Positions 1 to 64,000 of a stretch of DNA of 64,000 nt are shown in pieces. The position numbers and the translations under genes are program-made. The notes under the pieces are model-generated. The model saw nothing but the letters and a program-made list of their open reading frames with translations, had not been told where the DNA came from and ran no database searches. This DNA comes from Botryllus schlosseri (taxonomy: Eukaryota), in assembly GCA_051294905.1 (NCBI GenBank), contig CM119371.1:10294001-10358000 (forward strand), in the 5' to 3' direction. Position 1 is the stretch's first letter; every line of letters starts with the position of its first letter.

Positions 1-1100
1 GTGCATGTAGGCAAAAAATCTACTTGGGTATTCTCAAGAAGTACGAGTACTATACTTAACAACTCTGAAAGTTATCGCAGTTTGTGGCATTTGTATGCCA
101 TCGAAATTTGCGTGCTTCTCACTTACCTTATGTTGGTTTTCCTTTTCTATCTACTTTACAAGATTCAGTGTAGAAGTTTAGTGAAAGTGTAAGAGTTTAG
201 CAAAAGCAGTTTTTGATCGTAGCATTTGTCAAGGTGATACAACCGTAACCTTAAACTACTTTAAAATATAAAGTCCTAAAAGTAGGTAGTTTCTCCTGAA
301 AAACCGATTAGTAGAAGTGTAAATATCCTAGAAACATAACCACCTGTATCAGTCACTTTTCAATCCCTAATTGTAATAAAATTCCAGCAAAATTGCGAAT
401 CGTTGAGTATCGAACGATAGCCTCTATCCTACTTGCGGAAAATAGGGATTGGTACACGAGTATCAAATTAGAGTAAATTGAGTAAACTTGAGAGGTTATT
501 AGTGATTCTGCTGGAGTTTATATGAAGGGAAGTCCTGATAAAACCTTGATTATTTCAGAAAAGAATAGAGGGCTTCTTTCGATATTTTGATAGTCTCCGT
601 CGTACTGTCGGATGTCATGAAATTGTACACATGCCATCTAGTACTACGGAAAATGTCAAGGCTGGTACTCAATGGTTCTGTTAGTAAATATATGGAATGT
701 GTGGGAATCGAATTGGAGCGTAAAGTATGCTCCTATGGCATAGAGCCCTACGAAATGAGTCCACATACCCCGTAAAATTCCACTCCGAGCGCTGCGGCTT
801 AGCTCAAGCGAACAAGTATTTCGTACTTTAGGTGTCAAATCATCTTTCTTATGATAAATAAGCATAGGAAGAATTAATCAGAAAATTTTATAGAGTACCG
901 TAGGCATCGATATTTTGAGTGAAATGGGCTTTCTTATCTTAAATTGAAACGGAGAGAATAAATCGAAACAATTTGCAGAGTCCCGTAGGCTTCAAGACAT
1001 AGCTCAGGCTGAGATTACAGCCTAATAACGAGGGCATCGAGTGGGATGTTATAGGAAGCAAGACGAATCGATGTAAAAGTGTTGAAACTTAATTACATCT

Positions 1101-2650
1101 GTAATTCCATCACTAAAGTTGATCACGCATAGGTACGTGCTACGCTCCCGCAAACAGATTCCCGCGAAGTTGGTATAGAACTGCGTTAGTTTTAAAGGTG
1201 TTCCATCATGAAATGTGTGATGAAATTTGATATGTTCCATTGTCATACTGTCCTACACCTGTGAACCAATCTTCAAGTTGCGCATTCAATGTTTAGCTCG
1301 GTAATTACGTTATTAAAGTTGAGTATGCATAGGTACGTGCTACGCTCCAGCAAAAGTCGGTATGGAACTGCGTTAGTTTTAAAGTTGTTCAATCATGAAA
1401 TGCGTAACAAAATTTGACATGGTGCATTGTCATAATGTCTTACAACTGCGTACCGAGTTTCAAGGTGGGGAGTCGATTATTAACATGCTAATTCCGTTGT
1501 TGAAGTTGTCAATGTATAGGTACGTGCTACGCTACGGAAAAACAGATTTAGCCAAAAGTTTGTATAGAACTGCGTTGGTTTTAAAGGTGTTACATCATGA
1601 AATGTCTGACGAAATTTGGTATGATGCATTGTTATTATGTCCTACAACTGCGTACCAACGTTCAAGGTGAGAATTTAATGTTTAGCATGCTAATTCTGTT
1701 ATTAAAATTGACTATGTATGGGTATATGCTATGTTCACGAAAAACAGATATGCGTAAAAGTCGGTATTCGACTGCGATAGTTTCAAAGGTGTTCCATCAT
1801 TAGATGTGTGATGAAATTCAGCATGGTGCATTGCCATAATGTCCTACAACTACGTATCAAGTATCGAGTTGGGATTCAATGTTAAGCATGGTAATTCCGT
1901 TATTAAAGTTGGCTATGTATGGGTACGTGCTATACGCTCCCACAAAACAGACGTACGCAAAATGTCGATGTAGAGCCGCGTTAGTTTTAAAGTTGTTCCA
2001 TCCTGAAATGTGTGATGGGATTTGGTATGGCGCATTTTTATAGTCTCCTATAACCGCGTACCAACTTTCATGGTGAGAATTCAATGTTTAACACAGCAAT
2101 TCTGCTATTAAAATTGACTGTGTTTAGGTATATGCTATGTTCACGCAAAACAGATATGCGTAAAAGTCGGTATTTGACTGCGTTAGTTTTAAAGGTGTTC
2201 CATCATTGGATGTGTGATGAAATTTAGCATGGTGCATTGCCATAATGTCCCACAACTACGTATCAAGTTTAGAGTTGGGATTCAATGTTAAGCACGGTAA
2301 TTCCGTTATTAAAGTTGACTATGTATAGGTACGTGCTATACGCCTCCTGCAAAACAGCTGTAGGCAAAAAGTCAAGGTAGAGCCGCGTTAGTTTTAAAGT
2401 TGTTCCATTATGAAATGCGTGAGGAAATTTGGTATGCCGCACCATCACAATGTCCTACAACTACGTATCAAGTTTCAAGGTGGGGAGTCACATATTAGCA
2501 TGGTAATTCTGTTATTAAAGCTGACTATTTATATTTACACTCTACCGAAGACAGATTTAGGTAAAAGTTGCTATAGAACTGCGTTAGTTTTAAAGTTGTT
2601 CCATCATGAAATGTGTGATGAAATTTGGTAGGCTGCATAATCACAATGCC
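1101..2650. repeat. Tandem array of ~8 diverged ~200-bp units (satellite-like) with a dimeric higher-order repeat
   Basis: Anchor (a/g)ggta(c/t)(g/a)tgc recurs at 1131, 1331, 1518, 1720, 1921, 2126, 2327. Each unit carries gttttaaag.tgttccatcatgaaatgtgtgatgaaattt and gtaattccgttattaaagttg. Confidence 0.95.
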
Positions 2651-3693
2651 ATGGAGCTCATTTAGATACGTTTTTTAATGTAGTTACACATTCTAGTTGT
2701 TTTGATGAAGGAAAAAATCATTCGATATCTCGATACAACTAGTTTAACACGCGTTGATGTAACTTTTCTCAATTGTATGCATAGCCTACGCGAAATTGGT
2801 TACCGAATTTTTCGATTAGTTTATATACCGTATTTTATTTAAAACTGAAACTGTTAAGTACTACTTAAAGTGTTATAAAATGTGAAAAAGTGTACAAGTA
2901 GAATTAATATTATGTCATGAATAAGTAGTTTACAAATTCATACGATTTTTCTTGTTGCGTTCCGGGATAAAATGTAATTTTTCGCTCTTTTTTATTTTTT
3001 ATTTTTTCAATAAAATTAGTATTCATTTTACAAAAAACGTCGTGTAAAGGTAAAGTACTTGTACATTTTGTAGTGCTCAAGTATAAGTTTTCATACTATT
3101 ACCTTGATAAAATTTTCAGAATAGAGACTTTTGCGTAAAGTCTGTGTTGCATTTAGTTGCCAGCTCTGAAAGCAAGCAAAGTTTATGGTATTTGCGCAAC
3201 TTCAAAAATCGATAAAGTAGTCTAAAATCTAGTCACTTTTTACGTGTACTTGTACATTTTGGAGTACTCAAGTATAGGTTTGGCCTGCTTGCGCTATACT
3301 TAATGAATGTGTCATAAACACTTGAGTAGTTGGTGCGTGTAGACAACAACCTACTTGAGTACATAATTTTTACTTTTTCATTAAAATTAGTATTCATTTT
3401 ACAAAAACGTCGTGTGAAGGTAAAGTACTTGTACATTTCGGATTACTCAAGTATAGGTTTTTTCAGCTTATTATATGCTCAGTATATTATATGTCAAGAA
3501 TTGTGGAGCATTTTTGAACTTTCCTCTGCATGATCATTAGAGCTTCTATTTTTTGTTGCAGGGCAACTTTGTTGTAGCCGAAAGCGGTATTATCTAGCAA
3601 CAAGGTTTAAATGACTCGCCTCCGGCGTTTATTGATTATTTAATTACCCGTGTTCTCGTCATGCAAAAATTATGCATGTATTAGTATGAAGCT

Positions 3694-3986
3694 CAGATGC
3701 AGCAAAGTGTGTGAGACTGCCTGTAAAAATTGCGGGAATTTACATTTCTCGGCTTATAACAAATAACGACGCTGAAATTCTACTTCAGATGCAGCAAAGT
3801 TAATGCGTCTGTCTATATAAATTGCGCGAAGGTGCATTTCTCGGCTTATAGTGAATAACGACGCTGAAATTCTACTTCAGATATAGCAAATGCGGCAAAT
3901 CTGCGCGAATAGCTGCATAAATTGCGAAAAGGTGCGACTCTAATTTTTAGGCTTTATTGCAAATACCGATGCTGAAATTGTACTTA
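3694..3986. repeat. Three copies of a 92-bp tandem unit
   Basis: cagat(g/a)(c/t)agcaaa at 3694, 3786, 3878; units share ggcttat...aata.cga.gctgaaatt.tactt. Confidence 0.9.
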
Positions 3987-5195
3987 TGTCACCGGACACT
4001 ATCGATGAAATTCACATAAAATCATGCGTAGTTGATCGCGCGAAATGTACGTATAATTTTAATATATAACAATAAAACCGCGAGTGTAAAATAAATTAAA
4101 AAAGTTCTACTATACAAAATTTTCGGAGTACCGACTATTTTGTGTAAATTCTGTTATGCGCTTAGTTATTCAGTATAACGCTACTCGCAGTATAAGTGTA
4201 ACAGTCTAAAAGTAGTTTTCTATATACCTTACAAAATTGCATAGACTACGCGAAATTGGTTACTGAGGGAGGTAATTTTGTAAATAGCAACAACATAGAT
4301 TTATACCTGTTCCGTATACATAATATTTGTATAACATGATATTTGAAGGCGGAGAACTAACGAAATTGAAAAATAGCAAAACTAAATTGAAAATTTGCGA
4401 AGTCCTACCATGCAGTATTTGAGTTTTACAAATTACCCTCGAAGTGAACCAGCATGTTGGATATTATCGAAAATCCTTCGTTCCAAGCGCTACGGCTGTA
4501 ACGCAGGCGGCGTTTCATTATCGATTTAATCACCCTTATTCTAGTGACATGAAAAGGACTGAATCGTATGAAAGGTGGTGACTACAAGAATCGAGCGAAA
4601 GCGTTGTTTCACACCATTTGGTCGTGCTGGATGCGTTTTTGACGTTAACGCTATTACTGATATATTATGCTCTTTTTTCGAAATAAATGAACATTAATTA
4701 ATTAGTGATGATGCCATTTCTAAATATTTACAGAAGTTTCGTGTATCATATATAGTCTTAAATACACATAAATTGATTCTGCTGAGGAAAGTATCTAAAT
4801 GTGTACCCTCGGAAATCGTATTCCCATAAACCACGCCTAGTTCAACGTTGATTAGTGTCATTTCTCTAGTGTTCTCGTGAACATAGACAGCCTTAAATAC
4901 ACATACAATCATGCAAAGTTGATCATGCGAAATGTGCGTAGAATTTTAATATATCATCATAAAATCGCGCCTAGTTCAACATCGATCAGTGTTATCTGAG
5001 AGGTCATATATTATCCGCAAAAATACAAAGTCCTAAATACACATAATGGGATACCTGGCGAATATATTCTTGTATAGACATCATAGTTTTCGAAATTTAT
5101 GTATAATCTGAATGTTATTTTTCTCTCGAAAGCATGTTATTATTAGGTTTCGGAATTTAATCACTTTTACAAAATGTACCCTTAGGGTATGAAAA

Positions 5196-5265
5196 GGGGC
5201 GTGGCAATTAGGATGACGTGGCGTTCTCTGATTGGACGGCGTATAAAGTCGCTACCCTCACTACT
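5196..5265 (+). promoter_or_regulatory. Compact cluster of GC-box, CRE/ATF-like, inverted CCAAT and TATA motifs, ending in ACTACT
   Basis: GGGGCGTGG 5196-5204, TGACGTGG 5214-5221, CTGATTGG 5228-5235, TATAAA 5242-5247, ACTACT 5260-5265. No downstream gene identified. Confidence 0.45.
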
Positions 5266-7034
5266 CCGATCTGAGAATACTTTTTAGACTCGATTTCACA
5301 AAACCGATAAATATTTCTCGCTTAGCGCGGTCATATTAGGTATAAGAGATCCGCGCAACTCGTACGCGAAATATCAAGCGGTATAAACGTATCCAATAGT
5401 CAATCACTGAATAAATCTGGTATTCTTGGCCAACCGCGTATGAAGGACACTGGCGATTTCTATGCTGTAGAGTGTAGATTGTACATCTTAGGTGGTACGT
5501 GAACGCTGTATAAAACATTAAAAAATGGAACACGGGTAACCAAAGTTTGGGCAGCACTATATCTAAGGTTGCACTTAAAACAAAAATGAATTCATGGGCC
5601 TTGTTTAGAAGATTTATTTTTTGATTCATGAAACCTTAATTATGGCGTCACAGTGCATTGGCATTGCCAATTGAAACTGTAGGGTAAATATGGGGTAAAT
5701 ATCACACCTTACGGGGGTATGTACCGATGTGGTGACCATGTATGGCTACACCTACGCATTTTTCTATACCACCTTCCAGACTAACCAACACGCAAAATGG
5801 CGAATAGATGCAATTTTTGAAAGATATTCCGTTACCGTGATACAGGTTTTTCGTTCAGTTTTTATGACAATTTCACTGGTAAAAGTGATACAGACTTATC
5901 TTAAACTACGCCATACTTTGCAAAGTACAAGGTTTCTCATGTAAATAGCGTCGCTGGAAAAACTGTTAAGTAGAAGTAATGCAGAGACGTAGCCAGTAAA
6001 GCAAGTCAGATTGAGAACGTCGAAAAGTAGAAGTAGGCTACTTTGCTACTGTCCAACTTCGAACACGTAGGGGTGGCTGTTGGAATAAGGTTAAGGAAGA
6101 GCCTCCATTTACCCATGATGTCTAGTCTATGCGGTCGTCGGTAAGTGCCAATGGTCGACAACTAGTGGCATAATCCTCATATATTCTGTGCTTTTTGCGT
6201 TGTCTGATAGAGAAGCATTTCTTCAACCGATGAGACCAAAACACGTATAAATATGCATTAAGAATTACTGATTAGTAAATGAGCTATCAAGGGTTGGAGA
6301 TGGAATCTGAATTTCACAGGAGGTGGGTTTGAGTTTGAAACGGGACGGCTTCTGACGCGCAAGACCCTGGCAACGTTAATGTTAGTAGTGATGGTTGGAA
6401 CAACATCACACCACAGAACACATGTATCACGTTTCATGACAAACGACGATACGTCATGTTCTCCAGTTGTTGCTCTACAACAATATTTCAAGTAAAATTC
6501 GCAAATAAAACTAGAACTGCTTTCCAAACTATGCAACCAGAACTAGTCAAAACCACTTGTTGGTTTACCGTGACATAACTAGATCTACAGTTTGTACAAG
6601 TCTGCTGTGGCCAATTCATAACTCATACACTGAAAACGACTGCACTGTAGTTTGTCAGCATAAATCAGATACAACTGTTCCGCGTTTGTTCTTGCTCTGA
6701 CAGCGTCAACGAATGTATAACGACATTTGCATCTTTCACACGTATTCATCGAATAAGTGACCGCCATATGTTGTACGAGTCTTAAAAATTTACACCGAAG
6801 GTACGCAATATTATGTAGCATGATAGTGACAGGCTTGTAGTAAAATAAGAACAATGTTCACGACTAGCAGTGAGATCTGCATAACAAGGTTCCGCTATAC
6901 CAATGCCTCTCGACGGATTTAAGCAGTGCCCGTTTATTTGAGAGAATGTAGTAGTTCATTTCGACGCCTTCCCATCTTACAATTCTATCACAAACATCTG
7001 CAGTTCAGAAATGATTAATTACCGGAACCGCTCA

Positions 7035-8573
<1,539 letters not shown>

Positions 8574-9799
8574 CTTTCAAGTTCAAAGTGTTACGAACAA
8601 ATTTAGAACAAATATAATAAACTCTATTCAGCTTAGCTCATGACAATATGTCCATAACTGCCATGTATGATAGTGTGAAACTAATCAAAACAAAGATTTT
8701 CATCAGATTGTATTGCAATTGCCATACAATATTGTACTACATACAAAAATATCAACAGCACAAAATTTACTGTTCTCATGATAGTTTCGACTCATTCGAC
8801 ACCTTCCTAACTTTTCATTGTATCGCAATTTTGTGGTGTATTGAACTGATAATAATTGCTAATAAACTGGACCGAACAACAGTTCGCGTGAGTTTTTTGA
8901 CAGCTTCAACGAATGCACAACGATAGTTGCCTCTTTTACGTGTATTCATCAGATAAGTATGACCGCAATAGATTAAAGAATTCTCACAAATGAGCACCAT
9001 TATACGTAGGCCTATACAGCATGTTAGCGAGAGGCATGTAGTAAAATACGTTCAATGTTCAAGACAAGCACTGGACACAGAGATCGGCAAAATAATTTGG
9101 TGTGTACGACACGCACATGTATCGTTGCACAAATCCGTTTCGACGGAGCGTTCGATTTGTGGTTGCTGCCCCCAATTTGCCGAATGGTTACGTGTAAGGC
9201 TGACCACAATGATTCGAGCAATCAAATATGAATAGAACGAGTCAAGTAGTGAGAGACGAATTTTCTGTGCCCTGTGACGAGGCGTTTTCCAATATGGAAG
9301 GTTGTGAATCTTGGTCGTATCGCTGCATACGAAACATGCAGTACCAAGCTGGGGATTGGAATCGCTCAGATGTACTACAAAAACCGTCATTCATGAGGCA
9401 CACACCATTCCAACTTTGTATTTCTTAACCGAGAATCATCCGAATCACTTTTCTAAGCAGTTTGCATGTGTACGGATGGGCTCAGATTGCAAGGACAATG
9501 TTATATTAAAAACGAAATTGCATAGTGACGACAGGCATCACACGCTAACATGGGTATGCGTCGACCGCCGCATAATTATAATTACGGTTTTACGGCTGAA
9601 TTTGGTCGTACCTCCACAGGTTGGCCAACCCTGGTCAAATAGACGTAAGAATTAACAAGAGCATCTAGCACAGTGCTTCTCAAACCCGACAATGAGCCCC
9701 CTGGTTACGCCTCTGCACTTATGCAGACTGCGGACTGGGCTATTTATAACCATCTGGCAAGGGCCAATTCCAAATGTCTGAGCTATCGCGGCGGTTTCA

Positions 9800-10000
9800 T
9801 CGAGAAACATCGAGACTGCAGTTAATGCAAGCTGAACACACGTTAACTCCATCCTATTCTACTCCAAGAGGAACCAATATGTCCTCTTACCAGTACCAAC
9901 GGTTAGATGATGACGAGAAACATTTGCTGATGACATCCCAAAAGAACTGTAAACATTGTACGATATTGCACATACGGTCATACTGTTCTGAAGCATGAAC
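9800..10000 (-). pseudogene. Degenerate ZAD/zf-AD-like exon upstream of the zinc-finger array
   Basis: After an AG acceptor at 10001-10002: VHASEQYDRMCNIVQC...W*EDILVPLGVE*DGVNVCSACINCSLD; two Cys clusters about 40 aa apart with in-frame stops. Confidence 0.35.
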
Positions 10001-10118
10001 CTGCATATTTATTGTGACAGGTAGTTACAATGTAATGCGTATCTGATACACCCCAGTACGATTGGCACACCCTTTGAACCAGGAGTGGTCAACCTTTTCG
10101 GCCAAAACGACACATGAG

Positions 10119-11959
10119 CAATGTTCCCTCTAATATTTCACGAGTCTGCGCAAACACGTTAACTCACTGGGCAGGCCCTTGGACAATAGTGCGCAACCAG
10201 CCCCCCACACAAGGTGATAAGCCGAACCCCCAGACCCCCTATCGGGCTTTCCGCTTTTTGCTGATACTTATTATCTACATCGGGGGCCGGTTGTGTGATT
10301 GTCGCGCCTGAACGCGCCAAGCGCGAAAATTTTATATGATTCATGATTGAATCGGTCAATATGATCGGGAATTGCATAAATGCTGCATTGCTATCCATTT
10401 TATCCTCTTTCTGCTCACATAATCAGATTTACCGGTAAAGCTGATCGAGTGAGATGTGTTAAAGGTAGGTCCTCTAAATATTAATTCAACATCTTCGCGC
10501 GCACCCGTTGGTAAATGACTTCATTATATGATGCTATTTCGTGACCTCCTATCGGCTATGTCAAAAGACATGGAAATCGTTCAAACGTACTAAACTAAAA
10601 CACGAACACGATATAAAATTGGCATTTCTCTACTGGCAAATAATGTTCCCTCGACATGGCATTTGTCTTGTTGTGGGACTTGGATCGCCAGCACATGAAC
10701 ATTCAGCGCCAGCCATTTACGCGCCTATGGACAATTAAACTTATATGTATATGAATCGAAGTTTTCGGTCAGCATGTAGGGCAGTCCTTTTCGGCCAAGG
10801 TTTTATCGCTATGCTGATCGTTTTGGCGCACTTCTCGGAGTCGCATGTCACATAGCCTATAACTTCATATGTCTTGGTGCGTCGTGGCAAGGTAATGGCC
10901 GACGCCCAAGTGCCCATTTCTCTTAATCACGCGTATTTTTTGTTGTGGGAAGGGTACCCAATAATCAAGATAGTTGACAAAATTAATTCGCAATTGAAAA
11001 ATTCCCAAAAAATACACCATGATTTATGTTAATTCACGAAATAATTTTGGGCTCCCTTCGATCTCGGCCTCCTAATTGAGGGTTTGGGTGTGGCAGTTAC
11101 GGTCCTGAGGAAATCTTACGCAACGTTCATGACACGCGGAGAAGACTATGCGCTAGTTTCTCACAGATTAACTTAGAGAGCCGGCCCATTGTTATTTATG
11201 ACTTTGTTAAACCATGTTAGTTCGCCATTCCCAGAAAATAATGCGCTATTGAAATGATATCAGTATCGCTCACGCGTACGAGACCGCACTAAAAGAAAAT
11301 AATTTTCGGACCGACAAGATAGCGTAATGGTTAAGCGTCCGGCTTCTTGATCGGTAGGTCGTGGGTTCGATTCCCGGCCGGGTCAGACCAAAGACCTGAT
11401 TAGTAACGCTGGTATCCATGGCTTCCCTGCTTGGCTCTCATGCATTACTGGGATAGCTGGATTACTGGGATAGGGAGGGGTGGTGGTGCATGACTTAGAA
11501 AGCCGTAAAGGCTATATCTGCACTTCCTTGTCCAGCTGCATATATGCACATCATGCACTCATGGTATGCATATGCGCAGATCTCGTGTATGTGTATCATG
11601 AGTCGGTGTATATGCCGCAAAAACATCAAGGACAAAAATAAACCACGTCTTTTATTCCTTTCCTTTCCCTAGGCGCTCGTGATTGCAAAGTCTCATTTCT
11701 TCACGGAGCGCAATATTTTCCTTTGCGGACCGCACTTGTACCTCGGTGAAAGACTTCAGCGATAACACTATTTGCCCCTGGCAATGTTCCCTCTAATTTT
11801 TCACGAGTCTGCGCGCCTGCGTGGTCCCTTGGACAACAGTGCGCAACGACTTGAAAAAACATCACTTCGGATTTTTTGTGCGCAACTTAGATTTTCTGTG
11901 CGCAGAGACCGCTTCAGCACTGCGCATTTGCGCACGTGCGCAGCTTAGAGGGAACATTG
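10119..11959. mobile_element. Non-autonomous hAT-type element with 8-bp TSD, carrying nested repeats and a SINE
   Basis: TIR caatgttccctcta / tagagggaacattg; TSD cacatgag at 10111-10118 and 11960-11967. Confidence 0.9.
11313..11669 (+). mobile_element. tRNA-derived SINE (MetaSINE-like core), copy 1
   Basis: A-box-like tagcgtaatgg, B-box ggttcgattcc, core ccgggtcagaccaaagac...ttccctgcttgg, (ttcct)n tail; highly similar to 20201-20533. Confidence 0.9.
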
Positions 11960-14900
11960 CACATGAGATTTGTGAACCATTGCGAGGGCCACTTGAATGT
12001 TGATGACATCTTTTAGTCGTCCAATAGGAGTGAACCAGATTAGGAACCGGTGTAAACAATATTTATCTTACTACCCATCAACATCAACAACAACTAGGTC
12101 ATGAAAACTCAGTGTGCAGGAGGCGCAAAAATTTTTCAAAGTTTATTAATAGATTCGTTCAATAATATTGTTACTTGCATATATTAGGTGTAGCCTCCGT
12201 ATACTTCTGGGCTCATTAGACAAGGTCAGAATTATTGGCCCTTGGACTTATCACTATCGAAGATTTTGCAAACATGCATTTATAATTTTGTATAATGGTT
12301 TCATCGCCGACGATCTTTTTCCGAGTACAGACGCGAAGTCTGATGTTGGACGACACGGTCTCTCATAATTGGATATACAGCTAGACTCATTTCCGTAAAT
12401 GTAGAGTATTTTTAATTTTCAGGAGGAGGTAGCAATACTAAGAGTAAGAAATCGAGTGACAATCAATCGATCGAAGTGCTTAGAATAAATTCAAGTCGAA
12501 TAAATCTGCCACGAAATATTCTACTTCATGGTTATATATGTAGATTTACGAAAAATGTGGCGTTGCCAAAGCGTCGGAACTGATATTTTAGTCATCAACA
12601 TCCTAAATTTCGTGGTCAGGTTAATCAAATTTTTGGTTGGCCTTGCAAGCTCATAATAAATTATGTGGATAATTCATTTTAAATTGAAGTAATTTCAAGA
12701 ATTACCTCACGGGCACCGTTTCCTTTAAGCTGCTCATGAACGCGGCCGCGCACTGCTTTTGAAGTCGCCGCGCACGTACAAACGTCAGCCTCGCACAAGA
12801 AAGCCGAAAGGGGGACCTTTTATTAGACGTTACCCTTTGTTGCCTTAGGGACTGCGCAGTGAGTTGGTGAGTGCGCGCGGATTCGTGAAAAATTAGAGGG
12901 AACATTGCTCGCGGGTCACTCAAAACCTTCTCGAGGGTCATATTTGGCCCACGGGCCACGAATCAACTATCAACCTAAGTATTAGGAAACAGCTTGGCAT
13001 TTTACCCTTTATAAACTTCACATACCCATAATAAAATATGCAAGCCTTTGAGAAACTTCAAATTTTCGCAAACTCACAAAAAAACAAAGTTCTATCACAA
13101 TACACGTCTAATCCATTACTACCAAATACTTGTGTATAAAATGAGCTGTGCGGTGTGCATCAACAACAGTGTTAGAAGGCAAAAACTATTACAACATGAT
13201 TTTGACTTGCAGCAAAAAGATGATGATGAATATTTACTGCAAATCTTGCTGAATTCTGCTGTATGAGTCAGTTGCATGTCTTAACCTTCAGGTTTGGTTC
13301 TAGATTTGAAATTTCCAAACAAATACACAAATTTACTTCAAATGGTGTTCATTATGAGAGTCATCGCGTACATTTGGCTTTCATTACCACATGCTCCTTC
13401 ATAACAGTGACATTATACAAAGTGTGTCAATTGAGTAATTGATCATACTAACTACCATACAAATCTTTAAATCTCAGTTCCAAAAGGCATATTGCATCTT
13501 GATTTCATAGGGAAATATCTACCGAGCTTTCTGCTATTTCGGAAAATACCTCCAACTACAAATATCAAAATTTCAGCTTTTTCAAATTAGACTAGAAGCA
13601 GAATTATAGCTGTCAGTTTTTTCTAAATTAGAATAGAATTAGATTTTTTGCCACATTTTTTTCAATCAAATTAGGGAATAATTAGAAGGATCGCTACACA
13701 GTTTTTCCCAAATTAGATTAGAATTAGTATTATTGAATCTGCGAAAACTTGAACATAAACTCAGGCTCATTTCATGGCAATTCATAGTTCATTCACATAA
13801 GTATGATAATGGCAACTGGCTGTACACCAAAATTAATTCGTTTCTGCTAGCATTTTCAGGGAACCAGAAATTACATTAGAATTAAAATTAGAGCATAGAA
13901 ACATTACACAAGTTAGATTGGAATTGGATTAATCGCTTAGTCTAGTCAGACAACTAGAATTATCTAGTGGTTCAAGTGTGCTGTAGCGCTGATAAGCAAG
14001 CTGTCACCCAGGTATCGGTCTACCTTACAAGTCGAGGTTAAGACTCGCTGTGAATGTATTTGCATTTTAATTCAATATTGTTACAATAATGGTATTGTCA
14101 GCTTGAAAAATACCATCAAATTAGACTGATTCAATATAAGGATCTGTTTGTATTTTGATAGAAATTCTGCTTACAGTTACAATAATAGCTGATTGTGTTA
14201 CTTGCAACAAATCCAATCACCGGCATATGGCAGTAATAATAAAACTCTTGGTATCAGAGTGCGTATGATTACAGTATTTGAAACCATCATCTCTCATCAC
14301 TGGACTTAAATCATTGCGATTGATGTTCGATTAAGATTCCAGTACTCGAGTGATTGTGACCAAACGCACTTGCTACATTAACTAACTGCGAGAGCACACA
14401 ATAGAACACTGGCATCACATTTTCAGTGTAAAATAACATCACATGTTTCGAGTTCTAGTTCCGGTTGTAGGCTATGTTCGCAGGCGCCGCTATATTTTTA
14501 AATGCACAACCAGAACTAGAACTGCTCCCTATTTAATCTCATGAACTAGAACTACTTGAAAAACAGTATCCAGTTGTTGATCATCAACTAACTAATCACT
14601 GAGGTCGTGGCGAAGTTACAGCATGAAGATATCACAGACGCGATTCTACAATCCTGACAGCTTGAATCATACAAGGCATTATTATTCCAATATAAAACAT
14701 ACCACATACTAAGCTATCTGGATAAGCCTGACTAGTTCTGACCGAGAATGTACCATTATACTCACCTACCAATATAAGTGCTACTGGTATTACTACACGC
14801 GCGCTTTCGTATTGCTTTCGGAAGTGCCGCATATCAAGTTACAATCCGGCACAAACTACAGAAACACCTCCAAGACACCCACGGACTACGTATTACAGCA

Positions 14901-15019
14901 GATGTGTTTCGACATGAATGTAGACCAGTGGTTCCCAACCTTTTTCGACTCATCGCCCCCTTTTGAAGCTTCACACCGATCATCGCCCCCCAAATATTGG
15001 GGAAACTAAAAACAGCACT

Positions 15020-15685
15020 TCGTCACCCCCCAACCCCCAGACCCCCTCAGCCAGTGGGCCTTCTGTCGCTACATATCAGCTATACCCTATTTCATGTACT
15101 GTTTGGTGAGTCACCGTATTTCGCCTAAACGCGCGAAGCGCGACAAATTTATATAATTCATGTTTGAATCGGTCAATATGGTCGGGAATTGCATATATAT
15201 TGCTATCAATTTTTTATCCTCTTTCTGCTTGCGTAATCAGATTTACCGGTAGTGCTGAGTGTGGTGTGCTAGAAAGGTAGGACCCCTAAATATTAATTAA
15301 ACATCTTCGGGCGGAATCGTTGTTATATTGACTTCGTTACATGACGCTATTTCGTGACCTCCTATATCTGCTATGTCAGAAGATATGGAAATCGTCAAAA
15401 CGTACCAAACTAAAAGACGCACATGATTTCAAATTGGTATTTCTGTACTGGCAAATAATTTTTTCCTTACGGGATGGCATTTGTCCCGTAGTGTTAAGGT
15501 CGCCAAGACAGAACATTCGACGCCTGCCAATTAAACATATATGTATACATATCGAAGTTTTCGGTCAGCACAGGGGCATTCCTTTTCGGCCAAGGCCTTC
15601 TCGCTGCTGATCGTTCTGGCACACTTCTCGGAGTCGCATGTTACATGGCCTCTAACTTCATATGTCTTGGTGCGTCGTGGTGCAG
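15020..15685. repeat. Copy of a dispersed repeat family (also 10200-11107 and, reversed, 32861-34149)
   Basis: Shared blocks such as gaatcggtcaatatg.tcgggaattgcat, aaacgtac.aaactaaaa and cacttctcggagtcgcatgt. Confidence 0.85.
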
Positions 15686-17134
15686 TCAGAGGTGGTCAGT
15701 TACGAAGTACTTCTACTTTTTAGAAGTACTCAAGTAGTTTCCCTCTACTTCTGGTACTTACTCAGGTAGATCTGATATTCTCTACTTCCACTTCTACTTC
15801 GTAATATTTTGTGATCTACTTACTTACTTTTCGCTATTTTCAGTTTGTCAAGTAGAAGTAGTTTAATCCATTGTGGTCTTCGTCTACAAAATGAAAATGA
15901 CTCGAGTGGACTCGGAGTGACTCGGAATGCCGTGAATTTGTTAGAACCATGGACGCAACAAACAAATCGCGTATCAGGGGAATAGTAATAGATCAGAAGG
16001 TCGCAGCTTGGAAGGTCGCAGCTTGGTATTTCGCTAACTAAGCAAGTAGTTATATGGCAACCATTGGCAATCTGTTAGTTACATCTTTGGTCGCTAAACC
16101 ATGTTATTAAAGCCATTTAAAGGTACCGAGTACCGTAGTGGTATACGCTCCAACGATGTAACAGCAATAGGCCGTTCGGCGTTCCGACATTTCAATCTCA
16201 CTAGGACACATTCATTAATATATTTATATTATATTTATATTTTTTCTGCTCCTATATTTGAAGATACTTGGCCATGAGATTAATAGCCTACTTATCAGAA
16301 GTATACCCGAATCCTGGATTGGAATTACAATGCTCAACCTAAAATTGTTTTGATATCAGATCAGTCTCTATTATCAATCTGTTAAATTCAAAATATTCAT
16401 AGTAGCTTTTTACTGAATCAATTACCTGTTCAAAAGTAATTGTAATTGTAATGATAATTGTAATTATTACATTTTTAGCATTGAGTAATTGTAATTGTAA
16501 TGTAATTGAAACATGCAAGGAAGTAATTGTAAATGTAATCGTATTGAATTAAAATATTGTAATTGATCCAACTCTGCTGTGCATGCATTTTTTCTATACC
16601 ACCATCATTGCCGTCGGTTTTTATGTATTTTGGTTGGATGAAAATAAAGACTCTCTCTCTCTCTTCTGATTTCTACACAAAACAAAATATGCGTAGCCGA
16701 CGCACGACCGTAAGGTGTCGCTATGACTTCATCAAGTGATGAACTGATATTGATTTCTTAGATTGCGAATCCGTCCGACAGCGCTTGAGTCACTTCAGTT
16801 TTCCCTGCTCTGAGGACCTGTCGGTCCGAATCCGGAAAATCTCAACCAAAACCGATGTGAATCCGAATAATGCCGTCCAAAATCCAAAATAATCTGAATC
16901 GTATTACTTTCTCGAAAAATCTGTACTGTACAGTTGAGCAGTGAATATTTTTTACAAAGGCTGCTCAAAAGATTCGGTGTCCTAAACATAAAAGCTAGCC
17001 TATGCGAAGACTAGAAATTGCAAAGTTCATGTAGGCCTTTCAATTCCACTGCGGCCACTGCCCCGAAAACTTCGATGACTTCTTTACCTCGGTATCGGAA
17101 GTGCATAAATACCATACACGCGCGTCCACGTCGT

Positions 17135-17746
17135 TCAACATATGGTGACGGTCGTAGAGAATATCGATGTTTGCTCAAGCTGTTGATGGCTATACGGAAT
17201 TCCCATTGCTCTCGTTGCAACCAAGTTAGACACCAAAGATGCTAGCCGCCTTGTAGCCGACGACATTGCTGTCGCTTTTCCTCTTTCATGCAAAGGAAAC
17301 CAATTCACGGACACTAGCTGTGCTATCGGTATTATAACTCCGGCAGCGGAACCGGATAGAAACATCCCAGCAACTAGGAGTCCGAATCTTCTTAACAAAA
17401 CTCCCATTGTAACCAGCAGAGTGGCGAATCCGTTTAAGACGCAGGCTAGCAAAGTGATGTGCCGAAGACTGATCCAACCACCGATCACGCAAATCACTAC
17501 AACGCTAGTCAGTCTACCGACGAGATTGGCGGTTGCTTGTAAGTCAGTCGTGGCTGGATCGATTCCGAAATATCTCGACGTGATATCGTTGACAAATGAG
17601 AATGATCCGAAACCGAAGACATCCAATACGGTGATGAAACACACTATCGATGAAATGCCCCATCTTTTCCACACGACGCGATGCCTTTCCCCCTCCAACA
17701 GGAAACTTCTGTTGGTTTCTGAATCACGAGCACTCTCATTCGACAT
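17135..17746 (-). pseudogene. MFS transporter, SLC49/FLVCR-like, N-terminal half only
   Basis: ATG at 17746; RVVWKRW before TM1, SLRHITLLACVLNG, NWFPLHERGKATAM, about five hydrophobic helices. TGA at 17135-17137, shortly before a candidate gtaaag donor; no downstream C-terminal half recognised. Confidence 0.75.
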
Positions 17747-20200
17747 AGCCAACACTAGGCCTGATGTCTCTCACCAGGTTAACTTTCAGAAAATTTTCCG
17801 CAATGACCAATCAATGAAGGAAACGAAATTTCCTGCAGAGCTACACCAGCGACTGGGATCATTCGTGCCGATACGGAGGGAAACACGGAGAGCCATATGC
17901 TCTGAATACCTATTTCTGAGAAAAGAAGCCGACAATAATGCGACCAAGCTATATCACTAAGTAACTGCATGAAAAGTATTAACCTCATTTGTGGTCCTAT
18001 ATATGTTGTGGTTTATTGATGATGCTGAAACCATGACTGTCGACAATTATTATCAATTGTTGTACACTTGTTGTGTAGGCTTCATTGTTTTCAAACAGCT
18101 ACCACAATGTCCGTAGGACCCATTTCAAGTGCTGGTATATCATACGTACCATAAAACTGTATAGTTGTTTTGTATCATTTTCAGCTTAACTCAGATCAGA
18201 GGTCTCAAACTCAAATGTGCTCGCGGGCCAATTTCCTAGTTTTGATGAAGCCGCGGGCCGCAGCATCAATAATAGGTATATTTACCGTGTAATTTCCAAG
18301 TAGGCCTTATTTGACGGGAGCTTGCAGATAGGCATTCCATAAACATCGTGAAAATGTAATTTACTATTGTACCATTCACGCTTGACACGGAAAAAATCAT
18401 TGTTTTTGTGCCGGGCACAATTTGTTTAAATATTGAGTTATAGACATTATGCGAAAGGATGCATCATGACATCGTCAAACTGTCTGCCCGGGTTATAGCA
18501 TTGCAGCTAGTGGACCTTTGACGTGCAACAATTGTATGCAGAATATTTTAAAATCTACTGAAGATTGATTTGATATCAGACGTAGTTTAATTTGGTCCTT
18601 GATGTTTTGCGGCATATATCCACCAACCAATGATATACAATTATACATGTTACTGTCATTGCCAAAGTCAGATTACATCAGCATCAGATTTTGCCCTCAA
18701 TTTAATATTGGAACATATCAATAACAACTTAAATATATTCATTATTGAGCCATAGTATTAGCATTGTTTCTTAGCCTTAGCGATCGTAGTCCTCGTTCTT
18801 CCAATAAGATTTCTCGTATACATTGTTCATTTTCAACACAATTTCTGATGGTACCTATATTAAAATTAGAAAGCCCATACATACAAAATCGCGCGTAGCG
18901 CGAAGACCAGCATTTTTCAGTTGAATAAATTGGCCAAGAAAATATTCCACAGCATATAGGCCTAATTCCACAATGCATATTTTACCTCATGATGTGGTGC
19001 GTCGTAGCCCGAAGGGGTCTACGAACCCTGCTTAAGAACCCCTGGAATAGAAATGTCCAATCACCGATGAATTCATTGTTGTTACAGCTGTAGAGCGTAC
19101 TACTACCTTACTTACCTTACCTTAAGTAGCGGGAAAAATACAGTCTGATGGGTAGGGGGTATGGGCTTGTCACCCTATAGGGGGCCCAAGACCAACGTTT
19201 GAGGGAGAGCTGATGAAGTGCTGTTTCGGCCCTGATGACATGCACACAAAATCACGAACGGCTGATAACAACGCACAGTTATACGGCATAACAGACACAA
19301 CTTCAGTTATAAAATAGTCGAGTAACAACACAACATTTTACCATGGAAATATTTCAATAATGTTATGTTGTTATCCGGCTATTTAATAGAAGATTTGGGG
19401 CCGTGATACTGTGAGTGTGCGTTCGTGATTCTGTGTACTTGTCACGAGTCATTTTCGAAAACATGGAAACTGACTCGACTGTACTTGGGGCAAATTGTAT
19501 ATTGACTCGACATGTTCTCGAGTCATTTCGCATGACTCGATTAAATCATATGACTCGAAACTCAGACGTTATAACTACGAAGAATAGTATGCTACCACAA
19601 TATTGGTTTGTCGTTTATCAGCACTGCCACGACTATATTAGTCGTCCTATAGAAGTAGAGTTGACTTGTGACTTGACTACAACCCTGGTTGCAGTTTATC
19701 ACAGAGGCGGTAACATATGACCCACATATCAGACGACATAATCCATTGGTCCGAATACGACATAGTCTTTCGCCAATATTCAACGTGTCAAAGGGATCTT
19801 TGACGTCATATCATTGTGAAAGTAATTTGGTCACCGGTGATCTGCTCTCAATACCAGGTGGAGGATTTCGAATGCATAAGCCCTGCTTGAAGTGCGAGGG
19901 ACTCGCATACTCCAATAGAGTGGTGGAAACTACAGGTCGACCGCATCAAGTCAACTATATATGAGACACACCGATGTATTAAAATCACTATTATCTGTAA
20001 TACAGCAGCTATTGCTCAAGATATCATTTATTGGAAGTTCACTCCTGATCTCACGTTCTGACACGTTCTCATGTTTTGACACGTTGTCTGACTCGTTGTG
20101 TATAGTCAAATAGTACGAGATCAAAATTGTTTATAGGCTTCTATTATCCTCGGTAATGGCACTGTTCGTGTGATGTATCAAATTTGCCAACGATTCTCAC

Positions 20201-20533
20201 AACAAGATAACGTAATGGTTAAGCGTCCGGCTTCTTGATCGGTAGGCCGTGGGTTCGATTCCCGGCCGGGTCAGACCAAAGACCTGATTAGTAACACTGG
20301 TATCCATGGCTTCCCTGCTTGGCGCTCATGCATTACTGGGATAGCATGGAGGGGTGGTGCATGACTTAGAAAGTCGTAACGGCTATATCTGCACTTCCTT
20401 GTCCAGCGGCATATGCACATCATGCACTCATGGTATGCATATGCGCTGATCGTGTGTATGTATATCATGAGTCGGTGTATATGCCGCAAAAACATCAAGG
20501 ACAAAAATAAACTACGTCCTTTCCTTTCCTTTC
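20201..20533 (+). mobile_element. tRNA-derived SINE (MetaSINE-like core), copy 2
   Basis: Same head, core, internal hairpin and ttcct tail as 11313-11669. Confidence 0.9.
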
Positions 20534-20994
20534 TCTACATAGCACACATCTAACAGCATGATCTGCAGAACGTGTTATGAGATCAAATACTTTCGCTTTC
20601 GTGCTCTCGCAGTCCGATATCGAAGCATGAGCAACAAGATGATGCAAAATTGTATTCGCGTTTCGCAGCGACGACGAATATGATGCAGTCTTGGTACTCT
20701 GATACACGAGAGGACAACATCTATCACAAAATTAAATCGAAACTCCTCAAAATCGAAGTTTGGAAATGATTCCAGGAAATCCATCTTGTTGTATTACACG
20801 ACTGTCGACGTGCTGTGTTTCGCGATTTTGGAGAAGGATAGTAAAGATAGACGCTTTTAATTGTCAAATTGCTTTTGAAGATAGTTTCTTAATTTCCAAG
20901 ACAAGCAATCTTGTATCGTTGCCTGTATTATGTAAAAATTCTAGAATAAAGTAGTGCTATACTGATGGTATGATCAATATATTGGATGTGCTAG

Positions 20995-21900
20995 CACTGT
21001 GCTGCGTAAATTTTTAGGTTACCAAGGCATTGACGGTTCTTAGTGTAGGCTTACTTTTTGATGCTGAATCCAAAGCTGTTTTCCGATTTCTTCGATCAAA
21101 TAGCATTTGAGATTTTTGATAACTTCAGCTTTCAGCTGCTTGCGATTGAGATTTGCAATGTCAGAAATATGATTTAGCAATTGAATTGAGTTTTGATTAA
21201 AAGTTTAGAAAATATTTCAATTATGACGAAGAGGATTCCCTAGTATACTGTCAAGATGTTTCAGGATTAATATGCAAGTATCAAATTAAATCGGAATTCA
21301 TACCCATCACATGAGAGAGGTTATTGCTTACACAAAGCAACTATGCATGGTCAACGTTGGTCGTATTACTCAATGGTGAAGTAATTTTCCGTGGTTGCGA
21401 GTCTACATATATTGGACGTTTTTCCGTGGTTGCGAGTCTACATATATTGGACGTGAAGTGTGACTTCATATTAATATCCTGCTTGTGTATGTTTATCACT
21501 GTAACGTTCACAGATGAGAGCTTCAATAGGTGTACATATGGTCTTTAGGGACATCAACTTAGTGTTTTTGTATGCAGTAGTCGTATGGCTGTCATTTCGG
21601 GAATTTCCCAGAGTAAAGCGGGGTCCAGTGAAGTTTTGCAACTGGTATACTTGGTACAGAACGTATCTGAGGTGTGAAATTTCGAAAGGGCTGATTTCCA
21701 GGATTTTATTTTCCGTGTCAGTTTGTGATGTTTGCCTATAATTCACGTTGGTGGTTTAAACCGGTGGATATAAAATACGTTTCGATAACGAAGGTCGACG
21801 ATATGCACGAGATTATTATCATTAAAATTCAAGTTTTCATTCTACGGGCGGTTATGCATATGGTTAAGGCGAGGAATTGCAGACAGCGTTCCTCCACATA
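20995..21900 (+). mobile_element. Highly decayed Chapaev3 (CMC)-like DNA transposon remnant
   Basis: Begins CACTG. About 21201-21380 translates KFRKYFNYDEEDSLVYCQDVSGLI...*ERLLL...TLVVLLNG, resembling the LVYC.DV.GL...WRLFIDSS.SLKAVLLHNG block of these transposases. The right end was not located. Confidence 0.5.
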
Positions 21901-22089
21901 AGTATATGTAATGTATGTATGTAAACCCTTTGTAAATTTAGCAGTTGGTTTTTCCTATAATTTTGAATTTGCGTGACGGAATATCAGACGGCAAACCTGA
22001 CGTCCGAACAGGGTTATGGGGATGAGAGAATGGAGCTACAGCTCATTCGAATTATATATGTAGAATGTTGATGGCATCGAGCAACCAGT

Positions 22090-22911
22090 CCGTCGAATCA
22101 GTTTTTCGATTTACGCAGTGAAAGGTATGGAAGTATCGGGTAACGGGTCATAACATAAATGCGAAACGTGAATGACCTTGTTACGATACAGCCACATTGT
22201 TTCCAGCAGCGCAATAGACTCTGTTTCAGGGGTAGGCAGACCTGCTTCACGCGCGGGCAACATATCAAAAATGATAGCTTTAGAAGAGCCACAACACAAA
22301 GCTCCGAAAATACGAATTCATTATAAGGCACGATGAAATTGTAGACAATGGAAAAGTGGTTCTCAACCGTGGACCACGGACCCCTAGAGGTTCGCGAAGC
22401 ATTTTTCGGTGGTCTGTGACACCTCCGAATTTTCTAAATGATCGATAACCGGATTTGTGTTTCTTTAATTACAGAAAGCACGAGGCAGCGTCGCTTCATA
22501 ACTATACTAAAACATATTGCTGTCTAGATATGTTTTGGTCGTTTTTTGATTTGCTTGCAAAATCCATATTTTCCTGTGATATAGAGATCCTCTTTTCCTC
22601 ATTACCTTCAAGATGAGCTTCTTAATAGAAAGAATGGGCCGGATGGTATATCTTCATTAAATAATTGTTACTCGATTTTGATGCCATATATGTTGCGACC
22701 ATACGCAAACGTGTCGTCGGAAACGTTGTGCGTCATTATCACCTCGCCATATTTTTATGGAAATAGATTTTCTGCGCTCGTTCATACCAATTGCACGACC
22801 GCGCATTTCAAGAAATGCATCATACAGAATTCGCATTGAAATGATAGAAGTCTTTCCAATTCCACATAAATAGTATGATGCTATTTTCAAGAGGTGATTT
22901 TCAGAAGTCAT
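22090..22911 (-). pseudogene. Possible decayed C-terminal half of an SLC49-like MFS paralog
   Basis: NHLLKIASYYLCGIGKTSIISMRIL (TM7-like) and IFGALCCGSSKAIIFDMLPAREAGLPTPETESIALL (weakly like GFE.A.E.TYP.PEGTS.GLL); stops present and a MITE fragment lies between them. Confidence 0.3.
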
Positions 22912-23460
22912 TTTCCGGGGTTTATCACTAGTATAGTCTAGTCTAGTTTACACCATAATTGAGCTACACTTCAAATCAGATTGGGGAATCCGCGGGTTCC
23001 TTGACGGTCCAATGGGGGCCCGCCAAGACGAAAAGGTTGGGAACCACTGGTTCCACTAAGCTAACACTTGCTCATCATTAAAAATAAGCCGGGCATCCAG
23101 AGTTTTGTTTTCTCATTGTTCAATCATTCTTTATACCGTTTCACGTCAATTCACTATTGCGAGCATTATCAAATGAGCTTCCTGATTCCTTAGCTGCGTT
23201 TGTGCAATTCGAAAATCGGTAAATTGTTTCAGTTCATTGAATAAACGGTCAGCAATACCCAATGACCAAACATCATTTTAGATTCCTACTAAATCAGAGA
23301 ACGCGGAACTAAAAAAGGCTTTGGTCTTTGTGACTCAGCTGAAGTTGTTAGCATAACATGCGAACCTATAAAATATCTGCCCAACACCATCAATCTTATT
23401 AAGTTGAGTAGCATACGCATTGTCAAGTCAGCTGATATTAAATATCTGGCTGCTTCTGAA

Positions 23461-26400
23461 ATGTCGCTAAAAATTGGGATTCCTTTGCTGTTCGGATTCG
23501 CGATCTACCTTCGTTCGTCAGGTACGAAGAATTTGTGTTCCAATTTGATTATGATTGTATTTTGGGTTTTCCAGCGACATTCTGCATGAGAAGATTGGTC
23601 AACGGCAAATGGGTTTCGACGGGAGACTGTGGGGTTGGTATACGAGTAGTTTGACGTCACCGGTGTAGGTTCTATTCTGTGTGCTCATCGTGAAGGGTCC
23701 GGGAAGGATCTCGGAGATGCAGATGGAACTTCTACTCAGAATTGAAGATGAGCGGAAGAAATGCATTGAGAGCAATGAATGGACTGTAAGTAGCATTCAA
23801 AATCTTTCTTTTGCAACGCCATGGGCCAACTGGCTGTGTGGTGAACAGAACTTCCACAATCTTAAACACACTCCAGACACTATGATTCGTGGCCTTTCCG
23901 AAACACTGAGTATTTGCTGAATTCTGATGCAGGTTTTCCAGCGAAGAATAAACGGCGACGTGGATTTTCACCGAGGTTGGGATGATTACAAAAAAGGATT
24001 CGGGGATTGTGATGGAGATTTGTGGCTCGGTAGAAATATTTTTATTTTATTCCTTCAAGTTTTAGGATCAAGTTGTTGTTGTCATCGATATTATATGGGT
24101 TATGACTAGGGCAAATTCTTGTTGCAGACAAATCCGTGGAAAATTGCACCTATTTTATACAAAAGTTGCAGTAAAAAGTTGCATTTATGGACAAGTTCCT
24201 TCAAATTATCAGGGGATGAGTTACTCGAATCGTTCCATATCCGAGGCACTGTATCAGAACCCATTGTTGGCGACCTCAACAAAATCAATAACCTTAAAAA
24301 TTGACCCAGTAAAAATATAATTTTCAGCTGTCCAGCCTGAATGCATGTCAAATCAGAAAGGACCTCAAATTTAAAAGACAGTGAGATAATCAAGCGATTT
24401 ATTGACATATAGTGCCAAATATTTCCAGTAAAAAGTTAGTTGCATGAACAATAAAAGAAAGTTGCAAAATGTTTGATGAAAAAACGCAAAAAGTGGCAAA
24501 AAGTATGATGAAAAATCGAAAAAGTTGCAATATAAGATTCCGCCAAACAGCTTAAAACGCCATACTACTATAGCGTGCTCTGTCGTGGGCGAGCGTTCTT
24601 CTTGGTCCGCGGCTCGATAAGTCAAAGTAGGCAAGTCAGCATTGCTCTTTTAATAAAACAACTAAAACACGACGGCGATGTTCTTCGGACGGTTACTAAA
24701 AGCGACTGCACCTCCGACGGTGACTAAAAGCCGACTGGCATCGCGGACGGTGACTGAAAGGCGACTGGTTCACATAGGTTCGTAGCATCAAGAAATACTC
24801 AACATAATCAGTGATCAGCGAGGTTAATTGCGGTAATAATGGAGCGGTACGCTACACTATATAACTTCTGAGTAATTAGGAAGCTGTGGGAAGTTATAAA
24901 AAAAGATAAAAAAAGTTGTAAAAGTTGCAAACACTTGCCCTAGTTATGACGTTCGTAATAATGTTGAATGACGTTTGTAATAATGTTGATTCTTGCAATG
25001 TAGTTTGACTCGAAACCAACGACTTTACATCATTTCACGACGTTTGTCTCCAGGGCTCGATGAATTGCACGAAAGGACGAAGGAAGGGAATATGGAATTG
25101 GAAATCAACATGATCACAAAAGATGAGGGAATTCATTGGGTGGCTAAATACAGGCAAGTTTAAAGCAACGGTTCTCGCGGCCCAATATTGGTTTCGAAAG
25201 CATTCCGTATACCAGTCGTTCTAAACTTTTTGGTCTTTGCTGACCCCTCAAATTTTAGTTTAAATTTAACCCAATTATCTTGCCACCGTCATCGATGCAA
25301 ATATGAGCAGCAGACTAGTGAGAGTAGAAATATCGTTATTCTTGTAAGTGACATCATGATGTGCGGAATGTGAGACTTGTATTTTTTCGAAACGTAATAT
25401 CAAATCTGAGCCTGCTTGTCAAAAATGTGTATTATTATATATGCGGTCCTCCTGTTTGGGAATATCCGCTCTTTCGATTTTATATGAGACGAAAATCTAC
25501 TTCCACAGAGATAGGTGGAGGCGGAGGTAATAATAATGCATAACGCTCCCGACAACAGCTTTGGGTATGACCGCAACATGAGTAACACACTTTTCCACGA
25601 CTATATCCAGCTTCTGCAAATGGATCCAACGAAGTTTTGACTAGATATTATGAATCATGAAATATGGAAGTATGGCTCAAAGAAGATTAAGTACAAATAT
25701 ATACAGAGAGCTACGTGAAAGAAAAATGTGTATTCATAAAACAGTATATTACCGTGAAATAAGCTCAGTCTAACCCAGGCATGGGCAATTATTTTCCTCC
25801 GCGGGCCAAAGGAGAAGTAGAAAGTACGTTGGCGGGCCGAGTAAATAATTTAGGTATATTCTCCAGAGTATGTTCCTAGACCTCCTATGGTTTTAGTCCT
25901 CTAAGAAGCAAGTTTTATGTTTTGAATTCGAATCAACTCGTGGACCGAACAGAATAGTCTGGTTTAACCAGTGGTTTCCAACATCGGGGATATCGCACCC
26001 CAGTGGGCGATTTTAGGAAACAAGGGGGCGAAAATGTTAGAGCGTCAAGGGGGATATATTTAAATATCACGGTCGAAAAATGCACGTGAAGGCGACTTAT
26101 TCTGCATATATGACGCGAAAAAAAAGGTCAACTCAATGGAAAGTAAACGCGGAAAACGGTCTTCCGAACACCTAACACCTCGGAATATGGCGTTTATATT
26201 CACAGGCGATCAGAGTTAGGTCAATAAATTTCCAGATTATGGGTTGTCTTTTTCGGATCCGTAAATATTGGGAGCGAAAATCTGTTTCGAGATTGATAAG
26301 GGGGCGATGATCTGTCAAAGGTTGGGAACCACTTGTCTAAACCAACTTTACCAAATCAGGACTTTGGAGCGGGAGCCGAAGCAAGGGGCCGGAGCCCCGG

Positions 26401-29400
26401 AGCCGAGCATTTTCACCGGAGCTGGAGCCGGAGCTGGAGCTCTATATAAAATTCAGCCAGAACCGGAGCTGGAGCCAGCTAATTGAGGAGTAGCTCCGGC
26501 TCCGATATATTTCATATGATGCTATTATGTATTCGGTTGCCATACGTCTGGAATTTCCCTGTCTAAACCGCGTCCGGGTGGAAATACTGAATTATGCTCA
26601 AATCTCAGGAATTTTGAAGGCTTGATGGAAGATCAAAAAAAATTTCGTCAATGAAAATAAACAATATTTTATTTTGGGAAGATTCATGCAACTTGAAAAC
26701 TTTCTCCTCACTGCGCGCGATTTAGTATCACATATATTGATATTAATATAGGTAGCCTATCCATTTCCTCGCGAAAAAAACTACAATAAAAGTAGATTGA
26801 AATAGCCATCATTTACTGCTATATGACAAATTGTAATCGCAATTGTAAGAGAACTGTATATTCCTAGTGTCGGTAAGGCCGTTTGGATGCTCTAGTCAAA
26901 GACAGTGGTTCTAAAGCTGGGAGTCGTCTGCCTTTTTGGGGGGGATCGTGGTGATGTTGAACTTAATCAGCTTCCAACATAGGTCATGAGTGAGTCTGCG
27001 CAAAGGTGATGATCTTTGTTTAGTAATCAGCTTACCAAACTTAGGTGGGCCACGGAACATTTTCAAATTTGAAATGGACTCGCAACCATAAAAAGTCGGA
27101 AACCATCACCGGATGTGCAACCTGTTCGTACGGATAGTATTATTCGTGTGACATGAACATGACTTCGCGACGTACAAATACGTTTCATGTATTTTCGAAG
27201 TCATCACCTCCACCTGCTCTACCGCTAACCTCATATAGGGAAGAGCGAAAAATCGAACAAGATCGACAGGACATATAAACGAGATGCATATAGTAAGGCC
27301 CCAGAAGTTGCATCGATCACACTATATGGTGGCATTAAGACAATTGTTTTTTTTTAGCGGGAGTTAACTTAAAAGTGTTTTTTCGGTTCTGGCTACAACA
27401 CATAACCACGTATTTGCAACGACCAAACAGTATAGCTGGGCTGTCAAACACACGGCCATGCGGCCCGTGTAGAATAAGTCTGTTGCAGACGAGATGAGAA
27501 TACCGACGCTAGAAATCACCAGAGCTCAAGTTATAAAGATGACGCAATAGCCTTGTTAATTCACGACTAGGGCTGGGCAAAATCGAGTACCTGAGTGATT
27601 CGATTCTGAATCACGTAATATGCTTCGAGTCGAGTCGAGTAATCGAGTATCACTCATTATGACGTCACAACAGAATGTACTATGTCGAAGTCCAAATATG
27701 TACCTTTTATGCCACCACAAAGAACGCAATGCCTGTTATCCGTCACATTAAAGATACTTTGGTATTTTCTCGACCATATCGATTTCATTGCACTTCTTAA
27801 CAATGTTGTGGGATGATCATGACTTCGGAAATGTGGTATTTCCAGTAACGTTCGTAGCTTTGTACTGTGCCTGGTATGCTGAGACACGGCCAATTAAGGT
27901 TTCAAAGCTTCCTCAGTGGAAAATAGTATCAAAACTATAATTCTCGTCAGTAAATTAACTTTCAGTTGCGAGGACCGTATAATTTCAGTACTCGAAAAAA
28001 TCGTCCTTGACTACTCGACTCGAATTATTAAAATTACTACTCGATTCAGATTCGAGTACTCGAAGCATTGTGCCCAGCCCTATTCACGACCTATGTAAAA
28101 AATCCACTCTTGTATATAATTGATAGACAAAGCATTGCTACTGTGATGTCATATGTGTTCATACCTCATTTTTAAGTCTGCTAGTAGGCGCTAAAGAGTG
28201 TCCGGAAATTGGGTCACGAAAATATGGTAACCCAATTAACCCTATTATATTTGCAACAACCATATCTGCTGATTTCACATAATTCGACAGCAGGCCTTCG
28301 CGAAATTAAAATTTTTTGCCTCTTTGGCGTTACCTTTTCTGACTAACCACGTTCATGGAAATTTACCAGCAGAGCAATCATATGTTCAATGTTTAATTTT
28401 CATACAAGAGCGCCGAACCTCGGTATGCGAAATATGCCTGGGAATATTGTGGGTATTCGGCATACCCGCAATTTCATCATCTGCACAACCTTGTTGACCA
28501 ATTGTACGGTTCGAAAATAATAATCACTATGTCATTATTATGCCAGGTTCCTCCTTTTCGGCTAAAGGGCCACATGAAATTGAAGAACTAGTGCGCGGTC
28601 CACCAGCCGCGCCAAGCGTGTAACATTTTCAAAGTTTATAAATGAACTATAGGTCAATAATATTATTAGTTTAAGTATATTGCACGTCTACTGCATACCA
28701 CCCGCTGGGCTCAGTGTGCAAGGACAGGACTATTCGGCATCTGGACATATCGATATCCAAAATTTCTGCTAATATGCGAAATCATTTTGTGCCTACTTTT
28801 GATCGTCGTCGATCTTTCTGCGAGCGCAAACACGAAAAGATTTTCCCTCATAATTGCGAATATAGTCAGACTCAATCAGGTAAATTTGGCGTTTTTTCAT
28901 TTTCAAGACGGATGGGCTAACAAGCAAGAAATCACGTGATAATTAAAAACGCGAAGTGTGAAGAAAAATTTTACTACTATTTTAGTTTAATGTAATGTAC
29001 GACGATTTACTAAAAATGAGACTGGACCCTGGATCTGCCAATGCGTCGTAACTGATATTTTAGCCATCACATCCCCAGTGTCGCGGCCAGACGAATCAAA
29101 TTTTTGGTTGGCCTTTGCACGTTCACAATCTGAGCAATTCATTTTCGATAATATAACAAATTTAGGAAATTACCTCGCGGGTCACTCAAAACCTTCTCGC
29201 GGGCCAAATAAGGCCCGCGGTCCGCGGGTTGGCCACCTCTGATATAGATAGGCCAATTCTATAGTTTTCATAGCAGGAGCCGGAGCCGAAGCCGGAGCAA
29301 TGCAACATTTACGGCTGCTCCAAAGCCCTGGTAGAAATAGGAGTATTTATCAAAATTCCACCATAGTGGGGTGCCAATCAGGTGAATGTGACTTTTAGGC

Positions 29401-30278
29401 CATGAGTGCGAATGAACCAAACAAACAAATCCGTTTTCGTGAATCTTGAAAGCCAAATTCCTGATTTGTTTCTCATTTTGAAAACCGCTAGTGGCCGTTA
29501 ATGAGTATCCAGATATGTCTTGTCACCAGAGATGAGCGGATTTGAAATTTCTATGTCCTAATCCAATCCAAATCCGAACCTTCAAATCCTAATCCAAATC
29601 CTAATCGATAACTTTTCCATATTCAAGTCCATGTGCAATCCTAATCCGAATCCAACTGAAAATTCAGAAAAAAAGTAATTTATGCAATGGAGGGATTCGA
29701 AAATTTCCTTTCAAAACCAACGATTCACTTGATTCAAGATAACCTAGTAACCATAAGTACATTAATAACTGATCTGAATAAAGTTTGTCGCCATTCGCCG
29801 CACGACATTTCAATTTCCCAGAAATTACATAAATCCAATCCAAATCCTAATCCGTTCTGAAAAAAATGTCTAATCCAAATCCAAACCAAATCCGACAAAA
29901 TTTCACAAATCCTGTTTTTTCAAAACCTAATCCTAATCCATGCTCATCTCTGCTTGTCACGGAGAATCCTTCAAATTCACATTTCCATTTTCCAGCTACT
30001 TCCGCATCGGACCCGGATCCGACCGCTACAGACTGCACGTATCCGGATACTCCGGGAATGCAACCGAAGATGGTCTCTCACCTCACAGCAATCACCAATT
30101 CTCGACGAACGACGTGGATCATAATAGTTGCGCTTCCTACTACGAATCAGCCTGGTGGTATGACAACTGCTACCACAGCAATCTGAATGGAAACTTCAAC
30201 AAAACAGACGTGAAGGGAATTCGGTGGTGGTCTGAAAACCTGCGGTTCTCGGAGATGAAGTTTCGAAAAAGATTATGA
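23461..30278 (+). CDS. Secreted fibrinogen-related domain (FReD; ficolin/angiopoietin/MFAP4-like) protein, 229 aa, 6 exons: 23461-23521, 23575-23633, 23696-23785, 23933-24029, 25054-25153, 29996-30278
   Basis: Exon phases join into 690 nt of open frame: signal-peptide-like MSLKIGIPLLFGFAIYLRSSA, WT|VFQRRINGDVDFHRGWDDYKKGFG..GDLWL|GLDELH, YS|YFRIG...YRLHVSGYSGNA, FSTNDVD, AWWYDNCYHSNLNG, FSEMKFR. Introns 1-4 GT-AG, intron 5 GC-AG. Exons 1-3 are less certain than 4-6. Confidence 0.88.
24107..24942. mobile_element. hAT-type MITE in FReD intron 4 with aaaagttgca subterminal repeats
   Basis: Ends tagggcaa / ttgcccta; TSD gttatgac at 24099-24106 and 24943-24950. Confidence 0.9.
24569..24856 (-). 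mobile_element. Probable solo LTR (288 bp) nested in the MITE
   Basis: On the minus strand TGTAGCGT...ACGCTATA termini and an ATTAAA signal; flanks ctac/ctat (4-bp TSD, 1 mismatch); three internal ~30-bp tandem units (gacggt.act.aaag.cgactg). Confidence 0.55.
26357..29330. mobile_element. Non-autonomous TIR element with (GGAGCC)-type subterminal repeats, containing nested insertions
   Basis: caggactttggagc vs gctccaaagccctg (13/14 inverted match); ggagccggagc arrays at both ends; TSD not convincing. Confidence 0.6.
27568..28082. mobile_element. hAT-type MITE (second copy at 60477-60980)
   Basis: TIR tagggctgggca / tgcccagcccta; TSD ttcacgac on both sides. Confidence 0.92.
29527..29952. mobile_element. 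hAT-type MITE with (AATCC)-rich subterminal repeats
   Basis: TIR cagagatgagc / gctcatctctg; TSD cttgtcac at 29519-29526 and 29953-29960. Confidence 0.92.
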
Positions 30279-30381
30279 AAGGAAATGCAGATATTCACAT
30301 GTGTGGCCCATTCCAACCGTCAAAAGATATTGATTTTTTTAAGGCCTATATCATGACATGACCATATCTTTTCAATATTTT

Positions 30382-31172
30382 TAGGGATGGTGTGAACTTG
30401 AGGTTCACGTTTGCGCTCTGTGTGTGAACCTCATAAATTTAGAGGTTTTCGTTCACAAACGAACCTTAATAAGATCTGCACTGTGAACATTTTTCATATG
30501 TTACATTTTACACGTCATTAAAACATATTTGGTTGAAATTCTTTGCATTTCAATTTCGAAGCACTCTATGCATAACGCAGGCAGCATAAAGACATTAACA
30601 CTAAACGAGCATGCACCGCCTCGCCCATCTCCAAAACTTTACTTGCTTCGTAAAAAAAGTTTGCTCGAAATAAGCAGCTTTGTGTTTGTGAATATTTAGT
30701 GACATCCAGCAAGGGTATGGGATCCATCATGATTTGATATGTTGATTGTATACTAAAAACCAAATCCGTGCGATTGGGGTGTTGGCTACTGTATAACTTG
30801 TTTATGGGTAATATCGGTAGCAAGTTTAGAAACCCCTTTAACACTCGGCTCAGTATCAATGTGCAATAGTCAGACGCAAAATAGATTGCCCCAGCCGGCC
30901 TTGACCGTGAATGCGTAAGCTTTTTCTTGCAAGTCCTCATCGAAATTGTTGGCAAAGCCACCGAAGTTATTGATTTTATGAGAATATTATAGCGTCTGAT
31001 GGCTCCAGTTTATGCCTTTGGTGACGTATAAAAAGTCAGCAAGTCGTCTCTAGGTATCTTGTATATCACTCACTGCAATGTAGGGCTGGAAGTAGCAATA
31101 TGACGTCACGTGACGTCATGAGGTTCGCGTTCGCGTTCACACAGAACCTTTCAGAGGTTCACACGATCCCTA
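30382..31172. mobile_element. hAT-type MITE, tagggatggtgtgaac family (also 55399-57337 and 55925-56849)
   Basis: TIR tagggatggtgtgaac / gttcacacgatcccta; internal sequence collinear with the copies at 55.4-57.3 kb; TSD degenerate. Confidence 0.85.
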
Positions 31173-31459
31173 ATATATGCCGAATCCCTGTTCTGACCAT
31201 CTTCTCTAGTTGTTGGAGATTTCTTTGGGCACATCATCGCCGATCTCACTACTACGGTAGTATATTAAAAAGCCCAGACTGGAATTGAGCCGTATTATAA
31301 GTAAACAGCCGGGAGGGAGAGAGACTGACGACTGACTGAGAGAAGAAAGTGATTTCGAAAATGACAAACACTACGGACATCATAAAAAATTCGTGTCGTG
31401 GCGAACATAGCCTGAAAAACGTGATAAGCGCCACTGTGTTGTGTTAATAATGATATTAA

Positions 31460-31487
31460 TAACAACAACAACAACAACAACAACAGC

Positions 31488-31546
<59 letters not shown>
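31460..31546. repeat. (AAC)n microsatellite, about 29 units with one interruption
   Basis: Directly visible. Confidence 0.98.
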
Positions 31547-32610
31547 CTCGAGAGTTCAATTGGAAAGTTCTAACCCTGTGGTGTCACCATCTAAATTTTA
31601 CATACATAAACCGGTTGCCCGACATATGAGCAATTGAGCATGCGACACAATGGAAAATGGCCGTTCCACATTGGATTCTTCAGCAGCGTCACTTCAGCAT
31701 GTGACTTTATAACCCAAAAACGTACCCTAACACGAAACATGGACCTGAAATTAACCCTTATACATATATCCTAACCCCAAGCATATCCCTAACCCAAACA
31801 TAAATCAAACCCTAACCAATCCTTAACCCCAGCATTTAACCCACATGCTCATGCGTCGCATGCCTGTCGCATGCCATAATGTCGCATGTTCATATGTCCA
31901 CGGACCACACAAACCATAGGGATAGAAACAACACGAAAACAACACGCATATTTTTAATAATACGTGATAGAATGCACCAATCTATAATCTGGATAAACCT
32001 CCCAAGCACAATGGCAATCATTAACGAGCCGCAAAGACTCGAAACGCCGCATGCGGCTCGCCACCCGCGGTTATCCCACCCAACAACAACCTTCCATGCC
32101 ACCAAACGATGCATTGGGATTGCAAACCTTCGGATTGCTCTTTTTAATAATTTTTGATATGACGATGAGGGGGGGAGCGAAATCTTTACTATCATCAAGG
32201 TTTGAGAACCAGACTGCTCTATATGAAGGCATAGAGTTAGATGGAACTTATAGATAGCCTATTCATTTGCATAACGGGAAAGCTACGGAATCTTTCCGTG
32301 ATTTGCGCTCCACCCTCCAAGGCTGCAGTTCTCAACTTTTTAGGACATGCGCCCCCCTTGGCGATGGTCGAAAGAATTGTGCCCCCCGGACCCCCTGCAC
32401 TTATCGTCGTGTCAAAATTAGCACATCATCTAAAAGTATACATATGTTATATCTTACGCCAAGTTTGAATCCGCATTCAATTTGTTAAGTCTTTTACATT
32501 TCTGACAAATTTCCCTCAAACTTGTTTAAAAAAACACATTGAACCGGATCATTACTGATCAGCTGAAACAACTGAGAAATATGAACCCAAAGTCGGGCTT
32601 CCTTCTAGAT

Positions 32611-34582
32611 CAGTGATTCCCAACCGCGGCCCCCAACTAGCCTTCTTGCGGCCCCCACAAAAATATTGAGAAATCGATCTAAGAAAAAAAAATTATAAAA
32701 TACTCTTGCTTGGCTTGGAGTCTGGAGTTTTCAATTGAGATTGCAGGCAAGTTGTGAGTAGACTGCTAAGATTACGTCACTGCTGTTTCAATGCAATGTG
32801 CCCTAACTTTCCAGTTGAACAGGCAGTACCTATAGATATAGGTATAGTTAGAGGAATTGACAGGACCGTAACTGCCGCACCCCAAGCCCCCCAATTAGGG
32901 GGAGCGAGCTCGAAGGGGGCCCAAAATATAGCATAAATTAAAGAGTATTTTATGAAATTTTATGCAACTTTTTCAAAGATTTTTCGCGCTGCGCGCGATA
33001 TCAAGTTTCCAAGTACCTTAATTATTGGGTACTCTTCGACCAAGATAAAATACGCAAGATTTATAGAAGTGGGCATATCGGCGTTAGCCATTACCGCGCC
33101 ACGCCGCACGAAGACACATAAAGTTTTAGGCCATGTAACATGCGACTCCAAGAAGTCTGCCAGAACGATCGGCAGCAAGAAAACCTTGGCCGAAAAGGAC
33201 TTCCCTTACGCTGACCGAAAACTTCGTTATGTATATTCAAAATACATATAGGTATAATTGACCATAGGCGCCTAAATGACTGGTGCCGAATGTTCCTGTC
33301 TTGGCAATCCTAACGTCACGAGACAAATAGGCTACCATCCCGCAGGGAAGAATTATATGCCAGTGAAGAACTACCAATTTGAAATCGTGTGCATCTTTTA
33401 GTTTAGTACGTTTGGGTGATTCTATATTTTTTGATATAGCAGACTGAAGGTCACGAAATAACAAATAGCATCATGCAACGAAGTCGTACCAACGGGTCCG
33501 CCCGTCCGAATATGTTTAGTTATTATTTACGGGCCCTACAAGACACCTCACTCAGCTCTACCGGAAAATCAGATTACGTGAGCAGAGAGGACAAGTAATT
33601 GATAGCAATATATATGCAGTTCCCGATCTTATTGACCTATTTTATTTTGAATTATCGAAAATTTTCGCGCGCTGCGCCGGCTCTCCAAACGGGGATCCTG
33701 ATTTCGTGGCAGAAGCGAACAACGGCACGGGGGGTCGGTTTATCACCCTATGGGAGCTCAAGACCTAAGTGTTATGTGAGGGGCCTGACCCTGACGAAGT
33801 GCTGTTTCGTTCCTGCCACCGCACGAAGATGTTTAATTATTATTGAGTGGTCCTACCTTTTCAAACACAACTCTGATTACGTGAGCAGAAAGAGGATAAA
33901 AATTGATACCAATATATATGCAATTCCCGATTATATTGACCGATTCAATCATGAATTATAGAAATCTTTCGCGCTTCGCGCGATTTGTCGAGAGAAGCGG
34001 CCTAAAACGGACACCCGATTTAGATGATAAATAGCGGTAAACTGCCATCTAGCCTGAGAGGGTCTGGGGGCTTCGAAGTTCGGTCTATCACCCTGGGGGC
34101 CCAAGAGAAACGTTTTTTGGGGGGCTGACGAAGTGCTGTTACGGCCCTGAGTATTGATAACTAATTTACGGATAGATGTGCAACAAGTGACTCACGATTG
34201 AATACGCCGAGATGCGTACTGCTTAGCCGGCAAAAAGCAGCATAATTGGTAGTCCTATAGCTCGCGACCCAAGCATCCGAATAATTTGATATGTCGGTGT
34301 TTATCGAAAGCAAGTGTCGCACTGATTCCAAAAATACGAATTGAAATCTCGCCATGGCAATAAAACTACTCCGAAATAGCCAGCAAAGGTTGATTGTTCT
34401 GAACAACGGGAGCGCGGCAACACAATGGCCAATGGCGTCAAGCGAATGATCGGAACAATGCCAATTTTCATATTTTGGTGACTATTTTGGGTTTCTTTCA
34501 TTGCCCTGGTATTCGTGCGGCCCCGGCCGTACTCTGAAATTCTAAATTTGGCCCTGCCATCGAAAAAGGTTGGGAACCACTG
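32611..34582. mobile_element. Charlie/Buster-type non-autonomous hAT inserted in the methyltransferase
   Basis: TIR cagtgattcccaacc / ggttgggaaccactg; TSD ttctagat at 32603-32610 and 34583-34590. Confidence 0.92.
32861..34149. mobile_element. Nested non-autonomous TIR element (dispersed family)
   Basis: TIR caggaccgtaac / gttacggccctg; flanks ggaattga/agtattga (6/8); reverse-complement homology to 10200-11107 and 15020-15685. Confidence 0.75.
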
Positions 34583-35407
34583 TTCTAGATGTAGGGTGCG
34601 GCAACGGAGAAATAACGAGATTGTTGACGAAAAATTTCCATCATACGGTTGGAGTGGATCCCAGTTTTCCTATGATATCAAACGCCATTGACCACGACAC
34701 GAAGTGTCCAGAAATTGGATTCAAAGTGACCCGGGCGGAGGAATTGCCGATAGAAGACAATTCTGTTGCTGTTATTACCGGTATATCGATGCTAAACTAC
34801 GTTGACCTGCAGGCGTTCATTCCAGAATGCAAACGAGTGCTGAAATCAGATGGAGTCGCACTGTTTTATCGCGATCAGATATCGAAAATTCTCTCCGCCG
34901 GAGACGACAGTCTCCCAGTAATCGACGCTCCCGTCAAGCTGATGACAAAGTGCCTTTCGGTAAACGTAAGGAAAATGTCGCATTCCAGCTATCACACGTA
35001 TGACCTTCATCAAATTCAATTTGTCGAGATCAACTGGATAATTAAAGCAGAATTGTGAATGAAATTGAGTTCACGCACCCGTCGCTATCGACGCTCGGAT
35101 CGTGGTGTCGTTTCTACTCTCATCTGTCGTTAAACGAGAAGGTGGCCGAGAGCGGCATGAATCCAGCCGCCGAACTTGTGCAATCCGTGAAAGAGAATTG
35201 GTCGATACAGGATAGGGATCCTGACGACATCAAAATTAAAGCAGTCTACAAGACTGTAATGATTCTGTTGCAATAACACCTCACTAAAGGTCAATAATGC
35301 AAAAACATTGGAATAATATATCCGTATATGCTGTTGCGCATCTTGTGTTGGTTAATGAAATTATTTTTCTTTCTTGCAAAACATTTTCATTATGACAAGC
35401 ACCAAAC

Positions 35408-36946
35408 CAGTGGTTCCCAACCCGTGGTACGCATACCACTAGTGGTAGCCTACGTGAAGGTCTTCTAGGTGGTACGCGAGTAGATTCAGGTTTATTTTCG
35501 GCCGAAGGGAGTGATTAGATCAGGAAGGTTTGATTTTGAGTTTTTTTAGCATCGCTTTCTCGTATTCGACGCTAGTTTCTCACGCTATTCCCCAGCTGTT
35601 AATTTTCCCTTCTACGTGGGAGTGCGAGAAAGGATTTTCATCCCTAATGACTATCAAGTCGAAGAAACGAAACCTACTTGTTGCGCCCATGCATGACTTT
35701 CGATGCGCTGTGAGCTGACTTATGCCACGCATCGACTAGCTAGTGCAAGGGCTGCCAACCGTGGCCCGCGGGCCAAATGTGGCCGCGAGAAGATTATGAG
35801 TGGTCTGCGAGATAATTCGCGAAATTACTTATAATATCAAGTAATAAATTACTTAGCTAATTTACTGTGAACTTCCAAGACCAACCAAAAACTTGAGTAG
35901 TCTGACCCCAACATTTGGGATGTTGATGACTTAATACCAGTTCCGACGCATAGGCGTAGCCAGGTTTCAGCAAAACTTTTCCTAGATCTCCCTATGTGAC
36001 CATGACCATAAAGTAGAATATTTCGTGGTAGATTAATATTTTGCTTGATATTTTTATTAGTACTTCGCGCGATTTATTGCCACTCAATTTCTTGCTTTTT
36101 GTAGCCCTTCCTGGATATAAAAATATGCCCAATCCAATTAATTGACTATATTGACAATTGTGAGAGAACGTGCCGTCCAACAGCCGAATTCGCGTCTGTA
36201 CTCGAAGCGATGATGATGAAGATGAAGATGATCGTCGATGAAAATCTGGCACGAAATGATAGACGCATGTTCACCAAAATCACCGCTAATAATATGTCCA
36301 AATAATCCTGTGTTTGCCAAGTGAGGCCAGTGGTATATAGAGGTGACTCGCAATATATGCAAGTGACGTTAGTATTGGCCGAACTCATGCACTAACTTCG
36401 AAATATTTTCGCGCTTCGCGGGGTTACTTCATCACTGCACTGTGCACACTCACATTTCATGACATAATTGTTATCGATTTTGATGCGTAGTAATATAAGT
36501 CTTGTGTTCATCATTACCTAATCCGGTTCGCTTCTATTGGGTGGCTAAAAAAGATCACCATCATTCAAGTGGTCATTGCAATGGTTCGCAAATCTCATGT
36601 GGCCCTTAGGTCGAAAAGTTTGGCCGCCCCTGAGCTAGTGGAATAAATGCCGCCATAGCATTAAATAAGTTGGCTTTTGTTGTTTATTGTCAGTTCATTA
36701 TCTTGTTCTTCTTGTGACTGGGGGTGAAAAAAAATGAATTCCATGCATCCCATCAGCCCTGACTGATAATGCCTACTTTAATAGAATTTGTTATTACACC
36801 TCGCATAGTTTAAATACGTGCTTATGACGTCTTAAATGGTGGGATCATTTTTGACCGCCTTCGGCGCGCGTAACTTGTAGGTGGTAAGCGAGCACTGCAT
36901 AAAACCTCGAAATGGTACGTGGGTGGAAAAAGGTTGGGAACCACTG
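35408..36946 (+). mobile_element. Internally deleted Buster/Charlie hAT with a C-terminal transposase remnant
   Basis: TIR cagtggttcccaacc / ggttgggaaccactg; TSD caccaaac; peptide LLIFPSTWECEKGFSSLMTIKSKKRNLL...DFRCAVS matches the ZBED5/SCAND3-type catalytic-Glu/dimerisation region. Confidence 0.9.
35746..36632. mobile_element. Charlie-type MITE nested in the Buster remnant
   Basis: Ends caagggctgccaa / ttggccgcccctg; TSD agctagtg at 35738-35745 and 36633-36640. Confidence 0.88.
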
Positions 36947-38019
36947 CACCAAACCATGTTCTATTATTTAATATTACTAATAATATCTTCATAATCGAAA
37001 ATGAATAATTGGCTGGCAAAGTTACCGAAGTCTACTGGAACCAGGAAAACATGATGTCGTGTCAAGAACCCCATAGTCATTCACGCAATGCACAGAAAAC
37101 CGTTGATTGCTGACTGATGGGTTTGGGAATGAACGTCTAGCTAGACTCTGTTTTCTTAATTACGTTTGTAAATATTGTGTTATCATTCTTTCTCATGTGC
37201 TCATGTGTCATGGCTTAAGGCTGTATATTCGGCAATAAATATTCTCACGATGCCCTAACTAATCTTACGGACTTCTTGTTCTACAGCGGATTAGTAAATC
37301 TGTGAATCAGTAAATATCTCATTGTGTCTGACAGCTTGGATATACTTTAACAGCTGATCAGGTGGAGATATGGTGGTGGTGGAGTATATTCATTAAATCA
37401 GGTCGAGGTTGCACCCAAAACCGATCGATTTCGAATCTTTCCCACACTTATTTTGGAATATATAAATGGGGTTGAAGTGAAACGAAAGAGACAAAAAAGT
37501 GTTGGAGACCTCATGCAGTTACCAAAACGTTAGCAATATATTATCGGGTCCTATAAAATTACGCTGCCCATCTTCGTAATGAAGAATGGCGTGTTTATAT
37601 ATGTGCGTAGGCAGGATGTCATGGCATGAAACCTCAGTGAAATTAAAACATACAGTTCAGTTCGATACCATGAATCCATCGTCCCGTATATAGTTATGCT
37701 ATTGCTAATGTTATGGCGTTTATACGCTCGATAAATGGATGCTCTGCGCCATGCTTTACGTGATATTTACAAAACGCTATGGTGTAGGCCAGGGGCGGGC
37801 AACATACGGCCCACGGGCTCGATCCGGCCCTCGGACAGTTTTCCGTCTTATATGATAATGTGGCCCGCGGCTACAATCTGCCGAGATACCCCGCTACTTG
37901 CTTACTACCTCAAATTTTATTGACTGTATGTTATATTATACATGTATTCGCAGCGTGCGAGTGGAGCTTGCGCGTAAGTTCGTAGAAGCGAGAAGACTTG
38001 CATTATCGGCATTAACGAT

Positions 38020-38990
38020 GTAGGGGAGATGTGGTACCGATGGTTCACTGGGACCGAAAATACTTGAAAAATTCTACATGGTAATTCCATGATTACACTC
38101 CGTGAATTTGTCTACAATTACATGCTGACAGAATCTTTCCTCACATGCAAAAAGAAATCGACCTGCGTGAGTTATGGGGTCTGTGATAACTGATTTACGT
38201 TTTAGGGGATGTAAAGTAAATTTGGATCGACATTTGCATTTTTCTATATCACCTTTCAGACTAACAAACCCGCCAGAATTTTTGATGTGAAGTATCGAGC
38301 TTGTATCAGGGTATACAATGGCACATCTTTTTTGAATACCATCCTCGAGTGGACTATTTTCAAGTCAATTACAATATTTATGGGGTCGGGGACCTATGGT
38401 ACCATAGCCAAATCAAGCCAAATAAGTGGACCAACTAATCACTTAGCAACAGAAACTCGCTTACTTATATATAGACTGTAAATCATAGTTACTTGTGGTG
38501 TTTTATCGCTATTACGAGGTATTTGAAAGTCAAAATGTCGATTTGCGGGTAATATGTATGTGGCATTAATTTTGTAAGTTTAGGCGTAAATCAAAACATG
38601 ATTTTATGCCAACATTTGAGTTGATATAATCTATCTTATTCTTGAAGGTCGCGACGAAACATTCTTCATTGGCTTGCTGTAAGTTAGCTTATAGTAGGCC
38701 TACACAATAAAACAAATTAACAAATTTTAGTTTTTGAGCGTATGTCTCATAGGTCCCATGGTCGTGTGCCTTTGCACCCACCGGGTGGGGACCGATGACA
38801 CGTTCGAGCAACAAATTTTAAACGTTTATAAATATTTTTTGAAAATGCGGATACTCATGTAAATGTCCGCGATAGGTAGAGCTTGTATCGAAGTGTTAAG
38901 ACAGCAAGAGATCTGCTATTCTCGGCTGAATATTTGAGGGCCAGAGATCATTTTGCAATTTTTGATCCATCGGTACCACACTTCCCCTAC
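38020..38990. mobile_element. Non-autonomous DNA transposon with 24-bp imperfect TIRs (superfamily uncertain, possibly TA-target)
   Basis: gtaggggagatgtggtaccgatgg vs ccatcggtaccacacttcccctac (22/24). Confidence 0.8.
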
Positions 38991-39703
38991 TATACCCTAA
39001 TATCGTTTGTGGTAATCATGGTGTTTGTAGACTACAATAGTCATTTACACCAGACCGATATTTCTAATTTTTGAATCCGTAACCGCCGACTTGTAGCACG
39101 GTACACTTGTAGGCTTTTGGAAGTGACCGCTTAATTCAGTGATGACCATCAGAGCGGAGTCGGAGTGTATTCGGAGCGGAGTTTTGCCGATTTTGTGACA
39201 GTAGCAGCGGAGTCGGAGTTTACTACAGATATTTTTTCGGATATTTTCGGACTGTTGTAAGCTTTGTCCCCGATATCTTTGGGTACCTCTGACCAGAAGA
39301 CACTATTGATTACAAAATAAAACACAGGCAGTTGACACCTTATAGTTGTAAAGTTGTAATATGACGGGTAACATGCAAAAATGATTGCCAAGTGCATAAA
39401 AATCTGCCTTCTGCACTGCAATTGGGGTCTGGAGAGTAGACAATACTATAAGGCCAACCATATTATCACATTTATTTAGTAAAACACATTACCAAGTGTA
39501 CCATGCTTGTCATTCTAATGATATGGTTAAAATGGTGTGCGAGATTGTGTAATGGTTGTGCGTCCGGCTTCTCGAACGGTAGGTCGTGGGTTCGATCCCC
39601 GGCCGGGTCAGACCAAAGACTCGAAAACTGGTATTCACGGCTATCCTGCTAGGCGCTCAGCAATCACGGATAGCATGGAGGACAAAAAAACGGGGGTGCA
39701 GAC

Positions 39704-42186
39704 CAGACATGGGGTAATCGCGATTAGTAATCGTAATCGATTACGACGATTACAGCATTTTCAAGTAATCGTAATCGCAATCGATTACATTCTAAAAAAC
39801 TCCGAAATAATCGTAATCGTAATCGACTACTTCCCATATCTAATCGATTTCTCTGTGAAAGAACGATACATTTTTTATTTTTGCAAGGACTATGACATAA
39901 CTGAACATTCGTGAACAATGAAGAGATATTATACCAGGCTCGTGACAGCACAAACGTCTGATTTTCAAACGCCACAGCTCATTATTACGTCAGAAACAGC
40001 CTATTAGCTTTGTGCGTCATTGCGTAACAAGTATCCACACTAAATAGATATTCGATATACGTACGTCGTACATTAGTGTCATTGTATATATCAGGTTATC
40101 AGCACGTTCCACACGCCACTACCTCGCAGCAGTATAATTTATCTTCGCTCTGCCTAGTTTCAAATAGCAACTTAAGGTTGATGTTTGGTTATGCTTATGC
40201 TTAGTTAAACGCTGACCGTAGCTGCTTGGCGAGCAGTAGGCCTATCTAGTACGTACGTACGTACACCGGACAAAGATTTGAAATCTTGTACTCGTCAAAT
40301 AAAACATTGCGATTTCCACAGCGAAGCAGCAAAAATCAACAGCTGGTGATATACATAGGCCTATATCAAAACCGAGCCGTTTTTGCCGTTTCTCGTAACG
40401 GCAGCTTGCAGTACAATATCTGTAGTAAGTTGAAGGCAGAATTTTATGTTCGCTTCGTCTTATTCTCATTTGACTCTACTTGAAAGGGTGCCAATCGAAA
40501 TTTCACAATTCTTTACTCAAAATTTGGACCTGCCGCCGTCGCCATGGGCTTATATATGTTAGCATGGGTTGTAGCTATGGAATCAGGACCAAAACAGCAA
40601 GTCGTCCCCTATAGGGTGTTAATCGCAAGTTGAAGACTGAATTTCGTCGAAAATTGCATTATATTACTATTGATTTTTAATCCTCTCTCAGCACCCGATG
40701 GTCAGATTTACCTGTAGAGTTTGTTTGTTTGAGGTACTCATGGTGTTTGTCGACTACAACGGTCAGTTACACCTGGCCGATTTTCTGCATTTTTGATTCC
40801 GTATCTGCCGACTTGTAGCACGGCTCACTTCTAGGCTTATTGTAAGACTCCGCTTACACGGATGAGGCGGCGAGGAGGAGCCCAGATAAACCTCCATCAC
40901 TTAGAAAGGAATTCTGAAGTCGGCCTCGGTCGGACTCGAACCCGCAACCCAATGGCGCTGCAGCCGTGGATTATACCACTGCGCTATCTCGCCACACAAT
41001 AGCCTACGTAGAGCCGGGGGCACGTAATTCATAATTATAACCTCTGGTATCTTGTTATAATTACTTTAGTGTATGTTGTTAATTCGTGACCTCCGGTTTG
41101 TTATATAATCAAACGATATTGTAGTGGCTCAAGCGTAGCAGACTAGAAGAAAAACTTTCGTGAGACGCACAAACAAATTGTCATGTCTTTATATCTGACT
41201 GCATGTCTAGCAACTCAAGCTGTAAATTACCATGGTCAGTGGCCACATTAACTACAATAGGACATGAAAACATTTTCATCATGGGGAAAAAAGCATTCAT
41301 TCCGTCAATGCGGCAGTTGAACTTAACAATCAAGTCAAATGATCCATTATTTTGATGGTCAGATAGCGTTGTAAAACGTATTGCAACACCACCTGCACTT
41401 AATTTAGTTTGATGATGAGCAGACTTAAATTTGAGTGACGATACAAACGCAATTGAGTATGAGCATACTTTTTGACGTGAGTTGAGTAACGAAATCGTTG
41501 CTGAGTAGAGAATCGCTACTCGACATCAAAGGAATTGGTCTCCACCCTTAATTATAAACTCCAGATTCCAAGCCAAGCAAGTGTAATTTTTGAATATCAA
41601 TTTTTTTTTGTTTGTTCTAAATTGATTTTATGATATCTTTTTTGGATTTTCCAACGTCAATGGGAGCCGCAAGTAGGCTAGCTCGGTGCCGCGGTTGGGA
41701 ATCACTGATCTAGAGAGGATTTTCAAGTTAATTAGATCACTCGAAAATACTCTATAGCTTATGTTGGTTTACGAAATACTTTTTGAGTCCCCTTCGAGCT
41801 CGCTCCTCACCCTATTGGGAAATTTGGGGTGCAGCAATTATGACCCTGGCAAGAATGCAAATCATTGGGCGCAATAAATTCAACTTTATAAAAATGGGTA
41901 ACGGGTACATTATGACGTAACAAGCAAATGACGCATCTCTTTTAAAGGGAGTTTGATATCTCATTAGGCCTCTTCTGCGCAATCCATATATTGTCTTCTA
42001 ACATAGCTTCCAAGATGCAAACTAAATGTAATCGTGAGTAATCGTGATTACTTTTCCAATGTAATCGTAATCGTAATCGACTACTTCCTGATTTTGCTGT
42101 AATCGTAATCGTAATCGTAATCGCGTCATTCAGAAGTAATCGTAATCGCAATCGATTACAATCATGAAGTAATCACCCCATGTCTG
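39704..42186. mobile_element. hAT-type non-autonomous element with (GTAATC)n subterminal arrays, inserted in the SINE
   Basis: TIR cagacatggggt / accccatgtctg; TSD gtgcagac at 39696-39703 and 42187-42194. Confidence 0.92.
40719..40993 (-). mobile_element. Second tRNA-derived SINE family (other copies: 61982-62170 on +, 3' fragment 39005-39135)
   Basis: Minus strand ggcgagatagcgcagtgg...gggttcgagtcc head and (aaac)n tail. Confidence 0.85.
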
Positions 42187-42802
42187 GTGCAGACTAGATG
42201 ACCTTACTATAAAGGCCGTATCGCATCTCCGTCGTCAAAGCATCTCGATGGTGCAGGCGACAAAGAATACCATATCTCTCTCTGGTATGATTGGCCACGA
42301 GCTATTTTAACCTAGTGATCTAGCAAGGCATTTTCGTTGAGCAGTGTCTGTATTGTCTGTAGTGTCTGATGTTTCGGATAAACTTGACGAGATTCTTCGG
42401 AGTATCTCGGAGTCTGGGATTGAGCTCTTCGAAGTCGGAGGGAGTTTTCCTCGGACACCAAAGTTGTCGGACGGATTCGGAGTCTCGAAAAGCACTCTCC
42501 GCTCATCACAGCCGCTTATGCCAGGGGTCGCTAACTCAAAACGAGTCACGGGCCACTTTTCAAATTTCGTGGATGCCGCGGTCCGCATGAATTTAATATC
42601 GAGATAAAATAGACAACACAGATGAACAACGACGCTATCTCATCTCCTAGCCAGCCCTGATGAATTGATATATTGGTAAATTTTGGGTATACCGAGCTTA
42701 CCGAACGCCTTGAAATATTAATTAAGGATTGCACCGTGAATTGATTGATCACAGCATAGTGTCTTATCACAGTGTCCACATTATGGTCCTTAGAACACTA
42801 TA

Positions 42803-43432
42803 GTCCTAGATGGTGTGAACACAAGCAAATCTCACGGCTCAGTGAAATTGGTGTACGTCACACTTTCCCTTTCGTCAAAGGCAATTTGACGGTAATTTTT
42901 GACCGGCTTGCCGAGCATTTAATTTGATAAAATGGGTATCATTTGAAAGCTACCGCGGTACTGATTGCGAAAATATAAATTCTATTCTACTCGTGGTCCT
43001 GGAACCCCCCAAATCAGCTTCGAATGTTGCATTGTAACGGAGTTTGGTATTGTGACGCAACCATGCCGTCTTGGAGCAAGCGTATTGGCCTTTGTTGCGC
43101 AACATATTAAGCATTCACACTCTTACTCTCGTGCGTGCGCGCTTGCTCCTGAGCTGCTCAGACGGCATGGCTGCGTCACAATACCAAACTCTGTTACAAT
43201 GCAACATTCAAGGCTGTTTTTTTGGGTGGGTTCAAGAACCTCGAGCAGAATAGAATTTATATTTTTGCAACCAGCACCGCGGTAGCTTTCGATTGATACC
43301 TGTTTATTGAAATTAAATGCTCGGCAAGTCGGTCGAAAACTACCGTCAAATTGCCCTTGACCAAATGGAAAGTGTGACGTAGACCAATTTCACTGAGCCG
43401 TGAGATTAGCTTGTGTCCACACCATATAGGAC
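42803..43432. mobile_element. Foldback-type MITE with ~280-bp inverted arms and ~60-bp spacer
   Basis: aatctcacggctcagtgaaattggt / accaatttcactgagccgtgagatt; gaaagctaccgcggt / accgcggtagctttc; gagtttggtattgtgacgca / tgcgtcacaataccaaactc. Confidence 0.92.
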
Positions 43433-43787
43433 ACTCTGATCAGAGAGAAGCAGACATGGCGGAACCTGTATGACAATGCTGTTCTCAAATCCACATTATA
43501 TCCTCGTCATTAACGGCGAGAAATGGCTTTCAAGTGACATTGCTGTCGTTAAAATACATTCATTAAATACGATTTATTCCTTGTATATGTGGATAAATGG
43601 GCGAATAATGTTTTGGTTCGGCAATCCGGCCCGCCAAGTACTTAATTTTCCTATATCCGGCACGCCAACTGGAGAAGTTGCCCGCCCCTGGTGTTGATCG
43701 TATTGTCGTGAGCGATGGCTTGAGCTTCGTAATGCGCAGTGGTACCATGTAGTAAAGAAACACACGCGTAGCCATTGAGTCTTAACA

Positions 43788-43791
<4 letters not shown>

Positions 43792-43824
<33 letters not shown>

Positions 43825-46800
43825 TTTATTCATCATCGCAAAATAACAAAATAGGCAACAAAATAGCATAAACTTCAGAAACACGGACACATACAACAAA
43901 ATGGTTACAGTGGCAGTTTCAAGGCAAATGAGATGTGTACGAATACGATATACAATTCATAGAATAGGCCAAGTGCTATGTCTTACGATTGCAAGATGAA
44001 GCTGCAGCGAAGTGATCTGTTAATCATCGAGTCTACTGCAGCTGATTGAAGTAGATTGGCTATAAATTGCATACATCATACTGCAACAGTGAGTTGTAAG
44101 ACTGACAGGATAAATGTAAGAGCACATGTTAGGATAAACGGAGGAAAAGAATAAAAAGTGTACTAGTCTGAACCAAACAGGATATGTTAACCTATACTAG
44201 TTCGCACTAGAAATACATTTTAGCTTTTGTATGAATCAGTAAGGAAGGCACGATACATGGTTTTAAATACGTATAACGTATTGCTCCTAATATGGGAAGG
44301 AATGGAGATCCATATCAGAGGACCTTGATAGGCAATGGTTTTGTGATGAGCCTTAGGTAAGTACAGATTCATAACAGAACCTCTTGTAAAATGAGAATGA
44401 TGTTCACTGATAGGTGTAAAGTAGTCAGAGAAAATGTCAGGTAGGGTGTTATTGTAGAACTTATGCATCAGAATGCCGACTTCAAATCTATAAATATCAT
44501 CAATTTTCAAGATTTTTGAATTATAATATAGAGGGTTAACGCGATCTCTACGATTGGCAAGGCATATTAGTTTGATGGCTTTATTTTGCAGACTCCTAAC
44601 TCGATCCAAATGTTTCGCCCATGTGGATCCCCAGAGAATGATACCATAAGTTGGATGAGAGTGAAATAGGGTATGATAAATCATTATTCGTGTGGACTGT
44701 GGTAAAATAAAACGTGACTTTCGAATGATACCTATGGTTTTAGATAGCTTGTTGCAAATAGAGGTTATATGTTCACTCCATGTCAGATTGTTATCAATAA
44801 CTATACCTAAATAATGTATGCTTTTCTGCAGAATCAGGCTTTCCCTATTGAGCCTTATTTCAATCTTACTATTCGAATTCCTTCCAAAGAGCATACAGTG
44901 AGTTTTTGAGGTATTTATGGTTAATCTATTGTTATTCATCCAATCCAATATTTTTTGCAGGTTTGAGTTGCAAGAGGACTCTAAGTCAGTTATATTGTTC
45001 GACGGCACCATCAGAGATGTGTCATCTGCAAATAACTGGATAGTAAAGTCAGATGCATTATTTAAGTCATTTATATAGATCAAAAACAAGAAGGGACCTA
45101 AAACGGATCCTTGTGGTACACCCATTTCAACCATTGATTTATCCGATGGAAATTCATTACTTTTGACAAATTGGCTTCTATTGTTCAAGTAGGACTCCAA
45201 TAGTTTGTACATCATTCCTCTAAATCCATAGTGATGTGATTTGCCTAGTAGTATAGTTCTACCGACTGTATCAAATGCCTTTTGCAGATCTAGATAAACA
45301 CAAATGGTTGATAGCTTGATAAACAAGCTCTGATAGATGTTATCAACACTCTCAACTACTGCATGCAAGGTTGAGTGGTTTTCTCTAAACCCAAACTGTT
45401 TTTTAGATAACATATTAAATTCATCTGTGAAGTTGATTAATCTAATTAGCATTAATTTTTCTAAAATTTTAGAGAAGACTGGTAATATTGATATTGGTCT
45501 ATAGTTGGATAACTTGAGTGGATCTCCTTTTTTCAAAACTGGAGTCACACGTGCTACTTTAAGACAATCAGGAAAGATCCCAAGTTCGAAACATTTGTTA
45601 ATCAATACAGTGAGGGTTGGCGCTGTTATGAATATGGTTTCCTTCAAAATATTAACAGGAACACCATCAGGTCCTGTTGCCGAGTCTCTTTTTAGATTGT
45701 GCACAACTGTGATGATCTCATTCTCTGTTGTTGGTTCAATGAAAATTTAGTTAGGTTGTGGCCTACCTAGGAAGTTCTTGTAGGTTCTAGATAACACATG
45801 TTTATCTGCAAGATTTTTTCCAATGTTCGCAAAGTATTCATCAAACTCATTGCATATATCTTTCTCAGCAGTAATAATGACATTGTCATTACTGATTTTC
45901 GATGGAAATTTTTTTGGTTTGGAGGTTTTGAATAATCGATTAAAGAGATTCCAGATTTCTCGTTGATTCCCTTAAATCTTCTGGAATTGGTCCCGATAAT
46001 GATTGCTTTTAGATTTTTTCTTCACTTTGGTAAGAATATTAGTGTACTTTTTGTATAAAATTATTTTATCAGCATTGCCTGATAAAAAATGACTTTTATA
46101 TAGTTTACGTCTAGTTGCTATAGATTTACGGATTGCATAAGTGAACCAAGGTTTGGTAGAAAACCGCCGTTCTTTGCGCGTTAGTTTGCGAAGCGGTGCG
46201 TATTTATCCAACAGTGAATTAATACAACTTATGAATGAGGTAAAGCATTGGTTAATGGTATTGGGTTCGGAACTGCAGTCGGGTTGTAGGTCAGTTATTG
46301 CTTCAGTAAGTTCGGATGAAAACAAATCGATTGAGAGTCTTCTATAGTCGCGAATAAAAGATATTTTTGGTTTAACTCCTGGAGAGGTATTAGCAATCTT
46401 ACAGAATATTGGCAGGTGATCAGATATGTCACTGATCAGTATACCAGAGTCGTGCTGAGAGTAGTTGTTCGTAAAGATATGATCAATCAGCGATTGAGAC
46501 TTTTGAGTTATTCTAGTAGGGTCATTTATCAGTGATTGACAAGAATAGTTAGTTATAAGATCGGCTAATTCCCTAGAGTATTTATTTGATGTTTTAAGAA
46601 GGTCGATGTTGAAATCTCCTAGCAGGTAAAATTTCTTATGCTGTACAGTAAGCTTTTCTAAGCAATTCTCAAGAGCTTCAATAAACTGATCCAATGGTTG
46701 GTTGGGGGGTCTGTAGATAACTCCTATGACAATATTAGATCTTCTTTTGTTGCAGGTCAAGGGGGTCTCTATCCAAAGTTCTTCACAACTTTTTAGTTTT

Positions 46801-47651
46801 AGATCAAATTCAGTGATAGTTTGAAATTGGATATTACTTCTAATGTAGAACCCCACTCCCCCAACTATGTTTGGAGAGTTTGCATTTATGAATGAGTATT
46901 CATCTAGGCCAATTTCATACGGTAGGACAGAGGCTAGTCGAGTTTCACTGATTGCAATTATGTCAGGTTTATGACTAAGATCTGTAATTATTGAGGAAAG
47001 AATCCCTATGTTCCTAGGTAGAGATCTCACATTTGCATGTAATAACAACATAAAAGGACTATCATCAAACAAGCAATTGAGGTTTTCAATGTTATGATAA
47101 CTAGTACTATTAGGTAGGTTCATTCTCGGTGACCAAAGGTATTCTTGAGAAAGTTGCACATTGTCAAGCAAAGAAAAAGGTAGTATGGAGTTAATGCATT
47201 GAGAACAATAGTAGTTCTCTTCGGATGATCCAAGATAATTGAATTGAAGATTAATCAAATTACTACACTTAATATGGAGCCAAGAATCACATAAATCACA
47301 GTAAATAACTCTCTGATTGGATTTACAGGGTTGTCGGCAGAAGCCGCAAGGAAACCTAATAGGCATGGCTATCAGACAATCTCATCATCATAGATCCACT
47401 TTTTCGTATTATAGCAAAATGTTGTACCTTGACAAGTCCTCATCAGTTTTGATTGACATAGCTCGTTCATCGTCATTCTTTTTCAGGTAGGTAAATCCAT
47501 GTCCAAATGTATTTAAATGCATTGACTTTTTGTACTTGAGACAGGCATTGAATCTTGTACGGTTTGACTTTGTGAGGCTTTCATTGATATAATTTTTTCC
47601 TTGCTGAAGATTGCGTTCAGTCTGAGTGAAGTTATGCATTCGGGTATGCAT
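43792..47651 (-). mobile_element. Non-LTR retrotransposon (CR1/L2-group LINE), 5'-truncated in ORF1, with (TC)n tail
   Basis: ORF1 C-terminal remnant (YINESLTKSNR), ORF2, ~400-bp 3' UTR, then aataaa followed by (tc)n at 43792-43821 on the minus strand. Confidence 0.92.
44220..47366 (-). pseudogene. LINE ORF2: PHD finger + APE endonuclease + reverse transcriptase, two in-frame TAA stops
   Basis: PHD CGFC...CDLCDSWLHIKC...YYCSQC; APE HANVRSL, ISET, GVIYRPP, GDFNIDLL, IDHIF, SDHLP; RT DLQKAFDTV, GVPQGSVLGPFLF, FADDT. The two listed ORFs share one frame, with stops at 45972-45974 and 45747-45749. Confidence 0.95.
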
Positions 47652-49740
47652 TCGCTACGTAATGCGCGAAGATTACAACTATTTGATGGATTACATGCAT
47701 GCTAATTGTTCAGATAGGGCTACAAAATATTTGGAACAAATTATTATTACTCATTGACCGCGCCAAAGCCTATCCACGGAATCACGCAGTAGCGCATTGT
47801 AGCTTGACTCAAACGATGACTGCATTTTAGTAAGTCTTTAACGTAATCGCTTTTAAGGTGATCATTATGGCGATTTGTTTTATAAGTCAAAATTTTGCCA
47901 AAATTGTAGCTTTAGGTCGAAAAAGTGTCAAAATTGTAAAGTAAAACAATTTGAAACCTGCATTTCCTCTGTATCGTAGATGTTTGCACTGTCGTTGATC
48001 TTATCATTTTACATTTTGCAGCATGCAGCCTACTACCGTTGTAGACGGCCGATTGTCTGCTCATTCTGGATCATAAACGGTCGAATTACACAAATAGGTT
48101 AACATGGTGTTATGCTCAACGTACCGCAACATCCTAATTGAGGCAAGACTGCGTTGGCATTGGTTCTTATATCAAGAAGCGCATGATGAAAAATTGTGAT
48201 ATAGGTAGACAACATTGCCAGAATGAAGCAAGTTATAGTTTTAGGTGATTATCCTGTGTGTTGGTGCGGTTATGTGTTTTGTAAACTCAAACAAGCAAGT
48301 AGCAGCTCCGTATAATGTCAAAATTTTGAGTAGTGGGGAATGAAGGCTCCGAAAAATCTGAAGTGGGGAATGAAGACAAAAAGATTGGCAACCACTGCTC
48401 TATGGGGTTGCAACATGCGGATGCGGGGCTATTAGACAGAGGTATTTGAGAGGCAACCCTGTCCGGCCTGGAGATTGGAATACATGAGGATTTGACCAAT
48501 ATGGAGCTGGGCAAAGTGTTGTGCGGAGAAAATCGGAGGCTATAAAATCTTGGCCCAAAATGACCGTCGCGTGTTGGCCCAGTAAACTCTTTACAGACCA
48601 AAGATGTAGAAAAGCTGAGTCGATATAGTAGATATTAGATCTCGGCACGTAGGAGAAAGGGGGATCTTGTGTCGACTCAATTCAACGTCTTTTCTATATC
48701 CTTCAATAATGTAAATATTATGCAGATGCTACAGCCTTTAAACATGGTGAGTAGAATGTAGATCCTACATTAGAAGGAGATCCTGATATATTAACCTGTT
48801 TTCTACCACTGGGTATAACCTGATCACGGCTGCGTACACACACAAACACCACATTATCTACTACATATTAATCACATTTGCGGTAATTTAATTCGAAACG
48901 AATTGGCAAGTAAATAATGCCGGTGTAAAAAATGAAACGAAGGAATGCCAAGTAGCAATGAATGAAACTGAGAACAGTCAGTATAATCAGAAGGTTTCAT
49001 CGTCTGATGAGGATAATCCCTCTGGCGTTTTCTTTTCAACACCGTGCAGAAATAAAATGAAAATGACGATTAATAGCTAAGACATTCGTACTGCAAAAAT
49101 GGCAGAGGTAGCGAGTAACGAATGACTCCTACATTTTTTTTCACCCATACTTACTAAAATGGATTTGATTCTGGACTATTTCCATTTAAGTTTTTAAGTT
49201 TTTTTTTATAATATTTTTTATTATTATAGGACTAGAGAACTGACTTCAACCGCCACTTCTACTTGATTATCAAGATCAACAATGACTACTTCAGCAATCT
49301 TTGAAAACAGCCACTAACACTAAAAGAATTCTTGAGTAAAATTTCTTCACAATCTGTCAAAAATGATCAATTCAACAATCGAAATGAATCAGTAATTTGG
49401 CAGCTAGTTGGAGAGATATATACTCAAGTCTAGAAAGTGGAATGATACTCTGCCTGGAAAGCTGAATACCTAACAATATTGTGTACAGAGAACAAAACAT
49501 TTGAGTGGCGGCACTGGTATAGACAATAACAAATTATTAGAATTGACAGCAAGATAACCAGCAAGACATTAAAATGAGAATTAGTGCAGTTTCTTAGGCT
49601 GTAGTGATACTCAACCAGGAAAGTAATTGACCTAGCAGAGAGCAAAACGTTGTAAAAAAGCAAGCGAAACCTCCGGCAAATGATATACGATAAAACATTA
49701 GAATCGACAGTCTTACTAGAAGCAGAATAACAATCATGAG

Positions 49741-52247
49741 CAGTGGCGGCTCGTCCTATAGGGCAACTGGGGCATTGCCCCACCTAAAATTCTGTTCAAT
49801 AACAATTTAACCATTTATAGACGCACAGCGCTCAATATATATCGAGATCACAGCGAAACCCGCGTTCTTCTTGTGCTTTCGCTTGCAAATGCCCATACAT
49901 AGCGAAGTCTCCGCGAAAATCGAATTCTCTTCGGTGTTTTCGCTTTGTGAATGCCTAGCCGGGGCTTGCCCCGGTAGCGCTCATAACAAGCTTTCACTAT
50001 CTATTCTCTCAAAGCTGCGCACAATTAAGAAACGTTGCTTTACTCTCTCCTATTCGTAAAATGGCCGAGCAACCGGGGCAAATATGCTTGCTCGCCCCTA
50101 AGGTGTGATGTAACAATCGTATCTATATCTGAACTCGGATACCGTGATATGCGTTGAGTCGACCGTTGCTGGTACAGGTCGATTTTGATGGTGTTTCACA
50201 CCATGATAATTCTTGAAACTTGGTATGTCATGTCGTGATGGTGGTATTTAACACTGTCCTAAGTTTCAGGGTTTCTACTCAAAGTTTAGGGTAGTAATTC
50301 CGTTTCCAAAGTCGAGTGTGTGCTCATCGGTCATGTATCGCAAACATATTTCACGCAAAGCCGGTATTGGTCTCCATTGATTTTAACGATGCTCCTTAGC
50401 TAGATCCGTCATGAACTTTTACATGGTATGTCTTGATTTTAGTATCAAACGCTGTGCCAAGTCTCAAGGTTGACACTCAATGATTAGGGCAGCAATTTCG
50501 TTATTAAGTTCGAGTATGGTAGAGATGTGCGCTGATCTGACACTTAGCCTACCTAACGCATTGCGGATTTCACGCAAAAGCCGGTGTATCTGTGTTCCAT
50601 ACTGAGATAGGTGATGAGATGATGATATCATGAAACAGTTTACTAACATCCTCGGTTTGCATTCAAATATTTAGTTTTATTTTATATTCTCCAATGTCAA
50701 TTTCACCGTGGAATGGTGGCCTTCGGGCCATTTGCTCACAATTACAACCCCTGTCAAGCGCGATAGCTGTTTCGTTTTCGATGGCGGCTAACAGCTGATC
50801 GCTTGATCAGCCGATTCCTCAGTAAATATTACGCAAAATTCGGCGTTGATCTGTTCGTATTAATTTTGACAGTGTACCATACCGAAAACGGTCATGAGGC
50901 TATACTTCTCGATGATTTCATGTAACAGTGTACCAAGTTTTCGGCTTTCATCCACGTATTTATTCGGTAATATATTTTCCGAAGGCGATTTTGCAGCAGA
51001 CATGTAGACACTACAGACCGTAAGCCGTATGTGTCGTGTGACAGTCTCCAGCCTCAAGGCCAGAATCTCCCAAGCTGTACCGGGACCGAATTTCCGAGGC
51101 TGCTATCCGTAGTTCTTCAGAATGATGTTTTGGATTCAATATGACATTTCCTTGTCCAATCTATGAGATAACAATTGCGTATGTGTCCGAACTCGTTGAC
51201 CTTTCCAGTTAGGCATACGCAATCTCTCGATTTATAGTCATTTCCATTTCTGCAGATAAGTAGTCAGGTCAAGTGCGAACATGAATCGTGTTGAATCTTT
51301 GCTCCGTACGCCGTTTAGCCAGCTGCCTTTAGAGCAAAAATTAGAGGTAAAGCGACTAGGTCCGTATCAGCCTAGAAATTGCCCATTGATCCAATCGTAC
51401 GCCGGAGGAAAACGCAGGAAAACGCACTCGTGCCTTTTCTTCAGCGCATTTCGATAAAAATGAATGGCTTACTTATGGCGAGGATAAAACGCCTTGTTTT
51501 GCTTTTACTGTCTTTTATTCGACAGTGCCGGTACCGAAGCAGTGGCTCTTGTTGGAACAAAATTGGTTATCGCGATCTGAAGCATTTGTCAGAGCGTCTG
51601 AAAACGCACCAAAAATCCCAAGTGCACATGGCTAGTGCACTTAAATATAAATTGTTTGGCAGAGTAAATGTAATGTCGCAGCTCAATGAAAGTTATCGCG
51701 TATCAGTCTGCAAGCACAATGAGCTTGTAGATAAAAATAGGCATGTTCTCTCTCGGGTGATTGATGCCATTAAATTTATTGGAGTTCATGAATTGCCCTT
51801 TCGAGGCCACGATGAGAAGGAATGCTCTCTCAATAGGGGGGTATTTTTGGATCTAATTAAATACACGGCTTCCATTGATAGCATTTTGCGCGAACATCTC
51901 GACACCGCGACAGTAGCTAAGGGTACCTCAAAGACTATTCAAAATGATGTGCTTGATTCGATATATCACATCTATCTAAAGCATTTGTTTACCGAGATTG
52001 TTGACGCTGAATTTCTATCTATTCAGTCTGACGAAACAACTGACATTACAATGAATAAAACATTTGTTACCGCACTTCAAGTCACGCCACCGGCAAACCT
52101 CTCGCGGCACCTACGTTAAAAATCATTGTTTACGGGAAATTCATGTGGCCATCATGAACGTTGAAAAACGCTACTGTGATGTCATATTGATAACAAGTCG
52201 CTTGCGGCCCTTGCCCCACTACCCGATATTGTCACGAGCCGCCACTG
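49741..52247 (+). mobile_element. Internally deleted hAT transposon (ZMYM1/DUF4371-type transposase)
   Basis: Perfect 14-bp TIR cagtggcggctcgt / acgagccgccactg; TSD atcatgag at 49733-49740 and 52248-52255. Confidence 0.95.
51281..52050 (+). pseudogene. Truncated, frameshifted hAT transposase (TTF-type Zn finger + DUF4371, through the first catalytic Asp)
   Basis: MNRVESLL...KRLGPYQP, WLTY...FCFYCLLF, LKTHQKSQVH, ELPFRGHDE...NRGVFLDLI, TSKTIQND, SIQSDETTDI; duplicated ggaaaacgca causes a frameshift. Confidence 0.9.
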
Positions 52248-53787
52248 ATCATGAGGGGTTAGAAAACAGAAGCCCGGGAAGAGACCATCAGAAATTACTG
52301 CATACTGGCCGAACAAATCCATGACCACTAACAAATTGTCTTTTAATAGTCAATATTGATACCAAATGACACCACCCCTATTTCACCGCAACATTTAGCA
52401 AATACAGCGTTGGAGTCAACCTTATATAAGCGCTAACCAAACGCCCATTAGTTTTCCCACCTACTACTTCGCGGATGGAAATACGCATTAAAGCGAATGG
52501 ACGCGACTTGTCACACTCTTGCTATTTTTGCTCCTTTTTTCTCTTCGTTCCTCTTGAGGAGAGAAACAGTCGGCCGCGTTTACGGATCGTGAATTCCCGG
52601 CTTACGGGTGATTCTTCCTCCAATGGTCAGCACCTTGAAAATTGAGAACAATGTTGTTGCAAAATGCATGACAATTTGAAAGTTACATCATTCTGATTAT
52701 TGCAGTTATGGCCGTGAATCGTTACAAGTGCGGTAACCATAAGTATTATTACTATACTTCAATTACAATATATTGTATAAAATAATCAACAATTCTTTTA
52801 CGTTGATCGAGTCCCAAATAGATGAAATATGTCAAAGAATTTGTTAAAATTTTTTGTATAATTTGACAGATTCCGAAATCTTCTCAAAGTGCACCTTTCA
52901 AAAATTTGATTTCAAGACTCCCAACATTTTACAATTCGAAGTTGGATGGCTTAACCAATACAAGTGAACAGTTTGTATCGAAATTGACAATTATGTAGAG
53001 AACGCTGCGAGACATGTGAGTAGGCCTACCCTTAAACGTTTCTCTGACATGGACATTAGGGCTCTTAAAAATTTGAAAATTTTCTGTTCACCCCATGTAG
53101 GCCTAAGTGTTAGGTTATGTATAGAAACGATGTTCATCAAATTTGGTTCGATTCAAACAACTGGAAGCGGAGTTATTGCCATCGAAAAATTTTGGATTTG
53201 AATAAAATAGTATTTACGGTGGGTACCACTATAATAAATAATTAAAGAATTGTGTCACGCTGTCATACTGTTCTTCGGGTTTCAATAACGTTTATCATGA
53301 AGGTACTTTTGAAAGCAGTATCAAAATTTTGTACCACCAACCAGTTATTCAATTACTATTTATATTCAAAGTAAATGCTCATTGCATGAAGCAGTTGTTG
53401 TAATGACTCGAGTCATGATTTTCTGTTGACTCGACTTGACTCAGGTCATCTTCTCAAAGTAGGGAAATGACTTGACTCATTGCGCATGACTTGAGACTCA
53501 GACGGCCAAGACCGACATTTCATGGTTATTTCAAAGAATAGTATAGTAAACCGCTATTGGGATTTCGTCTATTGACACTGGTATTTGAAAGTGTGACCAG
53601 AAACTGCTAAATGTAAGGAAAATTAGTATATTATAAATGCGACCCACTCGATATCACAAAAAAATGTAAAAAGCTGGTTTAACAGGACTTAAATTGAAAA
53701 CTGAGCAGCTAACACAATGACTTAGACTCTGACTCGAGTCATAATACCATAACTCGGTGGTGAATTGAAAATGACTCGAGTCAAAAC

Positions 53788-55059
53788 TAGAGCCCGACCG
53801 ATATTGGATTTCTGAGCCGATACCGATAAGACCGATATCCAGTACCTCTACCGATAACCCCGATATATTTAGCCGATATTCAAAATATATGGAATCTAGC
53901 TCAAGACCCATATTTAACACCTCAGAGCATTTATTTCAACAACTTTACAGCCATTGATATGCTTGATTATGAAATACATGATCTAGGAGCTATAAAAATA
54001 TATCAAAAGCACCAATCCAGCAGTTGCAGATTACAGTTCACGAAGCACAATTTCTCGGCCCTTTTTCCAAGGAGTCAACTTTTGTGGTCTTCCATAAATG
54101 ATGTATATAGTACTAAACACAGTGAGCAGTCTTTCACTTGGTACCATAGTTAGTGGCACAGCAAGAATTGGAAATCTTTCTTCATTTCGGTTCCACCGCT
54201 CCCTTGGAGGAGATCTTTCCTTCAATGGTTTCACCAAATATTATTATTGATATTCTTCTGGCAGTGTACCTGGAGCCTTCAGCACATCATTAACAAATAA
54301 CTGAAGAGAATGTGCAAAGCAACTGAAATTGTCCACGTCTGCAACTGCTCCACCCATCCCCCTCGGGCCTTGACCATGACCAGCATTTCAACAATCAATT
54401 GATCAATATTTTACGCTCGTTTGTCAGAATTCGCCAATGTCATCGTGGAATCCAAAATTTTCGTATCAATTATTGGCTTTACTCCACGTTTGCTTGATTT
54501 TCTTGCCCTCTATGCTCGCATATTTCCTATCATGGTGGCCCCGCAGGCCTCAGTCAGACGACTTCATATATTACTGGTATAATTAGCTCTGTTGGTACCG
54601 AACCAATAGCCCCATCTTCCCAGAAATGTTTCGACGCGACGCTTTTCTCTATCATCACGAGGGTCAGTCCAGCATGATTGAAGTTCTCATTTCTCTTACT
54701 GATTGAAATCTTCAGCAGACAACTATCAATCCACCTGCTCTCTCTGTCTTTGGTGATCGATTACTGCAGGGGGATTCCCACGAAGTCAGTGGGGCATAAC
54801 GGTGGTTAGTTATCTAATATTTTTCAGATAGGCACGCCTACTGCCTGTATGCAGTATGCACTGTATGCAGCTTGGTCATTTATTTTTATAATTTACCGCC
54901 CTCACGTCTTCTATCGACTTCTCTGACTCCCTGTCACAATGTTGTGACGTCACGAAAATGGCCGATATTTTTTTACCTTCAATGGCCGATACCGATATTT
55001 CTCTCCAAGCGTGATATCGACTCGATATTATCGGCGAGCCGATAATCGGTCGGGCTCTA
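53788..55059 (-). mobile_element. Element C: deleted Ac/ZBED-type hAT with (CCGATA)n subterminal repeats
   Basis: TIR tagagcccgaccgat / atcggtcgggctcta; TSD gtcaaaac; minus-strand remnants SCFAHSLQLFVND and WNRNEERFPILA..LTMVPSERL. Confidence 0.92.
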
Positions 55060-55398
55060 GTCAAAACTATAAAAGTGAGATTGACTCAGTGTTGGGATCA
55101 AGTCACTACCTTCGAGTCACGAGTCATTTCGAGTCATTGCAGATTTTGACTCGAGTCAAGTCAAGTCAATCGGTTTTCACAGATGACTCGAGTCAAGTCA
55201 AGTCACTCGTTTTTTGGAGGTGACTCGAGTCAAGTCGAGTCAAGTCAAGTCAAGTCACGAGTCAAGTCACGATTCAAGTCAAATTGAATTTTCGAAGTAT
55301 GAGTGATGATGCAAAGTTACTACATTTTGCTAACTGGGTGAAAAACAGAATAATTGGCCATTTAATTAGAATCGAATAACGAATATAAAGGTAACTAT

Positions 55399-57337
55399 TA
55401 GGGATGGTGTGAACGTGAGGTTCACGTTCGCGTTCTGTGTGTGAACCTCGGAAATTTAGAGGTTCGTGTTCACAACAGAACCTTGGTAGGTTCTGCACTG
55501 TGAACCTTTTGGTAAATTGTAATTTTCACTCCATTATAAGATCTTTGGCTCAAATTTATTGCATTTCAACTGCGGGCTACTCCATGCATGGTGCTGGCAG
55601 CATAAAAAATCAACGCTTAACGAGCATGCACCATGCACCTCGACAACCTTAAAAGTTTTAGTTGCTTTGTAGCAAAAATTTTCTCGGAATAACCAGCTTT
55701 CCGTTTGTGAATATTTAGTGACTATCTGCTGTGAGCTTGACCCGCAATCACACAACATCACGAGCGATATACGTAGTCAGCGAATGATGCTTATTCAACC
55801 AATCAATGACATTGATATCGTTTTCTGATGTAAAAAATCGAACGGGCGTAGGGGGTTAATCTTGACTTCATATCTTTACTGTATCATTAAAACCAAATCC
55901 GTGCGATTAAGGGGCTTGCTAGTCTAGGGATGGTGTGAACCTCTGAAAGGTTCAGGTTCGTGTGAACGTGAACCTTTTTGAAAGGTTCTGTGTGAACGCG
56001 AACGTGAACCTCATGACGTCACGTGACGTCATATTGCTAATTCCGACCCTACATTTCAGTGAAGGGATATATATATATATGTACAAGATACCAAGCGCCG
56101 AGTCGGACCACATAATGTCACAATGCTGAAGTACATACTGACTTTTTAAACGTCGCCAAATATATCAACTGCGAAGCAATCAAATGATATAATTATCCCG
56201 TAAAATCAGTATCTTCCGTCACTTTGTCAACAATTCGACGAGGACTTGCATGGGAATATAATCATACGCCTTAACCGTCTAAGCCAGACCGGACAATGTA
56301 TTCGGCGTCTGAGTGTTCCCACGTTGATATTAAGCAGAGTGTAAACGGGTTTTACCCCATTAACAAGTCATACAGCAGTAGCCAGCACTTCAATCGCACG
56401 TATGTGGTTTTAATGATACAATAAACATATGAAATCGAGAGGAACCCCGTACTCTTGCTAGATTTATTACATCTGACATCGATATCAATGTCATTAATTG
56501 GTTGAATAAGCATCAATCGCTTTTCGGTCTTGAAATTTTGTGATTGCGGGTCAAGCTCATAGCAGAGAGTCACTAAATATTGTAACAAAGCAGGTTAAAA
56601 TTTGAAATTGTCAGGGTGCATGCTCGTTTAGTGTTGATTTTTTATGCTACCAGCGCCATGCCTATAGTGGCCCGCAGTTATAATGCAATAAATTTAATCC
56701 AAAGATGGTATAATGAAGTGAAAATTGTAATAAATGAAAAAGGTTCACAGTGCAGAACCTATCAAGGTTCGTTTGTGAACGTGAACCTCTAAATTTCCAA
56801 GGTTCACACACAGAACGCGAACGTGAACCTCGCGTTCACACCATCCCTACTTGCTACTGCTGCATAACTTGTTGTTGTTTGTGGTATCGGTAGCGAGTAT
56901 TGAAACCCGTTGTACACTCTGCTCAATATCAATGTAGCAATACTCAGACTGCGAACACATTGTCCGGTCTGGCTAAGACCGTTAAGGCGTAAGCTTATAT
57001 TCCTTGGTAAGTCCTCGTCGAAATTGTTGGCAAAGCGACGGAATGTATTGATTTTACGCAATTATTTTATACTTTGATTACCGCTGTTGATACATTTAGC
57101 GACGTTTAAAACGCCGATATGTACTTCAGCATTGTGGCATTAGTGAACCGAGTCTTCGCTTGGTATCGTGTACAATGTACATTAATATAGGCTATCACTT
57201 CATTGGAAGATAGGGTTGGAATTAGCAATATGACGTCACGTGACGTCATGAGGTTCACGTTCGTGTTCACACAGAACCTTTCAAAAAGGTTCGCGTTCAC
57301 ACGAACCTGAACCTTTCAGAGGTTCACACCATCCCTA
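55399..57337. mobile_element. Element E: tagggatggtgtgaac-family MITE
   Basis: 16-bp TIR; TSD gtaactat at 55391-55398 and 57338-57345. Confidence 0.92.
55925..56849. mobile_element. Element F: same family as E, inserted inside E in the opposite orientation
   Basis: Same TIRs with internal sequence reversed relative to E; flanks cttgcta[gt]c / cttgctac. Confidence 0.88.
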
Positions 57338-57349
57338 GTAACTATACAT

Positions 57350-59795
57350 TAGGGTTGTTCAGAATTGATCGACTTTCAAAATGTCGTGGTTTTCAGTCCG
57401 ATTCCCATGCCTTATACCATAAAAACATATTCTAGGTACTTTTTTCCGTAATTCATCCCTTGCATCCGTGTGCACATTGAGCTGGAAGAATATCGGCTAA
57501 AAATAGGGGATTCCCCTAAAATTTGAGTATCGCTATTCGGACTAGGCTAGTAAAACGTCATATATGAGCTGGTTTTATGTAGCTATTGCGGTTGCAGTGC
57601 TACATAACCTCACTATAGAAAGTCTTGTCAGTTCAGGACACCATTTTCATGTCCTACACTGCCTTAGAACTCCTCAAAACTGCCTAAGACTGATAGTCAT
57701 TTTGTTGGATCACCTATCCTACACTCCTCAACCCTACCCGAGATTGTTCATCAATTGCCGGGATCACCACGTGCAAGAATACAACTGTAAATGTATCATT
57801 CACTCACAGCCACATTATAAACATCACATTGTTCAAAGGAAACGAAACAAAAAGGCAAAGAAACAGATCAACTTGGCACATTGCATTGCACTGCGATGCA
57901 AAGCTCACTAGAAGTCGTTTCGGAGGGAAATTTGAGGCCTTGGCAGTGCTGGCATAGTCTGCGTATTCCAACGCATTTGAGAAAGGCAAACTTCTTGGCA
58001 ATCGAACTCTGGAGAGTGCTACAGGAAAAGCACAGGCTGATCTGTCATTTGAACTGCTGGAACTTGATAATTTAACAAATAATGTCAGAGCTCTTGTGTT
58101 TGACACAACACCCTCAAACAATGAAAAAAATAAAGGTGCGGTTCTGTTACTTGAAGAATTGATAAACAGGAAAGTGTTTTACTTTCTACGTCTGCTTGTC
58201 GCCATCATATTTATGAACTAGTCATCCGGGGAGGTCTGGAAGTGAAGTGTATTTGGATCTGCGACCACAGGCCCTGAAAACACAGATTTTAATACCTTCC
58301 AAGAAGTGGAAAGATATTGATCAATTAAGAAGCTCTAAAACACTTCAGTTTGATGAATGCAGCTGGTTGGCGATCAAAGCTGATGAAGCTAAGCAAGAAA
58401 TAATTCCACTGATGAAGCCATGTAATGGAAAGCAGAAATAAGTATTGATAATAAATGACTACAGAGAATGTGCAACAGGCACCTTGGCGATTGTAGCTGC
58501 CCAATATATTGATAATCGTTTTCGCAAGCCTGGTGCTACTAATAGCACTGGATGGATGAGTCAAGTGCTGTACTGTCAAAAATGTTCATGTGGAGAGAGC
58601 AAATGGGCTATTCTGAAGAGTTCATTAGAAAGTTGCCCTGTTTTATGTCCCAGCTTGGTTGAAAACTGGTAATGCATGTGACGCACTGTATATTGATCTC
58701 AAATTCCTTCATGGCATGACAGACTTTTCAGCGTGCGATTTCACAGTTGCTGATGTGGCATATAAAAAGATGCGAGAACATCATTGGCATCTCACCGAGG
58801 AAACGGTGGTATCAACAATGTTCTCGGCTAAACCAAAGATTCCTGACAAAGTGAAGGAAGCGATGGCTGCTAAATTGCTGCAAATGGTAATCCTTGAACA
58901 ATTTCGCAGAGGTAGGCTATACCTCTGAGTCTAATCTCTGAGTCAATGAGTATGGTTATTTTAATTGAACCGGAATCAGGGTTTCTATTCAATGCTATAC
59001 ATGTCGAACATGATTGGTTTAGTCTTCCAGCTTCGGAATGGCATACTGATTCGCATTTCGTGACTGCTCAAGAATTTGTGAGTAGCGTTGAAATAGTTAA
59101 CGGCGCAGCAGAGCGTTTGGTGAAATTGAATACCGACTTTGATGCTTTCAAAACAGATGACAAAGAACAGCGAGCGAGCCTCTTACAAGCCGTGGAAGAT
59201 ATCGGGAACAGATATGCCGATTTCTCTAAAGCAACCATTTCATCCGGACCTGATTTAAGTAGTATTTGCCAAGTTGATCTGTTTCTTTGCCTTTTTGTTT
59301 CGTTTCCTTTGAACAATGTGATGTTTATAATGTGGCTGTGAGTGAATGATACATTTACAGTTGCATTCTTGCACGTGGTGATCCCGGCAATTGATGAACA
59401 ATCTCGGGTAGGGCTGAGGAGTGTAGGATATATGATCCAACAAAATTACTATCAGTCTTAGGTAGTTTTGAGGAGTTCTAAGGCAGTGTGGGACATGAAA
59501 ATGGTGTCTTGAACTGACAATACTTTCTATAGTGAGGTTATGTAGCACTGCAACCGCAATAGCTACATAAAGCCAGCTTATATATGACGTTTCACTAGCC
59601 TAGTCCGAACAGCGATACTCAAATTTTAGGGGAATCCCCTATTTTTAGCCGATATTCTTCCAGCTCAATGTGCATACGGATGCAAGGGATGAATTACGAA
59701 AAAAAGTACCTAGAATATGTTTTTATGGTATAAGGCATGGGAATCGGACTGAAAACCACGACATTTTGAAAGTCGATCAATTCTGAACATCCCTA
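57350..59795 (+). mobile_element. Element G: hATm-like transposon with 529-bp TIRs and a decayed transposase
   Basis: Arms 57350-57878 and 59267-59795; TAGGG termini; TSD ctatacat. The interior encodes KLLG...SATGKAQA...VRALVFDTTPSN...GAVLLLEEL, ACRHHIYEL, HHWHLTEETV and VNGAAERLVKL...LLQAVE, with frameshifts and stops. Confidence 0.9.
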
Positions 59796-60476
59796 CTATA
59801 CATGCAAAAGACGTTGTATCGCTCACGCTGCTCATAAATTACGTGAGTAACTGCGTATAGCTACATGTTACAGTCTGATATTATCAACCAAAATAGAGGA
59901 TCGAATACAAAGCCTCGACAAGTTGAAACAAATTGATATGGTACAGTAGGTTACACTACCGATTTGCACACCCGCGAGAGTATAAACGCACACTATTTGT
60001 TAGTTCGATTTAAATTATACAAAAGGTTGGTAAAAGTGAGCACCGCGTAATATATGCACTGAGCCGTCTAACCAACAAAGATATGTCGCTGTTAGATTAT
60101 TCTACTACTACTACTACTACGACAACGTAAGTTGTGATCGTGTCGTTTGCGGTCAGTAAATTAAATCAGCGAATGACTGATTGCCCTCACAAGTGACATC
60201 GGCATATCGCGAAAAATCCTAACATGCATATAATGAGGTGATTTAATTTACACCGTTGACTTGAAATTGACTCGTAAATTTTGCTCCGAGTCACGAGTCA
60301 ATTGGCATTTTCGAAGCGCCGAGTCAAGTCAAGTCAAGTCATTTTTGCAAAGGGACTCGAGTCAAGTCAAGTCATACGAAAAAGTTGACTCGAGTCTGAC
60401 TCGAGTCAAGTCATGACTCGAGTCATCCCAACACTGGATTGACTTGTGACTCGGAGCCTTGTGACTTGGTTACAAC

Positions 60477-60980
60477 TAGGGCTGGGCAAAATCGAGTACC
60501 TGAGTGATTCGATTCTGAATCACGTAAAATGCTTCGTAATCGAGTATCACTCATTATGACGTCACAACAGAATGTAATATGTCAAAATTCAAATATGTTC
60601 CTTTTAAGCGACGACAAAGACTATTATACCTGGTATCCATCACATGAAAGATACTTTGGTATTTTTCGACCATGCTGATTTCATTGCACTTGGTGACAAT
60701 GTTGTGGGATGATCATGACTTCGGTAATGAATTATTTCCAGTAACGTTCGTAGCTTTGTACTATATGTTTTGTATGCTACGATACGGCCAATCAAGGTTT
60801 CAAGGCTTCGACAGGGATAATTAGTATCGAAACTATAATTCTCTTTGTTAAATTACCTTGCAGTGTAGAGGGGAGTATAATTTCAGTACTCGAAAAAATC
60901 GTCTTTTACTCCTCGACTCAAATCATTAAAATTAATACTCGATTCAGATTCGAGTACTCGAAACATTGTGCCCAGCCCTA
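60477..60980. mobile_element. Element B: tagggctgggca-family MITE inserted in the right terminus of A
   Basis: TIR as in 27568-28082; TSD gttacaac / gatacaac. Confidence 0.9.
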
Positions 60981-61076
60981 GATACAACCCTGGCATGAAG
61001 CCTCAATAGTTACATGAGTGGGGTGACTAGACAAAGAACACAGTCACATTTGCAGCATATCATGAATGTCACTTAC

Positions 61077-61860
61077 TATATGTGATCTTGTTCAAATGGA
61101 GGTTGATGAAAGCGTATTTCCCATTCTTTCCGACTCTGCTATAATTACACCAGACTGGCAACCTTCTTCATGATGATTCTTGCTGACCGAACAATATTGT
61201 CGCCGCCAACGGTACTGAGTGCAAATGTCTGATATGTCAATATAGGAACAGAATTAGTTGACTGTTCATTAGGGCTCTTCAAAAATGACCTTTTTTCTCA
61301 AATCGTACTGGCTACTTGATAAAATTGTTAGGTTGCCTAATTCAAGCCTAAACACAAAATTTGGTTCAATTCCAGCCAGTAACCGTTTGCTACAGGAGAA
61401 GAAAGTTTCTATTTATCATATAAAAATAAATAGGTAATAAAAAATTTTAAAATTTTCTGTTCACCTGTAACCAAACAATTTTATCAAGTAGCCAGTACGA
61501 TTTGAAAAAAAAGATATTTTTAAAAAGCCCTACTGTTCATGACCGTCCACGTTCAGAGTTGCATCTCAAAGATGCTGAAATAAGCCTAAATACAATCCAA
61601 GCAATACGATCGTCCACTTTGACTGACTGAATTTCTAAAAATAATAAACGTAACACCTTGATAGCTTCCACATCTTACGTTTATATATACCGTCTGCTAT
61701 CGGCACAACAAAGTATTTAAAAACAACAAAACAGATTCAACATACCACATCTCTCGCAAAGGCTTTTGCTTTCATTCAATTTGTCATCAAACTTCTTTAA
61801 ATCCTCCTTTGTGGAGAGTGGCTTTGGAATTCTTTTAGGATCAATTCCGATATCGTTTTA
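61077..61860 (-). pseudogene. Spliced DUF4806-like gene remnant (exons ~61860-61746 and 61228-61077)
   Basis: KPLSTKEDLKKFDDKLNESK..|gtatgt, then ag|TFALSTVGGDNIVRSARIIMKKVAS...NYSRVGKNGKYAFINLHLNKITY|gtaagt; frameshifts present. Confidence 0.55.
61270..61532. mobile_element. TAGGG-ended MITE with ~65-bp TIRs
   Basis: aaatcgtactggctacttgataaaattgtt / aacaattttatcaagtagccagtacgattt; TSD ctgttcat. Confidence 0.9.
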
Positions 61861-61981
61861 TCATATACAATCTATGGCGGGATAAAAGTTTCGGATAAGA
61901 TCTAAAACGAACACAATTTTCCACACAAAAGCCAATTGCCACACGAAATGCCAAATGCTACGGTCTCATTTTACAAGGTAT

Positions 61982-62170
61982 GGCGAGGAAACGTAGTGGT
62001 ACGTTCCATTATAGCTAAACACCAATGAATTGCGGGTTCGAGCCTGACACGTCGACTCCATAATTCCTACGGAAGTGTTGGCCGTTTATCTAGGCTCCTC
62101 TTCGCCATCTGATCCGCATAGCCATGTCTTAAAAAGCCTAGGAGTGGGCCGTGCTATAAGTTGGCAGATG
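61982..62170 (+). mobile_element. Diverged copy of the second SINE family
   Basis: ggcgagg...gtagtgg, gcgggttcgagcc and gtttatct.ggctcctc.tcgcc align with the reverse complement of 40719-40993. Confidence 0.8.
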
Positions 62171-62914
62171 GTTGTCGATGAACTCGGCCGCACAAACTCG
62201 GCACTTGGTGAATTCGGCCCTCAGGAAATTTTGAAATGAAGTGTATTTACAGCTATTAATATGAATTATCAAACTAATAATAGTATTATCAAGTGATTCG
62301 TCAATCTTGTCAGGTCAGGGCATCCGTAGATCACGCAGTCACGGCGTGATTATATCACGTATTGCGTAGCCGCGGGAAATAACGCAGCGCTCATACACTG
62401 ACCACGCGCGGTCTGCTTGGAATTGATGGCGTGAGTGACGGGCCTGTGTCGTGTAAGTTTTGAGAAGATGGATCTTGGCGTTGTATGTGAGATGGAAACT
62501 GTGGAAGATCAAGCGGCACTTCTTCGTTTATCGATCACGACAAGCCAGTGTTCCTCATCAACAAATGTTTCGCATGATCACGTCAAAATAATTTATTTTT
62601 TGCCTTTGGAGAGACGATTCCACTCAAGATTACCAGATCTACCGCGAGCCACGACACGTTTAAATCTCCTTTTTGATACTGTTCATTCATATTAAATGCA
62701 TTTCTAATGCGAAGGTGTTCTAGTGCCAATTCCTCCAAGGGCCGAGTTCACCAAGTGAAGAGCGTCGCGTTATTTCCCGCGATTACGCAATCTGTGATCT
62801 AATCACGCCGTGACTGTGTGATCTACGCATGCCCCCCCGTACAACATTGACAACCACTCAAAGTGCCAAGTTCACCGGCAAACATTCCAGTAACCAATCA
62901 TGGTGACCGGTACC

Positions 62915-63105
62915 CAGGGCTGTGGAGTCGGTAAATTTTACCACCGACTCCGGCTCCGACTCCGACTCCACACATTTTCAATATACCGACTCCGACTCCG
63001 ACTCCGACTCCTGAGTCTTTAAATGTACCGACTCCGACTCCGACTCCGACTCCTGGGTCTTTAAACGTACCGACTCCGACTCCGACTCCCGACTCCGACT
63101 CCAGC
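62915..63105. mobile_element. Left end of a MITE with (GACTCC)n arrays
   Basis: cagggctgtggagtcgg followed by four ccgactccgactcc blocks; partner end not found. Confidence 0.7.
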
Positions 63106-64000
63106 ATTATTACCAATTTACTTCGAAAATTATATGCCACATTGTCGGTTGAATGACTATCATACAACCATTAAACATATGCAAACATATGATTAACTGT
63201 GGCATGCTAAATTGTTTCATTGTGGCACAGCTCGAATTATCCACTATGCAATTAACATGAAATAAAGATTTGCTAAATGTCCTTCCTTATTCATGTTTTT
63301 ATATAACATGGACTCTCTAATATCCTGAAATGTATGAATCATTCAAATATGGCAGATATCCAATCCTGTATAATAAAAATGTAGATAAAAAATCCAAGTG
63401 TAGCTCTTGTGTATGACTCAGCAACTAATAAAGAAATTGAACTTACTAATTTTGTCATTGCACACTATCCTGATTACAAGCACAAACACTCTTACTACTA
63501 ATAATAGACATTGGTCATAAATGAATTTTAGTTAAGTAGTCAAAGACCATAGCCTATGTCTAGACTACATGTACTTAATCAAGTATTCAAGGATTGGGAC
63601 TTGCAGTCTTTCTTAATCATTTGTTCGACCCAAACAGCTAAGCTACACTACAAATATTTTTAATTTTGTCAAGTGGGAAGCATCGTTTGGTCATATTTAC
63701 ATCATTTTTACAATTTTACAAAACCAGCCGATGCATTTGCTCTGTCACAGTATCATGGTATAATTTCAAAAATTGCATCAATTTTGACTGCATCGCGAAA
63801 ACGCATCTTGCGATTTTCTTCCCCTCTGCAACTGAGTTGTAATTTGCAAGTAATGTCTAATTTTATCTATATCAGGGGTGGGCAACTTTTTCGGCGAAAG
63901 GGACACCTGAGATTTACGAACCATTGCGCGGGCAACTGGAATGTTGATAACTTTTTTTTAGTCGTCGATAGGAGCGAACCGAATTAGGTAACATTGCAAA

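Follow-up and report, generated by a model that had tools for sequence, protein, structure and literature searches.

A probable Maverick/Polinton-type transposon end, with promoter-like motifs at its edge, in Botryllus schlosseri

Vertebrate Mavericks or Polintons (polintoviruses, adintoviruses) carry short motifs at their two ends, in pairs such as (AGT)2//(ACT)2, (AG)3//(CT)3 or similar, and (ACT)2 is the commonest motif at the right (3′) end in the vertebrate set of Barreat and Katzourakis 2021 (PMC8097293). AGTAGT occurs 713 times in the supplementary files to that paper. In intact vertebrate Mavericks the TIRs measure 46-1447 bp and the accessory regions mostly bear ORFs (PMC8097293). Mastadenovirus has a protein-primed replicon with host-factor sites (Sp1, ATF and CCAAT-type) packed near the end of its ITR (PMC5717082, PMC11946086). 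Helentrons are organized along other lines: T runs flank their ends and a palindrome is found at 8-35 bp from the 3′ end according to PMC4067079, which gives as criteria for Helentrons and HINEs ends inside a T run, no target-site duplication (TSD) and subTIRs of 11-15 bp.

Compared with these systems, the first 5265 bp of a 64-kb stretch of Botryllus schlosseri DNA (the window, meaning the whole stretch analysed) are most likely the right-hand end of a Maverick/Polinton-type transposon. The case is one of coincidence at a single spot: given that ACTACT, the main composition boundary and a motif cluster unique in the window fall together, and that host-type repeats return just beyond, a Maverick-type end is the best reading. 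The likeness to Mavericks lies in the same (ACT)2 right-end motif, seen here at one end, and in an insertion-like block that is large, is not a MITE and changes composition sharply at its edge. Membership of the group is probable and unproven, one end only being visible in the window. An earlier note on this DNA had placed ACTACT and the candidate TSD that follows it, and both positions were confirmed (Table 1). The hexamer by itself is not rare (21 occurrences in the window). It begins 82 bp from the strongest GC change-point (an end motif would come within 100 bp by chance with a probability of 0.115) and 13 bp past the four-motif cluster (0.018 for a distance of at most 30 bp).

Table 1. 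Coordinates of the features in and next to the putative arm (numbered from the first base of the window).
Feature	Position	Strand	Remarks
Putative right arm of Maverick-type element	1-5265	.	Non-coding, AT-richer than the rest; open at the window's left edge
Inverted copy of the 3037-3480 short repeat	4-57	-	nhmmer E 7.8e-4
Old repeat fragment	207-318	+	Relative past the claimed end, at 5856-5977 (64%)
Two-copy tandem, ~85 bp	834-1000	+	72%
Tandem array, ~202-bp unit	1098-2651	+	7.4 copies or slightly more; units 69-93% identical pairwise
Short repeat (55-90 bp), three copies	3037-3480	+	Spacing 179-191 bp
Tandem, ~92 bp, three copies	3693-3989	+	
~135 bp family	4007-5046	+	4007-4098, 4739-4872, 4875-5008, trace 5023-5046
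GC box	5196-5204	+	Positions 62-70 from the end
CRE/ATF-like site	5214-5221	+	Positions 45-52 from the end
CCAAT box, reversed	5228-5235	-	Positions 31-38 from the end
TATA-like hexamer, outward-reading	5242-5247	+	Positions 19-24 from the end
(ACT)2 end motif, candidate right terminus	5260-5265	+	Matches published Maverick 3′ motif class
Candidate 6-bp target-site duplication, ccgatc	5266-5271	+	Directly after ACTACT
Flank, host dispersed repeat fragments	5489-5798	+	5489-5558 pairs with 36878-36945; 5742-5798 with 38221-38277

GC is 0.359 in the arm against 0.405 in the rest of the window, and it lies below the value of all 107 other segments of 5265 bp (the lowest of which has 0.364). Across the 64 kb, GC content changes most strongly at 5178 (interval 5100-5644). 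The strength of this change-point was reached by none of 500 block shuffles with blocks of 250 bp and none of 500 with blocks of 500 bp, by 10 of 500 with 1000 bp and by 30 of 500 with 2000 bp, the significance thus dropping as the blocks grow. Dispersed repeats of the host return about 220 bp past 5265, and none was detected in the arm at standard sensitivity. The claim that this stretch is unlike the rest of the window holds for its lower GC but not for its scarcity of repeats, which is not unique: 3 of 11 other blocks have a repeat cover of at most 0.01.

Neither the left end nor a partner of the TSD lies inside the window, where ccgatc followed by AGTAGT is absent and where the terminus lacks an inverted partner (for 100 bases the best local score is 13). 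Viral contigs, metagenomes and prokaryote genomes, collections not expected to include this animal, yielded no true copy of the terminus. An exact scan gave one locus in viral contigs, a 19-bp chance match on a phage-like contig, and none in metagenomes. Scans with gapped motifs gave two loci without further similarity in one search of viral contigs and none in another, none in metagenomes, and two bacterial loci in prokaryote genomes, both without AGTAGT upstream. Among the 24 sequencing runs listed for 2700-7000, 20 contain part of that stretch and one contains at least half, with no RNA run listed as containing it; these counts form no part of the evidence.

Four promoter-like motifs stand just ahead of the end, and each of them, with its coordinates, was confirmed as the earlier note had given it, the CRE at 5214-5219. 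We take the GC box to follow the Sp/KLF-type consensus and the next site the CRE/ATF consensus, and the CCAAT box is presumably of NF-Y type rather than an NF I palindrome. That last assignment is a difference from the Mastadenovirus ITR; the presence of similar host-factor sites near the end is a likeness of layout alone. The TATA-like hexamer could be either the TATA box of a promoter or an AT-rich origin core. The full cluster has a single instance in the window. With strict motifs, none of 100 simulated windows held a four-motif cluster; a three-motif cluster ahead of an end motif turned up in 8 of 100 once the motifs were loosened. The motif classes for both counts were picked after the sequence had been viewed.

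The same motifs could belong to an RNA polymerase II promoter, an ordinary host one or an orphan, that borders an old, AT-rich region derived from repeats, with a plus-strand start at about 5270-5274 and with ACTACT there by chance. This is the strongest of the alternatives and still an unlikely one. GC box, CRE, CCAAT and TATA elements have a textbook order and spacing in such promoters, and the four motifs conform to it, with the TATA-like box reading outward as it would in an ordinary promoter; the layout is a match to consensus, not functional evidence. The commonness of ACTACT and the presence of an old repeat fragment on both sides of 5265 would also fit. However, none of the 51 plus-strand ORFs in 5266-17200 has a Pfam match (a scan that would miss small exons or a non-coding RNA), and the closest gene that could be recognised, a broken zinc-finger array, is on the other strand. 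Nor does any other gene in the window have such a cluster, and a promoter would not account for the shift in composition found there.

The interior of the arm is repetitive in its own way. Internal duplications cover 0.42 of it, and its description as built of tandem and dispersed duplications proved accurate: there is a 202-bp × 7.4 array, with families of about 85, 92 and 135 bp and one whose copies are spaced about 190 bp apart. This last family has an inverted copy at the very start of the window, which suggests that a single unit takes in both the first bases of the window and the mid-part of the arm, and it has a weaker copy outside the arm at 15704-15752 (E 2.7e-3). A hAT element carries, at 50184-50522, relatives of the 202-bp unit with about 60% identity (E 1e-14 and 2e-7); the reversed control gave none. 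The old fragment near the start of the arm matches its relative with 41 bits, and none of 60 controls exceeded 34. Given this homology across 5265 and a tandem unit common to the hAT element, part of the arm would be ordinary genomic repeat material. The earlier claim of a right terminus is supported in part, by the end motif, the boundary, the unique cluster and the repeats that resume beyond, but the relative past 5265 speaks against it.

The arm might instead be the end or interior of some other DNA transposon with satellite-like tandem repeats (a non-autonomous Helentron or HINE, a CACTA element from 5259, or an unclassified one), an explanation that is less probable still. HINEs often bear short arrays of 140-180-bp monomers (PMC7492417), and HINE/DINE-1 elements (PMC4067079, PMC7492417) resemble the arm in being non-coding with internal satellite-like arrays. 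The 202-bp unit common to the hAT element and the CACTA at 5259-5263 would fit this explanation too. The arm is, however, much longer and more complex than the HINE/DINE-1 elements, and at 5265 it has no T-run boundary and shows no clear 3′ palindrome. The Helentron/HINE reading is weakened by the boundary itself: 5265 is followed by ccgatc and lies outside any T run (the nearest is 5281-5285), and folding near the end gives weak hairpins only. A look-up of HINE-type subTIRs, run without a shuffle control, returned 20 inverted 11-mer matches, scattered and for the most part AT-rich. The CACTA/EnSpm reading is weakened in turn by the lack of a CACTA...TAGTG inverted repeat within the window, where the best partner matches at 18 of 32 bases.

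Gene content bears on the kind of Maverick that this end would represent. The arm has no ORF of at least 100 aa, and none of its 50 short ORFs has a Pfam match. The earlier note calls the arm non-coding and says that the window lacks a Polinton gene; no scanned ORF matches one, including the 75 of at least 85 aa beyond 7000 that were compared with Polinton families, and the remainder of the element would lie outside the window. Searches of the window for Rfam families and tRNAs returned no match. Unlike intact vertebrate Mavericks, the putative element shows no core gene in the 5.3 kb beside its end. Because intact vertebrate Mavericks have only short TIRs and mostly ORF-bearing accessory regions, while here 5.3 kb is free of genes, a gene-poor form is favoured, and the arm points to a non-autonomous element as a better match than an intact vertebrate-type Maverick. 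We lean, by a little, towards a gene-poor, non-autonomous element of Maverick/Polinton type with its terminus at ACTACT, of whose right arm 1-5265 would be the outer part. The least probable alternative is an autonomous Maverick that does carry genes, with its core genes to the left of the window and a long accessory or cargo region taking up the 5.3 kb in view. It shares the same end evidence, and nematode Mavericks have a poorly conserved cargo region of 2-5 kb between TIR and integrase, but that region is described as GC-rich and gene-bearing (bioRxiv 10.1101/2022.07.12.499685), whereas the arm is AT-rich, 42% internally duplicated and devoid of ORFs of at least 100 aa and of Pfam matches.

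It may be that the whole element is a palindrome and the gene-poor arm makes up half of it; the centre would then be left of the window. There is no long inverted repeat inside 1-7050, so any mirror centre lies left of base 1. A more elaborate version, modelled on adenovirus, would be a giant, palindromic, gene-less Maverick satellite, the last 70 bp of which form an adenovirus-ITR-like host-factor block (NF-Y, CREB/ATF, Sp/KLF and TATA-like) that would bring host factors to a protein-primed origin and at the same time act as an outward-firing promoter; we regard this version as doubtful. In the literature searched, with most subscription papers outside it, we found no description of an ascidian Polinton/Maverick with inverted repeats or of a CCAAT promoter in a Polinton/Maverick TIR, and titles and the openings of abstracts mentioned no non-autonomous palindromic Maverick/Polinton.

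To judge from Maverick and adenovirus biology, a gene-poor element of this kind would have neither polymerase nor integrase in this arm and would depend on an autonomous Maverick to copy and insert it in trans. Synthesis by the protein-primed polymerase B of this helper would begin at the AGT-AGT end, through slide-back priming, and the helper's retroviral-like integrase would place the copy in a target of which 6 bp, here ccgatc, are duplicated. As in adenovirus ITRs, the CCAAT, CRE and GC sites would draw host transcription factors to the origin, or they would act as a promoter at the end. If an outward promoter did have its start site inside the target-site duplication, each insertion would drive transcription into the flanking host DNA.

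As tested, 1-5265 probably represents one end of a mobile element of a kind already known, a modest finding. To our knowledge, the start of Maverick replication has so far only been inferred. The host-factor block, if conserved at the ends of many copies in a fixed CCAAT-CRE-GC layout, would offer a direct handle on that start, and an outward promoter, if it sits at many insertion sites, would give these elements a route to alter host transcription.

We lean towards reading the arm (window bases 1-5265, open at the left edge) as the outer part of a Maverick-type element that is non-autonomous and was copied and inserted by a helper. In vertebrate Mavericks, 5'-(AGT)2//(ACT)2-3' is the most frequent end motif, TSDs are 6 bp, TIRs measure 46-1447 bp and elements 12.7-24.6 kb (PMC8097293), and most elements carry accessory ORF regions (PMC8097293; Barreat and Katzourakis, 2021); for nematode Mavericks, a preprint describes a GC-rich cargo region of 2-5 kb adjoining one TIR (bioRxiv 10.1101/2022.07.12.499685). 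The arm shares the end motif (ACT)2 with the vertebrate elements. Because this is the sole Maverick-defining feature found here, the arm is, on its sequence, a probable but not a proven member.

The terminal motifs listed in the earlier note (GC box, TGACGT, CTGATTGG, TATAAA, ACTACT and the candidate TSD ccgatc) are all present as it describes. With motif classes picked after the sequence had been seen, the window has a single TATA-like box preceded within 70 bp by GC, CRE and CCAAT sites, and none of 100 simulated windows has any; with loose motifs and TATA dropped, 8 of 100 have the GC/CRE/CCAAT trio in the 80 bp preceding an end motif. ACTACT alone is frequent (21 copies in the 64-kb window), and the chance of an end-type motif in the 30 bp following the TATA box is 0.018. 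A host or orphan promoter at this place is unlikely: over the following 12 kb, none of the 51 ORFs on the plus strand matches Pfam.

Coordinates of the terminal motifs (positions counted inward from the claimed end) and of features in the surrounding window
Feature	Window position	Strand	Remark
GC box	5196-5204		positions 62-70
TGACGT (CRE/ATF-like)	5214-5219		site spans positions 45-52
CTGATTGG (CCAAT class)	5228-5235		positions 31-38
TATAAA (TATA-like)	5242-5247		positions 19-24
ACTACT	5260-5265		positions 1-6; ccgatc directly after
C2H2 zinc-finger array, ~17 fingers	7062-8576	-	
MFS transporter fragment	17135-17770	-	host gene
Fibrinogen C-terminal domain fragment	29937-30278	+	host gene
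SAM-dependent methyltransferase fragment	34546-35058	+	host gene
LINE	44220-47381	-	PHD finger, endonuclease, reverse transcriptase; two stop-to-stop frames
hAT-like element	49741-52247		perfect 14-bp TIRs, 8-bp TSD
DUF4371 fragment	51376-52119		within hAT-like element
Element of ~2.4 kb	57350-59795		532-bp inverted arms, 96.8% identical; ORFs without Pfam match

The GC content of the arm (0.359 versus 0.405) is below that of all 107 other equal-length windows, the closest of which bears a LINE (0.364). The best single GC change-point in the 64 kb is 5178 (interval 5100-5644), and its score was equalled by 0 of 500 block shuffles at 250 bp, 0 of 500 at 500 bp, 10 of 500 at 1000 bp and 30 of 500 at 2000 bp; an end-type motif within 100 bp of it has a chance of 0.115. 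Past the claimed end, host repeat fragments lie at 5489-5558 and 5742-5798. Given the motif-cluster and change-point statistics and the repeats in the flank, the case for this end is one of several moderate coincidences, with no single decisive result.

Internal duplication, as the earlier note had proposed, is borne out: a 202-bp unit is arrayed at 1098-2651 in 7.4 copies (69-93% identical among eight units compared), and families of ~85, ~92 and ~135 bp and one spaced at ~190 bp are also duplicated within the arm. Because an inverted copy of the ~190-bp-spaced family lies at 4-57 (E 7.8e-4), the sequence suggests that the window start and this family are parts of one unit. The arm contains no ORF of at least 100 aa, and none of 50 ORFs of at least 40 aa matched Pfam at E 0.01 in a scan of all but one small part of it; that it belongs to an autonomous Maverick is the least probable reading.

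Another kind of DNA transposon is somewhat less likely than a promoter. Two sources give Helentrons T-run ends, a 3' palindrome and frequent satellite-like arrays (PMC4067079, PMC7492417), whereas 5265 has no T-run boundary. A CACTA element starting at 5259 would have no partner within the 64-kb window.

Several results count against the Maverick reading. The arm is indeed free of dispersed repeats, but so are 3 of 11 other blocks, two of which contain a LINE or the hAT element. The hAT element contains, at 50184-50522, relatives of the 202-bp unit with ~60% identity (E 1e-14, 2e-7), and a reversed-sequence control gave no matches; since that element contains two to four such decayed relatives, the unit is common to different mobile elements. 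Bases 207-318 and 5856-5977 are 64% identical (41 bits, against no more than 34 in any of 60 controls), a similarity spanning 5265. Both similarities can be explained as old repeat material common to several elements, but they make it less likely that the whole block is foreign. Of the earlier note, the observation holds in part, and the reading as a non-coding Polinton/Maverick arm has partial support. The 64-kb window holds neither an inverted partner of the terminus nor a TSD partner, and in viral, metagenome and prokaryote collections scans for the terminus hit five loci, each by chance.

The surroundings are animal DNA of ~40% GC with many short dispersed repeats and pieces of host genes, the zinc-finger array among them. 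Near the 3' end this array is spread over three reading frames, reflecting a pseudogene or assembly indels; on either side of it lies a copy of a 200-bp direct repeat (6671-6872, 8876-9073; 73% identical). Nested inverted repeats (77%, 85%) at 55391-57340, with relatives at 30381-31162, are probably a MITE inside a MITE. In a weaker promoter-like cluster at ~54880-54965, two of the three upstream motif classes accompany a minus-strand TATA-like box.

Copying by a protein-primed polymerase would start by slide-back priming. In a non-autonomous Maverick-type element, the helper's protein-primed polymerase would copy the element from its AGT-AGT end and the helper's integrase would insert the copy with a 6-bp duplication, as PMC6431247 leads one to expect for the family. 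Adenovirus ITRs combine a core origin with sites for NF I, NF III, Sp1 and ATF (PMC5717082, PMC11946086); by analogy, host-factor sites near the end may help load the origin. The TATA-like box is oriented outward. By the usual TATA-to-start spacing, it would set a start site at ~5270-5274, inside the candidate TSD; alternatively, the box may serve as an AT-rich origin core. Such a host-factor block at Maverick ends was not described in the literature searched, which excluded most subscription papers. It is a tentative and rather doubtful proposal that the arm belongs to a palindromic satellite whose ends bear a host-factor block serving as both origin helper and outward promoter.
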